A DNA stretch of 64,000 nt from Candidatus Wolfebacteria bacterium GW2011_GWB1_47_1. GTDB taxonomy: Bacteria > Patescibacteriota > Minisyncoccia > UBA6257 > UBA9933. Both the position numbers and the translations under genes were made by a program. Below are positions 1-64,000 of this stretch, one piece after another. Under the pieces are notes generated by a model that searched no databases, was not told the DNA's origin, and saw nothing but the letters and a program-made list of their open reading frames with translations. Location of the stretch: assembly GCA_001029635.1 (NCBI GenBank), contig CP011209.1, positions 747,969 to 811,968 of the forward strand, given 5' to 3'. The first letter of the stretch is position 1; the number at the start of each line of letters is the position of its first letter.

Positions 1-574
1 CGAGTAAGGTAGATATTTTCTTTATAAGGCTTTCGACTACATTTGAAAATACGAGAATAGCCCAAAATGCTGCTACTGTTATAAAAACTATCGGTTTTTT
101 AGGATCAGCAAAATAGGAATATGTTGCTGAAATGTATACGACCGAAAACAGAAATCGGGCACTACCCGCATCTTTAACAAAAAGATAGAGTGCTTCATTT
201 ACTTTTCTTAGCCATTTTTTTTGAGTATCTTTTATTGTTATACATAAGATACTCACCAATAAAACTATTAGTGCGTAATAAAATATGGCTGTGTAGCCAA
301 GAAAAAGCTCTTTTTCTTTTAATCCGACCAACGCAATTATTACTGTCATTGCGTTAACAATCGCGTCTGACGGCTTCGTAAAATACGGTTCGACGATATA
401 TTTCCCCATTACAATCATTAGCGCAGCAGAAAAAAACCATATCGAGTAGTCTTTTATATTTATGCCAAAAACTGCATCAGCATTGCCTCCTATAAGATGA
501 TAGATCAGGGTTAATATACTTAAATATAGTATAGCGATAAATATTCTTTCTCTTTGTGTAAGATTAATCTTCAT
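1..574 (-). CDS. partial multi-pass membrane protein (C-terminus lies beyond window start)
   Basis: Manual translation of the minus strand from ATG at 574-572 runs without a stop to position 1. The product is hydrophobic. It is absent from the ORF track because it is truncated. Confidence 0.4.
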   Translation of the reverse strand, partial: MKINLTQRERIFIAILYLSILTLIYHLIGGNADAVFGINIKDYSIWFFSAALMIVMGKYIVEPYFTKPSDAIVNAMTVIIALVGLKEKELFLGYTAIFYYALIVLLVSILCITIKDTQKKWLRKVNEALYLFVKDAGSARFLFSVVYISATYSYFADPKKPIVFITVAAFWAILVFSNVVESLIKKISTLL

Positions 575-1205
575 AAACTTTTGAGGATTTATTAAGAATA
601 GCTTCGCGTCCTTCTCTCCTCATAATCGGTATCGCTATTAATAGATTTAAAGTAGCCACGATAACCGCTAAAATAATCAGCACTGCAAAGTTTATCCCCG
701 TAGTTAGCCACATAATCATAAGAGAAAGATAACTTATTATTGCCAAAAATATTCCCATTGCGGTTCCCGTACTATTAGCCGGCTCTTCCTTGGCCATATA
801 TGCAAGCGGTGCTAAGGCGACTGAATATCCCCAAAGCAACAATGGAATAGAACTACTACCACTTGCTTTATCTGTGAAATATACAAAAACTGCCATTACC
901 CAAACGATTATTATTGCATTTGAATATAGGAGATTAGCAAGAGCAAAGACAGAAGTCGCGATGCGATTATTTTTTTCTATGAAATATTTTATAGGCAGCA
1001 TAAATAACATCGTTGGAAGGGCGACGATCGAATATACAAAAGGCATCATTACTGAAATCAGTATTCCAAAAATAATATTTCCCCAATTCCCTATAATTGC
1101 CAACCAAATACCACTAATAATCCCGGAAAAATAGTTTAAAAATGTAATTACGACTAATAATACCCCCCAGACCGCCCCACCTGCTAATGCCAGCATTTTA
1201 TTCAT
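564..1205 (-). CDS. hypothetical polytopic membrane protein (213 aa)
   Basis: ORF track; several hydrophobic helices; part of an AT-rich co-directional gene string. Confidence 0.5.
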   Translation of the reverse strand: MNKMLALAGGAVWGVLLVVITFLNYFSGIISGIWLAIIGNWGNIIFGILISVMMPFVYSIVALPTMLFMLPIKYFIEKNNRIATSVFALANLLYSNAIIIVWVMAVFVYFTDKASGSSSIPLLLWGYSVALAPLAYMAKEEPANSTGTAMGIFLAIISYLSLMIMWLTTGINFAVLIILAVIVATLNLLIAIPIMRREGREAILNKSSKVYED

Positions 1206-1215
1206 ATGATCAAAA

Positions 1216-1530
1216 TTATTTATTTTTTAACTTTTTAGATCCTATGATATTTACCACAAAAACAATACCCGCGATAAGATCTAAATTTTGCCAAGTACCC
1301 CTTTCGAAAAAGAACGGAAATAATGGGTTAAATACCACCGCCATTATCCCGAATATCCACATCCACACATCCTGCTTCTTCTCCTTATAGATATATGCAT
1401 TATAGAGTGCCACACCGCAAACTACCCACCTTAAAATCTGGTAATAACTGTATGGGTGCGATCCAATTGCAAAAAATAGCATTAACGCGGCTATGATATT
1501 AATCCATTTATTTTTAAGTAAGTTTTGCAT
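1216..1530 (-). CDS. small membrane protein (104 aa)
   Basis: ORF track; 3 predicted TM helices; tightly packed with neighbours. Confidence 0.45.
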   Translation of the reverse strand: MQNLLKNKWINIIAALMLFFAIGSHPYSYYQILRWVVCGVALYNAYIYKEKKQDVWMWIFGIMAVVFNPLFPFFFERGTWQNLDLIAGIVFVVNIIGSKKLKNK

Positions 1531-1555
1531 ATTAAAAGCAACTTTTTCTTATTTT

Positions 1556-2260
1556 TTACTTATGATTACGTATGATTTCATCTACCTCATTAAATTCTTT
1601 CCATACTCCTTGGCATGAAGCAGAAAGATCGAATTCCGTTACTTTTGCGCTTGCTTTTTCTCGCAAGACCGCTTCCGAGCAATCAACTCTTTCGTAATCA
1701 TGATCATACAGACACGACGCTGGAGAATTAACATATGAGAGTGAGACACAAAAATTATAGTCGTGCTTTATTTTATTCTTTAATAGATTACAACTTCTCA
1801 TCTCTTCATTATACTTCTGTTCTATCACTGGGGATGCACATTCCCTTACTTTCTCCTTCAAGCTATCTATTTTCTGTAACGCCTGGATATAGGCGTTTTC
1901 CGTACTTATTCTTGCGTTATTATCTTTTATTGGCTCAATAATAACACCATAAACCAATGAGATGGCCATAAGAAATCCTATAGGCATCCCCAATAATGCA
2001 TAATGCTTTTTATTAAAACCAGCCATTAAAAATCTTTCACCTTTCAAAATATATAGGGTTGTCTTTGTCCCTAAAATTAAAAGTATATAGAAGAGGAGCA
2101 GGTATAGTGCAGCGTAAAAGAATACCTCACTCTGCGACCCGCCAAACCCATCTTCGCTTCCCATGCCAATAGCTATAGGTATGGCAATCAAAAATCCAAT
2201 AATAAGCACCACCTTTCCCAACCGATACAGCCAATCCAATTTTATTTCTCTCATATTCAT
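1556..2260 (-). CDS. membrane-anchored protein with Cys-rich C-terminal domain (234 aa)
   Basis: ORF track; two N-terminal TM helices, then a soluble domain with 6 Cys. Confidence 0.5.
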   Translation of the reverse strand: MNMREIKLDWLYRLGKVVLIIGFLIAIPIAIGMGSEDGFGGSQSEVFFYAALYLLLFYILLILGTKTTLYILKGERFLMAGFNKKHYALLGMPIGFLMAISLVYGVIIEPIKDNNARISTENAYIQALQKIDSLKEKVRECASPVIEQKYNEEMRSCNLLKNKIKHDYNFCVSLSYVNSPASCLYDHDYERVDCSEAVLREKASAKVTEFDLSASCQGVWKEFNEVDEIIRNHK

Positions 2261-2269
2261 AATTCTAAA

Positions 2270-2509
2270 TTACCACTTATAGGGATTTACATACCCTTTT
2301 TTCCCGGTATACGGATTATAATTTCCTTTTGTACTATAGTTATTGAATTTATACTTATCAGGACTGGTTTTGTAATAGGGCGCGACATAAGAGCTGCTCC
2401 GTGAGTTATAATAACCCTTGACTCGGACGGTCTTTGCTTCTGCTGAATTTATAAATATCAAAGAAAGTATGGTGATTAATGCGAAAATTGTAACGGAAAG
2501 TTTTTTCAT
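2270..2509 (-). CDS. small secreted Tyr/Asn/Lys-rich protein (79 aa)
   Basis: Signal-peptide-like N-terminus (MKKLSVTIFALITILSLIFINSAEA); repetitive YxxK/NPY composition. Confidence 0.45.
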   Translation of the reverse strand: MKKLSVTIFALITILSLIFINSAEAKTVRVKGYYNSRSSSYVAPYYKTSPDKYKFNNYSTKGNYNPYTGKKGYVNPYKW

Positions 2510-2519
2510 TAATTTATTT

Positions 2520-2807
2520 TTATTTACCTTGACGCAAGATATTTACATAATTCCTTAAACGATCGTACCTGTCTGCATAACCACCCCCGCATCCGCTGTT
2601 TTTAAATCCCCAATGATCCTCTTGCCAAATCACCCCCGTGTTAATGGCTCGGTTTCTATCATCTAAATAGACAACCTCAAAATCCCCTTCAATTTTTTTG
2701 AGCTCGGGAGCTGTGATAGCTCTACATACTACTGCTTGTTTTTTAATGATAGCATTTCCAACACTTATCCACTCCCCTGGCTGCAAATTTTTTAAATTTT
2801 CTGGCAT
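2520..2807 (-). CDS. hypothetical protein (~96 aa, start at MPENLKNL)
   Basis: ORF 2520..2870 trimmed to an internal ATG so that it does not overlap the downstream gene. Confidence 0.4.
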   Translation of the reverse strand: MPENLKNLQPGEWISVGNAIIKKQAVVCRAITAPELKKIEGDFEVVYLDDRNRAINTGVIWQEDHWGFKNSGCGGGYADRYDRLRNYVNILRQGK

Positions 2808-2829
2808 GGTTAATTTTATAAAAAGTGTC

Positions 2830-3291
2830 TTATTTAATATCCGGCAATAGCGTGTAAATATAATTTCCAATCAAGTTATTCCTCCCAAATTCTTTCTCCA
2901 ACCTACTAATCAGGTTTTCTCTAAACCAGTGGGGATTTTTATAATACGCTGTTTTTTCTTGCGCAATACGATCTTTAATCTTCTGCTCGGTATTTATGGT
3001 ATTTGTCGTATTTACTACTGGACTTGCCTTATACTCAGGCGCGGGCGTGGTATATCCAGTCCCATTTGCTCCATAAGTGCTCTTAATCGGCTCGATAGGC
3101 TGCGGAGCCGCCTTTGCATTATGACAATGATATTCTCCCGTACTTAAACCCCATGACGAGCAATTTGTTCGACAAGTATGACACCCGGAACTATCGGTCC
3201 TACCCGGATGCGCAAAAGAAACTACGGGGACCAATATCCCTATTAAACCCACCATAATTGCCGTTCGCTTCATTGCCATAAGTATGTTCAT
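2830..3291 (-). CDS. secreted Cys/His-rich protein
   Basis: Signal peptide MKRTAIMVGLIGILVPVVSFA followed by HPGRTDSSGCHTCRTNCSS...YHCH; probably metal-binding. Confidence 0.45.
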   Translation of the reverse strand: MNILMAMKRTAIMVGLIGILVPVVSFAHPGRTDSSGCHTCRTNCSSWGLSTGEYHCHNAKAAPQPIEPIKSTYGANGTGYTTPAPEYKASPVVNTTNTINTEQKIKDRIAQEKTAYYKNPHWFRENLISRLEKEFGRNNLIGNYIYTLLPDIK

Positions 3292-3413
3292 TAAATACCC
3301 TTTTGTAAACAATACCGGCCCACAAGCAGCAACCCGCTTGAAAACTCGGGCGAATAATTAACGACTTTAGATCTCTATCCCCAATGACCATATTACAACA
3401 CACCATTGATTTA

Positions 3414-3429
3414 TTGAAAAATTTTTCAA
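3414..3429. promoter_or_regulatory. perfect 16-bp palindrome ttgaaaaatttttcaa upstream of the secreted-protein operon
   Basis: Read directly from the sequence; candidate operator. Confidence 0.3.
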
Positions 3430-3517
3430 TCCCTGAAATAAAATATATTAGAACACACTTCTGATTAACTGAAAAATAAATCAGATTTTGAATATTTATT
3501 TATTACCAAACTTTGAC

Positions 3518-3775
3518 CTATCTAACCTCCAATAGGCCGCATCTCCTCATCTTATAGACATATTCCGGTATGCTTAACAATCTCTCATCTACAAACTTTT
3601 CCGTACAATTTTTATGGATTAGCGAGTCCTTATTCTTGTATTCTTCTCGAATACTCCTTACATACTCCCGCTCCCTATAAGATAGGGTTACATAAATAAT
3701 AGCCCCCACAAGGATCAAGAGCCCTATTAGTGAAATTCTATTGAAAACCTTTTCCTGTTGGTCTGGTTTTTCCAT
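3518..3775 (-). CDS. small membrane-anchored protein (85 aa)
   Basis: ORF track; one TM helix. Confidence 0.4.
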   Translation of the reverse strand: MEKPDQQEKVFNRISLIGLLILVGAIIYVTLSYREREYVRSIREEYKNKDSLIHKNCTEKFVDERLLSIPEYVYKMRRCGLLEVR

Positions 3776-3776
3776 T

Positions 3777-4202
3777 TTAGCGGAAAATTATATAGAGCCC
3801 AAAAATGAACGCATACCCCATTAACTCGTTAGCCTCCTCTTCATTCGGCCGGATCGTTTTATATATTCGGTTCACTTGATTGACCATATATAGCGCCACA
3901 ACTACTGGCAGTATCCTACCGGGTGCGTCAAACTTTACAATGATCAGTGTTAATAGAACTATATCACTAATGGCTCCACACGCCCCACTGGCGTAATCCC
4001 TGTAGCTCGCCTTCCCTTTACTTAACACGCCTCTGACTATGGAGTATAGCGCCATCTGCCCTACCATCCCTAATACAGACGACCAAAATAGCACAAAAAT
4101 TGCCCACCAAAATGGCAGTAGGAAAAATGGGGCGATGTATGCAATTAACCAAATGATCCGAAGTGAGTAGGTACGGATCACTAATTTATTAAATGCGTTC
4201 AT
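3777..4202 (-). CDS. membrane protein (141 aa)
   Basis: ORF track; 4 hydrophobic segments; stop abuts the next gene start. Confidence 0.45.
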   Translation of the reverse strand: MNAFNKLVIRTYSLRIIWLIAYIAPFFLLPFWWAIFVLFWSSVLGMVGQMALYSIVRGVLSKGKASYRDYASGACGAISDIVLLTLIIVKFDAPGRILPVVVALYMVNQVNRIYKTIRPNEEEANELMGYAFIFGLYIIFR

Positions 4203-4283
4203 TTTGGTTTTTAGGTTTTTAAACCTAAAATCTGGATTAATATATTAGGACACAAATCTAAAAAACTAAAAAATATATTCGTT

Positions 4284-4727
4284 TTATTTATTTTTTGTTA
4301 ACCTTATTTTTTCAACCTTATACGCTCTAAATGCCGTTCTTAGGAACAGGAACCATACAACCATTGCAACACCGGCGATCAATAAATTATCAGTAGATAT
4401 TGCCCCGCTCACCTTTGCCACCTTATCTAAATAAACAAATACATCCTTCACCGCCCATATAATCAAAACTATGGCCATTGTTAACGCCACTTTATTTCCC
4501 TTGTAGACAAAATACGCGGTAGATATATTTATAATCCCTGCGCTAAAAATATTAACCAGGGCCCTTTCAGATCCATCAATAAACAGGTATACGAATAAAT
4601 AAATTACGAATGGGGCAAGTAAAAATAACGCGGTTATTCCCCTATATGTTTTATATATAGGCAACGAACCGTACTTCTCTACCTGATCCCGCAAATAGTC
4701 CTTTGCAGGAATGGTTATGTCTTTCAT
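4284..4727 (-). CDS. membrane protein (start at MKDITIP)
   Basis: ORF 4284..4796 begins with TTG. The internal ATG at 4727 is the more plausible start. The product is hydrophobic. Confidence 0.45.
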   Translation of the reverse strand: MKDITIPAKDYLRDQVEKYGSLPIYKTYRGITALFLLAPFVIYLFVYLFIDGSERALVNIFSAGIINISTAYFVYKGNKVALTMAIVLIIWAVKDVFVYLDKVAKVSGAISTDNLLIAGVAMVVWFLFLRTAFRAYKVEKIRLTKNK

Positions 4728-4916
4728 ACTGTGGTGGGTTTTGCTGACCGGGAATGCATAAAGCTCCCCGCCAGCGATAGCCTTACGGCTACCCAAATCC
4801 CTTTCGAGATAAGACCCACCACAGGTGCTCTGACGAGGAGCTTAATGAACCTGTGGTGGGGGTTTTTGCCATATCTCGGGGATTTCCCAAGGGTTAGGCT
4901 ATGAAGTTATGCGTCT

Positions 4917-5693
4917 ATGGTATCACAGAAAACTGTATTTGTTAACAAAATGATATATAATTTTCGTATGTTAGCGTCGCCCGGAAATAACTCGTATTTA
5001 GACGAAGAGGAGGTTCTTTCGCTTTTGTCCACGAACCAATCATCCTCAAAACTTACCCCCTACATCGATCGTTTTATTAATAATACCCTCGCCTCTGATA
5101 CAGAAAATTATTACCTATTCGAGAGACAGAAAGAGAAAACATTATCAATTTTAAGGAAGGAGTCAAAAAAGTTTGGCGGCTCTTTTATTCTAAAATACCC
5201 ACGCGCCGATTTTGATAAGTCATATCTACCAATTCACTCCCTAATTGCTTTAAACTATCTCAAAGTAATCGACCTGCAAGAGATCTCAATTGATAAAGAT
5301 ATTTTTTCAGATCCCCTACACCTTTTCGATCAAACAATAGAAGCAAAAATAGTATTATCTGATGAAGTTATTTCTAATAAGCAGCCACTTAAACCAAAAT
5401 TCAGCTTCGCAGATGGGGTTTTACATTTTAAAAACAAAGATATTCTAATATCTAAAAGCTATACCAATCCTCGCAAACTCTTAGACATCATCCTAAATGA
5501 ACCTAATAAAACATGGGACTATAGTGAAATTTGGGAGGAGTGGGACGAATTAGAAAATTATAATCCTCTTAAACGGAATAGATTTTATAACGCCGCTTAT
5601 GATGTTAACCAAAAGGTGGGTATCGCGACCGATGTAAATGACTTTCTTGAATACACAACAAACGAAGTGAAGATTAACAAAAAATACCTTTGA
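4917..5693 (+). CDS. hypothetical protein (258 aa)
   Basis: ORF track; no recognisable motif. Confidence 0.45.
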   Translation: MVSQKTVFVNKMIYNFRMLASPGNNSYLDEEEVLSLLSTNQSSSKLTPYIDRFINNTLASDTENYYLFERQKEKTLSILRKESKKFGGSFILKYPRADFDKSYLPIHSLIALNYLKVIDLQEISIDKDIFSDPLHLFDQTIEAKIVLSDEVISNKQPLKPKFSFADGVLHFKNKDILISKSYTNPRKLLDIILNEPNKTWDYSEIWEEWDELENYNPLKRNRFYNAAYDVNQKVGIATDVNDFLEYTTNEVKINKKYL

Positions 5694-6180
5694 GTTAGTT
5701 TGCAAACTTTTGCAAACCACCTATTTGATACCGTTACTAAAAATAACGGTATTTTATGTTAACACCCGGACTCATTAACGAGTTTCAAAACATAATACAG
5801 AAAGAGTACGGCATCGCATTAAGCGATAGGGATGCCTCAGAAATCGCCAATAATTTGACCGGCTATTTTGACCTACTCGCTAAAATTCATCATCGAGATC
5901 AGACGAGCGCCGAGGCTCCTGATTTGATCCTCCCGAAGGGATCAAATCAGGGTCTTTGACCCCTTTTAAAATTATATCTAAGACTTGGCTGGTTTCGGGA
6001 ACTCCAAGGATAAAAAACACGGTTCCGGTAAAAACAAGTGTATTAGGGTTCTGATGCGAAAGCAGGGAAAACAAGTTGGCAACTCTTGCCCTGCCGTTGG
6101 ATCAGCGCCTTAATATAGCATTCGATTAGATATATACATACACCTAATCCAAACTTTTACTATCATCCAGGAGGTAAAAG

Positions 6181-6342
6181 TTGTTACCAACTATGAAAAA
6201 AATGAGTGGCGATAAGAAAGCACATATAGAAAAAGTTTTAATCCCCCAGAAAAGGATCAAACATAAGATGCTGATCAAGGGATTTAAGAAAAAAAGAGTT
6301 GACACAAAAGAAGCCATAAAACAGTTGCTTTCCATACAATAA
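6181..6342 (+). CDS. small Lys-rich basic protein (~53 aa), possible recombination directionality factor
   Basis: AGGAGG lies 6 nt before TTG 6181, with an in-frame ATG at 6193. Translation is MKKMSGDKKAHIEKVLIPQKRIKHKMLIKGFKKKRVDTKEAIKQLLSIQ. It sits immediately upstream of a serine recombinase. Confidence 0.25.
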   Translation: MLPTMKKMSGDKKAHIEKVLIPQKRIKHKMLIKGFKKKRVDTKEAIKQLLSIQ

Positions 6343-6394
6343 ATCATCCCCAATGTGCAGAAAAAATAAAAAAGGTTTACACTATCGTTAAAAT

Positions 6395-8044
6395 ATGAAA
6401 TCAATCATATACGCTCGCGTATCGTCAAAAGAACAGGAAGAAACTGGATACTCTCTCCCCTCGCAAGAGAAGCTTTTGCGGGATTACGCCGATCGAAAGG
6501 AGCTTGCCATCGCAAAGACTTTTTCTATTGCGGAGTCCGCAAGCGGGGTAAAACAGCGAAAAGTATTTGGCGAGATGATCAAGCTTGCAGAGAACAATAA
6601 GATAAACAATATACTATGTGAGAAGGTTGACCGACTCACTCGCAACCTAAAGGAGGCGGTTATGGTAAATGAATGGCTTGAGGAAGATGAGTTGCGGAAG
6701 ATCCATTTCGTGAAACAAAATCTAATCATCCATAAAAATGCTAAATCTGATGAGAAATTTCGATGGGATATCGAAATCATTCTTGCCAAAAAATATATTT
6801 CCAACCTTTCCGAGGAGGTAAAGAAGGGACAAAAGGAAAAGATAGCCCAAGGATGGCTCCCTACTGCCCCTGTAATGGGCTATAAGACGGTTGGCGATAA
6901 AGGACACAGGATCCATGTAATCGACCCTACTGCGGCGCCCGTAGCGCAGAAAATGTTCGAATTATATGCCACCGGCAATTTTTCCATATCAGTCATTACT
7001 TCGTTCGTTAAGGAGTCTGGAGTGAAAACGCGCGCCGGTCGACCAATAGTAAAAACCCGCATTCACCAACTCCTCTCCGATCCATTCTACTACGGGAAAA
7101 TTCAGTGGAACGATAAGCTATATCCGGGCAAGCATGACCCTCTTATCACTAAGGAATTATTTGATGAGGTTCAGCGAATGCTTAAGCGAGGGACCAAAGC
7201 CCCTGCCTATCAAAAGCACTTCCCTATCTTCAAGGGAAAGATCTTTTGCGGCGAATGTGGTGGCACCATCACTTGGGAGGTGCAAAAGGGTCATTGGTAC
7301 GGCCACTGCAACCACTATAAGCCGTGTGCTCAAAAGAAATACACAAAACAGGGATCTGTCGAGGACCAGCTCTTTGCTTATTTTTCCGAAGTAGCGCCTA
7401 AGAATGAGCAAGTACTTCAATGGCTTGAAAAGGCCCTTAAAGCAGACCACAGAAGCGAAATAGACTATCGCACATCTGCCAAAGATAATCTACTCCGTGA
7501 TCTTGAGCGCATTGAGAAGCGTTTCGAGGGCTTATATGATGACAAGCTCGACGGCAAGATACTCCCCGCTTTCTACGAACGCAAGGCAGCGGAATTTACA
7601 GAGCAAAAAGAAACGCTTGTACAACAACTCGCAAACTTGAATAAAAGCCAAGATGAATATTATGAAGCCGGGTATGCCATTCACGAGCTGGCGCTAAAAT
7701 CCCGGTCGATCTATTCAAGCCCACATGCAACTACCGAGGAGAAGAGATTGCTTTTGAGTTATATATTTTCGAACATCACGATAAAGGATGGTGAAATCAA
7801 GCCAGAATACACTTCGGCCTTCGAATTTATGTCCAAGTGGATGCCGATCGTAAATAACACTTTCGAACTCGAAAATGTCGGCATCAATACTAACGAAAAA
7901 GGCACTTTCGTGCCTTCTCGTACTATTTTGCTCCGCACTATGGACGAGTTTAGAACTCTTAACTGGTCCTCTATTGAAAACGAACTTAGGTTTAGCGGTA
8001 TCTTAAGCTTTTTCCCAAGTGCCATTATTCAGAACCAATTTTGA
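6395..8044 (+). CDS. large serine recombinase (resolvase/invertase N-domain, recombinase domain and zinc ribbon)
   Basis: N-terminus YARVSSKEQ with catalytic Ser; VDRLTRN; CGECGG...CNHYKPC zinc ribbon; 549 aa. Confidence 0.85.
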   Translation: MKSIIYARVSSKEQEETGYSLPSQEKLLRDYADRKELAIAKTFSIAESASGVKQRKVFGEMIKLAENNKINNILCEKVDRLTRNLKEAVMVNEWLEEDELRKIHFVKQNLIIHKNAKSDEKFRWDIEIILAKKYISNLSEEVKKGQKEKIAQGWLPTAPVMGYKTVGDKGHRIHVIDPTAAPVAQKMFELYATGNFSISVITSFVKESGVKTRAGRPIVKTRIHQLLSDPFYYGKIQWNDKLYPGKHDPLITKELFDEVQRMLKRGTKAPAYQKHFPIFKGKIFCGECGGTITWEVQKGHWYGHCNHYKPCAQKKYTKQGSVEDQLFAYFSEVAPKNEQVLQWLEKALKADHRSEIDYRTSAKDNLLRDLERIEKRFEGLYDDKLDGKILPAFYERKAAEFTEQKETLVQQLANLNKSQDEYYEAGYAIHELALKSRSIYSSPHATTEEKRLLLSYIFSNITIKDGEIKPEYTSAFEFMSKWMPIVNNTFELENVGINTNEKGTFVPSRTILLRTMDEFRTLNWSSIENELRFSGILSFFPSAIIQNQF

Positions 8045-8045
8045 A

Positions 8046-8849
8046 TTAAACACAATTCTTCATCAACTCATTTATATACTTAGTAAAGCATTTATAGAAG
8101 TTATCGGCAGAAATATAGTACTTCTCGAAATATAGCTTCGTACCTGATGCTGGGATATTATCAACAAAGTTCAGATTTCTATAATTTGTCCTTAAGCGCA
8201 TTAGATGAAAAAAGTCGAAGATGGATACTTTTATGTTTCTCTTGAAATTATCTATTCTAATCTTGTCTTTGGTCCGCCTACCTGATAAACCATTTACTAT
8301 TTTATAGTTATCGATTTTATCATTTGCAACCTTTTTCATTAAAAGCCTGTAAATGGTATCGTCAGCAACGCCCGTCTTCAGATGCTCCCCTGCTTGTGTG
8401 GTAAAACTTAAAATCTCTTCACCAAAAACCAAGTTTAAGAGCGGTTTATTGAACTGTATTTCAGAGCTTTCAAGCATCTTAGTAAATGCGTTTACGCACT
8501 CGTGATGTCCCGCAGTTAAAGACGACATTTTACCGCTAATAATGCAATCGGAGATGCAGAGCAAATGATAAATCAAATAATAAGTTTTAACAGGTAGCCA
8601 AAGGACCGATGCCGATGAATAGTCTTCATCAAAACATACAATTTCGTATTCTTGGTCAATCGACTTTTTTGTCAATCTAACCAACTGTATTTTATCTTTC
8701 AACTTTCCGCCCTCAGACTTAGGTAGCTTCGAATTAGGCGAGGAAATTATTTCAAGATTATTGGAAAGCTTCGCGATAAGAGCTGCATATTTTAAGTGAG
8801 TCTCAAAATCCAATCGGTCGCTTGTCGGACGAGGGGCGTAAATTGCCAT
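8046..8849 (-). CDS. hypothetical protein (267 aa)
   Basis: ORF track; no recognisable motif; lies between the recombinase and the R-M system. Confidence 0.5.
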   Translation of the reverse strand: MAIYAPRPTSDRLDFETHLKYAALIAKLSNNLEIISSPNSKLPKSEGGKLKDKIQLVRLTKKSIDQEYEIVCFDEDYSSASVLWLPVKTYYLIYHLLCISDCIISGKMSSLTAGHHECVNAFTKMLESSEIQFNKPLLNLVFGEEILSFTTQAGEHLKTGVADDTIYRLLMKKVANDKIDNYKIVNGLSGRRTKDKIRIDNFKRNIKVSIFDFFHLMRLRTNYRNLNFVDNIPASGTKLYFEKYYISADNFYKCFTKYINELMKNCV

Positions 8850-8889
8850 ATGTTTGAATTATATTCCGCTGTAAAGTAAAGTAAAGAGT

Positions 8890-10449
8890 ATGGACATCTA
8901 CCGAGTTGATGTAAATCATACTCAAAAGGGATATTTAGATGAGAAAGAGCTACTTATTTTATACTGGCTCCTTAGGAAAAAAAGCATCTCCACTCTCTGG
9001 AGCAATGTATTTAAGCCGAATACCGATTTTACGCTTCACGCCCCAAGTAATCCAAGTGAAATAGCAACGCTTGAAGATGATATAAATACCTCGATTGAAC
9101 GGCATACTCAAAATATACGCACTAAAGTACAATCGTCTTCAATTATTTCCTATCTACTTGAATTAGGTAAAACCTTTGATGCAAGGGGGTTTTCCATATC
9201 TTGCAATGCAGACTATAGCCTTGTCGAGGGCGGGTTTCTTTGCAATTACGTCGCAGACGCAATGTATGAATATCTTCAAGATACCGATAAAGGACGCGCT
9301 AATAAGAAAAAGTATGGCGATTTAAATAAAGAGCAGAAAAACTTTCTTCAAGATGTGGTCAAGAATGGTAATTTAGACACAATAAAACTTTCAAGACTTG
9401 CCAAAACTCCCATAAAAGAATATGAGGAAGCCATCTTAGATAGACACGCGGATGAAGATTTTATCGAATTAGTAAATAAGTTAATCACGGAATATGACGG
9501 CGGTAAATGGAATACGGAAGATGTCGAGAAGTTTTTAGCGATTTATTATCGGCACAACAAGGAGAACTTTAAAAAGCACGCCCTATCATCTGGGCTTCTT
9601 ACTAAAAATGATAGCCAGACTGCATTATCAAAGCTAATTTTCGAGCATATTGATGTTCGTTTAAGTATAAAAGATACTCAAAAACTTAAGGATTATTTAG
9701 ATAAATATATTGCTTTCTTTATTGACGATGAACTGAATGGCCCCAGCAAGAGCGGCTTAACTGCAACCTTTTTCTCTAATGGACTAACACTACCCCTATA
9801 TACTCAATTTTTTGGGTTTAAAAAACAAAAGAATATCTTAGTTAAGTATATTGAAGGAAAGTATGAAGAATACCAAAGAAACGACTTGGAAATCGGACAC
9901 CCGTATTTTGAACCTGAGTATATAGGGGATAATAAAAATGATACGGTAAAGATTACCATAGCAGAAAAGGACAAACTGAAATCCCTCTTTCTATTTGTTC
10001 ATACAATGTTAGCTCTTGAGTATACAAGGTGTCTGAATGTTGAAGAGTTTTCCTACGGTACTACTGGCTTATTCGACCTATATGACAGAGGTTTTCTTTT
10101 TAAGGTTAATATAGATAAGGGAACTTTTTCCGAAGAAACAAAGCAAAGAACGGGTATTGCTTTTGACCTTGATAAATCTCGCTTCTATGTTCAGGGAAAA
10201 GAAATAAAGCTGCTCAAGTTCAAGGACGAATATCATACCCTCAGAGTTATATTTGAAGACCCTAATGAACTATCCAAAGAGTGGTTTTTCTCTGAGATTG
10301 GAGAGAAAATTGATGAGAATAACTTAGACGATAAGAAATACTATAACGCAATATATCAACTGCGATTAAAGCTTGAAAAGCAGGGCATAAATGACTTTTT
10401 TATTACAACAAAACAATCAGTAAAAATAAGCCCCAAATACCTGTCTTAG
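8890..10449 (+). CDS. hypothetical protein (519 aa)
   Basis: ORF track; no Walker or nuclease motif seen; divergent from 8046..8849. Confidence 0.5.
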   Translation: MDIYRVDVNHTQKGYLDEKELLILYWLLRKKSISTLWSNVFKPNTDFTLHAPSNPSEIATLEDDINTSIERHTQNIRTKVQSSSIISYLLELGKTFDARGFSISCNADYSLVEGGFLCNYVADAMYEYLQDTDKGRANKKKYGDLNKEQKNFLQDVVKNGNLDTIKLSRLAKTPIKEYEEAILDRHADEDFIELVNKLITEYDGGKWNTEDVEKFLAIYYRHNKENFKKHALSSGLLTKNDSQTALSKLIFEHIDVRLSIKDTQKLKDYLDKYIAFFIDDELNGPSKSGLTATFFSNGLTLPLYTQFFGFKKQKNILVKYIEGKYEEYQRNDLEIGHPYFEPEYIGDNKNDTVKITIAEKDKLKSLFLFVHTMLALEYTRCLNVEEFSYGTTGLFDLYDRGFLFKVNIDKGTFSEETKQRTGIAFDLDKSRFYVQGKEIKLLKFKDEYHTLRVIFEDPNELSKEWFFSEIGEKIDENNLDDKKYYNAIYQLRLKLEKQGINDFFITTKQSVKISPKYLS

Positions 10450-10516
10450 ATTTGTCTTAAGTTAACTCAAGACAACATATCGATAACCTGTAGGCATAAC
10501 CTACGGGTTATTTCTT

Positions 10517-10714
10517 ATGCAGGAAGTTGCCGTCGAAAATGAAGTTAGAAAAGGCTTCAAAATAAATGATTTATCTCTTGAGGAAAGGCAAAGACTGGTC
10601 GGTGCTTTTGCGTGGCTCATAGAACAAGACAAGAAGCAAAATCCTGCACTTTATCAACCTAAAAAACAAGACGAAGATGATAGATACAATATGCCTTCTG
10701 ATACCCAAGAATAG
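10517..10714 (+). CDS. small acidic hypothetical protein (65 aa)
   Basis: ORF track; preceded by the hairpin aacctgtaggcataacctacgggtt. Confidence 0.3.
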   Translation: MQEVAVENEVRKGFKINDLSLEERQRLVGAFAWLIEQDKKQNPALYQPKKQDEDDRYNMPSDTQE

Positions 10715-11819
10715 GATGACTTATCTATTAGGGCCATCCAGTTGGGAACTATATTCCAAGACGGACCAATACGAAAAATATGTTCGCAACCCCAGCAAGA
10801 CAGAAAAAGAAACAGGACAATACTTCCCACGACTAACTGGATACAAGCGACGCTTTGCCCAAGATGCGAATGTTCGCATAGAGCTGTCCGTCCCCAAATT
10901 GCTGTATCGCAATAATCTCGACGAACTTGAAGAAAAAGACTTTCCGCGAGTAATCGAGATACTACTAAGGAGACTTGAGACTATGGGAGTGGTAGTTGAT
11001 AAGTCAGTTCTTGAAAATGCCTCAGTAAGCTCAGTTCATTTTTCAAAGAACATTCTACTCCAAGACGGGTATACCGCAAACCATTTAATCTCCGAAATGA
11101 ATAAGGTAAACCTTAAAAAGAACTTCGATTTTGCCAAAACAAGATTTATGAATGATGGGCAGAGCCTCTATGCCCATACAACCTCTCATCAGCTTGTAAT
11201 ATACGACAAGATAGCCGATATGGGGAAAGATGCGAAGAGAGCAATGGATAAAGACCAGACCTCGCGCCAAAAAAGTCTATTCGCAGAGTTAAGTAAAGCG
11301 AGCGAGCAACTGGAAATTATACGCTTTGAAATCCGCCTCAACCACAAGCAGAAAATGAACAAACTCCTTGAGAACTTAGGGTACGAGAAAAACCCAGTTT
11401 TCAGGCAGGTATTCAATACCAAAATGAGCAAAACCGTTGTTGCGCATTACTGGGAAAAACTTATCAAAGAGCGCAATTTGGGCATTTTCTCAATATCGCT
11501 AAGTATTAAGGATGTACTTCGAACTTTATTCTTAGCGGATAAAACACTAAAACCCAAACAGGCTATATATCTTCTCGGACTTTTTATGCTTGCAAAGGAC
11601 GAAGGTGGACTAAGGCAACTGCGGACTATTGTTTCAAAAAGGTCTCGCGATAGGACTTGGTATCGCATCGCACAAGATATGCAACAAGCCAGCAAGCTAA
11701 TTACAAAAAATAAGCTCCGAGATTGGGTTACGCAGATTGACAAAAGCCTTGATGAATATGTGCCATATAAGCATAAAAAATCAGCTATTATTAGTCCTCT
11801 GCCCCACTACTTAGCATAG
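10677..11819 (+). CDS. hypothetical protein (380 aa), possibly a replication or mobilisation protein of the element
   Basis: ORF track; an alternative start at 10716 (MTYLLGP) would avoid overlap; the functional guess rests on context only. Confidence 0.5.
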   Translation: MIDTICLLIPKNRMTYLLGPSSWELYSKTDQYEKYVRNPSKTEKETGQYFPRLTGYKRRFAQDANVRIELSVPKLLYRNNLDELEEKDFPRVIEILLRRLETMGVVVDKSVLENASVSSVHFSKNILLQDGYTANHLISEMNKVNLKKNFDFAKTRFMNDGQSLYAHTTSHQLVIYDKIADMGKDAKRAMDKDQTSRQKSLFAELSKASEQLEIIRFEIRLNHKQKMNKLLENLGYEKNPVFRQVFNTKMSKTVVAHYWEKLIKERNLGIFSISLSIKDVLRTLFLADKTLKPKQAIYLLGLFMLAKDEGGLRQLRTIVSKRSRDRTWYRIAQDMQQASKLITKNKLRDWVTQIDKSLDEYVPYKHKKSAIISPLPHYLA

Positions 11820-12228
11820 TGCTACTCCATAAATGGTCCCAAATATAAACATTACAAAATAAATTATTATGAAAAATAAAAAGTATAAAATCGATAAGGA
11901 CGAACGACTTGTTGGAATTATAAAAATGGCCTTTGAGCAGTATTATCGCAAGGTTATCTCGGATAATATAAAGAGGTCTTTGGCGCAAAAGCGAGCCAAG
12001 TTGTCCACTAACCCTAAAGTTGCTCTGTAAAGTAATGTAAAGTATAATGAATACCATTATGGAGCCTGAGGAACTCCCAAATGAGAAGGTTAATCGGCGT
12101 ATGGCTATTTTGTTTTGGACATTATCAGTCTGCGCCTTTATGATTATATTTCAGTTAGCAAATCTTATGGTCCCCGAATTATTTCCTCCGTCTTCTATCG
12201 CTCAATCAATATAAGCAGCTGCAACATT

Positions 12229-12411
12229 ATGAACACTAACAAAAAGAACTTCTACAAAGCAGAAGACCTCGCGAAGTTATTAGAGGTAAACATTATGACG
12301 ATTTACCGATATATTAAGGCTGGTCGCTTAAAGGCGTATAAAATTGGTCGTGAGTTTCGAATTGATAAAATTGAGTTTAGTGCTTTTTTAGAAAAAGCGC
12401 GGACTAAATAA
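12229..12411 (+). CDS. excisionase-family HTH DNA-binding protein
   Basis: IMTIYRYIKAGRLKAYKIGREFRIDKIEFSAFLE matches the excisionase/MerR-type HTH. The ORF track entry starts further upstream, at 12115. Confidence 0.65.
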   Translation: MNTNKKNFYKAEDLAKLLEVNIMTIYRYIKAGRLKAYKIGREFRIDKIEFSAFLEKARTK

Positions 12412-12413
12412 AT

Positions 12414-14207
12414 ATGACCGAAAAAGAATTATCACAACAAAAAGAAAGTCGCATCATCAAACTTGAGAAGGAAATTGAAAGATGGAAAAAGGCGGTCAAA
12501 ACCCAGCGCTACGGTTTAGTATGGCTCGATGTGCCTGAAGCATTTGAAGACGATGTCGAAAATAAATTACCCATTCTTGAGGAAGTGCCTAAAAAGGCGA
12601 TAAGGAGTAAGGATGCCAAGCCAACTCATCTACTTATTGAAGGCGATAATTATCACGCGCTTACTTGTTTAAACTACACGCACAAGGGAAAGATTGATGT
12701 AATCTATATAGACCCCCCGTACAATACTGGCTCCGATGGTTTTAGATATAAAGACAAGAGGATATTAAAAGAGTATCCAGACGGTACGGAAGTCCCGAAA
12801 GACCATCCATTTAGGCACAGCTATTGGCTATCTTTTATGAGTAAAAGGTTGGAACTTGCAAAAAGCCTACTAAAAGATACTGGTACTATATTTATTTCGA
12901 TAAATGAAGATGAGTTTGCGCAGCTCAAGTTACTTTGCGACCAAACATTTGGATTAGAAAATTATCTAACAATGTTCACTATTAAGGTAAGACACGAGGA
13001 GCGCATCCTTAAAGGCGATAAAGATTTCCACGAAGTCGTGGAATATCTTTTAATGTATAGATGCTCTTCTGCCTATAAAACCACGAAGAAAATCTATGAT
13101 AATACTTCATTGGATGAATATATTTATCAAGTCATTGAAAAAATAGAGCACCCTAAATCTGTTAAGCTTGGCAATAAGATGGTTGATTATTTTGAGCCAT
13201 CAGAATATGAGATTATAAAGGTGCCAGCGAGTGAGCACAACTTAAAGAAAATAAATATCCGTGGTTCTCTAAAAGAGGGCAATAGTAGTGGTAGATTTTA
13301 TATGGCTCATATTGCTTCAAGAGGTACCAAAGGTGTGCTTTATAAGGTACCAGATATGGGCAATGACAAGTTTGGACATAGATATTTTCTAATACCCGCA
13401 AAAGAAAGCAGGCTAAATGGGGATTATTTTCAGGGGGTACCACTGGACATACAGGACACGAAGAAAGTCCCCTACCCTAACTATTTTGACTTTGAAGCAC
13501 AGTTTAATAGCGTTGGGTATGAGGGGGGTGTCAGTTTCGGGGGCGGCAAAAAGCCAGTCGAGTTTCTTGCGCATTTTATAAATATCGGTTGTACGGATAA
13601 AAATGCAACTATATTAGATTTTTTTGCTGGCTCGGGAAGCACTGGGCACGCAGTTATGCAAATGAATGAAGCCGATAAGGGCAAGAGACAATTTATTTTG
13701 ATTACAAATGATAACGAAATCGTCAAAGATAAAGTTTATCATCCAATGTCTGAGGCGTGCCTGCCACGAATGCAGAACTTGATTAAAGGCTATGACAAGA
13801 ACCCGAGCTTGGGAAACTCAATTAAATACTACAAAACAGCTTTTGTAGGCAAACATAACATTCTTGATGCTGACGACAAAGATAAAATACAGCTCGCCCA
13901 TAATGCAGGGGGTATGCTTGCGATAGCTGAGAATACCTTAGAGCAAATTAAGGGAAACGATTATTGGCAGATTTTTGAAAGTGAGACCAGAATGACTGCT
14001 GTATATTTTAGAGAAGAGCAAGACCAGCTCGATGATTTTATAGACGAAGTCCTATTACTTGGAAAGCCAGTAACCGTATATATGTTTAGCTGGGAAGAAA
14101 AAGTGGATATTGTTGATTTTGAAGAAAATCGAAATATCAGCCTCAAAACAATACCGCAACCCATTCTTGAGATATATAAGCAGATATATAACATTGCTCA
14201 GTTATGA
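12414..14207 (+). CDS. mod: Type III R-M DNA methyltransferase (Mod, beta-class N6-adenine/N4-cytosine MTase)
   Basis: Motif IV IYIDPPYNTG precedes motif I FFAGSGSTGH (beta order), with a TRD between them. The stop overlaps the res start (ATGA). Confidence 0.8.
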   Translation: MTEKELSQQKESRIIKLEKEIERWKKAVKTQRYGLVWLDVPEAFEDDVENKLPILEEVPKKAIRSKDAKPTHLLIEGDNYHALTCLNYTHKGKIDVIYIDPPYNTGSDGFRYKDKRILKEYPDGTEVPKDHPFRHSYWLSFMSKRLELAKSLLKDTGTIFISINEDEFAQLKLLCDQTFGLENYLTMFTIKVRHEERILKGDKDFHEVVEYLLMYRCSSAYKTTKKIYDNTSLDEYIYQVIEKIEHPKSVKLGNKMVDYFEPSEYEIIKVPASEHNLKKINIRGSLKEGNSSGRFYMAHIASRGTKGVLYKVPDMGNDKFGHRYFLIPAKESRLNGDYFQGVPLDIQDTKKVPYPNYFDFEAQFNSVGYEGGVSFGGGKKPVEFLAHFINIGCTDKNATILDFFAGSGSTGHAVMQMNEADKGKRQFILITNDNEIVKDKVYHPMSEACLPRMQNLIKGYDKNPSLGNSIKYYKTAFVGKHNILDADDKDKIQLAHNAGGMLAIAENTLEQIKGNDYWQIFESETRMTAVYFREEQDQLDDFIDEVLLLGKPVTVYMFSWEEKVDIVDFEENRNISLKTIPQPILEIYKQIYNIAQL

Positions 14208-16579
14208 ACATATTCAACCCATCAAAATTTCAAAAAGATGCCGTCATAAATCTAACAGAGATTTTTACTACGGTATGGAAGCAACAAGGTAGACAATTAC
14301 CTATTGTTTTTAAATCCCCGACTGGAAGTGGTAAGACTTTTATGACCTCCCTTTTCATCCGCGGCCTTAACCACCTACCACAGTGGAAAGAAGATAAAGC
14401 ATTTATATGGATTACTTTTAGCGATGATTTGGCTATGCAAAGCAAAAATAAGTTTCTTGAGTATTTTGAAAATATGCTTGAAAATAGAGCTTTGACCGTT
14501 GCAGATATAAATCAAGGCAAACTCTACCAAAATGATATTTTATTTTTAAACTGGCAAAAGGTTACTGCCAAAAATGCTAATACGCGATTAATTCGCCGCC
14601 CCGAAGATAAGGAATGGCAAAAGGAACAGGGAGAATACTTTGAAGATGTGGTCGAACAAACTCAAGCCGATAGTAGACAAATTATCTTAATAATTGATGA
14701 GGCTCACAAGAATAAAGACACAAAACTCGCAAAGGATATTATTGATAAAATTGACCCTAAGGTAATTCTTCACATTACTGCGACACCAAACGAGAAAGAC
14801 GAACTTGAAGCTCGTCGTATTGGCAGTTTTTATGAGGTCCCCCGAGAGGAAGTTGTTGAGCAGGGCTTAATCAAAGAAGCAATCATTACTCAAACGGAAG
14901 AAGATTTCGAGGGTATGTCGGGAAAAGACCTTGATAAAATCCTCCTCGAAAATGGGATGAAAAAACGAGAGGAATTAAAAGCAGAACTTAAATCACTGGG
15001 TAAGAATATAAACCCTTTGATGCTTATACAGTTACCAAATGATGATGATAAACTTATAGAAAAGGGCGAACAGAAGAAGGAGGATATCGTTACTGATTAT
15101 CTTCTTAAAAATAAGGTTCCCGAGCATAGGATAGCAAAATGGTTTAATAAGAACCCTCGGCCAAATAATTTAGAAGAGCTCAGCGATGAGCACGACTTTT
15201 TACTCTTTAAACAGGCGGCTGGAACAGGCTGGGATTGCCCTCGTGCATCAGTACTTGTAATGTTTAGGGAAATACAATCGAATACCTTTTATACTCAAAC
15301 CGTTGGGCGTATTTTAAGAATGCCTGAGCCTCACGCAAAAGAAGATTATAAAAATAACCCCAATCTTCGCTTGGGATATTTATATACGAACTACAAGCGC
15401 AAGGAGGTAATAATACCAGACCAAAATCCCGCCAATCAACCTTTGACTGAGTTTGCCCATAGGAAGAAGGACATAAGCAATATCGAATTACCATCTGACT
15501 ATATTTCTCGCTTAGATTATGGCGATATTCGCGTATCTTCTAAATTTCAAGAAGTATTTAAAACAGAACTAAATAAGCACTTCGGGATTACTAATAATGA
15601 TATTCTTGGAAAAGCAGAAACGAAGCTTAAAAAGGCAGGGTTGGACATTAGCGATACTTTAGTAAATGAAGTTATTGCAAATGCTCGTTTCGAGGATTAT
15701 GACAATCTCGCCTTTGATTTCAGTAAAAAAGGCAGCGATATTTCACTTGAAATGTCAGTAAGTGATATTGAAAAGACTTTTAATTATCTTTGTTATCAAA
15801 TCCTAAGGGAGCAGGAAGACGAGGGAGCTAAGTACTCAAATGTGGCTCGCTCTTGGTCAGTCTTAAAACAAGCGCTTCGCGTCTGGTTTAAAATCGTTTT
15901 GCGAGATGACCATATTTACTGGTATAAGATATTTATCAAAGATGTTCGCAAGGGCGCTGAGAGCAAATTTCGCCCAGCAATAACAAGGGCCTTACGAGCT
16001 TATAAGCCAATTTCTGACAGTCTACTAACCGACAAGAAAATAAAGGTAGAGGAAAAGGAAGCATATATTTTTACCATACAAGGCGAATATGGGTATCCCG
16101 AGCAATACAAAGTTGTCCCTCAGAAGTTATGCGCCTTGGATAAGTTTTACTTGCCCGAAGATTACAATGGGCGTAAAAATGAAATTGCCTTTGTTGAATA
16201 TCTGGAAAAAAAGAAAGGAAAAATTGATTGGTGGTTTAAAAATGGCAATCAGGGAAAGAAGTACTTGGGCGTTAAATACACAAACTCAATAACGAACGAG
16301 GATGGCTTATTTTACCCCGACTGGATTATTCGTTTTCCTGATGGCCGTATAGGTATTTTCGATACCAAAAAAGGAGATACTGCTACAAGCACTGAAACAG
16401 CAGATAAGACAAAGGCATTGCAACAAAAACTTAAGAGTTTTGGAAAAAAGTTTCTTGGCGGTATCGCATATCAAGAAGCGGGCATTTGGTACTACAATGA
16501 TAGCCCCAAATACTCTTTTAAAGAGGGGCAATCGGTAAACGATAGCAAAGAATGGAAGCCTTTTGAGGATTTATTCTAA
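14204..16579 (+). CDS. res: Type III restriction enzyme Res subunit (SF2 helicase plus PD-DxK nuclease)
   Basis: Walker A SPTGSGKT; DEAH box LIIDEAHKN; motif VI TQTVGRILR; C-terminal PDW...IGIFDTKKG nuclease motif. Confidence 0.75.
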   Translation: MNIFNPSKFQKDAVINLTEIFTTVWKQQGRQLPIVFKSPTGSGKTFMTSLFIRGLNHLPQWKEDKAFIWITFSDDLAMQSKNKFLEYFENMLENRALTVADINQGKLYQNDILFLNWQKVTAKNANTRLIRRPEDKEWQKEQGEYFEDVVEQTQADSRQIILIIDEAHKNKDTKLAKDIIDKIDPKVILHITATPNEKDELEARRIGSFYEVPREEVVEQGLIKEAIITQTEEDFEGMSGKDLDKILLENGMKKREELKAELKSLGKNINPLMLIQLPNDDDKLIEKGEQKKEDIVTDYLLKNKVPEHRIAKWFNKNPRPNNLEELSDEHDFLLFKQAAGTGWDCPRASVLVMFREIQSNTFYTQTVGRILRMPEPHAKEDYKNNPNLRLGYLYTNYKRKEVIIPDQNPANQPLTEFAHRKKDISNIELPSDYISRLDYGDIRVSSKFQEVFKTELNKHFGITNNDILGKAETKLKKAGLDISDTLVNEVIANARFEDYDNLAFDFSKKGSDISLEMSVSDIEKTFNYLCYQILREQEDEGAKYSNVARSWSVLKQALRVWFKIVLRDDHIYWYKIFIKDVRKGAESKFRPAITRALRAYKPISDSLLTDKKIKVEEKEAYIFTIQGEYGYPEQYKVVPQKLCALDKFYLPEDYNGRKNEIAFVEYLEKKKGKIDWWFKNGNQGKKYLGVKYTNSITNEDGLFYPDWIIRFPDGRIGIFDTKKGDTATSTETADKTKALQQKLKSFGKKFLGGIAYQEAGIWYYNDSPKYSFKEGQSVNDSKEWKPFEDLF

Positions 16580-16584
16580 ACATT

Positions 16585-18120
16585 ATGAAAGCAATAATCG
16601 TCGCACGAGTATCAACTGAAGAACAAAGAGAAGCTGGTAATTCCCTACCCGCTCAGCTTACTCGTATGCAAGATTATTGCGAGCGGAATGGCTATTCTAT
16701 AATCGAGACTTTTAGTTTTGATGAGAGTGCTTACAAAACCAAGCGCGACGAGTTCGATAAAATCATTGCCTGCGTAAACGGCACAAAAGAAAAGGTTGCC
16801 GTTTGCTTTGATAAAGTAGACCGCCTATCACGCAATATCTTTGATAAGCGGGTTGCCTTACTTTACGAGCGAGCTGTTGATGATAAAATCGAGCTTCATT
16901 TTGTCTCCGATAACCAAGTCATCAACAATAAAATGTCGGCTGGCGACAAGTTTGCGTTCGGAATGAAACTCGGGTTGTCTAAATACTATTCGGATGCAAT
17001 CAGCGATAATGTAAAACGCGCGTTTGAGCAAAAGCGCAGAAATGGCGAATGGACCAGTGCCGTTCGATTGGGATATCTTAATGTTTCCTTAGATGCAGAA
17101 CAGCGGTTACGCAAGGATATTATCATAGACCCCGAGCGAGGGCATCTTATTCAAAAACTATTTGAGCTATATGCAACTGGGAACTACTCACTTGAGACGC
17201 TACGAATAAAAATGATTGAAATGGGCTTAGTGAGCCAAAAGGGTTTCAAGCCGTCAAAAAGCTGTATCGATAATATACTAAATGACACTTTTTACTGCGG
17301 TGTCGCTATGTCAAAGAAATATGGCTCTTTCCCCCATAGATACCCTCGTCTAATAACAAGGGAACTTTTTGATAGGTGCCAAGAGATACGCTTAAATCGC
17401 GTCAAAATGCCCAATAAGGCGCTTTCCAAGGACTTTATATTCAAAGGGTTACTCCGATGTCAGAACTGCGGTTGTTCAATAAGCGCCGAGAGAAAGATAA
17501 AGAAAAGTGGCCGTGAGTTTGTCTACTATTCCTGCACTAATGGCAAAGGTATATGCAAACGGGTGTATATACCCGAAAAAGACCTTCTAAGGCCCGTGTA
17601 CGAGGTTTTAGAGCGGTTTGAGAGCATAACAGAAGAGACACAAAATGAGCTTGTCGCCGAGCTTCGTAAGAATACGGAGGCCGAGGTAGTATTTCACAAG
17701 GCTCAGATAAACCGCATACGAGGCGAATACGAACAGATTAAGACGAAAGATGACCGACTACTTGAGGCATATTTGGACCAGTGTATTACTAAGGACATCT
17801 ATGACAAAAAACATCAAGAGTATGCGGATAAGCTACAGGTTTTGAATATTGAACTTTCCGAGTATACAAAAGCGGACCACGATTACCAAACGACTATTGC
17901 TACCGTGCTTTCTGTCGCTCGCAGAGCAAAGACTATATTTGAGAAAAGTTCTGAAGTTGCAGGAAAACGGGCGTTTCTGAATTACATACTTCAGAACCCG
18001 ACTGTAAACGAAAAAACGCTTGGTTTTACCTTGCGTTCTCCGTTCAACTTAGTCCTAAAACTTGCTGATTGTCCTAACTTGCTCCCCGGGAGGGATTCGA
18101 ACCCCCGACCATCTCGTTAA
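16585..18120 (+). CDS. large serine recombinase (paralog of 6395..8044)
   Basis: VARVSTEEQ catalytic Ser; VDRLSRN; CQNCGC...CTNGKGIC zinc ribbon. The last 13 codons are encoded by the tRNA-Asn 3' half. Confidence 0.85.
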   Translation: MKAIIVARVSTEEQREAGNSLPAQLTRMQDYCERNGYSIIETFSFDESAYKTKRDEFDKIIACVNGTKEKVAVCFDKVDRLSRNIFDKRVALLYERAVDDKIELHFVSDNQVINNKMSAGDKFAFGMKLGLSKYYSDAISDNVKRAFEQKRRNGEWTSAVRLGYLNVSLDAEQRLRKDIIIDPERGHLIQKLFELYATGNYSLETLRIKMIEMGLVSQKGFKPSKSCIDNILNDTFYCGVAMSKKYGSFPHRYPRLITRELFDRCQEIRLNRVKMPNKALSKDFIFKGLLRCQNCGCSISAERKIKKSGREFVYYSCTNGKGICKRVYIPEKDLLRPVYEVLERFESITEETQNELVAELRKNTEAEVVFHKAQINRIRGEYEQIKTKDDRLLEAYLDQCITKDIYDKKHQEYADKLQVLNIELSEYTKADHDYQTTIATVLSVARRAKTIFEKSSEVAGKRAFLNYILQNPTVNEKTLGFTLRSPFNLVLKLADCPNLLPGRDSNPRPSR

Positions 18121-18154
18121 CAGCGAGCCGCTCTACCACTGAGCTACCAGGGAA
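18082..18154 (-). tRNA. tRNA-Asn (GTT)
   Basis: Reverse complement TCCCTGGTAGCTCAGTGGTAGAGCGGCTCGCTGTTAACGAGATGGTCGGGGGTTCGAATCCCTCCCGGGGAG folds as a cloverleaf with a GTT anticodon and a GTTCGAATC T-loop. Confidence 0.85.
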
Positions 18155-18262
18155 TGTTTTATTTTAAAAAGTGGAGCTGATTTCCAGAACCACGTGGCAT
18201 TATTTTACCAAAGCGGGGAAATAATGCAAGGGCCTAAAACCGCTCGTTCTAGGCCCACTTTA

Positions 18263-19618
18263 TCACATTATTGCGCTTTTAATATGCGCTGGAATATCTG
18301 CTTTAGTAAGCAAAACCTGCTCCCCGGTCTCCATGTTCTTTACGGCGAATTCGCCCGAGGCGATCTCGTCCTCTCCTACCAATATCACAAACGGGATTCC
18401 CAATTTGTTTGCGTAGGCAAGCTTGTTCTTCATCTTCACGTCTTCGAAATATACTTCTGCCGCTATCCCCGCTTCGCGCAGGGTCGTTGCAATCTCCAAT
18501 GGTATCGCCATATCGGCGACCAACGGAACCACCAACGCCTTTGTCGGCGTTGCCGCGCCCAATTCGATAAGCCCTATGTCTTTTAACTGAGAGAATAGTC
18601 GCGTCAATCCGATCGAAATACCAACGCCTGGCAATTTTCGCTTGGTGTATTTTTCTGCAAGGTTGTCGTATCGCCCTCCGGAACAGATCGATCCCAATTC
18701 TGAATGTTCGCGCAGTATCGTTTCGTACACCGTGCCGGTGTAGTAATCCAGTCCGCGTGCGATGGTCAGGTCTATTGCATAGCAATCGGGCGGTACGCCA
18801 AGTACCTTCAAATAGTGCGTTACTTCCTCCAGCTCTTTTATGCCGGTTTGGAATAGCTCATTTTCTATGCAAAGATTTCGTAGCGCGTTCAATACATCCT
18901 CAGGAGTACCCTTGATATCTGTGAAGGTAAAGATCTCTCTGATGGTGTTATCTGGTACTCCTAGCTCGACTAGTATGCCATGCACTTCGTTTTGGCCTAT
19001 CTTCTCGAGCTTGTCTATCGTTTGTATTACGCCTACGGACATATTGCCCGTTTCCAATGATTCCAACAATCCTCCTATAAGCTTTCTATTGCTGATCCGG
19101 ATCACAAACGCGCCGATATTGAGCTTGCTAAATACGTCATAGATTACGCTCGGAATCTCGGCATCATTCATAAGGCTCAACGATCCATCGCCAATAATAT
19201 CGATATCTGCCTGATAGAATTCTCGGTAGCGCCCTTTTTGCGATCGCTCGCCCCGATACACCTTTGCAATATGACTTCTGCGAAACGGAAACACGAGATC
19301 GTTCACGTGTTCGCTCACATATCGCGCCAACGGCACCGTCAGATCAAAACGCAATGCGAGTTCGTTGTCTCCTTTTGTGAATTGATAGATCTGCTTTTCG
19401 GTCTCTCCTCCCGCCTTTGCTAGCAGCACCTCCGCACGCTCTATGACCGGCGTATCAAGCGGAGCGAACCCATAGCGTTGATATACTTCTGCGATCGTGT
19501 TTTTTATGCGATCAAACACGATCTGCTCGGCTGGGAGCAGTTCCATAAAACCAGGTAGTACTCGGGTTGGGATCTTCTCATCCATTTTTTTTACTTCACT
19601 CATATCTTGCTGGGTCAT
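18263..19618 (-). CDS. hisS: histidyl-tRNA synthetase
   Basis: Class II aaRS motifs and HisRS signature DLTVPLARY; 451 aa. Confidence 0.9.
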   Translation of the reverse strand: MTQQDMSEVKKMDEKIPTRVLPGFMELLPAEQIVFDRIKNTIAEVYQRYGFAPLDTPVIERAEVLLAKAGGETEKQIYQFTKGDNELALRFDLTVPLARYVSEHVNDLVFPFRRSHIAKVYRGERSQKGRYREFYQADIDIIGDGSLSLMNDAEIPSVIYDVFSKLNIGAFVIRISNRKLIGGLLESLETGNMSVGVIQTIDKLEKIGQNEVHGILVELGVPDNTIREIFTFTDIKGTPEDVLNALRNLCIENELFQTGIKELEEVTHYLKVLGVPPDCYAIDLTIARGLDYYTGTVYETILREHSELGSICSGGRYDNLAEKYTKRKLPGVGISIGLTRLFSQLKDIGLIELGAATPTKALVVPLVADMAIPLEIATTLREAGIAAEVYFEDVKMKNKLAYANKLGIPFVILVGEDEIASGEFAVKNMETGEQVLLTKADIPAHIKSAIM

Positions 19619-19655
19619 ATATTTCCCAAAACACGGGCAGAACCCGTGCTTTGCA

Positions 19656-20126
19656 TTATTTTATACCGTCCTTTCCTCCGTGCGTATGCGGAGTGTGTAC
19701 GACCGAGTTACTCTGCTCGGATTGCATCGTCCCGAACTTTTTCTCCAGTCGCTCTAATCGGCGGTCGAGCGTCTTAAGCATTCCCTCTAGCTTCCATTGC
19801 ATCTGAACACGGCTTATCGATTGGAATCTAATCTCTTCCTCAGTTTCCTCATCTATACGCTTTTCTTCGTTAATACCACTAATAATAATCTCTTCTCCAA
19901 CAAAGAACGAAACAAAGAGGCCAGTTGCCAAGAGGATCACCGTCCCTATGGCGATCGATGCACCGCTACTCATGTGATATTCGTCCGCGAGCATCCAGAT
20001 GCCGCGCCAGAGCAAAATAATGCCAATGCTTCCAATCATGGCGTAGAGTACCGGATGGCGTGCCAATATTGAGCGCACCTCGTCTTCCTTTTTATCAAAA
20101 AATCGTGTGATGTTTTTGAACTTCAT
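19656..20126 (-). CDS. membrane protein with coiled-coil C-terminus (start at MKFKNITRFF)
   Basis: ORF 19656..20318 trimmed to an internal ATG. The longer form would overlap alaS. Confidence 0.5.
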   Translation of the reverse strand: MKFKNITRFFDKKEDEVRSILARHPVLYAMIGSIGIILLWRGIWMLADEYHMSSGASIAIGTVILLATGLFVSFFVGEEIIISGINEEKRIDEETEEEIRFQSISRVQMQWKLEGMLKTLDRRLERLEKKFGTMQSEQSNSVVHTPHTHGGKDGIK

Positions 20127-20138
20127 AATACTATTATA

Positions 20139-20190
20139 TCGCCTTCGGCGAGCAATTGTAATGGATTCCCGCCTACGCGGGGATGACAAT
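20139..20190. repeat. dual-hairpin intergenic motif, copy 1 (gccttcggc hairpin plus tggattcccgcctacgcgggg-atgacaat)
   Basis: Shares sequence and compensatory stem changes with copies at 22026 and 33565. Confidence 0.45.
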
Positions 20191-20209
20191 ACAACGAGAT
20201 ACACGGATT

Positions 20210-22009
20210 TTAACCAATCGTGGCGCGGATACGTCGAACGCCCGCAGAAACCGCCTCCTCTTTCGTTATCTTGAACGAGCCGATCTCTCCCGTGTACTCC
20301 ACGTGTGGGCCTCCGCAAAATTCGCGACTTACAACTCCACCGCTCGCTTCAGAGCCGATCGAGTAAACCTTCACAACCGAAGGATATTTATGCTTAAAGA
20401 ACGCAACCGCTCCTAGCTGTTCTGCCTCTTCCTTAGGCATCTCCTGGAAGTAGACCGGAAGATTTTCGTTGATCTTATCATTGACCAGATTTTCGATGGT
20501 CTGCAGCTCTTCCGAGGTTAGCTTACGGTCGAATGAGAAGTCAAAACGCAATCGCTCGGGATTAATATCCGACCCCATCTGATGCACTTCTTCGCCAAAC
20601 TCGTGGCGCAATGCCCAGTTGAGCAAATGCGTTGTCGTGTGATATCGGACAACCTGCTTTGCTTCTTCTTCATTGCCCGCCTTCAATTCTCCCGTATCAA
20701 GCACGAGCCCATGCCCTCCGAACTTATTACCCGCACCCGCGCGAGATATTTCCTGATGCTGCTCGATCTTCTTCTGAAATCCTGCTTCGTCCAGGGTGAA
20801 ACCCTTTGCTTCGACGAATTCCTTCAAAAGCTCCATTGGAAATCCATACGAGGAGAATAAATTGAATGCCTGCTCTCCTGTCACATGCTTCTCTTCCCGA
20901 TTCTGCTCGAAGATCTTTTCCATCTCCTTCAATCCGCGCGCAACCGCCTCCTGAAACTTTGATTTTTCCGTTTCAAATATACCAATGATTCGATCCGTCT
21001 CATTGATTTCCGAATAGATGTCTCCGAACAATTCCTTGATGACCGGCATCATTTCTTCGAACAAGTTTGCATGCACGTCGTACTTTACCTGGTATGCCAT
21101 AACACGACGCAACAAGCGGCGCAACACATACCCCGCTTCCTTGTTTGCCGGCACTACGCCATCGGCGATCAGGAATGTTGACGCGCGCAAGTGATCAGCA
21201 AATATACGTTTTACAGAGCCCTCCACATGCGGCGCCAATTCTTCGATCTTCGCCATGATCGGCCTAAAGATCTCCGACTCGAACACATTATCAACACCTT
21301 CCAGCATTACCGAAAGACGCTCAAATCCCATACCCGTGTCGATTCCCGGACGTTCTGCCTTGTTATACACACCGCTACGATCCTTGTAAAATTCATTAAA
21401 CACAATGTTCCACACCTCTACGTCATCAACATAGATCTCAGTACATGGACCACAGGGACCCTCTTCGCCCGTCGGCCCCCAGAAATTGTCTTCGCGCGGA
21501 CCCTTGCGGATCTTATCCTCTGGCAAATGCAACTCATCCTTCCAAATATTGTACGCCTCTTGATCAAACGGCGTTTCTGCGTCGCCTCCGAACACCGTCA
21601 CATAGATGCGGTCCGGATTAATACCTAGCACCTCGGTCATAAACTGGTATCCAAAGTGAATTGCGGCGCGCTTGAAATAACCTTCTTTTCCGTCGTCCTC
21701 CGGCTCATCAGAACCTACCGGACCAAACGAAAAGTTCCCCATCATCTCAAACATGGTCAAGTGGGTCTTGTCACCTACCTCTTCAATATCGCTCGTACGA
21801 AAACACTTCTGGATCGTCGCTGTGCGCTGGGATCCAAAATCCGCCAGGGCATCGAGTTCTCCCGTGTAATACTTCTTAAACTGCTGCATGCCTGCGGTCG
21901 TCAATAACACCGACGGATCGTCGGGGATCAACGATGACGATGGAACGCGCACGTGTCCTTTGCTATGAAAATAGTTAAAAAAATGTTTTCGTAGGTCTTT
22001 TGATTGCAT
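20210..22009 (-). CDS. alaS: alanyl-tRNA synthetase, short form lacking the C-terminal domain
   Basis: N-terminal catalytic core and editing HxxxH region (HTTTHLLNWALRHEFGEEVHQ); 599 aa versus the typical ~870. Confidence 0.85.
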   Translation of the reverse strand: MQSKDLRKHFFNYFHSKGHVRVPSSSLIPDDPSVLLTTAGMQQFKKYYTGELDALADFGSQRTATIQKCFRTSDIEEVGDKTHLTMFEMMGNFSFGPVGSDEPEDDGKEGYFKRAAIHFGYQFMTEVLGINPDRIYVTVFGGDAETPFDQEAYNIWKDELHLPEDKIRKGPREDNFWGPTGEEGPCGPCTEIYVDDVEVWNIVFNEFYKDRSGVYNKAERPGIDTGMGFERLSVMLEGVDNVFESEIFRPIMAKIEELAPHVEGSVKRIFADHLRASTFLIADGVVPANKEAGYVLRRLLRRVMAYQVKYDVHANLFEEMMPVIKELFGDIYSEINETDRIIGIFETEKSKFQEAVARGLKEMEKIFEQNREEKHVTGEQAFNLFSSYGFPMELLKEFVEAKGFTLDEAGFQKKIEQHQEISRAGAGNKFGGHGLVLDTGELKAGNEEEAKQVVRYHTTTHLLNWALRHEFGEEVHQMGSDINPERLRFDFSFDRKLTSEELQTIENLVNDKINENLPVYFQEMPKEEAEQLGAVAFFKHKYPSVVKVYSIGSEASGGVVSREFCGGPHVEYTGEIGSFKITKEEAVSAGVRRIRATIG

Positions 22010-22025
22010 GATTTCTTAAATTATA

Positions 22026-22081
22026 AGCCGCCTTCGGCGGAAGGTTGAACTGGATCCCGGCTCGGAGGCCGGGATGACAAT
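22026..22081. repeat. dual-hairpin intergenic motif, copy 2
   Basis: agccgccttcggcgg ... tggatcccggctcggaggccgggatgacaat. Confidence 0.45.
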
Positions 22082-22120
22082 CCTCCTCGTTTTTCGTGTT
22101 TCCTTTTCCGTTTTCGCTCT

Positions 22121-23491
22121 TTAGTACCCGCGAAGTTCTTCTGCTTTCGAGTGCCCTTTGATCTTTTCTATCGCCTTTGCTTCGATTTGACGAATGCGCT
22201 CGCGCGTAACGCCGAACTTTTTTCCAACCTCTTCGAGTGTGTGAGTCACACCATCCTCGAGTCCAAATCGGAGCTTTAAAATCTCCTGCTCGCGCGGGGC
22301 GAGATCGATCAATATTTCACGAATCTTTTCCTTCAAGAGCGCGAGTTCCGCAGATTGCGTCGGGGACAGATTCTTATCGTCCTTAATAAGGTCTGACAAA
22401 GTTGCTTCGTCGCTATCCTCCATCAACGGTGCTTCGAGCGAAATAACCTCCTGGGAGATCTTCTGAATGTTATAGATCTTGTCGACGGTCGTTCCCATCT
22501 CAATAGCAATTTCCTCGGCAAGCGCTTCGCGGCCCAATTCTTGCATAAGCCTTCGCTTTACCTGTGTATACTTTGAGATGTTCTCGATCATATGAACCGG
22601 GATGCGAACTGTGCGCGACTGGTCGGCCAATGCGCGCGTGATCGCCTGGCGAATCCACCATGTCGCGTAGGTAGAGAACTTAAATCCCTTACGATAGTCA
22701 AACTTGTCGACCGCCTTTGAAAGACCGATGTTTCCTTCCTGAATAAGGTCCAGAATACCCATCTGCGTTGTGCGATGCGCATAGCGCTTTGCAATGGACA
22801 CCACGAGACGCAAGTTTGCCTGAATAAGGCGCTGCCGTGCGTTTTCGTCTCCATCTTCCGATCGCTTTGCGAGATCCTTTTCTTCTGCCGAATTCAACAA
22901 TGCATATCGTCCTATTTCCTTTAGATACATCTGCACGGAATCTGGCATTTCTTCCATTCTCCCTTTGCCAACTGACTCCAATTCCTTCTGAGTCGGCTCA
23001 TCTTCCTTTGGCAATTCGATCAGTGCGGCCGTTTCGACCACTTTGATGTTATTTTTTTCTAAGTAGTCGTACAGCTCTTCGAGTACCGATATGTCATCTT
23101 CCACATGCGGGAAGTAATACAAAATTTCCGTGTCGGTTACAAATCCCTTCGCGCGTCCACGATGGACGAGTTCCTCCATCTGTTCCTTGTCAAAGGCAAC
23201 CTTCTTTTCCGCCTCTTCGGCGGTTAGCTTCTTTTTCGGAATCTTTTTGGGCACCGGCTTTGCGCCTCGTGCCGGCAACTTAGGCTTTTTCACTTCTGCC
23301 TTTTTAATAGCCACCTTCTTTACCGCTCCTTTCTTCGGCGCGGCCTTTTTTACTACGGTTTTCTTTACTATCGGCTTTTTTACTGCCGTCTTTTGTGCTG
23401 CTTTTTTCGGTGCAGCTTTCCCCTTTGCCGCTTGTTGAGCGGGTTTTTTTGCAACCTTATTCAATTTTGACTTTTCGACTTTTTTAACCAT
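22121..23491 (-). CDS. rpoD: RNA polymerase sigma-70 factor RpoD with Lys/Ala/Pro-rich N-terminal extension
   Basis: Regions 2-4 present ([34 protein letters not shown]). The first ~95 aa are a histone-H1-like AKK repeat. Confidence 0.9.
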
Positions 23492-23502
23492 AGTTGACAG
23501 TA

Positions 23503-25263
23503 TTACTTTTCATTCTGCAATAGTTTTGACACCTCGTCAAATAGCTTCAAATAGTGTTCCTCCTTCTCTTTATCCCTTTTGTGCTCCGCCTGACGGATAG
23601 CGCGCGTGATAATCTCTAACTTTTCCTTCAGTGCTTTGTTTCGCAATTGAAACATCAATTCCTTAAACTCCTTTATTGTCTTTTCTGGATCAACCTCTCC
23701 TACCTCCATGCCGGCGCGCAATGTAAATGTATGCAATTCGTCCAATAGTCTTAGATCGCTTACTACCGACTTATCCATAGCGGTATCATAAATCCTCCTG
23801 TATTGCCTTGGTAGATATTTCGCGTACTCCTCAAGCTCTTTGAGTAGATCCTCCCGCACGAGTGCCATCTTGAGCACACGATCAGCGATGAGATCGATGC
23901 GCATCTTTTCTTCTTCCACTTCCTGCAGCGTCACTTCTTCCTGCTTGGGCCGCACTGCTAACGGGACCGCCACTTCAGCGTGCTCCATGTCTTCCTTCAA
24001 AATATGCTCACTCACATTTACCTTTTGCGCGAGCTGATTGAGCCAATGTTCCCGTTCCACCGCGCTTAGGAGTGCCTTTATCTTTTCCAATACGATATGT
24101 AAATTCTTTCTAAATTTCGCCGGATCGTTCTTGAATGATTCCCCGTGCGATAGATACCGCTCGAAATAGAACTCCATTGCTTCCTTTGCCTTCTTCGCAT
24201 ATTCGACCATGATCCCCGGTTTTGCCTTGATCGCATCTGCCGGATCCTTATATTCCCCCAATGACAAGATCTTCACGTTGAAGTCGAGGCTCTTAGCAAG
24301 GTCGATACTTCGTTCCGCTGCCTTTTGCCCCGCTTCATCATTATCAAACGAAAACATCACATTCTCTGTTTGCTTGCGAAGCGTCTTGAGGTGATCGGCC
24401 GTCAATGCCGTTCCCGAGGTTGCGACGGCATTTTTGAGTCCATCCTGCACGCACATCAGTACATCCATTTGCCCTTCTACGAGTAATGCGAATTGCATTT
24501 CTCTGATATGGTTCTTTGCTTTATTGTACCCATACAGTACTCGTGATTTGTTAAAGATAGGGGTTTCAGGACTGTTGATATATTTCCCCGAATCTCCTTT
24601 ATCAAACTCGGGCAAGATTCGCGCTGTAAACCCCACCACCTTCCCCGTATTGTTTGCGATCGGAAACATGATACGCCCACGGAACCGGTCGACATACGTC
24701 CCGCGCTCTGTGCGGAAGTTGATCCCGGCGCGCTCGATGTCGGGCGCCTTAAATCCCTTATTTGTTAAATAGATCGTCGCAGCATCCCATGATTGCGGAG
24801 CAAACCCGAGTTCGAACTCCTTAACCGTATCCTCGGTCAACCCGCGCGTTTTTATGTATTCAGCTACCTTTGGATTACGGTTTAGTTCCAGTTTATAAAA
24901 CTCCTTTACTGCGTCATTGATGTCGTACAAGATGCCGAATTGCTTTTGATCTTCCGGACTTAGCTTCTTCAACTCCACCCCTGCCTTTTCGGCAAGTATC
25001 TTGAGCGCTTCATAAAATTCGATATTCTCGTACTTCATCAGGAATGAAAATACATCTCCTCCCTCATTACATGAACCAAAGCAATGCCATGTCTGCCGAT
25101 CCGCAGAAATCATAAAAGAAGGCGTCTTTTCGCCGTGGAATGGACATCGCGCCTTGAAGTTGCGCCCCGCAGGTTTCACCTCTATATACGAGCCGATGAC
25201 CTGCACAATGTCGATCTTCTCTTTTATCTCTTCGATGGGATTATCTACGGACATAGCGATCAT
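23503..25263 (-). CDS. dnaG: DNA primase
   Basis: [11 protein letters not shown]...CFGC zinc finger; TOPRIM region; 586 aa. Confidence 0.85.
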
Positions 25264-25323
25264 TCATTAATGGCAGAAATTCCAACGACGCATGTGTTGG
25301 AATTTCTGTTTGTTTCATTTCGT

Positions 25324-26811
25324 TTACTCTTTTTCCTTCATCGGCGGGAATACCACCGTTTCGCGGATCGACTTGTTCATCAAGAACGAGAACAAGCGTT
25401 CACTTAGGCCGAAGCCAACCGCCGGAGGCATGCCGTATTCCATCGCCTCGACGTAATCTTCGTCGATCATCTGTGCTTCTTCATCGCCTGCTTCGCGGAG
25501 CTTCATCTGCTCCTCAAACCGCTGTCGCTGGTCGAGCGGATCGTTCAATTCCGAAAAACCATTACCCAACTCCGATCGGCATGCGATCGGCTGGAAGCGC
25601 AATACGCGCTTCGGGTCACTCGGGTCCTTCTTCGCCAACGGCGACACTTCTAGCGGATGCCCCGTAAGGAAGCATGGCTGAATGAGCCGCTGTCGGACCG
25701 TCTTTTTGTAGATCGTATCTATCATGCGGCCTTTGCCATCTGCCGCTTCATACGGTATGCCAAGCTCGTTCGCTTTTTGTTTCAATATTTCCACAGAAAC
25801 CTCTCCCGACAGATCAATACCCGTTTCCTTTTTGAATTCTTCGAAATAATCGATTCGTGGCCAGTTACCGGACCAATCGATTAATTCGCCATCGTATTCG
25901 GTCTTCATCTCCTCGCCGATGACGTTCTTTACGATCTCCTTATACATGCGTTCTACCGCATCCATACCCTTTGTCATGTCTCCATACGCCCAATAAAACT
26001 CCATAGCGATATAGTCTTGCAAGTGCTCCGCATCGATACCTTCGTTGCGAAATACCTTTCCAATCTCGTAAATCTTTTCGAATCCACCAACGAGCATCTT
26101 CTTCAATGGTAATTCGAGCGATATGCGCAAATAAAAATCACGATCAAGCGCGTTGTGGTGTGTGATGAACGGTCGCGCATCAGCTCCTCCTGGGATCGCT
26201 TCAAGCACCGCGGTATCTACCTCAAAAAATCCTTCGTTATTCAAAAAGGTTCGGATCGTGTTCCAGAACAGTGTCTTTTTCTTGAACAGCTCCCGCGTCT
26301 CCGGGTTCATCATCAGGTCCAAATACCGCTTGCGCAACAGCGCCTCGGTATCCTTGAGCCCGTAGAATTCGCTCGGAATCGGCAAAATCGCCTTGGATAA
26401 CAGCTTCCATGCATCTGCCTGGAGCGTCTTTTCTCCTGTCTTGGTGATGAATAACGTTCCCGTCGCCTGGATAAAGTCACCCATGTCTATGTTATTTGCG
26501 AACAGGTCGAACCGCTCATCGCCGACGATATCGCGCTTTACCAATATCTGAATCTTTCCGGATTCATCCTCAATATGCACAAATGCCAACGCACCCATGA
26601 CACGCATAGACTTAATGCGTCCGGCGAGCGTCATCGGCTTTTCTGTAAGTTCATCAAAATGTTCCACTACATAGTGGTTTGCAAAATCCTTCGTGCTTTC
26701 CTGCGGATACGCCTCCTCTCCGGCGGCGACCAGGCGTTGCATTTTTTCCAGTTTTGCTTCGCGAATGTTCTCTAACATGATAGTTCTATTATAGCACAGA
26801 GCAGAGGACAT
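25324..26811 (-). CDS. lysS: lysyl-tRNA synthetase (class II)
   Basis: OB anticodon-binding domain plus class II motifs FRNEG, GGFEKIYEIGK; start may be at the internal MLENIREAK. Confidence 0.9.
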   Translation of the reverse strand: MSSALCYNRTIMLENIREAKLEKMQRLVAAGEEAYPQESTKDFANHYVVEHFDELTEKPMTLAGRIKSMRVMGALAFVHIEDESGKIQILVKRDIVGDERFDLFANNIDMGDFIQATGTLFITKTGEKTLQADAWKLLSKAILPIPSEFYGLKDTEALLRKRYLDLMMNPETRELFKKKTLFWNTIRTFLNNEGFFEVDTAVLEAIPGGADARPFITHHNALDRDFYLRISLELPLKKMLVGGFEKIYEIGKVFRNEGIDAEHLQDYIAMEFYWAYGDMTKGMDAVERMYKEIVKNVIGEEMKTEYDGELIDWSGNWPRIDYFEEFKKETGIDLSGEVSVEILKQKANELGIPYEAADGKGRMIDTIYKKTVRQRLIQPCFLTGHPLEVSPLAKKDPSDPKRVLRFQPIACRSELGNGFSELNDPLDQRQRFEEQMKLREAGDEEAQMIDEDYVEAMEYGMPPAVGFGLSERLFSFLMNKSIRETVVFPPMKEKE

Positions 26812-26829
26812 ATTGCCTCTGCTTTATAC

Positions 26830-27285
26830 TTATTCTATTCCCAAAATTTTATACTTTGCAATACCCTTTGGCGTTTCTACCTCAACTATATCCCCTTCCT
26901 TCTTACCCATGAATGCGGCGCCAAGTGGTGATTCGTTGGAGATCAAGCGCTTTTCCGGGTTTGCTTCGTTGGAGCCGACGATCGTATATTCGAATCCCTT
27001 CTTGTCCTTTTCAACCTTCACGGTCGAACCAAGGTCTATTGTCTTTTTTCCATGCGATTTCTTAATAATAACCGCATTGCGGATGATATTCTCCAATTCG
27101 ATGATGTGCGCTTCGAGCTTTGCCTGTGCTTCTTTTGCTTCGGAATACTCAGCGTTTTCTGACAGATCGCCAAATTCCTTCGCTCGCTTCAATCGCTCCG
27201 CAATATCATTGCGACCTTCCTTTTTTTCCTGCTCCAGTTCGGTTTTTAATTCTTCAAACCGTTCCTTAGTTATATGAAATTCCAT
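26830..27285 (-). CDS. greA: transcription elongation factor GreA
   Basis: MEFHITKERFEELKTELE...DLSENAEY; 151 aa. Confidence 0.85.
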   Translation of the reverse strand: MEFHITKERFEELKTELEQEKKEGRNDIAERLKRAKEFGDLSENAEYSEAKEAQAKLEAHIIELENIIRNAVIIKKSHGKKTIDLGSTVKVEKDKKGFEYTIVGSNEANPEKRLISNESPLGAAFMGKKEGDIVEVETPKGIAKYKILGIE

Positions 27286-27435
27286 ATTTTATGCAAAACG
27301 TATGAATTTGGCGTCCTACTGCGCTACCTCCTCGTTTACTCCCGCAAAGGAGTTTAACTCCATCTTAGTCACAAGCCTCGTCGATACCTTGTATTCCATC
27401 TAAATTCGTACGTTTTGTTCTTTTTATTTTATTTT

Positions 27436-28188
27436 TTACTTATTCTTACTTTTTAGTTTTTTCGACTTGATCTTATATGTATTCGTCCACAGCCACCATC
27501 GAACCTTGCAAACCTCCCACAGCACTTCGATGTACGATGATAATTTTATTCTCGAATTAGGATCGTTGATGAATATCGCTGGCGTCTCCTTGATTTTATA
27601 TCCAAGCCGCTTCGCTAATGACAATATCTCCACGTCAAACCCCCAATGTTTCACTTTGATAATCGGGAATATCTCATTCGCAGCACGCTCACTAAAGATC
27701 TTGAACGGGCACTGCGTATCCTTCAATCCGGGCAATACCATCAGCTGGATAAACCAATTCCCCATCTTCCCCGGTAATTTACGAAACAGTGGCTGATCCC
27801 GTTTTGCCCCTTCGATATCTCTCGATCCGATCACAATATCATAGCCTTTGTCCGTCAGTTTTAACGCTTCAATAACCTGGTCGATCGAGATCGAGTTATC
27901 TGCATCCACAAATGCGCGGAATTCCCCTTTTGCCTCCTCCATACCCTTCTGTACCGCCGCACCTTTTCCCTTGATTGCGCATTCAATCAGACGAAGCTCG
28001 TTCCATAGATGCTCAAATCGGAGCACAATATCGACTGTGTTATCCTTTGACCCATTATCGACTACAATCACTTCGTACGAAAAATCAACCGTCTCCAGAT
28101 GTCGCTTCATGTCGACCAAGGTCAACGGAAGTCGCTTGGCTTCATTATATGCCGGAATGATTATCGAAAGTCGCGGTTTTTTATCCAT
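27436..28188 (-). CDS. family 2 glycosyltransferase (polyprenyl-phosphate sugar transferase-like)
   Basis: LSIIIPAYNE...VVDNGSKD...DAD GT-A signature. Confidence 0.75.
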   Translation of the reverse strand: MDKKPRLSIIIPAYNEAKRLPLTLVDMKRHLETVDFSYEVIVVDNGSKDNTVDIVLRFEHLWNELRLIECAIKGKGAAVQKGMEEAKGEFRAFVDADNSISIDQVIEALKLTDKGYDIVIGSRDIEGAKRDQPLFRKLPGKMGNWFIQLMVLPGLKDTQCPFKIFSERAANEIFPIIKVKHWGFDVEILSLAKRLGYKIKETPAIFINDPNSRIKLSSYIEVLWEVCKVRWWLWTNTYKIKSKKLKSKNK

Positions 28189-28321
28189 GTGTGTAAATTA
28201 CGAAATTCCGTGCCCGCAACCGAATTCATCAGAAGCGTATGGCACGGAATGGGGCTGCTTTTATTTCGATTGCACCAATTATACGCCCTTTTACCCTCTC
28301 TCGTCAACAAACCTGTAGTAA

Positions 28322-28355
28322 AATTCACTATAGAAAAAAGGGGCGGGCTTGCTGC
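28322..28355 (-). terminator. intrinsic terminator
   Basis: Minus strand reads gggggagggcagcaagcccgcccc followed by tttttt. Confidence 0.4.
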
Positions 28356-28366
28356 CCTCCCCCTTG

Positions 28367-28759
28367 TTATGCGTCCTTGAATATCTGCGTGATTTTAAAC
28401 ACTCGGCACCCGGGATGTCGACATGCGACACGCGATACGCTCGCGTAATACCCCCGCGACCACCAATAATCCTTGATCGGACCGTATCGACGGACCCCAA
28501 TCGCCCGATCCTCCCAATCTGGAAGATGTAGCTCGGGGGTTCGATGCGCATACCCTAGTGCACACATTAATTGAAGCCCGAGATACCGAACCGCCATCTT
28601 TCCCCAGTGCCAGGCAAATATACCCACCAACCAGAGCAATACGCTACATACGACCGTCATAACCACATAGTAGCAGGGGTTTCGCGTACCTCCCATTGAC
28701 CACCAGGTCATAGCAACGACTAGTACGGCTGCGAATCCATACGACATCTTTCGTATCAT
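28367..28759 (-). CDS. hypothetical membrane protein (130 aa)
   Basis: ORF with AGGAGG 8 nt upstream of the ATG; Trp/hydrophobic-rich; GC-rich region where several shadow ORFs overlap. Confidence 0.4.
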   Translation of the reverse strand: MIRKMSYGFAAVLVVAMTWWSMGGTRNPCYYVVMTVVCSVLLWLVGIFAWHWGKMAVRYLGLQLMCALGYAHRTPELHLPDWEDRAIGVRRYGPIKDYWWSRGYYASVSRVACRHPGCRVFKITQIFKDA

Positions 28760-28928
28760 CAGATCGCCTCCTTGGTCTCCTGAACGGTAATTATTTCATC
28801 CGCCCTTTCAATCGTCCAATTAGCCAAACTGCTCCGTCGCGGAGCGATAATAGTAGCGCTGCACTCACGATAAGGACCAAACAAAACAACAACATCCCCA
28901 TAGCTTCCCTCCCCATGCAGTCACCCTC

Positions 28929-29123
28929 CTATCCATCTTTTTGTGATGGCTCTTTGCGCAATAAGATCACTGCGATGATCCCCATTGCGATTATTACTCC
29001 CAGGCCGATACCCAGAAACCCCGTAATGATTGAATTATCCGGCGGATAGTTTTGGTTAGCCTTACTTATTGCTTGTAACATCCCCAGTAATCCTTCTTCG
29101 TCCATATCCCACCCCTTATGCAA
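28929..29123 (-). CDS. small membrane peptide (64 aa)
   Basis: Single TM helix; ends ...KDG like the next small peptide. Confidence 0.3.
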   Translation of the reverse strand: MHKGWDMDEEGLLGMLQAISKANQNYPPDNSIITGFLGIGLGVIIAMGIIAVILLRKEPSQKDG

Positions 29124-29232
29124 TTTGTAATTATTACTCTATTTAGTTAACCCCGAAACGCATAGGATGTCCACCCCCTCTAATAAGTTAGGCCCGCATC
29201 CGCTTCGCTCGCCATTCTGCCAGTACAACACC

Positions 29233-29263
29233 TAGTTAAAAAAGAGGCGCATTACTGCGCCTC
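29233..29263 (-). terminator. intrinsic terminator (cctagttaaaaaa + gaggcgcattactgcgcctc)
   Basis: On the minus strand a hairpin is followed by a T-run; same cctagttaaaaaa flank as the 31904 terminator. Confidence 0.4.
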
Positions 29264-29516
29264 ATCCATCCTTCTTCCCTCCTCCTTTCGAAGACTTCGG
29301 AAGCAATGCCATGATGATCCCCACTCCCACGAGGATCATCCCCACAACCTGCGCCCACGGCCACAGCGCGTTGAACGCACGGAGCATGAGCCAGTTGAAG
29401 GCTTCGGGGGAGATGATCGCGAGCAGCACCAGCAAACCTGCCAGCGTGCCCAAGAGTCGCCGCGGCGTCCCCATTATAATGCACAGATACGGATTCATTC
29501 TGCCTCCTTTGCCCAC
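29262..29516 (-). CDS. small membrane peptide (84 aa)
   Basis: Two hydrophobic helices; ends GGGKKDG. Confidence 0.3.
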   Translation of the reverse strand: MGKGGRMNPYLCIIMGTPRRLLGTLAGLLVLLAIISPEAFNWLMLRAFNALWPWAQVVGMILVGVGIIMALLPKSSKGGGKKDG

Positions 29517-29827
29517 TCGAAGTGGACAGGTCGGTTACGGTTAACCTACTTGAATCGTCCTAGCAGGAACATGATTCCCGCCGCCATCAGCGCGAGTGTA
29601 AGCCCTTGCTCGATGATCGGAAAGAGTCCTCGCACAATGCGTGTCCCTAGTATTGCGGTCTGCTCGGGAGCGAGGACCGCAAGAATCACCACTCCGATCA
29701 GAACATTTACTAGATTCATCTCTCACCTCTCAATTGATAAGGTTCATATAACCGGCAGATCAGCAGTACGCCGATCAACATTGTTATGGTTATATTATAT
29801 ACCTTATCTCTATTTTTGTCAATATCT

Positions 29828-30844
29828 TCAGTTGAGCTCAATATCGATATGCACCACCTCCGGGTATTCTTCCTGGATGCGCTTCTCTATCTTGTCTATA
29901 TGATTTCCTACGAGTCGTGGCACGCGGTCTATGTAATCGACGCAGAATTTTATAAATTCCTGATAGTCATTCCTCACCTCTTCAAATTCCTCCCTTAATG
30001 CGCCCCGCGCAAACATTTCCTTTGCCAAGGCGTTTCCATTAAACTCAACCTCGCATTTGATACGATACTTCCCCACGTCCATGATTGCTGAACGAAAATC
30101 AGTCACGCTTTCGATCGCGGGATCTTCCTCGAGAATCTCAATAATCCGATCCTTTACCTCTTCTGGTATCGCCTTCCCTAAAAGTAATGCCCGGTTTTTA
30201 TTGATCAAAATAATAGCCATCACTCCCAACATCAATCCGATCACAATCGATCCAATTGCATCCCAATAATAGGCACCCGTGAGTTCGGTTAATAGGATGC
30301 TTACAAATGCGACGACGACACCCAACACAGCAATCCCATCTTCATAGAGCACCGCTATGGTTGCCGGATCGCCGTTCTTGAGAATCTTCTTAAACTTTGC
30401 CTTACCTCCCGTTTTTCTTAATTCTCGGTATGCCACGATCAATGTGCCTGATTCTATGACAAATGAGATTGCAAGGATTGTGAACACTATATACGTCACA
30501 TCCGCATGCTGTGGCCTGATCAAAGCATTAATGCCTTGATAGATTGTCGCACCCGCACCGACAAAGAAGATACCGCATGCCGAGATCAACGCCCAGAGAA
30601 ATCGCTCTTTCCCATAACCGTATGAAAATTCATTTGTCGCCTTCTTTTTTGACCGCCTAATACCCACCATCAACAATGCCTGATTCGCCGTGTCGGCAAA
30701 ACTGTGAATCGCCTCGGATAGCATCGCTCCCGAACCGGAAATAAAAAAGCCCACAAATTTGAGGACTGCAATAAAACCATTACCCAAAAGTGCCGCGATT
30801 ACCGGCAATGTTCCCTGTATACTCTGTGATCTGCTACTGCTCAT
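29828..30844 (-). CDS. cation diffusion facilitator (CDF) family metal efflux transporter
   Basis: 6 TM helices with the HSFADT motif and a C-terminal cytoplasmic domain; start taken at MSSSRSQ. Confidence 0.75.
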   Translation of the reverse strand: MSSSRSQSIQGTLPVIAALLGNGFIAVLKFVGFFISGSGAMLSEAIHSFADTANQALLMVGIRRSKKKATNEFSYGYGKERFLWALISACGIFFVGAGATIYQGINALIRPQHADVTYIVFTILAISFVIESGTLIVAYRELRKTGGKAKFKKILKNGDPATIAVLYEDGIAVLGVVVAFVSILLTELTGAYYWDAIGSIVIGLMLGVMAIILINKNRALLLGKAIPEEVKDRIIEILEEDPAIESVTDFRSAIMDVGKYRIKCEVEFNGNALAKEMFARGALREEFEEVRNDYQEFIKFCVDYIDRVPRLVGNHIDKIEKRIQEEYPEVVHIDIELN

Positions 30845-30929
30845 GTATATCGTATATCGTATCGTACCTTTTCTTGTTTGTAAAATGCCACAAAAAAGAC
30901 TCCGATCGCTCGGAGCCTTATTCTTCTCA

Positions 30930-31703
30930 TTACCATCGCCGTCTGCCGAGATTGGTCGGTAACCGCTTACCGACTTCGATCCCGCGTAATGGCCCCTTGG
31001 CACAATACAAGCACTCGACAAACATATTCGTCAGCGTAATACACTTGATGATTCGTGAACCGATATCAAATACTACTGCGTATTCACTTACCGCGCACAT
31101 CGTTGCATTCACCCAATGCGGATAGGGTGCCTTGCTCCATCCCTCGATCCGTATCAGCGGGTATCTTGCGCCGCCAGGACGCACATGCGTTTCTATCCAG
31201 ATATGGGTCTGATCCAGCTTCCCAGAATCCCTTATCTCAGGCAATGCCGCTATGTACCTGTTCACATCTTCCCGTTTAAGAACCCACCCGTACGGCCCGC
31301 GGGCTCCGTAGTCAGGAATCAACACCTCGTCGCCATAGACAACCGCGTCGGCGACCCCCGTTACGATATGTATCTGCGGTACGGCAAAATAGGTCAATGC
31401 TGCTCGTGCATTCGTTATCTCCTGTGGCTTCGCGAACCAAAGATTATCATGTACTCCTTCATAGGAACGATCCTCCCGCATAAACAGCACAAGGTTCGCC
31501 CCCGAGTACGGAGTCCATATATCCTCTACGACGGCAATGCATTGTTTTTTTATAACCATGCGATACTCGCCGCTTTTAATGCGATCCACCTGTGCATATC
31601 GCTCGGCATCGTCTGGTATTACGTGCCCTGCGTAAAACACATCCCCTCGTGAAAGTGCGATGACTGTTGGATGCCATTGATCATTACTTATGACTCGAAC
31701 CAT
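30930..31703 (-). CDS. hypothetical protein (~258 aa) with C-terminal CxxC...CxxC
   Basis: ORF track (30930..31712, GTG start); the ATG at 31703 has AAGGAGG 8 nt upstream. Confidence 0.5.
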   Translation of the reverse strand: MVRVISNDQWHPTVIALSRGDVFYAGHVIPDDAERYAQVDRIKSGEYRMVIKKQCIAVVEDIWTPYSGANLVLFMREDRSYEGVHDNLWFAKPQEITNARAALTYFAVPQIHIVTGVADAVVYGDEVLIPDYGARGPYGWVLKREDVNRYIAALPEIRDSGKLDQTHIWIETHVRPGGARYPLIRIEGWSKAPYPHWVNATMCAVSEYAVVFDIGSRIIKCITLTNMFVECLYCAKGPLRGIEVGKRLPTNLGRRRW

Positions 31704-31903
31704 CAATACCACCTCCTTTTGTATATTCGCTTTATGAGCTTGTGTATGATTCTTTTTTTAGTATGCATATAATATTCTATTCCGTCAATCTACCCTACTA
31801 TACTTCGTCGGTGCCGTAGAAAGCATAGTGTCACCGACACTCAGGCGCGTTGCACGCTCTCCGTCGACTGACGGATCGCCAGCAACGACACAAAGTCACA
31901 ACG

Positions 31904-31938
31904 CCTAGTTAAAAAAAGGGGGATGCTTTCGCATCCCC
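31904..31938 (-). terminator. intrinsic terminator
   Basis: Minus strand reads ggggatgcgaaagcatcccc followed by ttttttt. Confidence 0.55.
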
Positions 31939-32103
31939 GATAACAGGCCCTTGGTATTCTATTCAATTGTCTGTGGGGGTCGGCCCCACTTTATCGATAC
32001 CGCTTTTTCATCGGCATCTCCTTTTGTCAGGTTGTACTCTTTTTGCAAGCCTCAAAGGTCCTTGCTATAACCCATTTTCCTTAGGCCGTTGCACTACTTA
32101 CCC

Positions 32104-32250
32104 AGAACCGCTTGCAGCGGTTGCAGGATGGCGTTAATCCTCACTCCGATCGTTGGGATGAAGATCAAAACCAGCGTACAAATCACTGCTGTAAGAAGTA
32201 ATCCTTCTACCCTGCGCGCCTTAGCGCGGAGGGACTGAATGCTTTCCATA
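32104..32250 (-). CDS. possible small membrane peptide (~48 aa)
   Basis: Manual translation MESIQSLRAKARRVEGLLLTAVICTLVLIFIPTIGVRINAILQPLQAVLGK with GGAGG just upstream; below the ORF-track size cut-off. Confidence 0.25.
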
Positions 32251-32309
32251 AAACCTCCGTTCACTGTGAAGTTTTAAATTTGCGATTTATGAATATATTA
32301 TATCATAAA

Positions 32310-33071
32310 TCACAGACTTGTCAATATCTTTACACCTGTCTCTGTTATCGCGATTGTATGCTCAAACTGTGCAGACAATCCCTTATCCACCATTGCCCAG
32401 CTTTCATCTTTTAGCTGTTTTACCTGTCCTCTTCCTGTACACAACATCGGCTCAATCGCAAAGACCATGCCGGGTTTTAATAATAATCCCTCCCCTTTGT
32501 TGCCATAATTATAGACATATGGATCTTCATGAAGGCCATACCCAACACCATGGCCGGTCAATCCTTGCACCACACTCACGCCAGAGCGTTTTGCTACATA
32601 CTCCACAGCATAGCCTATATCGCCAATATGGGCACCTGGTCTTATTGCCTTAATAGCCTCTTCCAGGGCCTTGTGGGTCGCTTTTACAAGATTCTGAGCC
32701 TTCTGTGTGCCTTTCCCCGCTATAACCGTAAATGCAGAATCGGAGTACATTCCATCCAGCAAGACACCACAATCCACCTTCAGCACATCACCCACCTTTA
32801 TCGTTCGATCAGTCGGGAATCCATGCACGACAATCTCATTGATCGAGGTACAAATAGATGCCATATACGGGTGCTCCGCACCTCCTGGCTGGTAATTCAA
32901 AAATGCCGGCTCACCTCCCTCATTACGAATATATTCCCGTGCGACATCATCTAAATGTTTCAAGGTTACTCCGATGGCAACTTCCTTTTTTAATACTGCC
33001 ATCGTACGCGCCAAAACAGCCCCACTGCGAGCTATCTTGTCGATCTCTTCCTTTGTGTAAATGCGAACCAT
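32310..33071 (-). CDS. map: methionine aminopeptidase type I
   Basis: Metal ligands D..D..H..E..E in the VDCGVLLDGMYSD, HGVGYGLHE and AIEPM contexts. Confidence 0.9.
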   Translation of the reverse strand: MVRIYTKEEIDKIARSGAVLARTMAVLKKEVAIGVTLKHLDDVAREYIRNEGGEPAFLNYQPGGAEHPYMASICTSINEIVVHGFPTDRTIKVGDVLKVDCGVLLDGMYSDSAFTVIAGKGTQKAQNLVKATHKALEEAIKAIRPGAHIGDIGYAVEYVAKRSGVSVVQGLTGHGVGYGLHEDPYVYNYGNKGEGLLLKPGMVFAIEPMLCTGRGQVKQLKDESWAMVDKGLSAQFEHTIAITETGVKILTSL

Positions 33072-33139
33072 TTTAATTTAGTGTACCCTATATTTTTACG
33101 TAAAAAAAGGAGGCGGAACGAATCCGCCTCCGAGGGGAG

Positions 33140-33481
33140 CTACTTTTCGTAGCGGAGAAAGGTGTACCACTCGCCTAAGGTGCCTTTCTGATACATAACG
33201 ACACGTGATCCGTTCCCCAGCTGCGGTGGGCACCCATTCGCATGGAGCGCGCCCCAGGTTTTCGTCTCTTCGATGTACACTGCGTATCCGATGAGCGGAC
33301 TACCCGATACGATCTGCGCCCCGCCGACCACTTGGCCGACGACTTCCTTAACCTTGACGTCACTAGCGGCTGCCTGCGCTGTGTCTTCTTTGTTTTTTTC
33401 CCCCGCTCCATACCAGGTAAACACAGCGATGAGCGCGGCAAGGCATATCAGCACAAACATGCCTGATTTCTGATTTCCCAT
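33140..33481 (-). CDS. small secreted or membrane-anchored hypothetical protein (113 aa)
   Basis: N-terminal hydrophobic segment; ORF track. Confidence 0.5.
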   Translation of the reverse strand: MGNQKSGMFVLICLAALIAVFTWYGAGEKNKEDTAQAAASDVKVKEVVGQVVGGAQIVSGSPLIGYAVYIEETKTWGALHANGCPPQLGNGSRVVMYQKGTLGEWYTFLRYEK

Positions 33482-33564
33482 ACTTCAAGCCCTCCCTTTT
33501 CTAGTTGTTGAATTTCTGAATATACTATGCTTCAGCTTTTCTTTTTTGTCAAATTCTTTGTGGG

Positions 33565-33597
33565 TCCTGGATTCCGGCTCGGAGGCCGGAATAACAC
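33565..33597. repeat. dual-hairpin intergenic motif, copy 3 (partial)
   Basis: tggattccggctcggaggccggaataacac matches the copies at 20161 and 22051. Confidence 0.4.
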
Positions 33598-33923
33598 GCT
33601 ATGAATGTCTGTATTTTGTCTGCGAACATATTAGAACGGCATTTTTGCATCTGATGCAAGCCGTAAAAATAGAGATCAGCGAAGCGAAGAAAACTTCAAC
33701 AGAAATAGCCCTTCGGGGTCCCGCGGAGCTGAGTGGGCGAAGGGTTATTTCGTAAGAAGTTTTTGAACTAAGCCTCTATTTTTATTTCGCTTGCAGATTT
33801 TTTGGTACTTTTTCCAGAAAAAGTACAGGAAATAGTTACATTAAGCCAAAACCCTCGCAAATGCGAAGGTTTAAAATTCAGAATACAACCTGGATCCCGT
33901 GTCATAGTACGGAATGACACAAC

Positions 33924-34619
33924 TCACCGAAAGTATTCCCCTATCACTTCGTGTATCTTGTACGGCGCTGGCGTACCGTCCAATTTGACCACGTTATAGC
34001 CCCGCTTGATCGATTCTGCGATCACCGGTTCGGTGCGATTATGATATTCCTTTAAGCGTTGCTTGATAACTGTTGTCGTATCATCAACGCGATGTTCTAC
34101 CTTGCCTCCGCAAAAGGGACAGGTGGACGACTTATGTTTCACGTCCAGGAGCGGCGTGCGACACACCGAACAAATCGTTCTATGCGTATTGCGCTTTACC
34201 GTCGTTTCGTCCGGAATCTGCAAGAAGAAGATGTGTACGTTCTTTTTGCCATACTTCTTTGCCAGGAAATCGAGCAATCCGATGTGCTCTTCATCACCGA
34301 ATGCTTCGTATACGTTGCGTGGCGAACCACTAAACACGACTGACTGTCCAAGCTTTGCAAGCTCCGTCACTTGCTTGATAATCACACCCAAAACCCATGA
34401 TGGCGTGTTTAGCTTGCCCGATTCGTTCAGCTTGCGCTCCCGCTGGATCGCTTTATCGTTCTTGAATTTAGGGTTATTGAGCAACTTTCTCAAATATGCG
34501 CCCGTGTCGAAATGAAATAAATGTAATGTGTCTGCCAACAGCTGCGCTTGCGTACCCTTGCCCGATCCTGGCGGGCCATAGAACACGACTGCGATATTTT
34601 CAATGTTTGTTTTAGCCAT
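33924..34619 (-). CDS. adk: adenylate kinase (zinc-lid type)
   Basis: P-loop GPPGSGKGTQ; lid CSVCRTPL...CPFCGG; start taken at MAKTNIEN. Confidence 0.85.
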   Translation of the reverse strand: MAKTNIENIAVVFYGPPGSGKGTQAQLLADTLHLFHFDTGAYLRKLLNNPKFKNDKAIQRERKLNESGKLNTPSWVLGVIIKQVTELAKLGQSVVFSGSPRNVYEAFGDEEHIGLLDFLAKKYGKKNVHIFFLQIPDETTVKRNTHRTICSVCRTPLLDVKHKSSTCPFCGGKVEHRVDDTTTVIKQRLKEYHNRTEPVIAESIKRGYNVVKLDGTPAPYKIHEVIGEYFR

Positions 34620-34700
34620 GTATTTAGTATACCAAGTATTTTGGCAGTATGACAAAAAAAGGAGGCACGTCCACGTGCCTCCAAAGCTTTCTTTGAGGAT

Positions 34701-35156
34701 CTAGGGGGTTCCCAATTTCTTCCTCCTCGCCACTATGCGATTGCTTCTTTCCCAGTCTTCGGCCGACGGGATCTCTTCGCCGTACCCCATCCGATTGGCT
34801 GTAAGCGGAAAGTCCCGCATCATCGCAGCTACAAAGCTCTCCGGAGAAAGCTCCTCGAGCGCGAACTGCCGCTCAACCCGCTTACGGGCAGCTTCCAGGC
34901 CTTCGTCCGGCCACAGCCGCCCGTGCATGGACGAGATCAATACGCACGGCACCGCACCCTCTGCCAGCTTGAGGCGGTAGATCGAGGCCGGCCGCCCCTT
35001 CGTATCCTTTATCACGGGACTGTTCCCGGTTACCTCCACCACACCCCGGATCGACTTGCCGGAGAACGAATACAGCTCCCCATCCTTGCAGATCCACAGC
35101 GTGGAATTTCTTCCTGCGGTCTGCGCTGCACTGTTATATACAAACGCTTCTCTCAT
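34701..35156 (-). CDS. GC-rich hypothetical protein (151 aa)
   Basis: GGAGG SD 5 nt upstream; ~58% GC versus ~45% in the flanks; no homology recognised. Confidence 0.5.
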   Translation of the reverse strand: MREAFVYNSAAQTAGRNSTLWICKDGELYSFSGKSIRGVVEVTGNSPVIKDTKGRPASIYRLKLAEGAVPCVLISSMHGRLWPDEGLEAARKRVERQFALEELSPESFVAAMMRDFPLTANRMGYGEEIPSAEDWERSNRIVARRKKLGTP

Positions 35157-35368
35157 TGCTCCTCCCTTGAAACTCTGGTTTGAAAATCAACTGCTGGATA
35201 AATTATGTACCTAATCCATATTTTTGTCAATATGTTCTATTGACAATTTTGAATAATAAGTGCATGGTTTTATCGTACTTTAGCACTCCGCTCCGGCGGC
35301 CATATGGGTGGCGACCAACGCTAGCACGCCCGAATGCTAAATTTGGGACGAAAGAGGAGGGATAGCAA

Positions 35369-35911
35369 ATGGGAATCATGGCAAAGAATGGGTATGTATT
35401 GGTGCGCCTTGATGAGGCAAATGATGTATGGGAATCCATTCGACAAGCAACTAGAGAAACGACACGAATATCTCGGGAAAAAGTGTTTCGGATCGCCTCG
35501 CGTTTCGAAAACCTTATATTTGAACTCACCCCCGAGGAAGAAGCCGACCTCCTTGCATGGGGGTCTCAGACCATCAAACAAAGAGTCGAGGATAGATTCG
35601 TTACGAGCGGCTTCACGTGGGCCGAGATGGAACGCTGGGTCGCAAACTGCTATCTCATGCGCATCAACCCCCTCCCCACTCTTCGTCGGCTATGTGAACC
35701 CTTTGCACTTCCCGTCTACTACCGCAAGGATACGGAACTGTTTTTCGACCCGCTTTGCGGGCTCCTCTGCGTCGAAACCAAAGATTACACAAACCAGAAT
35801 TCGGTACGATTAACCGTCTTTGGAACCTTCGAGGATCTAAGGAAGGAGCTCGCCGAAATCGCGCGCGTCGATGAAGTCTTTATGAGTATTCGGGAGCATA
35901 ACGACAACTAG
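35369..35911 (+). CDS. hypothetical protein (180 aa)
   Basis: AGGAGG 8 nt upstream; followed by an intrinsic terminator. Confidence 0.55.
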   Translation: MGIMAKNGYVLVRLDEANDVWESIRQATRETTRISREKVFRIASRFENLIFELTPEEEADLLAWGSQTIKQRVEDRFVTSGFTWAEMERWVANCYLMRINPLPTLRRLCEPFALPVYYRKDTELFFDPLCGLLCVETKDYTNQNSVRLTVFGTFEDLRKELAEIARVDEVFMSIREHNDN

Positions 35912-35923
35912 TAGAGCCTCCCT

Positions 35924-35948
35924 GGCCCCGCATTGCGGGGCCTTTTTT
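35924..35948 (+). terminator. intrinsic terminator ggccccgcattgcggggcc + tttttt
   Basis: Hairpin followed by a T-run directly after the stop of 35369..35911. Confidence 0.55.
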
Positions 35949-36062
35949 AACTGCAGATTCCTCGACTTCATAGAGTACCGCGGAGTTTACCCTGAGCTTG
36001 TCGAATGGGCTCGGAATGACCCCGTAAAGTCCGCCCCGGGCGGACCACGAGGCAAGCACTGC

Positions 36063-36092
36063 AAAAAAGCCTCGCGTGAGCGAGGCTTTTTC
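36063..36092. terminator. bidirectional terminator aaaaaagcctcgcgtgagcgaggctttttt downstream of secY
   Basis: Perfect hairpin flanked by an A-run and a T-run. Confidence 0.5.
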
Positions 36093-36124
36093 TAATTCCA
36101 TTTTTCGTTTTTCTTTTCCGATCT

Positions 36125-37387
36125 TCACTCATATTCTCGAATGATCAATTGGGAGTTGATCTGTCGGATCGTTTCAAGTGCAACGGATACCACAATCAAG
36201 ATCGCGGTTCCTCCGATGGTCAACACGGCAATGCCGGTGAACATGCGGACGATATTCGGCAGAATCGCGATCAATCCAAGGAAGATTGCCCCCCACAAGG
36301 TGATGCGACTGATGACCTTGGTTAGGAAGGTCGTTGTCGACTCTCCTGGGCGGATGCCTGCGATGAATCCTCCCGCACGCTGGAGATTCTTTGAAATCTC
36401 ACTCGGATCGAATGTCACTGCCGTATAGAAATACGTGAAGATAACGACGAGCAGGAAGTATGCCGCGCTATACAAATACTGATTGTTCATAAACTGACTC
36501 ACAAAATCGGTCAGCTTCAATGAAAGGCTCTTTGAAAAGATCGCACTGATCTGCGCAACAAATTGCGGGAACAGGAGCAATGATATCGCAAAGATGATCG
36601 GTATAACGCCTGCTTGGTTTACCTTGATTGGTAAATAGCTTGAAACGCCACCATACATCTTGGTACCACGCACCTGCTTCGCGTACGAAACCGGAATCTT
36701 GCGCTCGCCTTCGTTGATATATACAACGCCCGCGATAACCGCAATCGCCACGATTACAAATCCAATATAGGTCGGGAGATCACTCGGATTGTATGTCTGC
36801 AAAATGTTTATGATCGTCTGCGGAAGACCGCTCACAATACCCGCAAAGATGATCAACGAAATACCATTACCAATCTTCTGCTCTGAAATCAATTCACCAA
36901 TCCACATAACCAGCATCGATCCGGCCATAATCACGAGTACATTCTTGATCAAATCCATCAGACCAAGACTTCCGACAACTCCCTGCGACGCAAGCAAGTT
37001 AAGAAATCCGTATGCCTGCAACCCTGCCAACGGCACGGTGAGATAGCGAGAGTAACGATTGAACTTTGCCCGTCCTGCAGCTCCTTCCTCGTAATACATC
37101 TCCTTCATCTTCGGGAAGATCATGGTCATCAACTGCATGATGATTGTCGCCGTAATGTACGGCCCGACACCCAACATAATAATGGATAAATTGCTTAGCG
37201 TTCCTCCGGCCATAATACCGACAAAACTAAACAACTGATTCGAACCGAAGAATTCTTCGAGCCTCATCTTATCAACTCCCGGAATTGGGATTGCCGAAAG
37301 GATCCGGAAACACACCAACAGGAATCCAACGGTCAAGACCTTCATCCGCAAATCCCTCAACTTGAAAATTTTCAGATATTTTTCCAT
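36125..37387 (-). CDS. secY: preprotein translocase subunit SecY
   Basis: 10 TM helices in the SecY pattern; 420 aa. Confidence 0.9.
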   Translation of the reverse strand: MEKYLKIFKLRDLRMKVLTVGFLLVCFRILSAIPIPGVDKMRLEEFFGSNQLFSFVGIMAGGTLSNLSIIMLGVGPYITATIIMQLMTMIFPKMKEMYYEEGAAGRAKFNRYSRYLTVPLAGLQAYGFLNLLASQGVVGSLGLMDLIKNVLVIMAGSMLVMWIGELISEQKIGNGISLIIFAGIVSGLPQTIINILQTYNPSDLPTYIGFVIVAIAVIAGVVYINEGERKIPVSYAKQVRGTKMYGGVSSYLPIKVNQAGVIPIIFAISLLLFPQFVAQISAIFSKSLSLKLTDFVSQFMNNQYLYSAAYFLLVVIFTYFYTAVTFDPSEISKNLQRAGGFIAGIRPGESTTTFLTKVISRITLWGAIFLGLIAILPNIVRMFTGIAVLTIGGTAILIVVSVALETIRQINSQLIIREYE

Positions 37388-37433
37388 GAATTAGTACTGC
37401 CCTTCTATAGGAAAGGGCTCTATTAGTGGAATT

Positions 37434-37462
37434 AGTATAGGGCAAAAATCGAGTCTATGCAA
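37434..37462 (-). promoter_or_regulatory. candidate sigma70 promoter for secY (TTGCAT-17-TATACT)
   Basis: Read on the minus strand; secY is separated from rplO by a terminator and a foreign gene. Confidence 0.4.
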
Positions 37463-37522
37463 GAGATTTTTACGAAAAACCTACTATTCTCCAGACCAAG
37501 AGAGGCTCCCTTTTAAAATGCC

Positions 37523-37551
37523 TTGACATTATTATATATATGTGCTAATAT
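37523..37551 (+). promoter_or_regulatory. near-consensus sigma70 promoter TTGACA-17-TAATAT
   Basis: Direct read; ~70 nt upstream of the 37624 ATG. Confidence 0.5.
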
Positions 37552-37623
37552 ATTTATGTTCACCATAGCTCTTTAACCGAGTGATAGAAATATCGCTCAC
37601 AACCACACCCCAGGAGGTGTAGC

Positions 37624-38247
37624 ATGGCAGCTCCCAAAGGGAGAAAGTTCTCGGTAATAGCGTTGCAGTTCAGATTCCCCACCCTCGACAGCGTCCCTCC
37701 TTTCACGAGGCAGATAGCGCGTCGCCCGACCAAGACATCCAATCCGGCGACGCTTACCGGAGAACAGATCGTCGGCGCAACGGAAGGCACGTCCATCCTT
37801 GCACTCCTCGACGATCTCAAGGCGAAGGGGTACGACCTGGTTAATGCATGCTGCGAGGAGCGGCGCAACGTCAAAGGCCCCGGCTCGCATTACATCGCCC
37901 GGTACACCTTTGCAACCGCCGAGAGCGGGTTGTCGATCACCGAACGCTTCGAGTATCGCAAGGCAACGTTCCTCCGGGAGCTCGCCTTCATCGGCGAGTC
38001 GGCCCTGTGGAAGAACCGGACGTTCTCCAACCCCTTCATTAGGGACGGGAAACCGGTCACCGGTTTCCGTGCGGCGAGTCTGGTCTTCGACACCCGCCAA
38101 CCCTTCTACCAGGGTGACGGCCAGCCGGTCACGGTCTGGCTCAAGGACGAGGCAGGCGAGCGCATCGGCGATGCGCCCATTCCCCTGGCCCCCTCCCACC
38201 ACCTCCGCTACCTGAAGACCAAGGGCTTCAGGGTCGTGAGCGCCTAG
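37624..38247 (+). CDS. GC-rich orphan protein (207 aa) inserted between secY and rplO
   Basis: AGGAGG 6 nt before the ATG; ~62% GC; own promoter and terminator; opposite strand to the surrounding operon. Confidence 0.6.
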   Translation: MAAPKGRKFSVIALQFRFPTLDSVPPFTRQIARRPTKTSNPATLTGEQIVGATEGTSILALLDDLKAKGYDLVNACCEERRNVKGPGSHYIARYTFATAESGLSITERFEYRKATFLRELAFIGESALWKNRTFSNPFIRDGKPVTGFRAASLVFDTRQPFYQGDGQPVTVWLKDEAGERIGDAPIPLAPSHHLRYLKTKGFRVVSA

Positions 38248-38270
38248 TCAAATAAGGCGTAATCTCAACC

Positions 38271-38298
38271 AGCCGGCACTTCGTGTGCCGGCTTTTTC
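38271..38298 (+). terminator. intrinsic terminator agccggcacttcgtgtgccggct + ttttt
   Basis: Directly after the stop of 37624..38247. Confidence 0.6.
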
Positions 38299-38312
38299 GT
38301 ATCTTCGTGATA

Positions 38313-38336
38313 ACAAAAAAGGAGCATATGCTCCTT
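38313..38336 (-). terminator. bidirectional terminator aaaaaaggagcatatgctcctttttt after rplO
   Basis: Perfect palindromic hairpin flanked by an A-run and a T-run. Confidence 0.55.
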
Positions 38337-38341
38337 TTTTG

Positions 38342-38815
38342 TTATTTTTGCTTTTTTGCCACTACCGGTTTTTTCACCACCGGCGGCTTTACGGTCGGCG
38401 CTTCCACCGATCCGCCTTTTACCTCGATCTTTTCTTTTGCTGACTTAGATACTTCCAATCCCTTGACGGTAAACTTCTTGGTTACGTCTCCGTTGCCAAG
38501 AATCTTAATGTCCGTGTCGGACTTGCGTATCACACCTGCCGCGACCAATGTTTCCAAGGTCACTAGCGTGTCAGTCATTTTTGCGTCGATGACGTTGAGG
38601 TTAATACCCATCGCCTTCCCGAAGAGCGGCTTGTTCTTGAAACCGCGCAATTTCGGAATACGGATAAGCATTTCATGCAAGGCCGGGTTCATCTTATGGC
38701 CTGCGCGCGATTTCTGACCCTTGTGTCCGGTGCCGGAATTATCTCCTCGCTTACCGCCACGGCCTACTCGCTTTTTGGTTTTTCCCGGATGAAGGGGTTT
38801 GATTTCGTGCAACAT
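38342..38815 (-). CDS. rplO: 50S ribosomal protein L15
   Basis: GRGxxSGxGKTxGRGxKGQK motif. Confidence 0.9.
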   Translation of the reverse strand: MLHEIKPLHPGKTKKRVGRGGKRGDNSGTGHKGQKSRAGHKMNPALHEMLIRIPKLRGFKNKPLFGKAMGINLNVIDAKMTDTLVTLETLVAAGVIRKSDTDIKILGNGDVTKKFTVKGLEVSKSAKEKIEVKGGSVEAPTVKPPVVKKPVVAKKQK

Positions 38816-38834
38816 ATCTTTATATCAAAAGTCT

Positions 38835-39437
38835 TTATGCTTCTTCCTGAACTTCCGGCTTTTCTGCAACAGCTTCGGCCTTTTTGACTCCTCCCTTTAC
38901 GACTACCTTGAGCTTCTTCAAAGCCTCAATTGCGGCCATTCCGTTCGTGAGCTTGTTTTTTGTCGTCCCCAAGGTTTTTGAGGTGGCATCTTTTACTCCT
39001 GCCATCAACAAAACGTCTCGAACAGAACCTCCCGCCTTTAAACCATGACCAAGCTTCGCCGGTTTGATGACGACCTGTGCGGCGCTGTACTTTGCCAACA
39101 CTTCGTGCGGAATGCTTCGGCCCTTGAGCGGAATCGTTATAAGATTCTTCTTTGCCTTGAGCTTGCCCTTGTCCACTGCCTGCGCGACATCGAGACCCTT
39201 TCCGACTCCGATTCCTACCTGTCCCTTCTCGTTTCCGATAACGACAGTCGCGCGGAAGCTCATACGCTTACCTCCCGCGACAACGCGCGTAACGCGGCGC
39301 AGATCGAGGATCTTGTCCTTATATTCCGACTTTACGACCGGGCGTCCGTCATTGCGATCTCGGCGCGGCGCGCCATGACCGCCAAAGCTCTTGCGTTCTG
39401 TCGGCTGGGTTGTTGTTTTCTGTTGCGTAGTATTCAT
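38835..39437 (-). CDS. rpsE: 30S ribosomal protein S5 (N-terminally extended)
   Basis: RVTRVVAGGKRMSFRATVVIGN...IGVGKGLDVAQA. Confidence 0.9.
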   Translation of the reverse strand: MNTTQQKTTTQPTERKSFGGHGAPRRDRNDGRPVVKSEYKDKILDLRRVTRVVAGGKRMSFRATVVIGNEKGQVGIGVGKGLDVAQAVDKGKLKAKKNLITIPLKGRSIPHEVLAKYSAAQVVIKPAKLGHGLKAGGSVRDVLLMAGVKDATSKTLGTTKNKLTNGMAAIEALKKLKVVVKGGVKKAEAVAEKPEVQEEA

Positions 39438-39442
39438 ACTTC

Positions 39443-39826
39443 TTAGATTTGGAGGCCGCCCTTACGAGCACCTTCTGCTACTGCCTTTACTCGACCATGG
39501 TAGTTATATCCTCCGCGGTCGAATACCGCAGCGTTGATCTTGATCTCCTTTGCCTTCTTGGCGATCATCTCTCCCAATGCCTCAGCCTTAGTGATCTTTC
39601 CTTCTTTATTCTTTCCGCCCGAGGCGGATCCGCCTTTGGCGGACATATCCCGGGTCGATGCACTTGCCAATGTCTTGCCAGTCATATCATCGATCAGCTG
39701 GACTGATGTGAACTGATTAGTTCGCAATACGGAAAGTCGGGGTCGCTCCATTGTCCCAAACAGCTTTGCGCGGGTTCGAATTCGTCGGCGTTCCTTTATT
39801 TGATTGAGTTGTTGTGTTTTGTTCAT
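39443..39826 (-). CDS. rplR: 50S ribosomal protein L18
   Basis: C-terminal FDRGGYNYHGRVKAVAEGAR. Confidence 0.9.
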   Translation of the reverse strand: MNKTQQLNQIKERRRIRTRAKLFGTMERPRLSVLRTNQFTSVQLIDDMTGKTLASASTRDMSAKGGSASGGKNKEGKITKAEALGEMIAKKAKEIKINAAVFDRGGYNYHGRVKAVAEGARKGGLQI

Positions 39827-39847
39827 ATGCGTTTTTTCAACAATTCA

Positions 39848-40414
39848 TTATTTGCCAACCTTCTTACCCTGCTTCCTGCGAACAACCTCTCCGCGATATC
39901 GGATACCCTTACCTTTGTACGGCTCCGGCTTCCTTATCTTACGGATCTCAGCGGCAGTCTGTCCGACCATTGCCTTATCTATTCCGGTTATCGTTACGGC
40001 GTTCTTTTCAACGGAAATTTTAATACCCGGTCGCGGCGCATATTTTACCGGATGGGAAAAACCGATATTAAGCACGAGGTTCTCGCCGTCCATCGCTGCG
40101 CGATATCCGACTCCCTCGATCTCTAATACCTTAGTAAATCCTCCTGATACGCCCTCGATCGCGTTTGCAGTCAATGCACGCATAGTTCCCCAGTTCGACT
40201 TTGCCTGCTTGGTGGTGCTGTCGATCGTGAAGGTGATTCCATTCTTCATGGTCCCCTCCGTATCAATGGCGACATCTCCAATTTCAGTCTTTACGAACGG
40301 AAGCACGGCCATTTTCACGGTATGCTCTCCTTTCTTCAATTCCAATTCAGCGCCATCAAACGTAACGGTGACTCCTTCAGGAATGATTATCGGTTTTTTT
40401 CCAACTTTTGACAT
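39848..40414 (-). CDS. rplF: 50S ribosomal protein L6
   Basis: MSKVGKKPIIIPEGV...GYRAAMDGENLVLNIGFSHP. Confidence 0.9.
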   Translation of the reverse strand: MSKVGKKPIIIPEGVTVTFDGAELELKKGEHTVKMAVLPFVKTEIGDVAIDTEGTMKNGITFTIDSTTKQAKSNWGTMRALTANAIEGVSGGFTKVLEIEGVGYRAAMDGENLVLNIGFSHPVKYAPRPGIKISVEKNAVTITGIDKAMVGQTAAEIRKIRKPEPYKGKGIRYRGEVVRRKQGKKVGK

Positions 40415-40470
40415 AGTGTTTTAACTTATGACCAGCGTATTGCCAGTCGCCAGCTATCGTTTATTAATAA

Positions 40471-40851
40471 TTACCAGATCTCAAAGAAGATCTCTCCTCC
40501 TACCTTTTCCTTGCGGGCATTTTCTCCGGTCATGATTCCCTTCGGTGTCGATACAACCGCGAGTCCTCGTCCGTTTTTTACAGGTCGAATCTCGTCACAT
40601 CCCTTGTAGATATGAATACTTGGTCGGCTTACGAAACGAACTCCTTCGATCGCTCCCACACCGTCCTCATATTTGAGGTCGATGCTCAATACACGCTTCG
40701 GGGCTCGGCCCTTCTTGTCGTATGCGGTGATGTACTTGCGGCTTGCAAGGATCTCCAGGATGCGCTCGTCGTTCTTGGTGTATGGCACCTTGATCGATTC
40801 CTTCTTTACCGCCTGGGCGTTTTTAATTTGTGTCAATAGATCGATATACAT
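40471..40851 (-). CDS. rpsH: 30S ribosomal protein S8
   Basis: DLLTQIKNAQ...VVSTPKGIMTGENARK. Confidence 0.9.
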   Translation of the reverse strand: MYIDLLTQIKNAQAVKKESIKVPYTKNDERILEILASRKYITAYDKKGRAPKRVLSIDLKYEDGVGAIEGVRFVSRPSIHIYKGCDEIRPVKNGRGLAVVSTPKGIMTGENARKEKVGGEIFFEIW

Positions 40852-40865
40852 ATATTTAACAATTA

Positions 40866-40955
40866 ACCTACGACCTACAACCTACAACGGAATGCACTCT
40901 CTGATATATTCTGACTGTATGCCGTTGTCGGTTGTCGGTTATTGGTTGTTGGTTA
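40866..40955. repeat. heptamer-repeat inverted element A, (CCTACRA)n / (GTTGTYGG)n, between rpsZ and rpsH
   Basis: cctacgacctacaacctacaacgg + 31-nt loop + ccgttgtcggttgtcggttattggttgttggttat; ends ~15 nt 5' of the rpsH ATG. Confidence 0.55.
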
Positions 40956-40957
40956 TT

Positions 40958-41143
40958 TCACCAGGACGCTTTCTTTACTCCCGGGATTTCGCCCTTTGAT
41001 GCCATTTCCCTGAAGCAGATCCTGCAAAGACCGAAATCGCGCATATATGCCCGGCCTCGTCCGCACTTAAAACACCTGTTCGTTGCACGGGACGGATACT
41101 TCGGTTCTTTTTGTGATCTTACGACAACTGATTTTTTAGCCAT
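40958..41143 (-). CDS. rpsN: 30S ribosomal protein S14, zinc-binding type Z
   Basis: 61 aa with CFKCGR...CRIC. Confidence 0.85.
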
Positions 41144-41166
41144 GATAGTTTAGTAAATAATACGCC

Positions 41167-41727
41167 TTAGTCCTTTTTCAACGGTACGCCAAGCAACCGG
41201 AACATTTCGACCGCCTCTTCTCGGGTATTTACCTGAGAAACAACCGTTACCTGTATGCCAAAATCCGCTTTTGCATTCTCCGGGGTGATTTCCGGGAACA
41301 CGGTATGTTCTTTAAATCCGAGGGAAAGGTTCCCAGCGGAATCAACTCCCTTCGTTTCCAGACCTTTGAAGTCTCGGACGCGAGGGAAGACAATTTTATT
41401 CATCTTATCCAAAAAATCGTACATACGAGCGCCACGCAACGTGACGGACACTCCGACAACAGTTCCCTGTCGCATTTTGAATCCTGCAATGGATTTCTTC
41501 GACGGATTTGTTCGGGGTTTCTGCCCAGTAATTGCCATCAATTCGTTGACTACAGCTGGCAGCAACTTATCGGTGAAATTTGCCTGCTGACTCATGCGGC
41601 CCGTTCCGACGTTCACGACGATCTTAGTGATCTTCGGCACCGCCATCTCGTTCTTATAGCCGAACTTTGCCTTCAATGCAGGAACGACTTCCTTTATGTA
41701 TTTTTCCTTTAAGTTTAAATCTTTCAT
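41167..41727 (-). CDS. rplE: 50S ribosomal protein L5
   Basis: Start at MKDLNLKEKY (the ORF track runs longer and would overlap rplX). Confidence 0.85.
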   Translation of the reverse strand: MKDLNLKEKYIKEVVPALKAKFGYKNEMAVPKITKIVVNVGTGRMSQQANFTDKLLPAVVNELMAITGQKPRTNPSKKSIAGFKMRQGTVVGVSVTLRGARMYDFLDKMNKIVFPRVRDFKGLETKGVDSAGNLSLGFKEHTVFPEITPENAKADFGIQVTVVSQVNTREEAVEMFRLLGVPLKKD

Positions 41728-41756
41728 ATTCGCTCGTACGTTGATTACCACTGCGC

Positions 41757-42065
41757 TTAGCTGATTCGTGCGCCGCACTTCTTGCAGGCGCGAACCTTCT
41801 TGTCATTCTCGACCATTGCGCCAATACGCGTCGTTTTTCCGCATGCCGGGCAAACCAGCATGGTGTTGGATACGTTCATAGAACGCGGGATCGATACGAT
41901 CTGTCCCTTTTCTCCCTGCTTCTTCGGCTTTACGTTCTTCTTGTACAAATTAACCCCTTCCACAAGAATTCGCTCGTCCTTCGGCATGGTTCGCAACACT
42001 TTTCCGGTCTTCCCCTTCTCTTTGCCCTGTATTATTTTAACTGTATCACCTTTTTTAATACGCAT
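41757..42065 (-). CDS. rplX: 50S ribosomal protein L24 with Cys4 zinc-ribbon C-terminus
   Basis: KOW region GDTVKIIQGKEKGKTGKV; CPACGK...CKKCG replaces the usual DPETGK...SKKSG. Confidence 0.85.
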   Translation of the reverse strand: MRIKKGDTVKIIQGKEKGKTGKVLRTMPKDERILVEGVNLYKKNVKPKKQGEKGQIVSIPRSMNVSNTMLVCPACGKTTRIGAMVENDKKVRACKKCGARIS

Positions 42066-42077
42066 AGTAGTGTTGAT

Positions 42078-42446
42078 TTATACGATATCCTCTGCCATCG
42101 TAACGATTTTCTCGAATCCCTTTTCCTTCAATTCGCGCGGGATTGGCCCGAATATGCGCGTTGCATTCGGTTCCATCTTTGCGTTCAAAATAACTGCCGC
42201 GTTTTCATCGAATCGGATGTATGATCCGTCCGGTCGCTTCGTCGCCTTGCGCTGTCGCACAACAACTGCCTTTACAACATCCTTCTTTTTTACCGACTTG
42301 CGAGGCTCTGCAGTCTGCACCGAAGCGACAAATACGTCACCAATACGTGCATACCTACGTCGAGTTCCTCCCAAGATACGGAAACAGCGGATGGTCTTTG
42401 CTCCGGAGTTATCAGCAACTTTTAAAATTGATCGTTCTTGTATCAT
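42078..42446 (-). CDS. rplN: 50S ribosomal protein L14
   Basis: [17 protein letters not shown]. Confidence 0.9.
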
Positions 42447-42466
42447 AGTATCCGTTCAAATAAAAC

Positions 42467-42700
42467 TTAGATCTTTCCGACGATGCGGAACCGCTTATCG
42501 CGACTCAGCGGTCGTGTCTCTTCCATAACCACGACATCGCCTTTCTTATATTCATTCTGCTCATCGTGCGCCTTGAAGCGCGCCGTTACCTTGTACATCT
42601 TCTGATATACCGGGTGCTTTGCGAGACGGCTCACCGCTACTACTCGCGTCTTGTCCATTTTGTCGGAAACAACCGTTCCCTGTAATTTTCGTGCTGCCAT
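42467..42700 (-). CDS. rpsQ: 30S ribosomal protein S17
   Basis: [16 protein letters not shown]...[13 protein letters not shown]. Confidence 0.9.
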
Positions 42701-42715
42701 AATATAGTAGTGGTT

Positions 42716-42916
42716 TTATGCCTCTTTTTTCCCAGTGATCAGTGTAGATAACTGCGCAACGACCTTTTTGAGCTTTTTAATCTCAGAAACGTTCTTTACT
42801 TTACCAGCTGCAAGGTCAAACTTCAAGTCCCGCAACTTAACCTGGGTCTCGTGCAGTTCCTTCTGCATTTCGGCGTGCGATTTGCTTTTCAATTGTTGGA
42901 AATCCTGCTTTTTCAT
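42716..42916 (-). CDS. rpmC: 50S ribosomal protein L29
   Basis: 66-aa helical protein, KELHETQVKLRDLKFDLAAGK. Confidence 0.85.
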   Translation of the reverse strand: MKKQDFQQLKSKSHAEMQKELHETQVKLRDLKFDLAAGKVKNVSEIKKLKKVVAQLSTLITGKKEA

Positions 42917-43323
42917 TTTATTACAACTCTTGTTTTAACTGGTAATTTATGGCCTGCTCGGCGGAATGCCTCGCGTGCGACCTCTTCCTTAACTCCGTCA
43001 ATCTCGAATAACATTCTTCCTGGCTTCACCGGGAACACATAGTGATCCACATTACCCTTACCTCCTCCGAGGGTAACCTCAGGCGGCATCTTGGTAACTG
43101 GCTTGTCCGGGAATACTCGAATCCAGATCTTACCTCCACGCTTCGTGAAGTGAGTGATGGATTTTCGGGCAGCTTCGATCTGGCGTGAGTTCAACCAAAC
43201 GCTCTCGAGTGCCTGAATTCCGAACGATCCAAACGCAAGGTCCAATCCTCGGGTTTCAACCGTACGGGTCCGGCTCCTGCCTTTGTGCCACTTCCTGTGT
43301 TTTACTTTTTTCGGGATAAGCAT
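42913..43323 (-). CDS. rplP: 50S ribosomal protein L16
   Basis: MLIPKKVKHRKWHKGR...GGKIWIRVFPDKP. Confidence 0.9.
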   Translation of the reverse strand: MLIPKKVKHRKWHKGRSRTRTVETRGLDLAFGSFGIQALESVWLNSRQIEAARKSITHFTKRGGKIWIRVFPDKPVTKMPPEVTLGGGKGNVDHYVFPVKPGRMLFEIDGVKEEVAREAFRRAGHKLPVKTRVVIK

Positions 43324-43336
43324 AGGTTTACGTTAC

Positions 43337-44083
43337 TTAGTTTCTTGTTTCTTTCCTCTCAATTCTTGGGCGACGTTCATCGTGGCGCGGTTGCCGTTTT
43401 ACTGGTTCCTGCTCCTTGTCCTTGAACACTTCTCCCTTGTTGATCCATACCTTCACACCAATGGTTCCATAGGTCGTATAGGCAGTCGCTTCAGCGTAAT
43501 CGATGTCTGCTCGGATAGTTTGCAACGGGATAGTTCCCTTTGCGAGCTGCTCGGTTCGCGCGATCTCGGCTCCGTTCAAACGGCCCGAAACGCGGATCTT
43601 TGCACCTTTTACTTCGCGAGTCTGCATCAAGTTCTCAAGCGTCTTCTTTAGGATACGGCGGAACGGCATGCGTCGCTCCAAATCGCGGGCGATATTATAG
43701 CCCGTTACCGCTGCGGATACGTCGAATCGTTTCAACTCCTCGATATTCATGCTGATTCCAGTAAGTTTTTTGCTTCCGTTTTTTACGCGAATAGCAGCCA
43801 CCTTCTTATCGAGCAATTTCGAGAGGTCTTCAATCCCCTTTCCTCCGCGGCCAATGATCAATCCCGGCTTTGCGGCCTTGATATGGATGCGGATCGAATC
43901 GCCGAAACGCTCAATCGCAACATAATCAATACCTGCGGCTCCGATCTTGTCGGCAATGATCTTGCGAATCATTACGTCTTCCTCCAAGTATTCCTTGAAG
44001 CTGACACCCTTCGGGAACCAGCGAGCCGTCCAATCCTTGATCACGCCTACCCTAAATGCAGTTGGTTTTATTTTATGACCCAT
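43337..44083 (-). CDS. rpsC: 30S ribosomal protein S3 (basic C-terminal extension)
   Basis: KH domain and S3-C domain; MGHKIKPTAFRVG. Confidence 0.9.
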   Translation of the reverse strand: MGHKIKPTAFRVGVIKDWTARWFPKGVSFKEYLEEDVMIRKIIADKIGAAGIDYVAIERFGDSIRIHIKAAKPGLIIGRGGKGIEDLSKLLDKKVAAIRVKNGSKKLTGISMNIEELKRFDVSAAVTGYNIARDLERRMPFRRILKKTLENLMQTREVKGAKIRVSGRLNGAEIARTEQLAKGTIPLQTIRADIDYAEATAYTTYGTIGVKVWINKGEVFKDKEQEPVKRQPRHDERRPRIERKETRN

Positions 44084-44104
44084 AGTGGTTACTAATACAG
44101 TGTG

Positions 44105-44659
44105 TTAGATAGATTTCCTCTGGAACATCTTTCGCTTGGTTCCTTCCTTTGCGACCTTGGTCGTTTTCTCTGCCTTTTCAGTCTTTGTCTTTGTCTTTGC
44201 TTCCTTGTCTTCCGCCTTCTCCGCCTTCTCAGTCTTCGCGGCTACCTTCTTAATGGTCTCTGCCTTTGATTTGGTGATCTTTTCAACCTTCTTTGCCATC
44301 GTGAAGCGAGGCGCCTTCACCTTGTCGGACTCTTCGAGCACGATCGTGATGTGACTACTCTTCTTCTGGATCGGCGTTGCCCGTCCTTGGGCTCGCGGCA
44401 ACCAGCGCTTCAGCATCGGTCCGCCATCCACCCGGATCTCCTTGACAATGAGCTTTGATGCATCCATTTTTGCATTATTGACCGCGTTTGCGATCGCCGA
44501 CTGCAACAACTTCAACACCGGCTCGCTTGCGCGCTTTGGATTGGTTGCCAACTGTGCCTGCGCATCGTTGACCGACAACCCCTTGATGACCGTTGCCATC
44601 AAACGCACTTTTCTCGGAGCCATGCGGAGATGATTCAATTTTGCTGTTTGCTGTTTCAT
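44105..44659 (-). CDS. rplV: 50S ribosomal protein L22 with Lys/Glu-rich C-terminal tail
   Basis: Start at MKQQTAKLNHLRMAPRK; core L22 followed by KAEKAEDKEAKTKTK repeats. Confidence 0.85.
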   Translation of the reverse strand: MKQQTAKLNHLRMAPRKVRLMATVIKGLSVNDAQAQLATNPKRASEPVLKLLQSAIANAVNNAKMDASKLIVKEIRVDGGPMLKRWLPRAQGRATPIQKKSSHITIVLEESDKVKAPRFTMAKKVEKITKSKAETIKKVAAKTEKAEKAEDKEAKTKTKTEKAEKTTKVAKEGTKRKMFQRKSI

Positions 44660-44670
44660 AAATGACTTGT

Positions 44671-44769
44671 GACCTACAACCCATAACTTATAACGGGGTG
44701 CGCTTTCTGATGCGCTCATTCTGAATTTTGTTATCGGTTATTTGTTATCGGTTATTGGTTATTGGTTAT
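44671..44769. repeat. heptamer-repeat inverted element B between rpsS and rplV
   Basis: gacctacaacccataacttataacgg ... gttatcggttatttgttatcggttattggttattggttat; the left arm ends 12 nt 5' of the rplV ATG. Confidence 0.55.
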
Positions 44770-45062
44770 TTCTTCTGCGCTGCCTTGCGATCCGCTTCCT
44801 TAGCCAACTTACCTCCGTGTCGGATGAACTTCTTGGTTGGTGAAAACTCTCCCAAGCGATGTCCGACCATTTCTTCCGTGACTCGGACCTGGATAAAATC
44901 CTTTCCGTTATGCACGCCGAACGTTCGTCCGATCATATCAGGCGCGATCTCGGAACTACGCGCCCACGTCTTGATGACCGTTTTGTCGTCGTGCGTCAAA
45001 GCAGCCACCTTTTTCATGAGTTTTACGTCTACGTATGGACCTTTTTTGGATGATCGTGCCAT
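44766..45062 (-). CDS. rpsS: 30S ribosomal protein S19
   Basis: [12 protein letters not shown]...[13 protein letters not shown]. Confidence 0.9.
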
Positions 45063-45101
45063 GTTAGTTGATTGGTTGAATTTCGTTAGTTGATTTTCAG
45101 A

Positions 45102-45938
45102 TTATTTATTCCGCTTTGATACGCGGCGCTTGATGATCAAGTCTGTCGAACGCTTCTTTGTGTTGCGCGTCTTGCGACCTCCTGTCACCTTACCCCATAG
45201 GGTCTTCGGACGCTTAGTTCCGCGTGGCTGTACACCTTCACCTCCACCGTATGGATGGTCTACCGGGTTCATGGCAGTACCACGAACGGTCGGTCGGATA
45301 CCCATCTGTCGGGAACGTCCTGCCTTTCCTATATTTACCAGGTTATGCTCGTTGTTTGATACCTGACCCATCGTTGCGTAGCACTCGGTCAAAACCTTGC
45401 GGACTTCACCTGATGGCAACTTAAGACTCGTGTACTTTCCTTCATGTGCCAATACCTGAGCGTAGGATCCGGCAGATTTCACCATCTGTCCGCCCTTTCC
45501 CGGCTGAAACTCTATATTGTAGACCATGTAACTAGTCGGAATGTTCTTAAGTTTCGAACGATTTCCTTCCTTTACCGGGGCACTTTCCGCAGTGATGATC
45601 ACATCATCCACCTTCATGCCTTTTCCAGCCAAAATATACCGTCTTTCGCCGTCATTGTAAAGCGCTCGGGCGATAAACGCTGAGCGATACGGATCGTATT
45701 CGATTGCTTCGATGCGTGCCGGAATATCAATCTTGTTCTGCTTGAAATCCACCATGCGATAGAGCTGCTTGACGCCTCCGCCCTGATGACGAGTCGTGAT
45801 GCGGCCTTGGTTGTTGCGACCTGCGCGATGTGCGATTCGGATGAGCGCGCTTTTCATCGGCTCGATCTTGGTCAAAACGCTATAGTCGACAACAGTCATG
45901 TGACGTCGCGATGGAGTTGTTGGTGAATATTTTTTCAT
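45102..45938 (-). CDS. rplB: 50S ribosomal protein L2
   Basis: 278 aa; GRNNQGRITTRHQGGG; GGEGVQPRGTKRPKT. Confidence 0.9.
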   Translation of the reverse strand: MKKYSPTTPSRRHMTVVDYSVLTKIEPMKSALIRIAHRAGRNNQGRITTRHQGGGVKQLYRMVDFKQNKIDIPARIEAIEYDPYRSAFIARALYNDGERRYILAGKGMKVDDVIITAESAPVKEGNRSKLKNIPTSYMVYNIEFQPGKGGQMVKSAGSYAQVLAHEGKYTSLKLPSGEVRKVLTECYATMGQVSNNEHNLVNIGKAGRSRQMGIRPTVRGTAMNPVDHPYGGGEGVQPRGTKRPKTLWGKVTGGRKTRNTKKRSTDLIIKRRVSKRNK

Positions 45939-45946
45939 ACAAATTA

Positions 45947-46040
45947 ACTTACAACCTACGACCTACAACCTACAACGGCTGATCGGTTCATTGGTTTGTA
46001 TTGTTGTTTCTAGTTGTTGGTTATCGGTTGTCGGTTTTTT
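45947..46040. repeat. heptamer-repeat inverted element C between rplW and rplB
   Basis: acttacaacctacgacctacaacctacaacgg ... gttggttatcggttgtcggtttttt; the left arm ends 8 nt 5' of the rplB ATG. Confidence 0.55.
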
Positions 46041-46413
46041 AGGAAGGCATGATGTCGAGCTTCTGCCCTGGCTTCAAAGTGACAATCGCCTTCTTGGTGG
46101 TCGTCTTCTTGCCGGCAACGCCGCGGAACTTCTGTCGCTCTCCCCGGATAGTGACCGTGTTCACGGAAATCGGGTCGACGTTGTAGATGCTCTTGATCGC
46201 CTTTGCAATCTCGGACTTGTTCGTGTGCTTATCCACCACAAATACGTATTGTCCTGCAATGCTCATGTGATACGCTTTTTCGGTGATCAACGGGCGCTTT
46301 ATTATAAACTCATTCGCCGGGCTTCGCAAAGCTCCTTTTGATGAGCCCTTCGGCGTGCTCAAGGCGCCACTCTTCGCTCCCTCTTCAGTTTTTGATTTCT
46401 TTGCAATGGCCAT
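46039..46413 (-). CDS. rplW: 50S ribosomal protein L23 (N-terminal extension)
   Basis: IIKRPLITEKAYHM...YVFVVDKHTNKSEIAKAI. Confidence 0.85.
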   Translation of the reverse strand: MAIAKKSKTEEGAKSGALSTPKGSSKGALRSPANEFIIKRPLITEKAYHMSIAGQYVFVVDKHTNKSEIAKAIKSIYNVDPISVNTVTIRGERQKFRGVAGKKTTTKKAIVTLKPGQKLDIMPS

Positions 46414-46416
46414 AGT

Positions 46417-47046
46417 TTATATTTTGTAATGCTGTTCGATTTCCGCGATCGCACTCTGTTCGATGATGACGTTTTTGTACTTCATCAAGTCATAGACGTT
46501 GATCGATGCCGGGTTCAATGTGTCAACATTCTTGATGTTCCCCAATGCCTGCGCCAATTGTCGATTCTCAGTCGAGAAGATGACAACGGTCTTAGATCGA
46601 AGGTCGACGAAATTTCGCAATGCGTCAGCCCACTCCTTTGTCTTGGTTCCTACCTTTGAGAATGAATCCACGATGGTAACGCTGTTATCGGTAAATTTCT
46701 TCGAGAAGACAGAGAAGATAGCGAGTCGCTTCATCTTCTTATTGATCTTCTTTGAGAAATCACGGTCCTTACTCGGACCATGCGTTACGCCTCCACCGAT
46801 CCACAGCGGAGATCGAATCGAGCCATGTCGTGCTCGGCCAGTTCCCTTCTGCTTCCACGGCTTCTTGCCTCCTCCGCGTACTTCAGAGCGTCCTTTGGCA
46901 TGAGCCCAAGGATCGCGCTTGTTCGCAAGATGCGTCACGAGCGCCTGATGCACGAGGTCCGGATTCCACTTGGTGGTGACCATCACTTCCGGCATCTCCA
47001 TCGTTCCCGCCTTTTCGTTTTTATAGTTTAAGATATCAACTTTCAT
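46417..47046 (-). CDS. rplD: 50S ribosomal protein L4
   Basis: Start at MKVDILNY; GGGKKPWKQKGTGRARHGSIRSPLWIGGG. Confidence 0.85.
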   Translation of the reverse strand: MKVDILNYKNEKAGTMEMPEVMVTTKWNPDLVHQALVTHLANKRDPWAHAKGRSEVRGGGKKPWKQKGTGRARHGSIRSPLWIGGGVTHGPSKDRDFSKKINKKMKRLAIFSVFSKKFTDNSVTIVDSFSKVGTKTKEWADALRNFVDLRSKTVVIFSTENRQLAQALGNIKNVDTLNPASINVYDLMKYKNVIIEQSAIAEIEQHYKI

Positions 47047-47098
47047 AAATGTGTGTATCGATATGTATACAGAGCTTACTTGCTTCGATGCCTCGGCT

Positions 47099-47698
47099 TT
47101 AGCCGCGCACCTCAATCAGCGTTCCCCGCATTCCCGGAACCGGTCCGTGGACCATCAAAAGATTATTTTCCTTGTCGATCGCAGCAACCTTAAGGTTCTT
47201 GATCGAGAATCGTTCCTGGCCCATGTGTCCAGCCATCTTTCGTCCCGGCACAACGCGTTGCGTTGCAGTCGATCCAATCGATCCCGGTGCACGATGTCGA
47301 TTCTTCTGGCCGTGCGTCTTTGGTCCGCCTCCGAATCCATGTCGCTTTACAACGCCCTGGAATCCACGTCCCTTCGACAAACCGCTAATCTTTATTACAT
47401 CGCCTTCTGCGAACTGTGCAACATCGATGACATCACCTACTTTAAGATCGCTCCCTTCAACCCGGAATTCCTTCAAGGTCTTGAAGTTTCCCAGATCCTT
47501 CAAATGGCCAGCGAGCGGCTTGTTTGCCTTTTTGTCGGATTTATCAAATCCAACCTGCACCGCTTCGTATCCATCCTTTTCGGTTCCGCGAATCTGCGTT
47601 ACCGTTACCGGACCAGCTTGCAGTACCGTTACCGGGATCTGCCTGTCGCCGCTCCAAATCTGAGTCATTTTTACTTTTTTACCGAGTATGAATTTCAT
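47099..47698 (-). CDS. rplC: 50S ribosomal protein L3
   Basis: MKFILGKKVKMTQIW...GKGFQGVVKRHGFGGG. Confidence 0.9.
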   Translation of the reverse strand: MKFILGKKVKMTQIWSGDRQIPVTVLQAGPVTVTQIRGTEKDGYEAVQVGFDKSDKKANKPLAGHLKDLGNFKTLKEFRVEGSDLKVGDVIDVAQFAEGDVIKISGLSKGRGFQGVVKRHGFGGGPKTHGQKNRHRAPGSIGSTATQRVVPGRKMAGHMGQERFSIKNLKVAAIDKENNLLMVHGPVPGMRGTLIEVRG

Positions 47699-47717
47699 AG
47701 TGTTTTTATCGCAAAGA

Positions 47718-47756
47718 AAAAACGGGCGGATTTAGTAATCCACCCGTCCCTTTGGT
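47718..47756 (-). promoter_or_regulatory. terminator-like hairpin with U-run in the 5' leader of the r-protein operon, 20 nt upstream of the rplC ATG (putative attenuator)
   Basis: Minus-strand RNA reads acgggtggatt-acta-aatccgcccgt followed by ttttttc. Confidence 0.4.
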
Positions 47757-47847
47757 GTTTCAACTAAATCTTCGTAAAGATTATTTCGCTCACTTTTCTT
47801 TTGTTGCAATCGATACCAACATCACTGCTGATATAATTTGACTCTGT

Positions 47848-47878
47848 GAGAATAACAGATAGTTGACTGGGTGTCAAC
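47848..47878 (-). promoter_or_regulatory. candidate promoter TTGACA-17-TATTCT for the r-protein operon
   Basis: Read on the minus strand; no other -35/-10 pair with good spacing was seen in the leader. Confidence 0.3.
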
Positions 47879-48142
47879 ACTTTCGCTGCGCTCCGCTGTC
47901 ATTCTCGCGGAGGCGGGAATCCACTTCAAATTTTTAAATAAATGTTTTTCCTACTTTTTTAGTAAAAGTAGGCCAAAAAGCGCGAGCAAAGTAAAAAAAG
48001 CGGAATGACCTTAAAAATTCCTTACGAATCCGAGGGTGCGCCCGTTTTTCAACGGGTCCCCGCACCTCGGATTCTGTTGGCATTTTCCGCGTTCATTCTT
48101 ATCGCTTTTTTACAGCTCGCAATCGAGATGCTAAAACAAAAA

Positions 48143-48160
48143 GCCCCGCGTGTGCGGGGC
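48143..48160 (-). terminator. intrinsic terminator gccccgcgtgtgcggggc (GCCCCGC-N4-GCGGGGC family)
   Basis: Hairpin followed by tttttgtttt on the minus strand, immediately after the stop of 48167..48667. Confidence 0.5.
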
Positions 48161-48166
48161 TTTGCT

Positions 48167-48667
48167 TTAGAACGTCGCGGATGCGACAATCTCGCGGCAT
48201 TTTGCGATAATCGCCGCCTTATCGGCGTCCGTCAGTCCGGTACGCATTACAGGGTAATGCAAAAACAATCTGCCGAATTCCGGTCCTCGAGTACGTATTG
48301 CTCCAATAAGGTGCCCTTCCTTTAGGATGCCGGCGTAGCCGGTGCCTTCCCCATTGAATACCAATGGGGATTCAACTGGCGGATCCTGAACCATAGGAAA
48401 CTGTTTCAGGGTCATAGTCGCTTCACATGCCACCACCAGTACCTCGACATCGCTCTTCCGCTTAACTTCATCGATTTTATCGGCTATTTTGCGCAACTCC
48501 GCGGCAGTATACCTGCGTCCGACCAACGGGCCATACTGACATAGGCCATATTGAGATTGAAATGATACTTCTCCGCTATAATCGCCGATAGTCCCCAAAA
48601 ACTCAGTAGATCCTCTTCTTACATCGGTTACCGCATTCCGATCATCGAATCCTATTTCTGAATCCAT
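48167..48667 (-). CDS. hypothetical protein (166 aa), paralog of 48761..49171; possibly GlcG/DUF336-like
   Basis: AAGGAGG SD; own TTGACA promoter; shares YTAAELRKIADKIDE / YSSAELREIADKVDE and C-terminal A(I/V)(A/K)KC(R/A)E with its neighbour. Confidence 0.5.
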   Translation of the reverse strand: MDSEIGFDDRNAVTDVRRGSTEFLGTIGDYSGEVSFQSQYGLCQYGPLVGRRYTAAELRKIADKIDEVKRKSDVEVLVVACEATMTLKQFPMVQDPPVESPLVFNGEGTGYAGILKEGHLIGAIRTRGPEFGRLFLHYPVMRTGLTDADKAAIIAKCREIVASATF

Positions 48668-48760
48668 ACCGCCTCCTTGATCTTCTTATAAATTTACACT
48701 CAATCTGCTGTTCGTATAATGCGTTTTAACCGGTTAGCTGTCAATTATCATAATGTGCTG

Positions 48761-49171
48761 CTATTTCCTTGCGAGCTCGGCGCATTTGACTGCGATCTCC
48801 ATCATTTCTTCTGGAGAAACCGAGCGTCTATTGGAATTTTGCCACGACTTCCATCTCCCGGGCCATCTCCCGTCTATATTTATCGTTCCGAGAGCCCCTT
48901 TTCTGTTGTGGACAATTAGTGCGGCCCCGACTGGACCATCTACTTGAATAAACACTAACGCCGTTTTTTTGCTCTCCCCCTCCTGTAATTCATCCACTTT
49001 GTCGGCGATCTCCCTCAACTCCGCAGAAGAATAGCAGTGCCCATTCTGAGCTCCGTGCAAACACAGAAACGCTCTTTTCCCACCCAACGTACTGACCGCC
49101 CCTAAGCGCCAGCTGCCCCTCATTACGTTTTGGCAAACGCCATGCTCCGTAAAGCTAAGCTTTTTGGACAT
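48761..49171 (-). CDS. hypothetical protein (136 aa), paralog of 48167..48667
   Basis: GGGAGG SD; TTGACA-17-TATAAA upstream. Confidence 0.5.
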   Translation of the reverse strand: MSKKLSFTEHGVCQNVMRGSWRLGAVSTLGGKRAFLCLHGAQNGHCYSSAELREIADKVDELQEGESKKTALVFIQVDGPVGAALIVHNRKGALGTINIDGRWPGRWKSWQNSNRRSVSPEEMMEIAVKCAELARK

Positions 49172-49277
49172 ATCTCAACCTCCCTGGATTGTGATCAAAC
49201 TGCTGCTCAATTTATACAATTCAAATATAAATATGTCAATTTTGCTTGAGGTAAAACAAAGGCCCCGATTGAGGCCC

Positions 49278-49559
49278 TTACTCGTCTTTCTCGAAGAATT
49301 CTTTCCAGGGGTCGGGTTCTTCTATCTGCCCCTCCAGGGCTATACACTTTTCTTCGTAGAGCCGCTCGAGTTCTTCGCTCTTTTGCGCCAGCATGTATAA
49401 TTCGCTTGAAGAAAACGTCCGAGCTCTTGTTCCCTCGAAATATCGTTGAAATACCCTGAATTGCCCCTCCTCATTGAATATGCCACATAGGATACCTCCC
49501 TTTGACTCGCATACGTCCACAAGCACTTTTCCATCCTTTTGCTCTATGAACTTTATCAT
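49278..49559 (-). CDS. hypothetical protein (93 aa)
   Basis: AGGAGG SD; TTGACA-17-TATTAC promoter upstream. Confidence 0.45.
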   Translation of the reverse strand: MIKFIEQKDGKVLVDVCESKGGILCGIFNEEGQFRVFQRYFEGTRARTFSSSELYMLAQKSEELERLYEEKCIALEGQIEEPDPWKEFFEKDE

Positions 49560-49632
49560 TATAGAAGACCTCCTTAAGAATCCTTCTCATGGACTACTTC
49601 AGTAATACCCACCTTCCATTCTGTTGTCAATC

Positions 49633-49655
49633 CGTCAAAAAAGGCCCTGCATGTG
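49633..49655 (-). terminator. intrinsic terminator ggccccgcacatgcagggcc + tttttt (minus-strand read)
   Basis: Immediately after the stop of 49672..50349. Confidence 0.5.
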
Positions 49656-49671
49656 CGGGGCCTGTACTGGC

Positions 49672-50349
49672 TTACATTTCGCCACGGTCGGCAAAGATCG
49701 CGCAATCACCAACCGCTTGCGGTTGCGGTTCCTTTGCGTGACTGTTGCTCGGCTGTTCCGCTTCGCCGAAGTCGGCCAGCTTGAGGAGCTGCAGAAGCAT
49801 CTCGTCCTCCAGGTTATTTACACCCCTTACTCTCTGCTCGGTTACGGGGCGGTATCCAACCTTTACTTCCTCGCCCTTATAGTGAGCACTGTTGTATGTA
49901 TAGATACCTGGAGAATATGTTTCCCATTGCCCTTTGCCGCCGGCGATCGCCAAATGATCGTGTCCATTCCTAACGATTTCAGCATGACCGAACGGCGTAT
50001 CTTCGGAAAACGTCTGTCGCGCCAAAGCCTCCAGTCTTCCGAATGCAGGACCAAATCTTACCTCCCGTTCGGCACATTTTTTTACGAATTCCTCTGCTTT
50101 TGCGCTGATCTCCTTCCACTGTTCGAGCGTGAACGTATTAGAATAGGACATGATTCTCGAGGAATCATCTTCGATCTTCGTTCCGGAAATGGTAATCCTG
50201 CCACTCGCTCGTATGTGACCGATATGCTCCTCGCCAAGAAGCATATCAACCGCGAGCTCCGTGAAATAGCTCACGCCCTTGCGGATACTCATAAATTGCC
50301 GCATCCCTTCTTCAAATCTCAGTGTCGGGCTCTTCTTTTCCTCGGTCAT
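49672..50349 (-). CDS. hypothetical protein (225 aa)
   Basis: AAGGAG SD 7 nt upstream; ORF track. Confidence 0.5.
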   Translation of the reverse strand: MTEEKKSPTLRFEEGMRQFMSIRKGVSYFTELAVDMLLGEEHIGHIRASGRITISGTKIEDDSSRIMSYSNTFTLEQWKEISAKAEEFVKKCAEREVRFGPAFGRLEALARQTFSEDTPFGHAEIVRNGHDHLAIAGGKGQWETYSPGIYTYNSAHYKGEEVKVGYRPVTEQRVRGVNNLEDEMLLQLLKLADFGEAEQPSNSHAKEPQPQAVGDCAIFADRGEM

Positions 50350-50427
50350 TACGGGTCTCCTTATTGCCTGCCTTTTAGTTGTTTAGATCTGCCCAAACGG
50401 TAGCTGTTCCCCCTATATATGTCAAAT

Positions 50428-50452
50428 ATGTACGTCATCTGATGACGTACAT
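50428..50452. promoter_or_regulatory. perfect palindrome ATGTACGTCAT-ctg-ATGACGTACAT in the promoter region of 49672..50349
   Basis: Direct read; adjacent to TTGACA; candidate dimeric regulator site. Confidence 0.35.
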
Positions 50453-50525
50453 AGCACGTTACCTGCAAAATGGCGTCCTCCCCGCACTCCCTCCAGTCAT
50501 ACGGGTTTCCTGGTAGGGTAGTAAA

Positions 50526-50575
50526 AAGTTCGGCAGATGCCTGCCGAACTTTGTAGTTCGGCAACATTGCCGAAC
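50526..50575 (-). terminator. tandem hairpins aagttcggcag-atgc-ctgccgaactt and gttcggcaa-cat-ttgccgaac after the kinase gene
   Basis: Two perfect stems sharing the ttcggca core directly downstream of the stop of 50597..51154. Confidence 0.4.
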
Positions 50576-50596
50576 CCATCGCCTTCCCTAGGTAGA

Positions 50597-51154
50597 TCAT
50601 AAATTCCTCACGAGCGCATCCACCTTCCGCAGTAGATCCTCCCGCTCGCCTTCGTTTATGATCAGGAAGTCCGCCATTGCGATCGGCCCCGCCTGATGCA
50701 GGTTTTCGATCTGCGATCGGTCACGACTCCAGGCCTCGGCCGCCGTCAACGGGCGCTTAGGGCGTATCGCAAGACGCGCATAACGGATCGCCGGCGATGC
50801 ATGTACCGCGACAACTAGAAACGCGCTCCCGAATACGTCCCTAAAGCGCATAAATTCTTCCCAGGAATAGAGGCTCTCAACCAGAACATGCGGTGTGTCG
50901 ATTATAGGTTCGATCTTCTGAATCACCCGCTCGGCATAAACCAACGGACCAAACTCGCTACGCAGACCTTCGCGGACAGCCCGTTCATTCTCCTCACTGA
51001 TTGCCAGTCCGCGACGCGCCATCTCATCGAACGTGACTTCCCCAAAATATACTTTTGGCCATCCATACCTTTCGATAATATACTCGACGACCTCAGTCTT
51101 CCCCGCGCCTGACAATCCGATTATGGCGATGATCTTTCTCTGACCTTCCATACA
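50597..51154 (-). CDS. P-loop nucleotide/nucleoside kinase (dNMP- or dephospho-CoA-kinase-like)
   Basis: Walker A IIGLSGAGKT close to the N-terminus; AGGAGG SD before MEGQRK; ~185 aa, the size of small kinases. Confidence 0.55.
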   Translation of the reverse strand, partial: CMEGQRKIIAIIGLSGAGKTEVVEYIIERYGWPKVYFGEVTFDEMARRGLAISEENERAVREGLRSEFGPLVYAERVIQKIEPIIDTPHVLVESLYSWEEFMRFRDVFGSAFLVVAVHASPAIRYARLAIRPKRPLTAAEAWSRDRSQIENLHQAGPIAMADFLIINEGEREDLLRKVDALVRNL

Positions 51155-51306
51155 AGTACCTCCTTCTGTGTTTAATGGTCTGGCGTCAGTATGACTCCTT
51201 TTTTTGCAGATTTCCACTCTTTGACAATACTTATTGTATATGGTTATATTTCGACAGAATCATTATCAATCAGTAATCCATATCACACCAGAAAACGGAG
51301 GTTCAC

Positions 51307-52134
51307 ATGCAACAGTATCTTGATCTCATCCAGGATGTTCTCAACAATGGAAAGCGTAAAGGCGACCCCCACGGCATCGGCAATCTCGCTGTATGCGGGC
51401 GGACCATGCGCTTCGACCTCACTGAGGGGTTTCCTCTCATCACCACCAAAAGCATGAAGAGTCTGTGGAAGTCTGTCATCGGCGAACTGCTTTGGTTCCT
51501 TTCGGGGAGTACGAGCATCGCCGATCTCAAGGCGTACGGTGTCAACTTCTGGGACCAGTGGGCGGACCAAAAGACCTGCGATATCATGGGTCTTCCGCTC
51601 GGCGAACTCGGACCGATCTACGGCAAACAGTGGCGCGCCTTCGAAGGAGGTGGCCCCAAGCCCGTGGACCAGATCCAACAGCTCGTCAACGATCTCAAGA
51701 CCAGTCCCGATTCACGAAGACTGATCGTCTCGTCCTGGAACCCGGTCGACGCAGATCGCGTGTTCGTAGCTCCCTGCCACTGCTTTTACAAGCTGTATCA
51801 CGCAGAGGGAGAGCTCTCCCTGCATCTGTTCCAGCGGAGTGGGGACATGCCCATCGGTATCCCTTTCAACATCGCGGAGTACTCACTCCTTCTGATGATG
51901 TTGGCGCAGATCACCGGGCTCAAGGCAAAAGAGTTCATCCATACCATTTCTGACACCCACATCTATCTGAACCAGATCGAGTTCATGCGCGAGCAACTTA
52001 CCCGCGATCCGCGGCCGTTGCCTAGCGTGACCCTCAATTCCAACATCACCGACATCTTCGGCTTCACCCCCGACGACTTCATTCTTACGGGGTACGATCC
52101 GCATCCTTACATCAAGATCCCCGTCGCGTGGTAA
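51307..52134 (+). CDS. thyA: thymidylate synthase
   Basis: APCHCFYKLY active-site Cys region; GDTHIYLNQ; C-terminal GYDPHPYIKIPVAW. Confidence 0.9.
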   Translation: MQQYLDLIQDVLNNGKRKGDPHGIGNLAVCGRTMRFDLTEGFPLITTKSMKSLWKSVIGELLWFLSGSTSIADLKAYGVNFWDQWADQKTCDIMGLPLGELGPIYGKQWRAFEGGGPKPVDQIQQLVNDLKTSPDSRRLIVSSWNPVDADRVFVAPCHCFYKLYHAEGELSLHLFQRSGDMPIGIPFNIAEYSLLLMMLAQITGLKAKEFIHTISDTHIYLNQIEFMREQLTRDPRPLPSVTLNSNITDIFGFTPDDFILTGYDPHPYIKIPVAW

Positions 52135-52158
52135 CCCGCGATACACAAGGAGCTCTCT

Positions 52159-53142
52159 ATGATCATTTCGGTCATCTTCGCCATGAACGGCGATCGCATC
52201 ATTGGCAACAAAGGCGGTCTGCCCTGGCATCTGCCGAGCGATCTGCACCGATTCAGAGCACTCACCGCCGGCAAGCCGGTCATCATGGGGCGTCGGACCT
52301 TCGAGTCCATACTCGCCCGCAACCGAAAGCCGCTTCCCGACCGCTGTAACGTGGTCGTCACCCGCAATATCGCACCGTGGAAGCATCGCCAGAGCACGCA
52401 CCCCGAAATGTTTCGCAACTGCGTCTTTGTCGAATCGCTTCAGCAGGGCATCCATCTGATGAACCCCTCTCCCGAGGTATTCATCATTGGAGGGTCTCAG
52501 ATCTACGCACAGGCACTCTCGTTCGCTGACCGGATGTACTTCACACAAGTGCAGGGTAAATTTGAGGGAGATACAACATTCCCCCAGTTCAACCCGCACC
52601 AGTGGAGGACCGTCCATGACGAGCTCATACGCACAGACAACCATCCGTATGCGTTCTCGATCCTGGAGCGTCTCGACACCGGCGCGTCACTCGGATCAAC
52701 TTCGGGTACCGACCTGGTCAACCCGACCTTTGCCAAAAGCGAAGGGTATGGCAAGACCATTACTGAAATCATCGAGGCGGGCATCTGCCCGTTCTGCCCC
52801 GAACACTTCCTTTGGCATCCCTGGCCGATCCTACATCGCTCCGGCGACTGGATCCTCACTCGTAGCGGATGGCCGTACGAGAACGCAGAGCATCACTTCC
52901 TCATCATCGGAAACAAACACCTCATCGCCGACATCGACATGAGCGATGCCGACGACCATCATGTAAAAGGACTCACCCGATGGGCCATCGAACAATTCGG
53001 CCTCAAAGGATGGGGGAAGATCGCTCGTTCTGGCGAAACAAGCCACACCGGCGCGACCGTACAGCATTTGCACTACCATCTCATCCAGCCCAAACCGGGC
53101 CTGGATGGAAAGGCACTGCCAGTCAACTTCCCGATCGGATGA
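52159..53142 (+). CDS. folA: dihydrofolate reductase fused to a C-terminal HIT (Hint-like) domain
   Basis: Residues 1-165 are DHFR (GGLPWHLPSDL, VIMGRRTFESI, FIIGGSQIY). Residues ~200-327 carry CPFCP plus the histidine triad HLHYHLI. Confidence 0.8.
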   Translation: MIISVIFAMNGDRIIGNKGGLPWHLPSDLHRFRALTAGKPVIMGRRTFESILARNRKPLPDRCNVVVTRNIAPWKHRQSTHPEMFRNCVFVESLQQGIHLMNPSPEVFIIGGSQIYAQALSFADRMYFTQVQGKFEGDTTFPQFNPHQWRTVHDELIRTDNHPYAFSILERLDTGASLGSTSGTDLVNPTFAKSEGYGKTITEIIEAGICPFCPEHFLWHPWPILHRSGDWILTRSGWPYENAEHHFLIIGNKHLIADIDMSDADDHHVKGLTRWAIEQFGLKGWGKIARSGETSHTGATVQHLHYHLIQPKPGLDGKALPVNFPIG

Positions 53143-53159
53143 TATGGATCCACAAAAAA

Positions 53160-53186
53160 GCCCCGCGCATGCGGGGCTTGTTTTTA
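53160..53186. terminator. bidirectional terminator aaaaaagccccgcgcatgcggggcttgttttt
   Basis: Hairpin with flanking A- and T-runs between convergent folA and the deaminase gene. Confidence 0.55.
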
Positions 53187-53201
53187 TTCTCAGTAGGGCT
53201 A

Positions 53202-54056
53202 TCATGCCACATGGACGATCTCGACCCCCCGACTCCTGAGAATGCTTTCTCCCTCCAGATAAGCGCACCCGGAAGAAAAGTACAGTCGGGAAATTCCAGA
53301 TTCAGCTACGAGGCCAGCGCAAGGAGTGCACGGGAACACCGTGACATACAAATGCATGCCTTTGAGCGGGATGCCTTCGCGCGCAGCCCTGGCCACGATC
53401 CCTGCCTCGGCATGAATCGTGGACGCCAGCTCCGGGCTCGTGCCCGCCCGCACAAAGTCGCGCGGATCCCCTACAGCATACGGCGTATGCTCGCTCGGAA
53501 GATGTTTGTTGTGCGCCATCAACAAGACTTGCCTGCTTTCCGGATGGATCACCGCCGCACCTACTTGGCGCCACCAGCATGAGGTCTTTTGCCCCTCATC
53601 CTCCGCGGCCCGTATCGCCTCCTTATCGGCGAGGTCCACGGTCCTCCAGTCGAAGTTGACCTTTACTTCCAATTTTACTCGGTTAGGATCCCATCGGAGA
53701 AACACCGACTCTTTTACGACCGACTCTTCCGGGAAGTAGTGCTCAACGAAGCTTCTGCTTGCCTCATCGTTCGCGACAATGATCTGCCGTCCGTGTAGTC
53801 GCTGCAAGAACGCCAGCGACTGCCTGTTGAGCACCTCCACATGCGGGAATATCCGCAACCCCCGAATCGCCTTTACGACATCCTTCGGATCCATTGCCCT
53901 GATCTCGCGCACGCCGGGTTGAAGCTCTCGCATCATCTCGTTCCCAAACACGTAGCATGCCTCGATGCGATGCCGGTACCGCTCAAACAGATCGATATAC
54001 CCCTGATGGAGCACCGGCACATACAGCACGAGGAAACTTCTTATGAACGCATTCAT
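53202..54056 (-). CDS. dCMP/CMP-type deaminase domain protein with ~130-aa N-terminal extension
   Basis: C-terminal HAEAGIV...PCTPCAGL zinc-binding signature of the cytidine/deoxycytidylate deaminase fold. Confidence 0.65.
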   Translation of the reverse strand: MNAFIRSFLVLYVPVLHQGYIDLFERYRHRIEACYVFGNEMMRELQPGVREIRAMDPKDVVKAIRGLRIFPHVEVLNRQSLAFLQRLHGRQIIVANDEASRSFVEHYFPEESVVKESVFLRWDPNRVKLEVKVNFDWRTVDLADKEAIRAAEDEGQKTSCWWRQVGAAVIHPESRQVLLMAHNKHLPSEHTPYAVGDPRDFVRAGTSPELASTIHAEAGIVARAAREGIPLKGMHLYVTVFPCTPCAGLVAESGISRLYFSSGCAYLEGESILRSRGVEIVHVA

Positions 54057-54601
54057 ACCAGCCCCCTTTCCTTAAGCATCGTGATGATCGGCGCCAGACA
54101 GTCCCGCAGAATCCTGAAGACCAGATTCGATGTACTCGTTTCTGCCTGCCGAGGAAGCATCTTTACCTCTCCGCAATATTGCTTGATCTCCTCGATCTGC
54201 TCCGGCGGGTATGAGTCGTCGGTAATGATGAACGTATCTACCTGAATCTCTTTGATCAGACCGTACTGCCACCTTCCTTCTTCGTCAACGTCGTCGAGTA
54301 ATAGGATAAGGTCCACACACTCGAGATAGGACAGCATCTCCATTCGCTCATCCTGGACAACCATAGGGCGCATGGAATTTTTCTTGTACAGCTTGATCGC
54401 ACGGTCACTATCCGTACCGACGATCAACACATCACCCTCTTCCTTCGCCTTCATCAGGTATCGGACATGCCCCACATGCAACATGTCCCACGATCCGATT
54501 GTCACGATAATCCTGCAGCCTTGTGCCCGCAGTCCTTCGACGATCGCCAGCAGTGCCCTTGGGTCCTTTACCACCTTCTTCTTGTGATCAAGTAGATGCA
54601 T
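54053..54601 (-). CDS. cytidylyltransferase-like nucleotidyltransferase (HxGH motif; RfaE domain II / glycerol-3-P cytidylyltransferase-like)
   Basis: TIGSWDMLHVGHVRYL; 182 aa; 4-nt overlap with the deaminase gene. Confidence 0.6.
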   Translation of the reverse strand: MHLLDHKKKVVKDPRALLAIVEGLRAQGCRIIVTIGSWDMLHVGHVRYLMKAKEEGDVLIVGTDSDRAIKLYKKNSMRPMVVQDERMEMLSYLECVDLILLLDDVDEEGRWQYGLIKEIQVDTFIITDDSYPPEQIEEIKQYCGEVKMLPRQAETSTSNLVFRILRDCLAPIITMLKERGLV

Positions 54602-54896
54602 ACTACCCCCTTGCCTTTTGTATTGGAATTTCCATTCCTATAGAGTTGTCGAATTTCTGCCTTAGGAATACCATAAAAGTTGACCTGAGTCAAAGACTTT
54701 TTTCGACAGATGTCGAGCCTATCTTCTTCCCACTTTTTTATAAAAAGTGGGGTAAAAGAAAGAAGCGCAAGGCGCTTCTTTCTTTTTTTTGCTGGCTATT
54801 TTTTAGTAGCCTCCTCCCATCCCTTCGGCAAGCTCAGGGCGAGTGAGATCTTTTGTTTTTATTACTTTCAGATTTTTACTCTTCGGTGCGTCGAAA

Positions 54897-56625
<1,729 letters not shown>

Positions 56626-56628
56626 TAT

Positions 56629-56916
56629 TTATCCAAGTATCGCAAAAATGTTATCTTCGTCACCGACCATATATTTCCTTCCCTCGATTTCGACTTCGGA
56701 CAATCCGTATTTTTTATACAACACGGTATCTCCGACCTTGACCGACATCGGGATGCGCTCACCCTTCTCATTCATCTTGCCTTCGCCTACCGCGATCACC
56801 GTGCCGGTGGTCGGCTTTGACTCAGCCGACTCTGGGATATAGATCCCGCTTTTCGTCATCGATTCGGCTTCGATCGGGTCAATGAAGATATGGTTTGCTA
56901 ATGGTTTAATTTGCAT
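56629..56916 (-). CDS. groES: co-chaperonin GroES
   Basis: Start at MQIKPLANHIFIDP; 95 aa. Confidence 0.9.
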   Translation of the reverse strand: MQIKPLANHIFIDPIEAESMTKSGIYIPESAESKPTTGTVIAVGEGKMNEKGERIPMSVKVGDTVLYKKYGLSEVEIEGRKYMVGDEDNIFAILG

Positions 56917-56952
56917 TGCATGCATGAGGTACGAGGTAAGCATTACGAGGTA
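56917..56952. repeat. GAGGTAMG repeat block immediately upstream of the groES ATG
   Basis: catgaggtacgaggtaagcattacgaggtaagcgg. Confidence 0.45.
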
Positions 56953-57057
56953 AGCGGGTTCACAATTACCCTCCCTTATTCATACTTCTTAGTTCGTACT
57001 CCTATTATTTTCTAGAGTTTTCTTTAAAAATGACCTTTTGCAAAGCCATGTATCACT

Positions 57058-57085
57058 ATTATAGTGCCAGCTCGACGTATGTCAA
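57058..57085 (-). promoter_or_regulatory. sigma70 promoter for groES (TTGACA-16-TATAAT) with 13-bp palindrome CACTATAATAGTG across the -10
   Basis: Minus-strand read; no CIRCE element found. Confidence 0.5.
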
Positions 57086-57098
57086 TTTATACAAAAAG

Positions 57099-57116
57099 AG
57101 CCGCTTTTGCGGCTCT
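57099..57116 (-). terminator. terminator gagccgcaaaagcggctc + ttttt
   Basis: Follows the stop of 57122..57406 on the minus strand. Confidence 0.45.
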
Positions 57117-57121
57117 TTACG

Positions 57122-57406
57122 CTATCTTCCCTCCTTTATTTTTGCCCTTAAGCATTTCCGGCAATAGTTAGGAGCATTTCCGCTGATCGGCACATCTACT
57201 ATCGTTCTTCTCTTTTCACCACCCGAGCTGTACACCGTAGTATGCTGCATGTAGACACCCCGCTTGGGATACATCGAGGTCATATGCCCGCATTTGGTCG
57301 CACTCATATATCGGGTGCGCAGCATTCTGTAACAGAGATATATCATACTACATGCTACCAACACGTAGCACGCCCATGCGACCCCTAATAATTGCCGTTC
57401 CACCAT
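57122..57406 (-). CDS. small membrane protein with C-terminal CGH...CRKC (94 aa)
   Basis: ORF track; one TM helix. Confidence 0.4.
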   Translation of the reverse strand: MVERQLLGVAWACYVLVACSMIYLCYRMLRTRYMSATKCGHMTSMYPKRGVYMQHTTVYSSGGEKRRTIVDVPISGNAPNYCRKCLRAKIKEGR

Positions 57407-57469
57407 GTCGAACCCCCTTTATTCGTTTGTAAATGATGCATTATCTTTTTCTGGTATACAGGAATTTTT

Positions 57470-57510
57470 GTTGTGTGTCAAAAGCCCCTTGTTTGGGGGC
57501 TTTTGACACA
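57470..57510. terminator. 17-bp perfect inverted repeat gtgtgtcaaaagccccc / gggggcttttgacacac with loop ttgttt
   Basis: Direct read; lies 8 nt from direct repeat 1. Confidence 0.35.
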
Positions 57511-57518
57511 CTAATATA

Positions 57519-57540
57519 TTATTCTCCGCTTTGTGGTTTA
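57519..57540. repeat. 22-bp direct repeat 1 (ttattctccgctttgtggttta)
   Basis: Identical to 58196..58217 (positions within 1 nt), which encodes the last 6 codons and the stop of rmuC. Confidence 0.7.
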
Positions 57541-57616
57541 CTCTTCTTGCGTTTTGTTGCATTTACATTAATACTATAGGCAGATTTTTTATTTCACTAT
57601 ATGGGAGGAGAATTCC

Positions 57617-58153
57617 ATGAACGGATGCAGATGCCTTAGACACAGGAAATACGGACCTCGAACTGAAACCGCAGAGGACAGGCAACTACGGGCCGATATG
57701 CACGAGATCGCGCGCTGGCAAACAGAGGAGGCCGCGCACAAAGAACTCGTCGCAACTTTCAATGATCCGAGAGTGAGCCCAAGCGATAAGGAGCGCTTAT
57801 TTCACCTCAGGGATTGCGTTCCGAGCATGCTGCGCTTCAGTCGCAAGATGTTCCCCTTTCTCGAACAAGACTCGGACATTGAGTATGCTAAAAGCCTGCG
57901 AAGCTGTCTTGACCTGCCAGGCAAAAGGAGACACCTCAATCGACAATTCCGCTTCGAGAAAGACGACCTGGCGATCGAAACACACCGAGGAGAGGGTCTC
58001 TTTGGGGAAATTGGGCGCTTCCCCCTTACCTCGCTCCAGCTTGAGCTTGAGATCCGGGACAATCCCTGCAAAGATGGTTGCGTGAAAAAGGGTCTTATCG
58101 TTCACGTGCACTACAGGCCTGCCGTGGATTCTCTCGACAGTTCCACCCTCTGA
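57617..58153 (+). CDS. hypothetical Cys-containing protein (178 aa) on a DR-bounded cassette
   Basis: GGGAGG SD 7 nt upstream; followed by a GCCCCGC-type terminator; flanked by 22-bp direct repeats. Confidence 0.55.
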   Translation: MNGCRCLRHRKYGPRTETAEDRQLRADMHEIARWQTEEAAHKELVATFNDPRVSPSDKERLFHLRDCVPSMLRFSRKMFPFLEQDSDIEYAKSLRSCLDLPGKRRHLNRQFRFEKDDLAIETHRGEGLFGEIGRFPLTSLQLELEIRDNPCKDGCVKKGLIVHVHYRPAVDSLDSSTL

Positions 58154-58159
58154 TATCAA

Positions 58160-58188
58160 AATGCCCCGCATCACGCGGGGCATTTTTT
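58160..58188 (+). terminator. intrinsic terminator atgccccgcatcacgcggggcat + tttttt
   Basis: Hairpin followed by a T-run directly after the stop. Confidence 0.55.
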
Positions 58189-58195
58189 GTTTCTC

Positions 58196-58217
58196 GTTAT
58201 TCTCCGCTTTGTGGTTT
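58196..58217. repeat. 22-bp direct repeat 2 (equals the rmuC 3' end)
   Basis: Its reverse complement reads AAA CCA CAA AGC GGA GAA TAA, i.e. KPQSGE*. Confidence 0.7.
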
Positions 58218-59294
58218 ATCAAGCGACATGGGTTCAATCCCCGCTGCCTCGCCCGATATCTTCAGGATATCCTTATCAATCTTGCTGAGTTCTTTATATG
58301 CGGCATTATAGTGGTTCACACTTGTCCCTAGTGTCGTACCCAACTTCTGCATATACATATCGTAACTTGCAATATGCTTACCAAGGTCTTCGACTCGTTT
58401 GCGGATCTCTTTTGCTCCTTCTTCGATCTTGAATGCACGAAATCCGTAAAGCACCGACTGCAGATATGCTGCGAACGTCGTAGGTGAAACGATAATGACG
58501 TTTTTTTCCTTGTATGCGTAATCGATCAGGCTTCGCGTATTTACCTTAACCGCACCTACTTCGTTAATCAACAGGTCGTAGTAGATACCTTCGGCAGGAA
58601 TATACATGAATGCGAACGGCAATGTGCCTTCATTCGGGCGAATATACTTTGCCGTTTCATCGATGCGCTTCTTAAGATCATTTTTAAATTCTTTTTCGAG
58701 TTCTTCCTTTTTTGCCTCATCCGTTTCCGCGATGATGCGGCTATAGTTATCAAGCGAAAACTTTGCATCAACCGGAATGATCCCTTCCTTGGTAATGATC
58801 GCTGCGTCCACCTTTTCCTTGTTCGCAAACTCATACTGCGTCTTATATGCGGTCGGCGGCAAAATATTACTCATGACCAATTCCAGACTTGCCTCTCCCA
58901 AGTTGCCACGCTGCTTTTGGTTCTTCAATACCTTTTCAAGATTCTGTAGCTGGTCTGCGATAGTAAATACCTGTTTATTAGACTCCTGCACTTGCGCGAT
59001 TTGCTCGGTGATGTCTTTGATCAACTTTTGAGATTCTGTGAATTGGGTACGAACTGCGTTCTGCATTTCGTCGCGCGATCGGCTAAATGTTGACTGCATC
59101 TCCTCTCGAGAGTGCGTCAATTTAGTATCAAGCATCTTTGCAATATCGTTGATCTGTGACTGTAGCATCATCATCGACTGATCATCCTTTCGTTCCTCCG
59201 GTTGAGGGGTGAGCCTTTTTAACAAGAAATAGATCGCTACAATTACGATCACTGCGAAAACGACCAATAAGCCAATAAGAGTAAGTATATTCAT
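58197..59294 (-). CDS. rmuC: DNA recombination protein RmuC
   Basis: N-terminal TM helix and coiled coil; conserved C-terminal RmuC nuclease-like domain (GNLGEASLE...FMYIPAEGIY); start at MNILTLIG. Confidence 0.7.
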   Translation of the reverse strand: MNILTLIGLLVVFAVIVIVAIYFLLKRLTPQPEERKDDQSMMMLQSQINDIAKMLDTKLTHSREEMQSTFSRSRDEMQNAVRTQFTESQKLIKDITEQIAQVQESNKQVFTIADQLQNLEKVLKNQKQRGNLGEASLELVMSNILPPTAYKTQYEFANKEKVDAAIITKEGIIPVDAKFSLDNYSRIIAETDEAKKEELEKEFKNDLKKRIDETAKYIRPNEGTLPFAFMYIPAEGIYYDLLINEVGAVKVNTRSLIDYAYKEKNVIIVSPTTFAAYLQSVLYGFRAFKIEEGAKEIRKRVEDLGKHIASYDMYMQKLGTTLGTSVNHYNAAYKELSKIDKDILKISGEAAGIEPMSLDKPQSGE

Positions 59295-59365
59295 AGTAAT
59301 GCGCGCCGGGACATGCAACTTTGTCTCATGTCACATATTTCCATTTATGCTATACTACCACATAT

Positions 59366-60085
59366 ATGGAGGTACTAAAAGTTGAGAATCTAATCGTAGG
59401 AAAGGAATCTTCCCCTGTCATCGAAAAGTTAAGCTTTTCGGTCGCCAAGGGCGAAACGCTTGCCATTATCGGTCCAAATGGCGCCGGCAAAACCACACTA
59501 TTTAAGGCATTGCTCGGATTGACGCCGTATTCCGGCACCATCACCTGGGCTCCGAACACCAAGATAGGGTATGTTCCCCAGCGCATGGAAATTGAAACCG
59601 ATGTCCCCCTCACCGTTGAGGAGTTTTTTAGACTGCGCGGAAAAGTCGCGACTCCGGAAAAAATCCGGGAGATATTGAACTACGTCCAACTTGATACGCC
59701 GATCCTTAAGGCAGGCTTCGGTGAGATTTCCGTCGGACAACGCCAGCGCATTCTTGTGGGCTGGTCCATATTAGACAACCCTACCGTATTACTCTTTGAT
59801 GAACCAACCGCCGATGTCGATATCTACGGGCAGGAATCCATCTACAAGATGATCTCCCATCTGCACGAAACGCTTGGGCTCACCGTTCTTCTCATTTCCC
59901 ATGACCTTTCCATTGTGTACCAGTACGCGAACAATGTCATGTGTCTCAACCATCAGCAAGTCTGCTACGGTATTCCTGACGAAATTCTCAAGGCAGAGCA
60001 CCTGCAAACTCTCTACGGGGGCGAGCGCGGTTTTTACGCACATAACCATATGGGACACACCAATCATAATCATTCGACATCATGA
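59366..60085 (+). CDS. ABC transporter ATP-binding protein (ZnuC/metal-type) with His-rich C-terminus
   Basis: Walker A GPNGAGKTT; signature ISVGQRQR; Walker B LLFDEPTADVD; the tail is HNHMGHTNHNHS. Confidence 0.8.
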   Translation: MEVLKVENLIVGKESSPVIEKLSFSVAKGETLAIIGPNGAGKTTLFKALLGLTPYSGTITWAPNTKIGYVPQRMEIETDVPLTVEEFFRLRGKVATPEKIREILNYVQLDTPILKAGFGEISVGQRQRILVGWSILDNPTVLLFDEPTADVDIYGQESIYKMISHLHETLGLTVLLISHDLSIVYQYANNVMCLNHQQVCYGIPDEILKAEHLQTLYGGERGFYAHNHMGHTNHNHSTS

Positions 60086-60861
60086 CCCTCGATCTCACTT
60101 TTTTTCAAATCCTTATCACGGCTGTATTTGTGGCAGCAAGCGCGAGCCTACTCGGCAGCTTTGTGATCCTCAAGCGCATGGCGCTTGTTGGCGACGCCCT
60201 GTCGCATGTTGCCCTTCCCGGCATTGCGCTCGGATTAGCGTTCCATGTCAATCCGTTTATCGGCGCTTTCACGACCCTCTTCCTTGCCGTGGTCGGCATT
60301 TGGGTCTTAAAGTATCAAACCGAACTCCCCGTCGATACACTCGTCGGAATCTTTTTTACCGCAAGCCTTGCCCTTGGTATCTTGTTTATTCCTGAGCACG
60401 AGCTCCTCGAGGCTCTTTTTGGGGATATCGGCACACTCGGACTTATGGAATCTATCATGTCCGTTCTCTTATCGGTTGGCATTATTGGCTCGCTGATCGC
60501 GATCCATAAAAAACTCGCCTTAAGCATGTTGTCTGATGAACTCGCCCATTCAGTCGGTATCAACAATCGCAAATTAGACCTTGTCTATCTTCTGATATTT
60601 GCGCTATCCATCGCACTCGGCATCCGGTTCGTCGGAGCATTGCTCATGGGGTCGCTTGTTATCATCCCCGCGGCGGCGGCAAAAAACATCAGTCGCAGTC
60701 TTCATGGATTCATGACGACTAGCGTTCTGTTCGGTGTTCTCTCTGCCGGCGGAGGCGTTATCCTTTCACAGATTCTCGACGTTGCACCAGGACCCCTATT
60801 CATCCTAACCAGTACGGTCCTATTTATCCTTTCTCTCATACTTAGAAAACTGAACCAGTAA
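60082..60861 (+). CDS. ABC transporter permease (ZnuB/metal-type, ABC-3 family)
   Basis: 8 TM helices; 4-nt overlap with the ATPase gene; no substrate-binding protein gene nearby. Confidence 0.8.
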   Translation: MTLDLTFFQILITAVFVAASASLLGSFVILKRMALVGDALSHVALPGIALGLAFHVNPFIGAFTTLFLAVVGIWVLKYQTELPVDTLVGIFFTASLALGILFIPEHELLEALFGDIGTLGLMESIMSVLLSVGIIGSLIAIHKKLALSMLSDELAHSVGINNRKLDLVYLLIFALSIALGIRFVGALLMGSLVIIPAAAAKNISRSLHGFMTTSVLFGVLSAGGGVILSQILDVAPGPLFILTSTVLFILSLILRKLNQ

Positions 60862-60983
60862 AACGAAACTAAAAAACGGCGCAAGCCGTTTTTTAGTTCA
60901 CTGATTGTTCGACGTCTTACTATTCGTTGATTAAGATACCAGTGAAAGTATCCAACACTATACAACGGGCTTAACATAAAGAA

Positions 60984-61014
60984 AGGCTTTGCACTTGAGT
61001 GCAAAGCCTTTTTA
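60984..61014. terminator. bidirectional terminator aggctttgcacttgagtgcaaagcct + ttttt
   Basis: 11-bp perfect stem between convergent genes. Confidence 0.45.
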
Positions 61015-61034
61015 TTTCTGCCGCGGATAAGAGT

Positions 61035-61244
61035 TTACCGGTGGCCGCCACCGCCACCGCCTCCGCCTCCGCCGCCTCCACCGCCACCGCCACCGCCTCC
61101 GCAAGTACCCGAAACATCCCCCCAATCATATCCCGATGAAGGGCGGCGTGATTTCTCAGAAATTTCTCGAATCATTGGCTTATTCGAGTCCCACTCTTCT
61201 TTCGACGGTTCTTCTCTATCAGTATCGCTCGAATCTTTTTCCAT
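61035..61244 (-). CDS. small acidic protein with C-terminal 19-residue poly-glycine tail
   Basis: AGGAGG 5 nt upstream of the ATG; translation MEKDSSDTDREEPSKEEWDSNK...TCGGGGGGGGGGGGGGGGGGGHR. Confidence 0.45.
   Translation of the reverse strand: MEKDSSDTDREEPSKEEWDSNKPMIREISEKSRRPSSGYDWGDVSGTCGGGGGGGGGGGGGGGGGGGHR
61038..61100. repeat. imperfect (GGN)n / ccgccaccgcc trinucleotide repeat
   Basis: Direct read; encodes the poly-Gly tail. Confidence 0.6.
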
Positions 61245-61389
61245 AATCGCCTCCTCTTCCCTTTTATATGAGAGAGCTTGTTATGCAGCGCACTAAAAAA
61301 TTACTAATTCAATAGTACATTAGCAAATCGTTTATCGTCAACGTCAGGATCTTCTTATATACAAAAGTACCGACGAAACGTCGGTGCTT

Positions 61390-61617
61390 TTAATGCCACC
61401 CGATCTCCACGATCTTTTTTTTGCCAAAATATCCTCCCGTAATATTTACTTCTGCCTTCGTCACCTTAAAGTGTTCTGCCAGTGCATTTACTACGCCGAT
61501 ATTTGCCTTGCCTTGAATCGGAGCCGCCTTCACGCTTACCTTATATTCCCTCTCCCCTATCTGCTCTACCTTATCCTCCCTAGCGTTCGGCTTGACCGTG
61601 ATATAAATCTTGATCAT
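61390..61617 (-). CDS. DUF167/YggU-family protein
   Basis: ITVKPNAREDKVEQ...VSVKAAPIQGKAN matches the YggU pattern; terminator hairpin at 61362-61384. Confidence 0.6.
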   Translation of the reverse strand: MIKIYITVKPNAREDKVEQIGEREYKVSVKAAPIQGKANIGVVNALAEHFKVTKAEVNITGGYFGKKKIVEIGWH

Positions 61618-61931
61618 TTCTTCTCTTCCGCTTTTGCGTTATTCTCCTTTTCATCTTCTTTCTTGAAATATTTTTCAAACTTGACCATAATCACAACGAC
61701 AAGAATCGTAATGATCGCCGCATACCATACCTTCGCCCAAACGGAATCGCGCTGAATAGGGAAATAATGATCAATCAACCCTTTGATCGCCTCGTTCCAT
61801 GCAAGACCGGCCACTAATCCGAGCGCAGCCGCGATATATCCCCATACCTTTTCTCGGGCGGTCTTACGCATTGCTTCTACGTCACTACCCATCATTTTTT
61901 GCACGTTTCGTATCTGATCCATTGGTTCCAT
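61614..61931 (-). CDS. small membrane protein (105 aa)
   Basis: Two TM helices; Lys/Glu-rich tail. Confidence 0.45.
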   Translation of the reverse strand: MEPMDQIRNVQKMMGSDVEAMRKTAREKVWGYIAAALGLVAGLAWNEAIKGLIDHYFPIQRDSVWAKVWYAAIITILVVVIMVKFEKYFKKEDEKENNAKAEEKK

Positions 61932-62017
61932 ATATCTTAGTATACCAAGCCTCCCCCACGTTGCACAAACTGCATACTATAAAAACGCCCCGCACATAGC
62001 GCGGGGGCGTGTCTTAC

Positions 62018-63211
62018 TTACAAAAGGAGTGAGAATTCAAATACCGTCTCCTCGTCAGTACTCCTCAGGAGACATACGTCTCCACCGTGTGCGGCCATGA
62101 TTGACTTGACGTTTGCCAAGCCGAGCCCGGTGCCCAACGACTTCGTGGTCACAAACGGCGAAAAGATATCATCGACCAGGCCGATCTCTATCTTTTCTCC
62201 ATCGTTTGCGATCTCGATGATGACCGAGCCGCGCTTTGCCGCGAATCGTGTGCGCACCCAAAGCCTTCCGGTTCCGGTCGCCTGTGATGCATTGATTACC
62301 ACGTCCTTGATCGCGTGTGCCATGAGGTCCACATCGATACTGATCGTGAACACATCCAGCATCTCGTCGAACGCGAACTCGACAGGCATATCACCCGCCG
62401 CCTGCGTTATCGTTTCCTTGATGAACGCGTTGATCATCACGGGTTCAGGATGCAACACCCCCGGATTCGAAAACCGAAGGATTCCATTCACAACACGCTC
62501 GAGCCGAGCGATCTCTTGGATCGACGTGTCGAGCGCATCTGCCACATCCCGATCGAAACAGTTTTTTCTCTCTTCTATCTTGCGACTCGCGCGTCGCGCG
62601 AAGCCGCCAATCATCTGCAAACTGTTCTTAAAGATGTGGGAGATACGCGAAGATTCCTCGCCGATAGCATTCATTCGTTCCATGCGTCGTACCTTTTCCT
62701 TTGCGCGACGCCGCTCATACTCACTTCCGATGGCCGCAGCAGCGAGGTTTGCCAGTAGGCGAACATGTGCAAGCTCCAATGCCGATTCGTCCTTCCCTTG
62801 GCATAAGTCGAGAGTCAAAACCCCCAGACTTTCACCATGGTATACGATCGGCACGAATACAACTTTTGCGAGTCCGTAGTTGTGCGCCAGATCGCGCATA
62901 TAGCTCGTCCGCGGGTCCTGCTCCGGATCGTCGATGATGAGTATCTCTCCGTCCGCAATAATAGCGCGGAGAAACTCCTCTCCGATCTCCGGAGTCACGA
63001 CCATGTTCACGCCGTGTTCTCCGATCGGATAGCCTGCCTTGATGACAAACTTTCCACTCATGTTTTCGAGCATGATACACGCCCGATCGGCCCCCGTAAG
63101 GCGGGCTAGGCTGTCCACGATAATCCCGAGAGTCTTTTTGTATTCCCTCGACCCGATCAGCTGCTCCGAGATTCCCACGATATCTCTTAAGATACCAGAG
63201 CTGTCTTCCAT
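62018..63211 (-). CDS. cytoplasmic sensor histidine kinase with N-terminal GAF domain
   Basis: H-box SRISHIFKNSLQ; G-box GTGLGLANVKSIMAAHGGDV; no TM helix; no response regulator in the window. Confidence 0.75.
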   Translation of the reverse strand: MEDSSGILRDIVGISEQLIGSREYKKTLGIIVDSLARLTGADRACIMLENMSGKFVIKAGYPIGEHGVNMVVTPEIGEEFLRAIIADGEILIIDDPEQDPRTSYMRDLAHNYGLAKVVFVPIVYHGESLGVLTLDLCQGKDESALELAHVRLLANLAAAAIGSEYERRRAKEKVRRMERMNAIGEESSRISHIFKNSLQMIGGFARRASRKIEERKNCFDRDVADALDTSIQEIARLERVVNGILRFSNPGVLHPEPVMINAFIKETITQAAGDMPVEFAFDEMLDVFTISIDVDLMAHAIKDVVINASQATGTGRLWVRTRFAAKRGSVIIEIANDGEKIEIGLVDDIFSPFVTTKSLGTGLGLANVKSIMAAHGGDVCLLRSTDEETVFEFSLLL

Positions 63212-63326
63212 TACTCCTCCTCTTCCTATGTATTCTGTTTGAAATGTCCTAACTTGGTTAGGAATATACTATACAACATTTGCATAAAATATGCAACCCC
63301 TATCAAAAAGCCCTGTTCTAGGGCTT

Positions 63327-63893
63327 TTATTTAATCGTTTCTTCCTTTATTACTTCCACCTCAGTATGTAGTGCGACCTCTCTAAAAAGCATATACCGCA
63401 CCCCATACGTAGCCCCAAGCGCTATCACAATTCCACCGATAATATCCAACGGCCAATGCACTGCTCCATAGATACGCGCAACGGCCATACCTGAGATACT
63501 CGCTGCATATAGAATCCCCCACTTTCTATCGAGATACCACATCGGGATAATGAGCGTTGCATAGAACGCCATGTGTGCCGATGGGAATGAGGGGGTTGCC
63601 GCATGATTGAATACCGGCTCAATATTCAACGCGACAAACGGACGCAATCTTTGATAAAAGAAGTAGATCACTTCCGCCACAATACCGCGCGATATGATCG
63701 CTGCCAGTACCCACCAGGCGAAGGCGTATGCCCGTTTCTTACGATCCTTCTCCTTAATCACCATGACCACGAAAAATGCAGTCATGAGATATCCCAGATA
63801 TACGGCGAAAAAGATCGCAAGCCAATCAAGCAGGAACCACCGGTCGGCGATGCCGTGTAGGAAATTAAAGATGGATAGGTCAAAAGAATTCAT
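63327..63893 (-). CDS. PAP2-family phosphatase (undecaprenyl-diphosphatase-like)
   Basis: Membrane protein with PSFPSAHM and AVARIYGAVHWPLD PAP2 motifs. Confidence 0.7.
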   Translation of the reverse strand: MNSFDLSIFNFLHGIADRWFLLDWLAIFFAVYLGYLMTAFFVVMVIKEKDRKKRAYAFAWWVLAAIISRGIVAEVIYFFYQRLRPFVALNIEPVFNHAATPSFPSAHMAFYATLIIPMWYLDRKWGILYAASISGMAVARIYGAVHWPLDIIGGIVIALGATYGVRYMLFREVALHTEVEVIKEETIK

Positions 63894-63896
63894 ATA

Positions 63897-64000
63897 TTAG
63901 GAATGTAATTTTTTTAATATATTCTTCAACTCTTTTTTATCAACGCTCGCTCCCCCTACCAGCGCACCATCGATCGCATCCTGTCCCACAAATTCCATTA
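63897..64000 (-). CDS. tpiA: triosephosphate isomerase, C-terminal fragment (N-terminus beyond window end)
   Basis: Manual translation MEFVGQDAIDGALVGGASVDKKELKNILKKLHS matches the TIM C-terminus (IDGALVGGAS). Confidence 0.55.
   Translation of the reverse strand, partial: MEFVGQDAIDGALVGGASVDKKELKNILKKLHS

What the first reader, a model, noticed from the sequence alone, without database searches (positions are those of the whole stretch)
52159..53142. Dihydrofolate reductase fused to a HIT/Hint-like domain
A single 327-aa ORF has a complete DHFR followed by a domain with the Hint N-terminal CxxC (CPFCP) and the histidine triad HLHYHLI. I do not recognise this as a standard architecture. It sits beside thyA, a dCMP-deaminase-like gene and a small kinase, so the HIT module may act on a nucleotide intermediate of dTMP synthesis. 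The block is GC-rich and SD-bearing.
Basis: partly seen in the sequence, partly recalled or inferred. Interest (0 to 1): 0.6.

Follow-up and report, generated by a model that had tools for sequence, protein, structure and literature searches.

The report
DHFR fused to HIT nucleotide hydrolase
A Wolfebacteria (CPR) gene really does fuse a normal dihydrofolate reductase to a divergent HIT-type nucleotide hydrolase, and this uncharacterised HIT enzyme always sits with a cytidylyltransferase-like gene, an extended dCMP deaminase and a thymidylate synthase, which suggests an undescribed step in how these tiny bacteria make thymidine nucleotides.

Summary
ORF 52159-53142 (+) is one uninterrupted 327-aa frame. 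It encodes a catalytically intact FolA-type DHFR (aa 1-171), a hypervariable linker (172-186), and a HIT domain (187-327) carrying CPFC and HLHYHLI. A predicted structure, a profile search against solved structures and Pfam hits in relatives all place that domain in the HIT superfamily, nearest the Hint branch.

It is not a frameshift artefact. 108 distinct DHFR-HIT proteins (22-83% identity in the HIT part) were recovered, always in this order. Some relatives keep folA and hit as separate genes with overlapping stop and start codons.

The same HIT subfamily, fused or free, lies beside a cytidylyltransferase-like gene and a dCMP-deaminase-like gene with a novel N-domain in all 28 fetched loci (about 23 distinct). 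A thymidylate synthase (ThyA or one of two divergent types) was identified in 27 of the 28; the exception, L008, duplicates the L007 arrangement and its Thymidylat_synt gene was not compared. All source-named genomes are Patescibacteria except three bins named otherwise.

The best reading is a bifunctional enzyme made by fusing operon neighbours, whose HIT half releases a pyrimidine (d)NMP for the dCMP deaminase-ThyA-DHFR cycle. The substrate is inferred, not shown.

Databases call the protein plain "DHFR". No paper describing the fusion was found. I class it as a new variant of known kinds, of moderate to high interest.

The parts
51221..51250 (+). Sigma-70-like promoter (TTGACA-18-TATATT, 11/12) upstream of thyA, in the divergent intergenic region shared with the kinase gene
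   Evidence: This is a consensus match only; function was not shown.
51307..52134 (+). thyA, canonical thymidylate synthase (275 aa), first gene of the thyA-folA::hit operon
   Evidence: Pfam Thymidylat_synt E=2.6e-98. NCBIfam NF002497 scores 341.8 bits, above its cut-off of 327.
52147..52152 (+). Shine-Dalgarno AAGGAG, 6 nt before the ATG at 52159
   Evidence: Read.
52159..53142 (+). The whole DHFR-HIT ORF (327 aa plus stop)
   Evidence: A protein in the same 90%-identity cluster, AKM78579.1 (327 aa), is named 'dihydrofolate reductase' from Candidatus Wolfebacteria.
52159..52671 (+). DHFR domain (aa 1-171), FolA type. The catalytic and NADPH-binding residues are invariant in 30 fusions: W23, D28, F32, T36, G44-R45-x-T47, I110-G-G112, Y116, T129
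   Evidence: The model has TM-score 0.87-0.94 to solved bacterial DHFRs. The model's pLDDT is above 90 across this domain.
52672..52716 (+). Inter-domain linker (aa 172-186). It is 2-22 residues long in relatives and hypervariable (18% mean identity, against 49% for DHFR and 43% for HIT)
   Evidence: pLDDT is 65-78 here.
52717..53139 (+). HIT domain (aa 187-327): an N-terminal helix, the CPFC knuckle, the WPYEN motif, H246, H254, R290-S-G292, G298-A-T300, the triad H303/H305/H307, and a C-terminal F-P-I-G
52786..52800 (+). CPFCP (C210, C213 invariant). Together with invariant H254 and H303 this is a probable structural Zn site, by analogy with GalT C52/C55/H115/H164
   Evidence: The zinc assignment is inference from established knowledge and was not tested.
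53065..53085 (+). Histidine triad HLHYHLI. H303 and H305 are invariant. H307 is H in most sequences and Q in about 30 of 145 family members (E and N once each)
53158..53179 (.). Bidirectional intrinsic terminator (9-bp stem with 7 GC pairs, T-runs on both strands) between the convergent folA::hit and deaminase genes
   Evidence: sequence.
53202..54056 (-). dCMP-deaminase-like gene (284 aa). The C-terminal zinc deaminase has intact HAE and PCxxC. A conserved N-terminal domain of about 140 aa and unknown fold carries PV[LIV]HxGY, DIRA and FLRWD
54053..54601 (-). Cytidylyltransferase-family (PF01467) gene (182 aa) with intact HxGH and TSTS motifs. It overlaps the deaminase start by 4 nt, which suggests translational coupling
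   Evidence: The nearest solved relatives are ethanolamine-phosphate cytidylyltransferase (3elb, E=3e-31), a 173-aa 'putative cytidylyltransferase' (5x9q, E=8e-29; I recall this entry as HldC), CCT and TagD.
50597..51217 (-). P-loop dNMP-kinase-like gene. The true start is probably the internal ATG near 51151, judged from the shorter L009 homologue. It is an accessory member of the cluster and is also next to thyA in L009

Best explanation
The ORF encodes a genuine bifunctional protein: an active NADPH-dependent FolA-type dihydrofolate reductase joined by a short flexible linker to a catalytically competent, divergent HIT domain nearest the Hint branch.

The fusion arose, probably more than once, by loss of the stop/start overlap between two neighbouring, translationally coupled genes (folA, hit). 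These genes belong to a Patescibacteria-specific gene cluster for thymidylate synthesis. The core of that cluster is HIT, an HldC/ECT/TagD-like nucleotidyltransferase, a dCMP deaminase with an extra N-domain, and a thymidylate synthase.

My proposed mechanism is as follows. His305 attacks the alpha-phosphate of a pyrimidine nucleotide conjugate, most likely a (d)CMP-X compound made by the neighbouring nucleotidyltransferase, or a (d)C/(d)U polyphosphate. This forms a covalent NMP-His intermediate, which is then hydrolysed to release (d)NMP. The deaminase converts dCMP to dUMP. ThyA makes dTMP and dihydrofolate. The fused DHFR regenerates tetrahydrofolate.

The fusion guarantees 1:1 co-expression. 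Because HIT enzymes are dimers, it probably also dimerises DHFR.

Shown here: the architecture, intact catalytic residues in both halves, the fold, and the conserved gene neighbourhood. Inferred: enzymatic activity, the identity of the substrate, dimerisation and zinc binding.
For: Architecture is real:
- The frame is uninterrupted.
- 108 of 280 fetched proteins carry both domains, always with DHFR first, at 241-347 aa (three below 300 are probably fragments).
- Both halves are similarly conserved (49% and 43%), while the linker is not (18%).
- The full-length model has pLDDT 91.4 and pTM 0.86.

DHFR is intact:
- Searches support this.
- CPR folA genes complement E. coli delta-folA (PMC11974145). 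It is not known whether those genes were fused forms.

HIT is intact:
- It has the HIT fold.
- A subfamily profile reaches E=1.2e-7 against solved HIT proteins.
- Invariant residues are C210, C213, H254, R290, G292, G298, H303 and H305, with S/T at position 300 (the HINT1 S107 position) and H246 (the HINT1 H51 position).

Origin by fusion of neighbours:
- L017 has folA 5480-5992 and hit 5989-6432 overlapping in ATGA.
- L013 has a similar arrangement.
- Fused and free HITs interleave on a neighbour-joining tree, with at least 13 state changes.

Pathway link:
- In all 28 fetched loci (about 23 distinct) and in the window, HIT lies within about 1 kb of the nucleotidyltransferase and deaminase pair.
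- This holds despite different outer flanks (ribosomal proteins, GroEL, ArgRS, SecDF, DnaB) and despite rearranged gene orders.
- Canonical ThyA is detected in 23 of the 28.
- Two loci lacking it (L012, L014) have a 480-aa MtrA-like + TS-like + PterinBD protein next to the trio. L007 has a divergent 280-aa TS, and L008 repeats that arrangement.
- Accessory neighbours are SHMT, a dNMP-kinase-like gene, MazG, NUDIX and a YfbR-like HD nucleotidase.

Operon structure in the window: a promoter-like site before thyA and a bidirectional terminator after folA::hit.
Against: - No biochemical data exist for any member of this HIT subfamily, and no substrate could be identified computationally.
- The window sequence itself is below Pfam's HIT gathering score (14.7 against 21.5 bits).
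- The nearest solved relatives are Hint-type phosphoramidases and acyl-NMP hydrolases, not enzymes known to act on pyrimidine or CDP-linked compounds.
- A two-enzyme route to (d)CMP is less parsimonious than a single pyrophosphatase. MazG, NUDIX or dUTPase-like genes sit nearby in some loci, so the need for HIT is not obvious.
- Gene neighbourhood shows association, not mechanism.
- The neighbour-joining tree is rough, has no bootstrap support, and is biased by searching with a fused query.
Confidence: 0.5

Rival explanations
1. The HIT half is a direct (d)NTP or (d)NDP pyrophosphatase (dCTP to dCMP, or dUTP to dUMP). It would be a functional analogue of T4 gp56, Dut or MazG, and would not need the neighbouring nucleotidyltransferase's product.
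For: - The pathway logic matches the T4 dNTP-synthesis gene set (frd, td, cd, gp1, gp56; from my own knowledge).
- An invariant Arg290 sits at the end of the strand where HINT1 has Asn99. This would suit a polyphosphate leaving group.
- The cluster otherwise lacks an obligatory dCMP or dUMP-generating enzyme.
Against: - It does not explain why the PF01467 nucleotidyltransferase is as tightly linked as the deaminase (28 of 28 loci).
- MazG, NUDIX or dUTPase-like genes co-occur in some loci.
- I know of no HIT enzyme that acts as a dNTPase.
Confidence: 0.2
2. A 'nucleotide handle' pathway. The nucleotidyltransferase attaches an NMP handle to dCMP or another phospho-substrate, with NMNAT/FAD-synthetase-like chemistry giving a 5'-5' dinucleotide. 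The extended deaminase works on the handled substrate, with its N-domain gripping the handle. HIT, like aprataxin on AppDNA, removes the handle to release dUMP.
For: - The trio is the invariant core.
- The gene order nucleotidyltransferase, deaminase, HIT in L012 follows an activate-modify-release pattern.
- The deaminase N-domain carries an HxGY motif that hhalign places on the transferase's HxGH.
- PF01467 enzymes do make ADP-linked dinucleotides, and HIT enzymes do cleave 5'-5' App(d)N links (established knowledge).
Against: - The hhalign probability is only 1.4%.
- There is no precedent for handled dCMP deamination.
- The deaminase has the ordinary free-dCMP-type signature (S-x-D...VGA, HAE, PCxxC).
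- The selective advantage is unclear.
Confidence: 0.12
3. The HIT half is a generic housekeeping Hint (aminoacyl-AMP or NMP-phosphoramidate hydrolase) with no specific role in thymidylate synthesis. Linkage and fusion would reflect operon compaction in tiny genomes.
For: - The closest solved relatives are Hint-branch proteins.
- The C-terminal F-P-I-G resembles HINT1's W-P-P-G (HINT1 sequence from my own knowledge).
- Some Parcubacteria HIT proteins conferred microcin C resistance in E. coli (PMC7157772).
Against: - Linkage to the same two partner genes persists across 27-71% HIT identity, across rearrangements, and across three non-orthologous thymidylate-synthase types. That is hard to get by chance compaction.
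- The subfamily has its own invariant features (R290, WPYEN, CPFC) that are not typical of housekeeping Hints.
Confidence: 0.12
4. The HIT half is a non-catalytic nucleotide sensor that regulates DHFR or the cluster allosterically, for example by binding dTTP or dCTP.
For: - dCMP deaminases and dNTP pathways are classically feedback-regulated (established knowledge).
- The high pTM (0.86) suggests a fixed inter-domain arrangement.
Against: - The nucleophile His305, H303, S/T300 and G298 are conserved, as expected for catalysis rather than mere binding.
- Free-standing HIT forms exist without DHFR.
Confidence: 0.05
5. Artefact: a missed stop, a sequencing frameshift or a chimeric assembly joining two genes.
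For: Some relatives do have separate folA and hit genes overlapping by 4 nt, so a single-base error could mimic a fusion.
Against: - 108 distinct fused proteins come from independent samples and assemblers.
- They include complete or near-complete Wolfebacteria contigs of 647-984 kb.
- Linkers differ in length and sequence while keeping the frame.
Confidence: 0.01

Closest known systems
Bacterial FolA dihydrofolate reductase (e.g. E. coli FolA; PF00186)
   Same: The N-terminal 171 aa have the same fold (TM-score about 0.9) and 35-40% identity. All catalytic and NADPH-binding residues are present, and the gene sits next to thyA.
   Different: It carries a C-terminal HIT domain. It has an insertion of about 11 aa (aa ~70-88) in the Wolfebacteria clade. 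It scores below the NCBIfam equivalog cut-off (129 against 168 bits).
Hint branch of the HIT superfamily (HINT1, E. coli HinT, bacterial CxxC-containing HITs such as 5UVM and 6D6J)
   Same: It shares the HIT fold, the HxHxH triad with a central nucleophile, an S/T at the HINT1 S107 position, a His at the H51 position, an N-terminal CxxC as in many bacterial HITs, and an aromatic-Pro-x-Gly C-terminus.
   Different: It has an invariant Arg where Hint has Asn99, a WPYEN insertion, an extra N-terminal helix, and the third triad residue exchangeable with Gln. Similarity is only at profile level (E=1e-7). The genomic context lies in pyrimidine deoxynucleotide metabolism.
GalT / DUF4931 branch (nucleotidyl transferases with CPFC and HxHxQ)
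   Same: It shares the CPFC(P) zinc-knuckle spelling. About 30 of 145 family members have HxHxQ. The best single-sequence Pfam hit is DUF4931_N, although only at E=0.012 and below the gathering score.
   Different: It is a single HIT domain, not a tandem duplicate. No GalT or Ap4A-phosphorylase hit was better than E=0.13 in the profile search.
Bifunctional DHFR-TS of protozoa and plants
   Same: It follows the same logic of fusing enzymes of the thymidylate cycle into one polypeptide, with DHFR N-terminal.
   Different: The partner is a HIT hydrolase, not thymidylate synthase. ThyA is a separate upstream gene here.
NitFhit 'Rosetta stone' fusion (PDB 1EMS)
   Same: A HIT enzyme is fused to a metabolic enzyme that is a separate, co-regulated protein in other lineages. 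The fusion predicts a shared pathway. 1EMS appears among the weak hits.
   Different: It involves a different HIT branch (Fhit) and a different partner (nitrilase). Domain order is reversed, with HIT C-terminal here.
Phage T4 dNTP-synthesis gene set (frd, td, cd, gene 1 kinase, gp56 dCTPase/dUTPase)
   Same: It has the same set of activities around dTMP: DHFR, TS, dCMP deaminase and dNMP kinase. The window's kinase hits PHROG dNMP kinase.
   Different: It has no gp56 homologue. A HIT enzyme and a PF01467 nucleotidyltransferase occupy the unexplained slots. No viral relatives of this HIT were found.

Membership tests
Dihydrofolate reductase, FolA type (PF00186) | Sequence match above Pfam's gathering score | tested here: met
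   163.7 bits against 25, aa 3-170.
Dihydrofolate reductase, FolA type (PF00186) | Catalytic Asp (E. coli D27), W22, F31, T113 and Y100 equivalents, and the NADPH 2'-phosphate site (G43-R44-x-T46) | tested here: met
   D28, W23, F32, T129, Y116 and G44-R45-x-T47 are invariant in 30 fusions. The mapping to E. coli numbering is from my own knowledge of FolA.
Dihydrofolate reductase, FolA type (PF00186) | DHFR fold | tested here: met
   TM-score 0.87-0.94 to solved DHFRs.
Dihydrofolate reductase, FolA type (PF00186) | NADPH-dependent reduction of dihydrofolate | not testable with these tools
   Other CPR folA genes complement E. coli delta-folA (PMC11974145). This protein has not been tested.
HIT superfamily | H-phi-H-phi-H-phi-phi motif | tested here: met
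   H303-L-H305-Y-H307-L-I309. H303 and H305 are invariant in 30 fused and 15 aligned HIT-domain sequences.
HIT superfamily | HIT alpha+beta fold | tested here: met
   Foldseek probability 1.0 and E about 1e-5 to HINT1, ecHinT and bacterial HITs, with 78 PDB hits at E<=1e-3.
HIT superfamily | Match to Pfam HIT (PF01230) above the gathering score | tested here: not met
   The window domain scores 14.7 bits against 21.5. However, 20 of 30 fused relatives hit at E<0.01 (best 1.1e-8), and the subfamily profile hits solved HITs at E=1.2e-7. Membership holds at family level.
HIT superfamily | Homodimer and covalent NMP-His catalysis | not testable with these tools
   Inferred from conservation of the nucleophile and its helpers only.
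Hint branch (phosphoramidase / acyl-NMP hydrolase) | Asn99, Asp43 (ribose) and Ser107 equivalents; C-terminal Trp from the partner subunit | tested here: inconclusive
   S/T300 and the C-terminal F324-P-I-G are present. The Asn99 position is an invariant Arg290. The Asp43 position is not conserved in this clade. The residue mapping is by sequence and secondary structure, not by superposition.
GalT branch (nucleotidyl transferases) | Tandem HIT-like half-domains, HxHxQ, and a CxxC/His/His zinc site | tested here: not met
   There is a single domain. The window protein has HxHxH. No GalT hit appeared at E<=10. Only the CPFC spelling and the Q-variants in relatives resemble GalT.
Fhit branch (ApnA hydrolases) | Closest similarity to Fhit, and a C-terminal extension bearing a Tyr | tested here: not met
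   Fhit hits reach only E=2e-3 to 1e-2, weaker than Hint-like proteins. The protein ends 20 residues after the triad.
Bifunctional DHFR-TS | A thymidylate synthase domain in the same polypeptide | tested here: not met
   ThyA is a separate ORF at 51307-52134.
Anti-phage dCTP deaminase (DcdV-like) system | A single protein with a P-loop kinase-like domain plus a deaminase domain, in a defence context | tested here: not met
   The kinase and deaminase are separate genes that each hit part of the PADLOC model. HIT and the nucleotidyltransferase have no PADLOC hit. The cluster lies among housekeeping genes.

The most novel reading that the evidence does not exclude
The HIT enzyme, the HldC/ECT-like nucleotidyltransferase and the N-domain-bearing dCMP deaminase together form a previously unrecognised, Patescibacteria-specific three-enzyme route to dUMP. 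In it the pyrimidine nucleotide is first nucleotidylylated (given an NMP 'handle', or made into a (d)CDP-X conjugate), then processed, then released by HIT. This would be a new branch of pyrimidine deoxynucleotide metabolism that replaces the usual dCTP/dUTP pyrophosphatase steps. The DHFR-HIT fusion would be its Rosetta stone.
Probability: 0.15. Interest if true: 0.8.

Novelty: new variant of a known kind. Interest (0 to 1): 0.6.

Why it matters
Thymidylate synthesis is one of the best-mapped pathways in biology and a classic drug target, so a conserved extra enzyme wired into it is unexpected.

Here a HIT nucleotide hydrolase of unknown substrate is fused to DHFR in over a hundred lineages. 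Fused or not, it is locked to a nucleotidyltransferase and an unusual dCMP deaminase next to whichever thymidylate synthase the genome uses.

This gives a concrete, testable entry point into how CPR/Patescibacteria balance their deoxynucleotide pools. These organisms have minimal genomes and depend on salvage.

It would also assign a first physiological role to a whole HIT subfamily and to the deaminase's novel N-domain. It further corrects database annotation, which lists these proteins as plain DHFR.

Tried and rejected
- **Frameshift or missed stop:** rejected. The ORF is clean, and 108 independent fused homologues have variable linkers.
- **Single-sequence Pfam/PDB search of the C-terminal half:** this gave only marginal HIT scores. 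It was resolved with a subfamily profile and a structure prediction.
- **PHROG and viral searches:** there was no meaningful phage relative of the HIT (phrog_19494 E=0.032; BFVD shows only DHFR matches; the IMG/VR scan found none). A phage origin is rejected.
- **Defence-system reading:** PADLOC gives no hit for HIT or the nucleotidyltransferase. Rejected.
- **Deaminase N-domain:** Pfam, PDB profile, hhalign against the nucleotidyltransferase, and a database profile search all failed to identify it. Only a suggestive HxGY/HxGH alignment at 1.4% probability was found.
- **Literature:** seven full-text searches found no paper describing a DHFR-HIT fusion, this gene cluster, or a HIT enzyme acting on dCTP/dCMP or CDP-diacylglycerol.
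- **MccH-like immunity role (PMC7157772):** considered, but the conserved thymidylate context argues against it. I could not compare sequences with MccH.
- **Recalled link of E. coli Cdh (CDP-diglyceride hydrolase) to the HIT clan:** this could not be verified. No such hit appeared at E<=10, so it is not used as evidence.
Full report
**1. The observation.** The window has a single ORF at 52159..53142 (+) of 327 aa with no internal stop. An AAGGAG Shine-Dalgarno at 52147-52152 precedes it, and it starts 24 nt after the thyA stop. A near-consensus promoter-like site (TTGACA-18-TATATT) lies upstream of thyA. A strong bidirectional hairpin terminator at 53158-53179 follows the ORF. thyA and this ORF therefore look like a two-gene operon converging on the deaminase operon. 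GC is 57% over 52-54 kb against 46-52% around it.

**2. The N-terminal half is an ordinary, intact DHFR.**
- Pfam DHFR_1 matches aa 3-170 at E=3.7e-48.
- The best NCBIfam model is type 3 (FolA) DHFR, at 129 bits.
- The AlphaFold model (pLDDT 91.4, pTM 0.86) superposes on solved bacterial DHFRs with TM-score 0.87-0.94.
- In an alignment of 30 fused homologues, the residues I know to be catalytic or NADPH-binding in E. coli FolA are invariant: W23, D28, F32, T36, G44-R45-x-T47, I110-G-G112, Y116, T129.
- Other CPR folA genes have been shown to complement an E. coli folA deletion (PMC11974145). That paper does not mention a HIT domain.

**3. The C-terminal half is a divergent but intact HIT domain.**
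- Alone it scores below threshold in Pfam (HIT E=0.05, DUF4931_N E=0.012). It is marginal against PDB sequences (HINT1 E=0.015).
- Three independent lines settle the matter. First, a profile of the window domain plus 14 free-standing homologues hits solved HIT proteins at E=1.2e-7 (5UVM) and E=4e-7 (6D6J), with the CxxC aligned to their CxFC. Second, the predicted domain structure (pLDDT 87.9) matches HINT1, E. coli HinT and bacterial HITs with Foldseek probability 1.0 and E about 1e-5. Third, 20 of 30 fused relatives hit PF01230 (best E=1.1e-8) and 19 hit DcpS_C.
- The order of similarity is bacterial Hint-like, then HINT1/2, then Fhit, then aprataxin, then Ap4A phosphorylase. GalT is not detected.
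- Invariant residues across fused and free forms are C210, F212, C213, Y240, H254, R290, G292, G298, H303 and H305. H220, H246, S/T300 and the C-terminal G327 are nearly invariant.
- By analogy with Hint and GalT (established knowledge), H305 is the nucleophile and S/T300 takes the role of HINT1 S107. C210/C213/H254/H303 would form a structural zinc site like GalT C52/C55/H115/H164. The terminal F-P-I-G resembles HINT1's W-P-P-G.
- Family-specific features are an invariant Arg290 at the end of the strand where Hint has Asn99 (position judged from the model's secondary structure), a WPYEN insertion and an N-terminal helix.
- The third triad residue is H in most sequences but Q in about 30 of 145 family members. 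Q is the spelling typical of the transferase (GalT) branch.

**4. The fusion is real, common and recurrent.**
- Searching with the full protein gave about 41 full-length clusters at 31-100% identity.
- The exhaustive 50%-identity library gave many more full-length DHFR-HIT representatives.
- With HMMs for each half, 108 of 280 fetched proteins carry both domains, always with DHFR first.
- Both halves are comparably conserved (49% and 43% mean pairwise identity). The linker is 2-22 residues long and hypervariable at 18%.
- The identical protein is Candidatus Wolfebacteria bacterium GW2011_GWA2_47_9b 'dihydrofolate reductase'. One NCBI model (319 aa) starts too late and removes DHFR strand A, while AKM78579.1 has all 327 aa. 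JGI's pipeline calls relatives 'DHFR / Ap4A HIT family hydrolase'.
- In Azambacteria (L017) and Ryanbacteria (L013), folA and hit are separate genes in different frames. The stop and start overlap (ATGA in L017), with an SD inside the folA 3' end. A one-base change would fuse them.
- On a rough neighbour-joining tree of 145 HIT domains, fused and free forms interleave, with at least 13 state changes. This suggests repeated fusion or fission. The tree has no support values and sampling is biased towards fused forms.

**5. The context carries the main information.**
- I fetched 28 loci (about 23 distinct) through exact-protein look-ups and a GTDB genome scan. The named taxa are Wolfebacteria-like, Abawacabacteria, Ryanbacteria, Nealsonbacteria, Azambacteria, Saccharibacteria, Moraniibacteriota and Paceibacteria, plus three bins labelled otherwise.
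- In every locus the HIT gene, fused or free, lies within about 1 kb of the same two genes.
- The first is a PF01467 nucleotidyltransferase of 175-208 aa with intact HxGH and TSTS motifs. Its nearest solved relatives are ethanolamine-phosphate cytidylyltransferase, a 173-aa 'putative cytidylyltransferase' (5x9q, which I recall as HldC), CCT and TagD.
- The second is a dCMP-deaminase-like protein of 273-293 aa. It has intact HAE and PCxxC, plus a conserved N-terminal domain of about 140 aa (PV[LIV]HxGY, DIRA, FLRWD) that matches nothing in Pfam or PDB.
- These two genes usually overlap by 1-4 nt.
- The outer flanks differ (ribosomal protein operons, GroEL/ES, ArgRS, SecDF, DnaB), and gene orders vary. 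The usual order is thyA and hit converging on the deaminase and nucleotidyltransferase. L012 has nucleotidyltransferase, deaminase, HIT. L014 has nucleotidyltransferase, HIT, NUDIX, deaminase. L025 has HIT, nucleotidyltransferase, deaminase.
- Canonical ThyA is detected in 23 of 28 loci. In L012 and L014, which lack ThyA and DHFR, the trio is followed by a 480-aa protein with MtrA-like, TS-like and PterinBD-DUF4346 domains. L007 has a divergent 280-aa TS with 24% identity to the window's ThyA, and L008 shows the same arrangement as L007.
- The HIT enzyme therefore tracks thymidylate synthesis whichever synthase is used, and whether or not DHFR is present. That ties it to the nucleotide side of the pathway rather than the folate side.
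- Accessory neighbours are SHMT, a dNMP-kinase-like P-loop protein (also in the window at 50597-51217), MazG, NUDIX, a YfbR-like HD nucleotidase and a dUTPase/Dcd-like gene.
- No viral relatives of this HIT were found. It has no defence-system signature.

**6. Mechanism.**
- Shown: a two-domain protein with both catalytic centres conserved, and a conserved gene cluster.
- Inferred: HIT enzymes attack the alpha-phosphate of an NMP-X compound with the central histidine and release NMP. The neighbouring transferase family makes NMP-O-P-X compounds from an NTP and a phospho-acceptor. The deaminase family converts dCMP to dUMP, the ThyA substrate.
- The most economical reading is that HIT releases a pyrimidine (d)NMP, from the transferase's product or from a polyphosphate. 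This would feed deaminase, then ThyA, then DHFR.
- The fusion to DHFR is a Rosetta-stone consequence of operon adjacency. It gives fixed stoichiometry and probably HIT-mediated dimerisation.
- My confidence by level: about 0.95 that the architecture is real and both halves are functional; about 0.75 that the HIT works in the thymidylate/dUMP-supply pathway; about 0.3-0.35 for the specific '(d)CMP-X hydrolase' chemistry.
- The rivals are listed separately with their tests: a direct dNTP/dNDP pyrophosphatase, a nucleotide-handle pathway, a generic Hint, a sensor, and an artefact.

**7. Comparison with what is known, and novelty.**
- Each domain belongs to a well-known superfamily, and similar fusions of pathway partners are known (DHFR-TS, NitFhit).
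- New here are the DHFR-HIT architecture itself, the distinct HIT subfamily, and its invariant partnership with a nucleotidyltransferase and an N-domain-bearing dCMP deaminase next to thymidylate synthases. The architecture is absent from the solved structures and BFVD viral models searched and from the literature I could search, and is annotated as plain DHFR by NCBI.
- I rate it a new variant of known kinds. The interest comes from the pathway implication rather than from the fusion as such.

**8. Limits.**
- I could not inspect model coordinates, so the interface, the Zn site and R290 are unchecked.
- I could not survey whole genomes for complementary gene losses.
- No substrate assignment is possible from sequence alone.

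Noticed in passing
window 1-18120: This is a low-GC block (34-44% against 46-52% elsewhere). It carries two large serine recombinases (6395-8044 and 16585-18120), a DNA methylase (12414-14207) and a ResIII helicase (14204-16579), and it ends next to hisS (18263-19618). It looks like an integrated mobile element carrying a type III restriction-modification system.
   Followed up: partly
window 53637-54056 (-), and the same region of the deaminase gene in L001-L028: The dCMP-deaminase-like gene has a conserved N-terminal domain of about 140 aa (PV[LIV]HxGY, DIRA, FLRWD) with no Pfam or PDB match. hhalign places its HxGY on the HxGH of the neighbouring nucleotidyltransferase, but at only 1.4% probability.
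   Followed up: partly
L014 7796-9238 and L012 7483-8931; L007 5087-5929: In genomes without canonical ThyA and DHFR, the HIT/nucleotidyltransferase/deaminase trio sits next to a 480-aa protein with MtrA-like, thymidylate-synthase-like and PterinBD-DUF4346 domains. In L007 it sits next to a divergent 280-aa TS. These are unusual thymidylate synthases, possibly using another C1 carrier.
   Followed up: partly
window 48167-48667 (-) and 48761-49171 (-): These two tandem small ORFs upstream of the kinase are paralogues (26% identity, E=4e-13) of unknown function. The next ORF, 49672-50349 (-), is not clearly related.
   Followed up: partly
window 52159-52182: One NCBI gene model for this protein (KKU66010.1, 319 aa) starts 8 codons downstream and removes the first beta-strand of DHFR. 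The ATG at 52159 with its AAGGAG, and the 327-aa model AKM78579.1, are the better call.
   Followed up: yes
window 50597-51217 (-) and 53202-54056 (-): The P-loop kinase and the deaminase each match a different part of PADLOC's DcdV-like anti-phage 'dCTPase' model. They look like housekeeping relatives of the two halves of that defence protein (also NF041025).
   Followed up: no
window 52366-52422 (aa ~70-88 of the DHFR domain): The Wolfebacteria-clade fusions carry an insertion of about 11 residues, predicted as a helix at aa 71-80 with high confidence. It is absent from the more distant fusions and from E. coli FolA. Whether it contacts the HIT domain could not be checked.
   Followed up: no
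L020, L022, L024 (genome-contig hits): Three loci carrying the same Patescibacteria-type cluster come from bins labelled Bdellovibrionales, Patiriisocius and Pseudomonadales. This could be mis-binned CPR contigs or lateral transfer.
   Followed up: no

What the first reader, a model, noticed from the sequence alone, without database searches (positions are those of the whole stretch)
57470..58217. A ~680-bp single-gene cassette inserted at the 3' end of rmuC, bounded by perfect 22-bp direct repeats
ttattctccgctttgtggttta occurs at 57519-57540 and again at 58196-58217. The second copy is the genuine 3' end of rmuC (KPQSGE plus stop). The first copy is a duplicate of that end, left upstream of an SD-bearing 178-aa ORF and its terminator. 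Duplication of the target-gene 3' end is the footprint of site-specific or target-primed insertion. No recombinase is present in the cassette.
Basis: seen in the sequence. Interest (0 to 1): 0.65.

Follow-up and report, generated by a model that had tools for sequence, protein, structure and literature searches.

The report
Displaced rmuC 3' end at a gene-swap hotspot
A perfect 22-base copy of the end of the rmuC gene sits 678 bases from the real one, most likely left when an orphan gene with its own promoter and terminator was recombined in next to rmuC at a spot where related bacteria carry different small genes; it does not look like a self-mobile element.

Summary
The repeats bracket a 656-bp unit with promoter, Shine-Dalgarno site, 178-aa ORF and terminator. 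Copy 2 is the true rmuC 3' end. Copy 1 is an orphan fragment followed 7 nt later by a strong hairpin that fits an old rmuC terminator.

The genome is a groundwater Candidatus Wolfebacteria (CPR). Comparison with nine other rmuC-groES loci changes the interpretation. This spacer is a hotspot filled with different combinations of small self-contained gene modules. The ORF178 family has three members in 1.84 billion proteins. It lies convergent to rmuC with the same right-hand junction in a second lineage that has no repeat. Its left junction differs in all three lineages: 22 nt inside rmuC, about 5 nt past the stop, or against the groES promoter. No relative has a repeat.

This fits recombination anchored by homology in rmuC plus one illegitimate join, that is, 3'-end displacement or homology-facilitated illegitimate recombination at a 'minimal mobile element' type of locus. 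It does not fit site-specific or target-primed insertion. An SCC-like, trans-mobilised cassette remains a minority rival. ORF178 function is unknown. Interest is modest.

The parts
58197..59318 (-). rmuC. The longest ORF is 373 aa from TTG; most annotations use the 365-aa form from the ATG at 59294. It is the conserved flank and the proposed homology anchor.
   Evidence: Pfam RmuC E=5.9e-53. More than 5,500 homologs at E<1e-100. Close relatives all end in ...DKPQ(S/T)GE*.
58197..58218 (-). Repeat copy 2: the functional 3' end of rmuC (third base of the Asp codon, then K P Q S G E and the stop).
   Evidence: The same 22 nt end rmuC in relative L031.
58158..58186 (.). Bidirectional intrinsic terminator shared by ORF178 and rmuC: a 12-bp GC-rich stem with an A-tract on one side and a T-tract on the other.
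   Evidence: Terminator scan. Fold of -25 to -26 kcal/mol on either strand, z about -4. Terminator plus TTTGTTTC(TC)G plus the rmuC stop is conserved in L030.
57617..58153 (+). ORF178, an orphan protein-coding gene convergent to rmuC.
   Evidence: Full-length homologs P0002 (58% identity) and P0123 (30%, E=7e-15). pN 0.26 against pS 0.74, with differences concentrated at third codon positions; the antisense ORF is not conserved. No Pfam, PHROG or PADLOC family. AF2 model pLDDT 75 with no PDB or BFVD fold match.
57546..57610 (+). Cassette promoter and leader: -35-like (C)TTGCGT at 57546-57552, -10-like AATACTAT at 57570-57577, Shine-Dalgarno GGGAGGAG at 57603-57610.
   Evidence: The only blocks conserved among window, L011 and L030 upstream of the ATG are CTTG, A(A/C)ACTAT and AG(A/T)TTTTTTA. 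Promoter function is inferred, not shown.
57541..58196 (+). The 656-bp unit between the repeats, running from the -35 box to just past the terminator T-run.
   Evidence: Homology with the L011 and L030 copies starts within about 5 nt of 57541 and ends at the terminator T-run.
57519..57540 (-). Repeat copy 1: the displaced, orphan 3' end of rmuC (a 22-nt relic including the stop). No rmuC similarity continues upstream of it.
   Evidence: The only such relic among 7 hotspot loci tested; the best match in relatives has 8-11 mismatches, not significant.
57473..57511 (-). Perfect 16-bp-stem hairpin 7 nt after the relic stop. Read as the probable former rmuC terminator; one arm carries a TTGACA (57476-57481, minus sense) placed 17 nt from TATACC, a probable ORF94 promoter.
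   Evidence: Inverted repeat I5. -29.9 kcal/mol, z=-7.0. Unique in the window. L031 has a similar TGTGTCAAAAA-hairpin arrangement upstream of its ORF95. The terminator and promoter roles are inferred.
57122..57406 (-). ORF94, a small predicted membrane protein. It is the neighbouring hotspot module, on the same strand as rmuC and groES.
   Evidence: 37% identical to ORF95 in L031, which is likewise the last module before groES. No family hit. Followed by a terminator at 57096-57120.
56629..56943 (-). groES (Cpn10), the other conserved flank of the hotspot. A perfect TTGACA-16-TATAAT promoter lies at 57085-57058.
   Evidence: The flank is conserved in all nine related loci.

Best explanation
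The spacer between rmuC and groES in this Wolfebacteria lineage is a gene-exchange hotspot of the 'minimal mobile element' type. Two conserved genes flank interchangeable small modules, each with its own promoter and terminator.

The ORF178-family module normally lies tail-to-tail with rmuC. In the ancestor of this population, DNA carrying [ORF178 module + adjoining rmuC sequence] recombined with a chromosome of the form rmuC-terminator-ORF94-groES. One crossover was ordinary homologous recombination inside rmuC. A single crossover of a small circle through the 22-nt homology would give the same product.

The resident last 22 nt of rmuC, its terminator hairpin and ORF94 were therefore pushed downstream rather than deleted, and rmuC was rebuilt from the incoming copy. 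On this reading the 22-bp 'direct repeat' is simply the rmuC coding homology shared by the two parental haplotypes. That explains why identity ends exactly at the stop codon on one side and at the cassette's -35 box on the other.

Shown: the anatomy, the hotspot, the conserved right junction and the variable left junctions. Inferred: the direction of the event (the mirror version, with the ORF94 module coming in via a groES anchor, gives the same product), uptake by transformation, and the function of ORF178.
For: (1) Hotspot. Nine related rmuC-groES loci carry different combinations of five or more small-ORF families, with no integrase or transposase among the genes in the spacer.

(2) L030/L032 (RmuC 93% identical) have the ORF178 homolog P0123 convergent to rmuC. 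The junction is homologous: terminator, then TTTGTTTCG, then the rmuC stop, against TTTGTTTCTCG in the window. There is no repeat and no ORF94.

(3) In L011 the P0002 cassette (58% identical) abuts the promoter of an ORF77-family gene. That family directly follows rmuC in L033, L038 and L044. The join lies about 5 nt past where the stop would be, and there is no relic.

(4) The left junctions are therefore at -22, about +5, and next to the groES -35 box. All lie at or near the border of rmuC homology and none is the same, as expected for illegitimate joins next to a homologous anchor.

(5) The relic is followed after 7 nt by a strong hairpin (-29.9 kcal/mol, z=-7) and then ORF94. This is the layout rmuC-terminator-module seen in L031, L012 and L044.

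(6) Repeat identity ends exactly at the stop codon.

(7) Only the window has a relic, which fits a single recent event. All sampled members of this population carry it unchanged.

(8) The process is documented elsewhere. Homology-facilitated illegitimate recombination and displacement of resident 3' ends are described in PMC5361080, C-terminal displacement via a circle in PMC2935791, and the MME concept in PMC3082526. CPR bacteria can be naturally competent (PMC10633639, Saccharibacteria).
Against: No parental haplotype close enough (above about 95% nt identity) was found. The nearest relatives are about 80% identical in DNA, so neither donor nor recipient is directly observed, microhomology at the join cannot be checked, and the direction of the event is undetermined.

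The two copies being identical requires very similar parents, or later homogenisation.

Relics in L011 and L030 could have existed and been deleted since, which would weaken argument (4).

A 22-bp perfect repeat ending at a stop codon is also exactly what SCC-type elements leave. Competence is not shown for Wolfebacteria.
Confidence: 0.58

Rival explanations
1. A recombinase-less site-specific cassette, like a ccr-less SCC/pseudo-SCC element or a CIME. A 678-bp circle carrying the last 22 nt of rmuC as attP integrates into the rmuC 3' end (attB) through a recombinase supplied in trans. This rebuilds the gene and leaves 22-bp attL/attR.
For: The perfect 22-bp direct repeats equal the 3' end of a conserved gene including its stop codon. 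SCC elements do the same with 18-bp DRs at the rlmH end (PMC7029136), and those are moved by serine recombinases. Two large serine recombinases are encoded in the window at 6395-8044 and 16585-18120. The cassette is compact and self-contained. The ORF178 family is found next to the rmuC end with a constant right junction.
Against: L030 and L011 carry the family without any repeat and with different left junctions. No other module in nine hotspot loci is bounded by rmuC-end copies. The 22-mer and its flanks show no dyad symmetry or inverted core sites (by inspection). The serine recombinases lie about 40 kb away in a type III R-M island beside tRNA-Asn. No empty-site haplotype was found among the 24 contigs read that carry this RmuC allele. 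The 22-mer was not found in viral or JGI metagenome contigs, where an attP-bearing element could have shown up.
Confidence: 0.2
2. The mirror-image event. The ORF178-rmuC arrangement (as in L030) was resident, and the [groES...ORF94-hairpin-last 22 nt of rmuC] segment came in from a strain lacking ORF178. It was anchored by homology in groES/groEL and joined illegitimately just upstream of the ORF178 -35 box. The mechanism class is the same as the best explanation, but the 'inserted' DNA is the ORF94 side.
For: L030, the relative with the joint-highest RmuC identity, has ORF178-family next to rmuC with nothing else in the spacer. That is compatible with an ancestral state for the pair. The relic is physically attached to the ORF94 module and its hairpin.
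Against: It does not explain why, in both the window and L011, the breakpoint lies within about 30 nt of the rmuC stop. An rmuC anchor predicts that; a groES anchor does not. The relatives are too divergent to polarise the event.
Confidence: 0.15
3. A target-site duplication made by a transposase, by a Cas1-like (casposase) integrase, or by target-primed reverse transcription of an mRNA.
For: Direct repeats flank an insert. The right end of the insert lies about 4-10 nt past the terminator T-run, near a transcript 3' end.
Against: There are no terminal inverted repeats and no transposase. A 22-bp duplication is longer than known TSDs; about 2-15 bp is established knowledge. The unit includes its own -35 and -10 boxes, which a retro-copied mRNA would lack. 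The repeat boundary coincides exactly with a stop codon, which staggered cutting does not predict.
Confidence: 0.03

Closest known systems
Minimal mobile elements (MMEs) of Neisseria (Saunders & Snyder 2002; Snyder et al. 2007, as defined in PMC3082526)
   Same: Two conserved genes (rmuC and groES) flank a site where different whole-gene cassettes occur in different strains. No dedicated recombinase or terminal repeats are present. Exchange is presumed to go by homologous recombination in the flanks after DNA uptake.
   Different: The host is a CPR bacterium. The modules combine combinatorially, with one to three per locus, each with its own promoter and terminator. Classical MME exchange leaves no scar, whereas here a 22-nt relic records one non-homologous join.
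3'-end / C-terminal displacement at Rhs, CDI and T6SS effector-immunity loci, attributed to homology-facilitated illegitimate recombination or circle integration (PMC2935791, PMC5361080; HFIR: de Vries & Wackernagel 2002, Prudhomme et al. 2002, as cited there)
   Same: Incoming DNA is anchored by homology in the conserved part of a gene. The resident 3' end is shunted downstream as an orphan fragment, and the gene is rebuilt from the incoming copy. The downstream neighbour is retained.
   Different: rmuC is not a polymorphic toxin, and its C-terminus is unchanged by the event. The displaced piece is only 22 nt. What is gained is a separate convergent gene, not a new toxin tip with its immunity gene.
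SCC / pseudo-SCC elements at the 3' end of rlmH (orfX) in staphylococci (PMC7029136)
   Same: Direct repeats equal the last 18-22 nt of a conserved gene including its stop codon. Cassettes without their own recombinase can sit between such repeats.
   Different: SCC repeats recur at every element boundary and in every carrier, and CcrAB/C recombinases are linked. Here the repeat is unique to one lineage, the other carriers of the gene lack it, and the insert is only 656 bp.
Phage 'morons' (Juhala et al. 2000; Hendrix et al.; from general knowledge, not checked here)
   Same: A single ORF with its own promoter and factor-independent terminator is inserted between two genes of an otherwise conserved arrangement.
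   Different: The context is chromosomal, not a phage. There are no phage genes nearby, no PHROG hits and no viral-contig hits.

Membership tests
Minimal mobile element (MME)-type hotspot | Two conserved flanking genes in all strains | tested here: met
   rmuC and groES/groEL flank the site in the window, L012, L030, L031, L033, L038, L040 and L044.
Minimal mobile element (MME)-type hotspot | Different whole-gene cassettes between the flanks in different strains | tested here: met
   At least five unrelated small-ORF families occur in different combinations.
Minimal mobile element (MME)-type hotspot | Incorporation by homologous recombination in the flanks after DNA uptake | not testable with these tools
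   This is inferred only. The relatives are about 80% identical in DNA, too distant to map crossovers. Competence is known for Saccharibacteria only (PMC10633639).
Homology-facilitated illegitimate recombination / 3'-end displacement | An orphan fragment of the anchor gene's 3' end downstream of an intact copy | tested here: met
   22/22-nt relic at 57519-57540 with the former terminator.
Homology-facilitated illegitimate recombination / 3'-end displacement | Non-homologous joins at variable positions near the border of homology in independent events | tested here: met
   The left junction is at -22 (window), about +5 (L011), and next to the groES -35 box (L030). There are only three cases, and later deletions cannot be excluded.
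Homology-facilitated illegitimate recombination / 3'-end displacement | Microhomology of 3-10 nt at the illegitimate join between donor and recipient | not testable with these tools
   No donor or recipient haplotype was recovered.
Site-specific integrative element (tyrosine or serine recombinase; SCC-like, CIME-like) | Direct repeats (attL/attR) identical to the target's 3' end flank the element | tested here: met
Site-specific integrative element (tyrosine or serine recombinase; SCC-like, CIME-like) | A cognate recombinase in the element or demonstrably acting in trans | tested here: inconclusive
   None is present in the cassette. Two large serine recombinases lie about 40 kb away in an R-M island, with no link shown.
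Site-specific integrative element (tyrosine or serine recombinase; SCC-like, CIME-like) | The same junctions and repeats in independent carriers | tested here: not met
   L030 and L011 carry the gene family without repeats and with different left junctions. No rmuC-end copies bound any other module.
Site-specific integrative element (tyrosine or serine recombinase; SCC-like, CIME-like) | Empty sites in the population | tested here: not met
   All contigs read with this RmuC allele carry the cassette.
Site-specific integrative element (tyrosine or serine recombinase; SCC-like, CIME-like) | Circular excised forms in the population | not testable with these tools
   Detecting a circle junction needs read-level data, which these tools do not give.
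Integron gene cassette | A promoterless ORF followed by an attC imperfect inverted repeat, in an array next to intI/attI | tested here: not met
   The unit has its own conserved promoter. The only inverted repeat is a GC-rich terminator. There is no array and no intI nearby.
Transposon, casposon or retro-copy with target-site duplication | Terminal inverted repeats with a transposase, or a unit bounded by transcript ends | tested here: not met
   There are no TIRs. The unit includes the -35 and -10 boxes.

The most novel reading that the evidence does not exclude
The ORF178-family unit is a minimal selfish cassette of promoter, one gene, terminator and the last 22 nt of rmuC. It targets the 3' end of rmuC without encoding any recombinase. 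It would do so either as an SCC-like att-bearing circle moved in trans by a serine recombinase, or by carrying the conserved rmuC end as a portable homology arm for spread by transformation. Its fast-evolving protein might act on or against the RmuC nuclease it always faces.
Probability: 0.12. Interest if true: 0.6.

Novelty: new member of a known kind. Interest (0 to 1): 0.27.

Why it matters
This is a clean, datable scar of how streamlined CPR genomes gain genes without mobile-element machinery. Homologous recombination in a conserved neighbour plus one illegitimate join places a whole transcription unit and shunts the old gene end aside.

It marks rmuC-groES as an exchange hotspot in Wolfebacteria. 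It also flags a three-member orphan protein family, always tail-to-tail with rmuC where its right flank could be read, as a candidate for functional study.

It does not reveal a new type of mobile element, and the process itself is already known from Neisseria MMEs, Rhs and T6SS loci.

Tried and rejected
The 22-mer as a common repeat was rejected: it has 2 copies in the window and none in viral or JGI metagenome contigs.

Assembly artefact was rejected: the structure is identical in many independent assemblies.

A longer rmuC remnant beyond copy 1 was rejected: there is no similarity past 22 nt.

I considered the L011 right flank as an rmuC end because a 14-codon in-frame reading was possible. 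I rejected it because the sequence matches the REP-like CTGGATTCCCGCCTCC unit also seen in L012 and in the window, and no RmuC relative ends that way.

A degenerate relic in L030 was rejected: the best match has 9 mismatches, P=0.6.

I looked for a recombination breakpoint inside rmuC and for differing relatedness of the two flanks. This was uninformative, because all relatives are about 80% identical in DNA.

The search for an empty site or parental haplotype through RmuC, ORF94 and ORF178 homologs and cluster members found none.

More family members were sought in metagenome and viral contigs and none was found.

Rfam gave nothing above threshold.

Full report
OBSERVATION

The 22-mer TTATTCTCCGCTTTGTGGTTTA occurs at 57519-57540 and 58197-58218. 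Even with three mismatches allowed there are only these two copies in 64 kb, with none expected by chance. It is the only long short-range direct repeat in the window. Identity ends sharply on both sides.

Copy 2 is the stop codon plus the last six codons (KPQSGE) and one more base of rmuC, which runs 58197-59318 on the minus strand (Pfam RmuC E=5.9e-53). The 656 bp between the copies hold the following features:
- A leader with a Shine-Dalgarno site (GGGAGGAG, 57603-57610).
- A 178-aa ORF on the plus strand (57617-58153).
- A 12-bp-stem terminator (58158-58186) with an A-tract on one side and a T-tract on the other, so it can serve both convergent genes.

Copy 1 is followed 7 nt later, in the rmuC direction, by a perfect 16-bp-stem hairpin (57473-57511; -29.9 kcal/mol, z=-7). 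After that come a 94-aa ORF (57122-57406, minus strand), another terminator, the groES promoter and groES.

The structure is base-for-base identical in more than ten independent assemblies from several sequencing runs. It is real and fixed in the sampled population. The organism is a groundwater Candidatus Wolfebacteria of the CPR.

THE GENE

ORF178 is a genuine gene.
- It has two full-length relatives: P0002 (58% identity) and P0123 (30% identity, E=7e-15). These are the only ones in searches of 5.8 billion and 1.84 billion proteins.
- Against P0002, non-synonymous divergence is 0.26 and synonymous divergence 0.74, with most differences at third codon positions.
- The long antisense ORF that some annotations call instead is full of stops in the relative.

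No Pfam, PHROG or PADLOC family matches. An AlphaFold model built from the three sequences reaches pLDDT 75: an N-terminal long helix followed by a beta-sheet domain. It has no significant match in the PDB or in viral structure predictions. Other structure libraries were unavailable. Function is unknown.

WHAT THE RELATIVES SHOW

Loci around RmuC proteins 81-93% identical to the window's (about 80% DNA identity) all keep rmuC and groES/groEL as neighbours. The spacer between them differs in each:
- L012: two small same-strand ORFs.
- L031: ORF120, a DUF5678-like ORF104, and ORF95, which is 37% identical to the window's ORF94.
- L033: ORF79 and ORF117.
- L038: ORF82 and ORF69.
- L040: two ORFs of 110 aa.
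- L044: ORF79, ORF114 and a tiny membrane ORF.
- L030/L032: only P0123, the ORF178 homolog.

The spacer is therefore a hotspot populated by combinations of at least five families of small modules, each with its own promoter and terminator. None has an integrase or transposase. This matches the definition of a 'minimal mobile element' locus (PMC3082526).

Three observations bear directly on the finding.

First, in L030 the ORF178 homolog lies convergent to rmuC with a homologous junction: terminator, then TTTGTTTCG, then the rmuC stop. The window has TTTGTTTCTCG. L030 has no repeat, and on its other side the cassette's -35 box is 16 nt from the groES -35 box.

Second, in L011 the P0002 cassette abuts the promoter of an ORF77-family gene, on the opposite strand. 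In L033, L038 and L044 that family directly follows rmuC. Homology to those loci runs to about 5 nt from where the rmuC stop would be, and no relic is present. I first thought L011's right flank might be an rmuC end. It is a REP-like unit (CTGGATTCCCGCCTCC) of a family also present in L012 and in the window.

Third, searching each locus's spacer for copies of its own rmuC end finds a significant match only in the window. The relatives' best matches have 8-11 mismatches in 22.

Across the three cassettes, DNA homology begins at a conserved CTTG (-35) … A(A/C)ACTAT (-10) promoter, within about 5 nt of 57541, and ends at the terminator T-run.

INTERPRETATION

The right junction of the ORF178-type cassette with rmuC is constant. 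The left junction differs in each carrier: 22 nt inside rmuC, about 5 nt past its stop, or at the groES promoter. A site-specific recombinase would give the same junctions and the same repeats every time. A retro-copy would lack the promoter. A transposon would have terminal inverted repeats and a much shorter duplication.

What fits is recombination anchored by homology in rmuC, with the non-homologous end joined illegitimately at or near the border of homology. This is homology-facilitated illegitimate recombination, the process invoked for orphan 3' ends and immunity genes at T6SS and Rhs loci (PMC5361080; PMC2935791). The latter paper proposes an equivalent route through single-crossover integration of a circle.

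In the window the join fell 22 nt before the resident stop. The resident gene end, its terminator hairpin and ORF94 were shunted downstream, and rmuC was completed by the incoming copy. This also explains why the repeat ends exactly at the stop codon. Beyond it the two parental haplotypes had unrelated sequence: the cassette terminator in one and the ORF94-side hairpin in the other.

The relic is still 22/22 and is unique to this population, which points to one recent event. DNA uptake by natural transformation is plausible for CPR bacteria (PMC10633639) but is not shown for Wolfebacteria.

LIMITS AND RIVALS

No close parental haplotype was found, so three things remain untested:
- The direction of the event: cassette in via an rmuC anchor, or the ORF94 segment in via a groES anchor.
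- Microhomology at 57540/57541.
- The identity of the donor.

Sliding-window identities along rmuC, groES and groEL are uninformative at this divergence.

The main rival is an SCC-like arrangement. Staphylococcal cassette chromosomes are flanked by 18-bp repeats that are the end of rlmH including its stop, are moved by serine recombinases, and include recombinase-less members (PMC7029136). The window does encode two large serine recombinases.

Several points weigh against this rival:
- The repeat is missing in the other carriers.
- The other modules at the hotspot have no repeat boundaries.
- The 22-mer shows no dyad symmetry.
- The recombinases lie about 40 kb away in a type III restriction-modification island.
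- No empty site was seen.

I put the rival at about 0.2, and it is testable with read data.

VERDICT

This is a new instance, in a CPR bacterium, of a known kind of event: gene-module exchange at a conserved-flank hotspot with displacement of a 3' end. Interest is modest. The residual interest lies in the three-member orphan family always facing rmuC and in the minority possibility of a trans-mobilised minimal cassette.

Noticed in passing
window 6395-18153: Two large serine recombinases (6395-8044, 549 aa; 16585-18120, 511 aa with Zn_ribbon_recom) bracket an HTH_17 protein (12115-12411), a type III R-M pair (N6_N4 methylase 12414-14207; ResIII helicase 14204-16579) and several ORFs with no family. 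The second recombinase ends at tRNA-Asn(GTT), 18081-18153 (minus strand). This is probably an integrated R-M island at a tRNA gene.
   Followed up: partly
window 58181-58226 (protein P0137, JGI/IMG contig of 3860 bp, not fetched): A 483-aa protein in the database equals RmuC residues 1-356 fused to the antisense reading of the ORF178 cassette. A 46-nt deletion between two ATG triplets reproduces it exactly and removes repeat copy 2, the rmuC stop and part of the terminator. It is either a real deletion variant or an assembly error.
   Followed up: partly
window 58153-58159 (ends of contigs L004, L005, L010): Three independent assemblies of this population break within 7 nt of each other, at the ORF178 stop and terminator start. 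This might reflect population heterogeneity at the terminator and rmuC end, possibly the deletion above, or trouble with the hairpin. It remains unexplained.
   Followed up: no
window 22050-22079, 33567-33596, 33890-33919; L012 8215-8285; L011 1031-1046: REP-like palindromic units (CTGGATCCCGGCTCGGAGGCCGGGATGACA and relatives such as GTCATTCCCGCGGAGGCGGGAATCCAG) recur in intergenic regions of this genome and of related Wolfebacteria. One lies immediately after the P0002 cassette terminator in L011.
   Followed up: no
window 57797-58237 (minus strand): Several public annotations call a 124-141-aa ORF antisense to ORF178 instead of ORF178 itself. That ORF is not conserved in the relative. ORF178-family genes are therefore under-represented in protein databases, and the antisense 'hypothetical proteins' are probably spurious.
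   Followed up: yes
window 29787-29835 and 35195-35243: A 49-nt direct repeat, 82% identical and 5.4 kb apart, contains TTTTTGTCAATAT. It is possibly a shared promoter or operator upstream of two genes.
   Followed up: no
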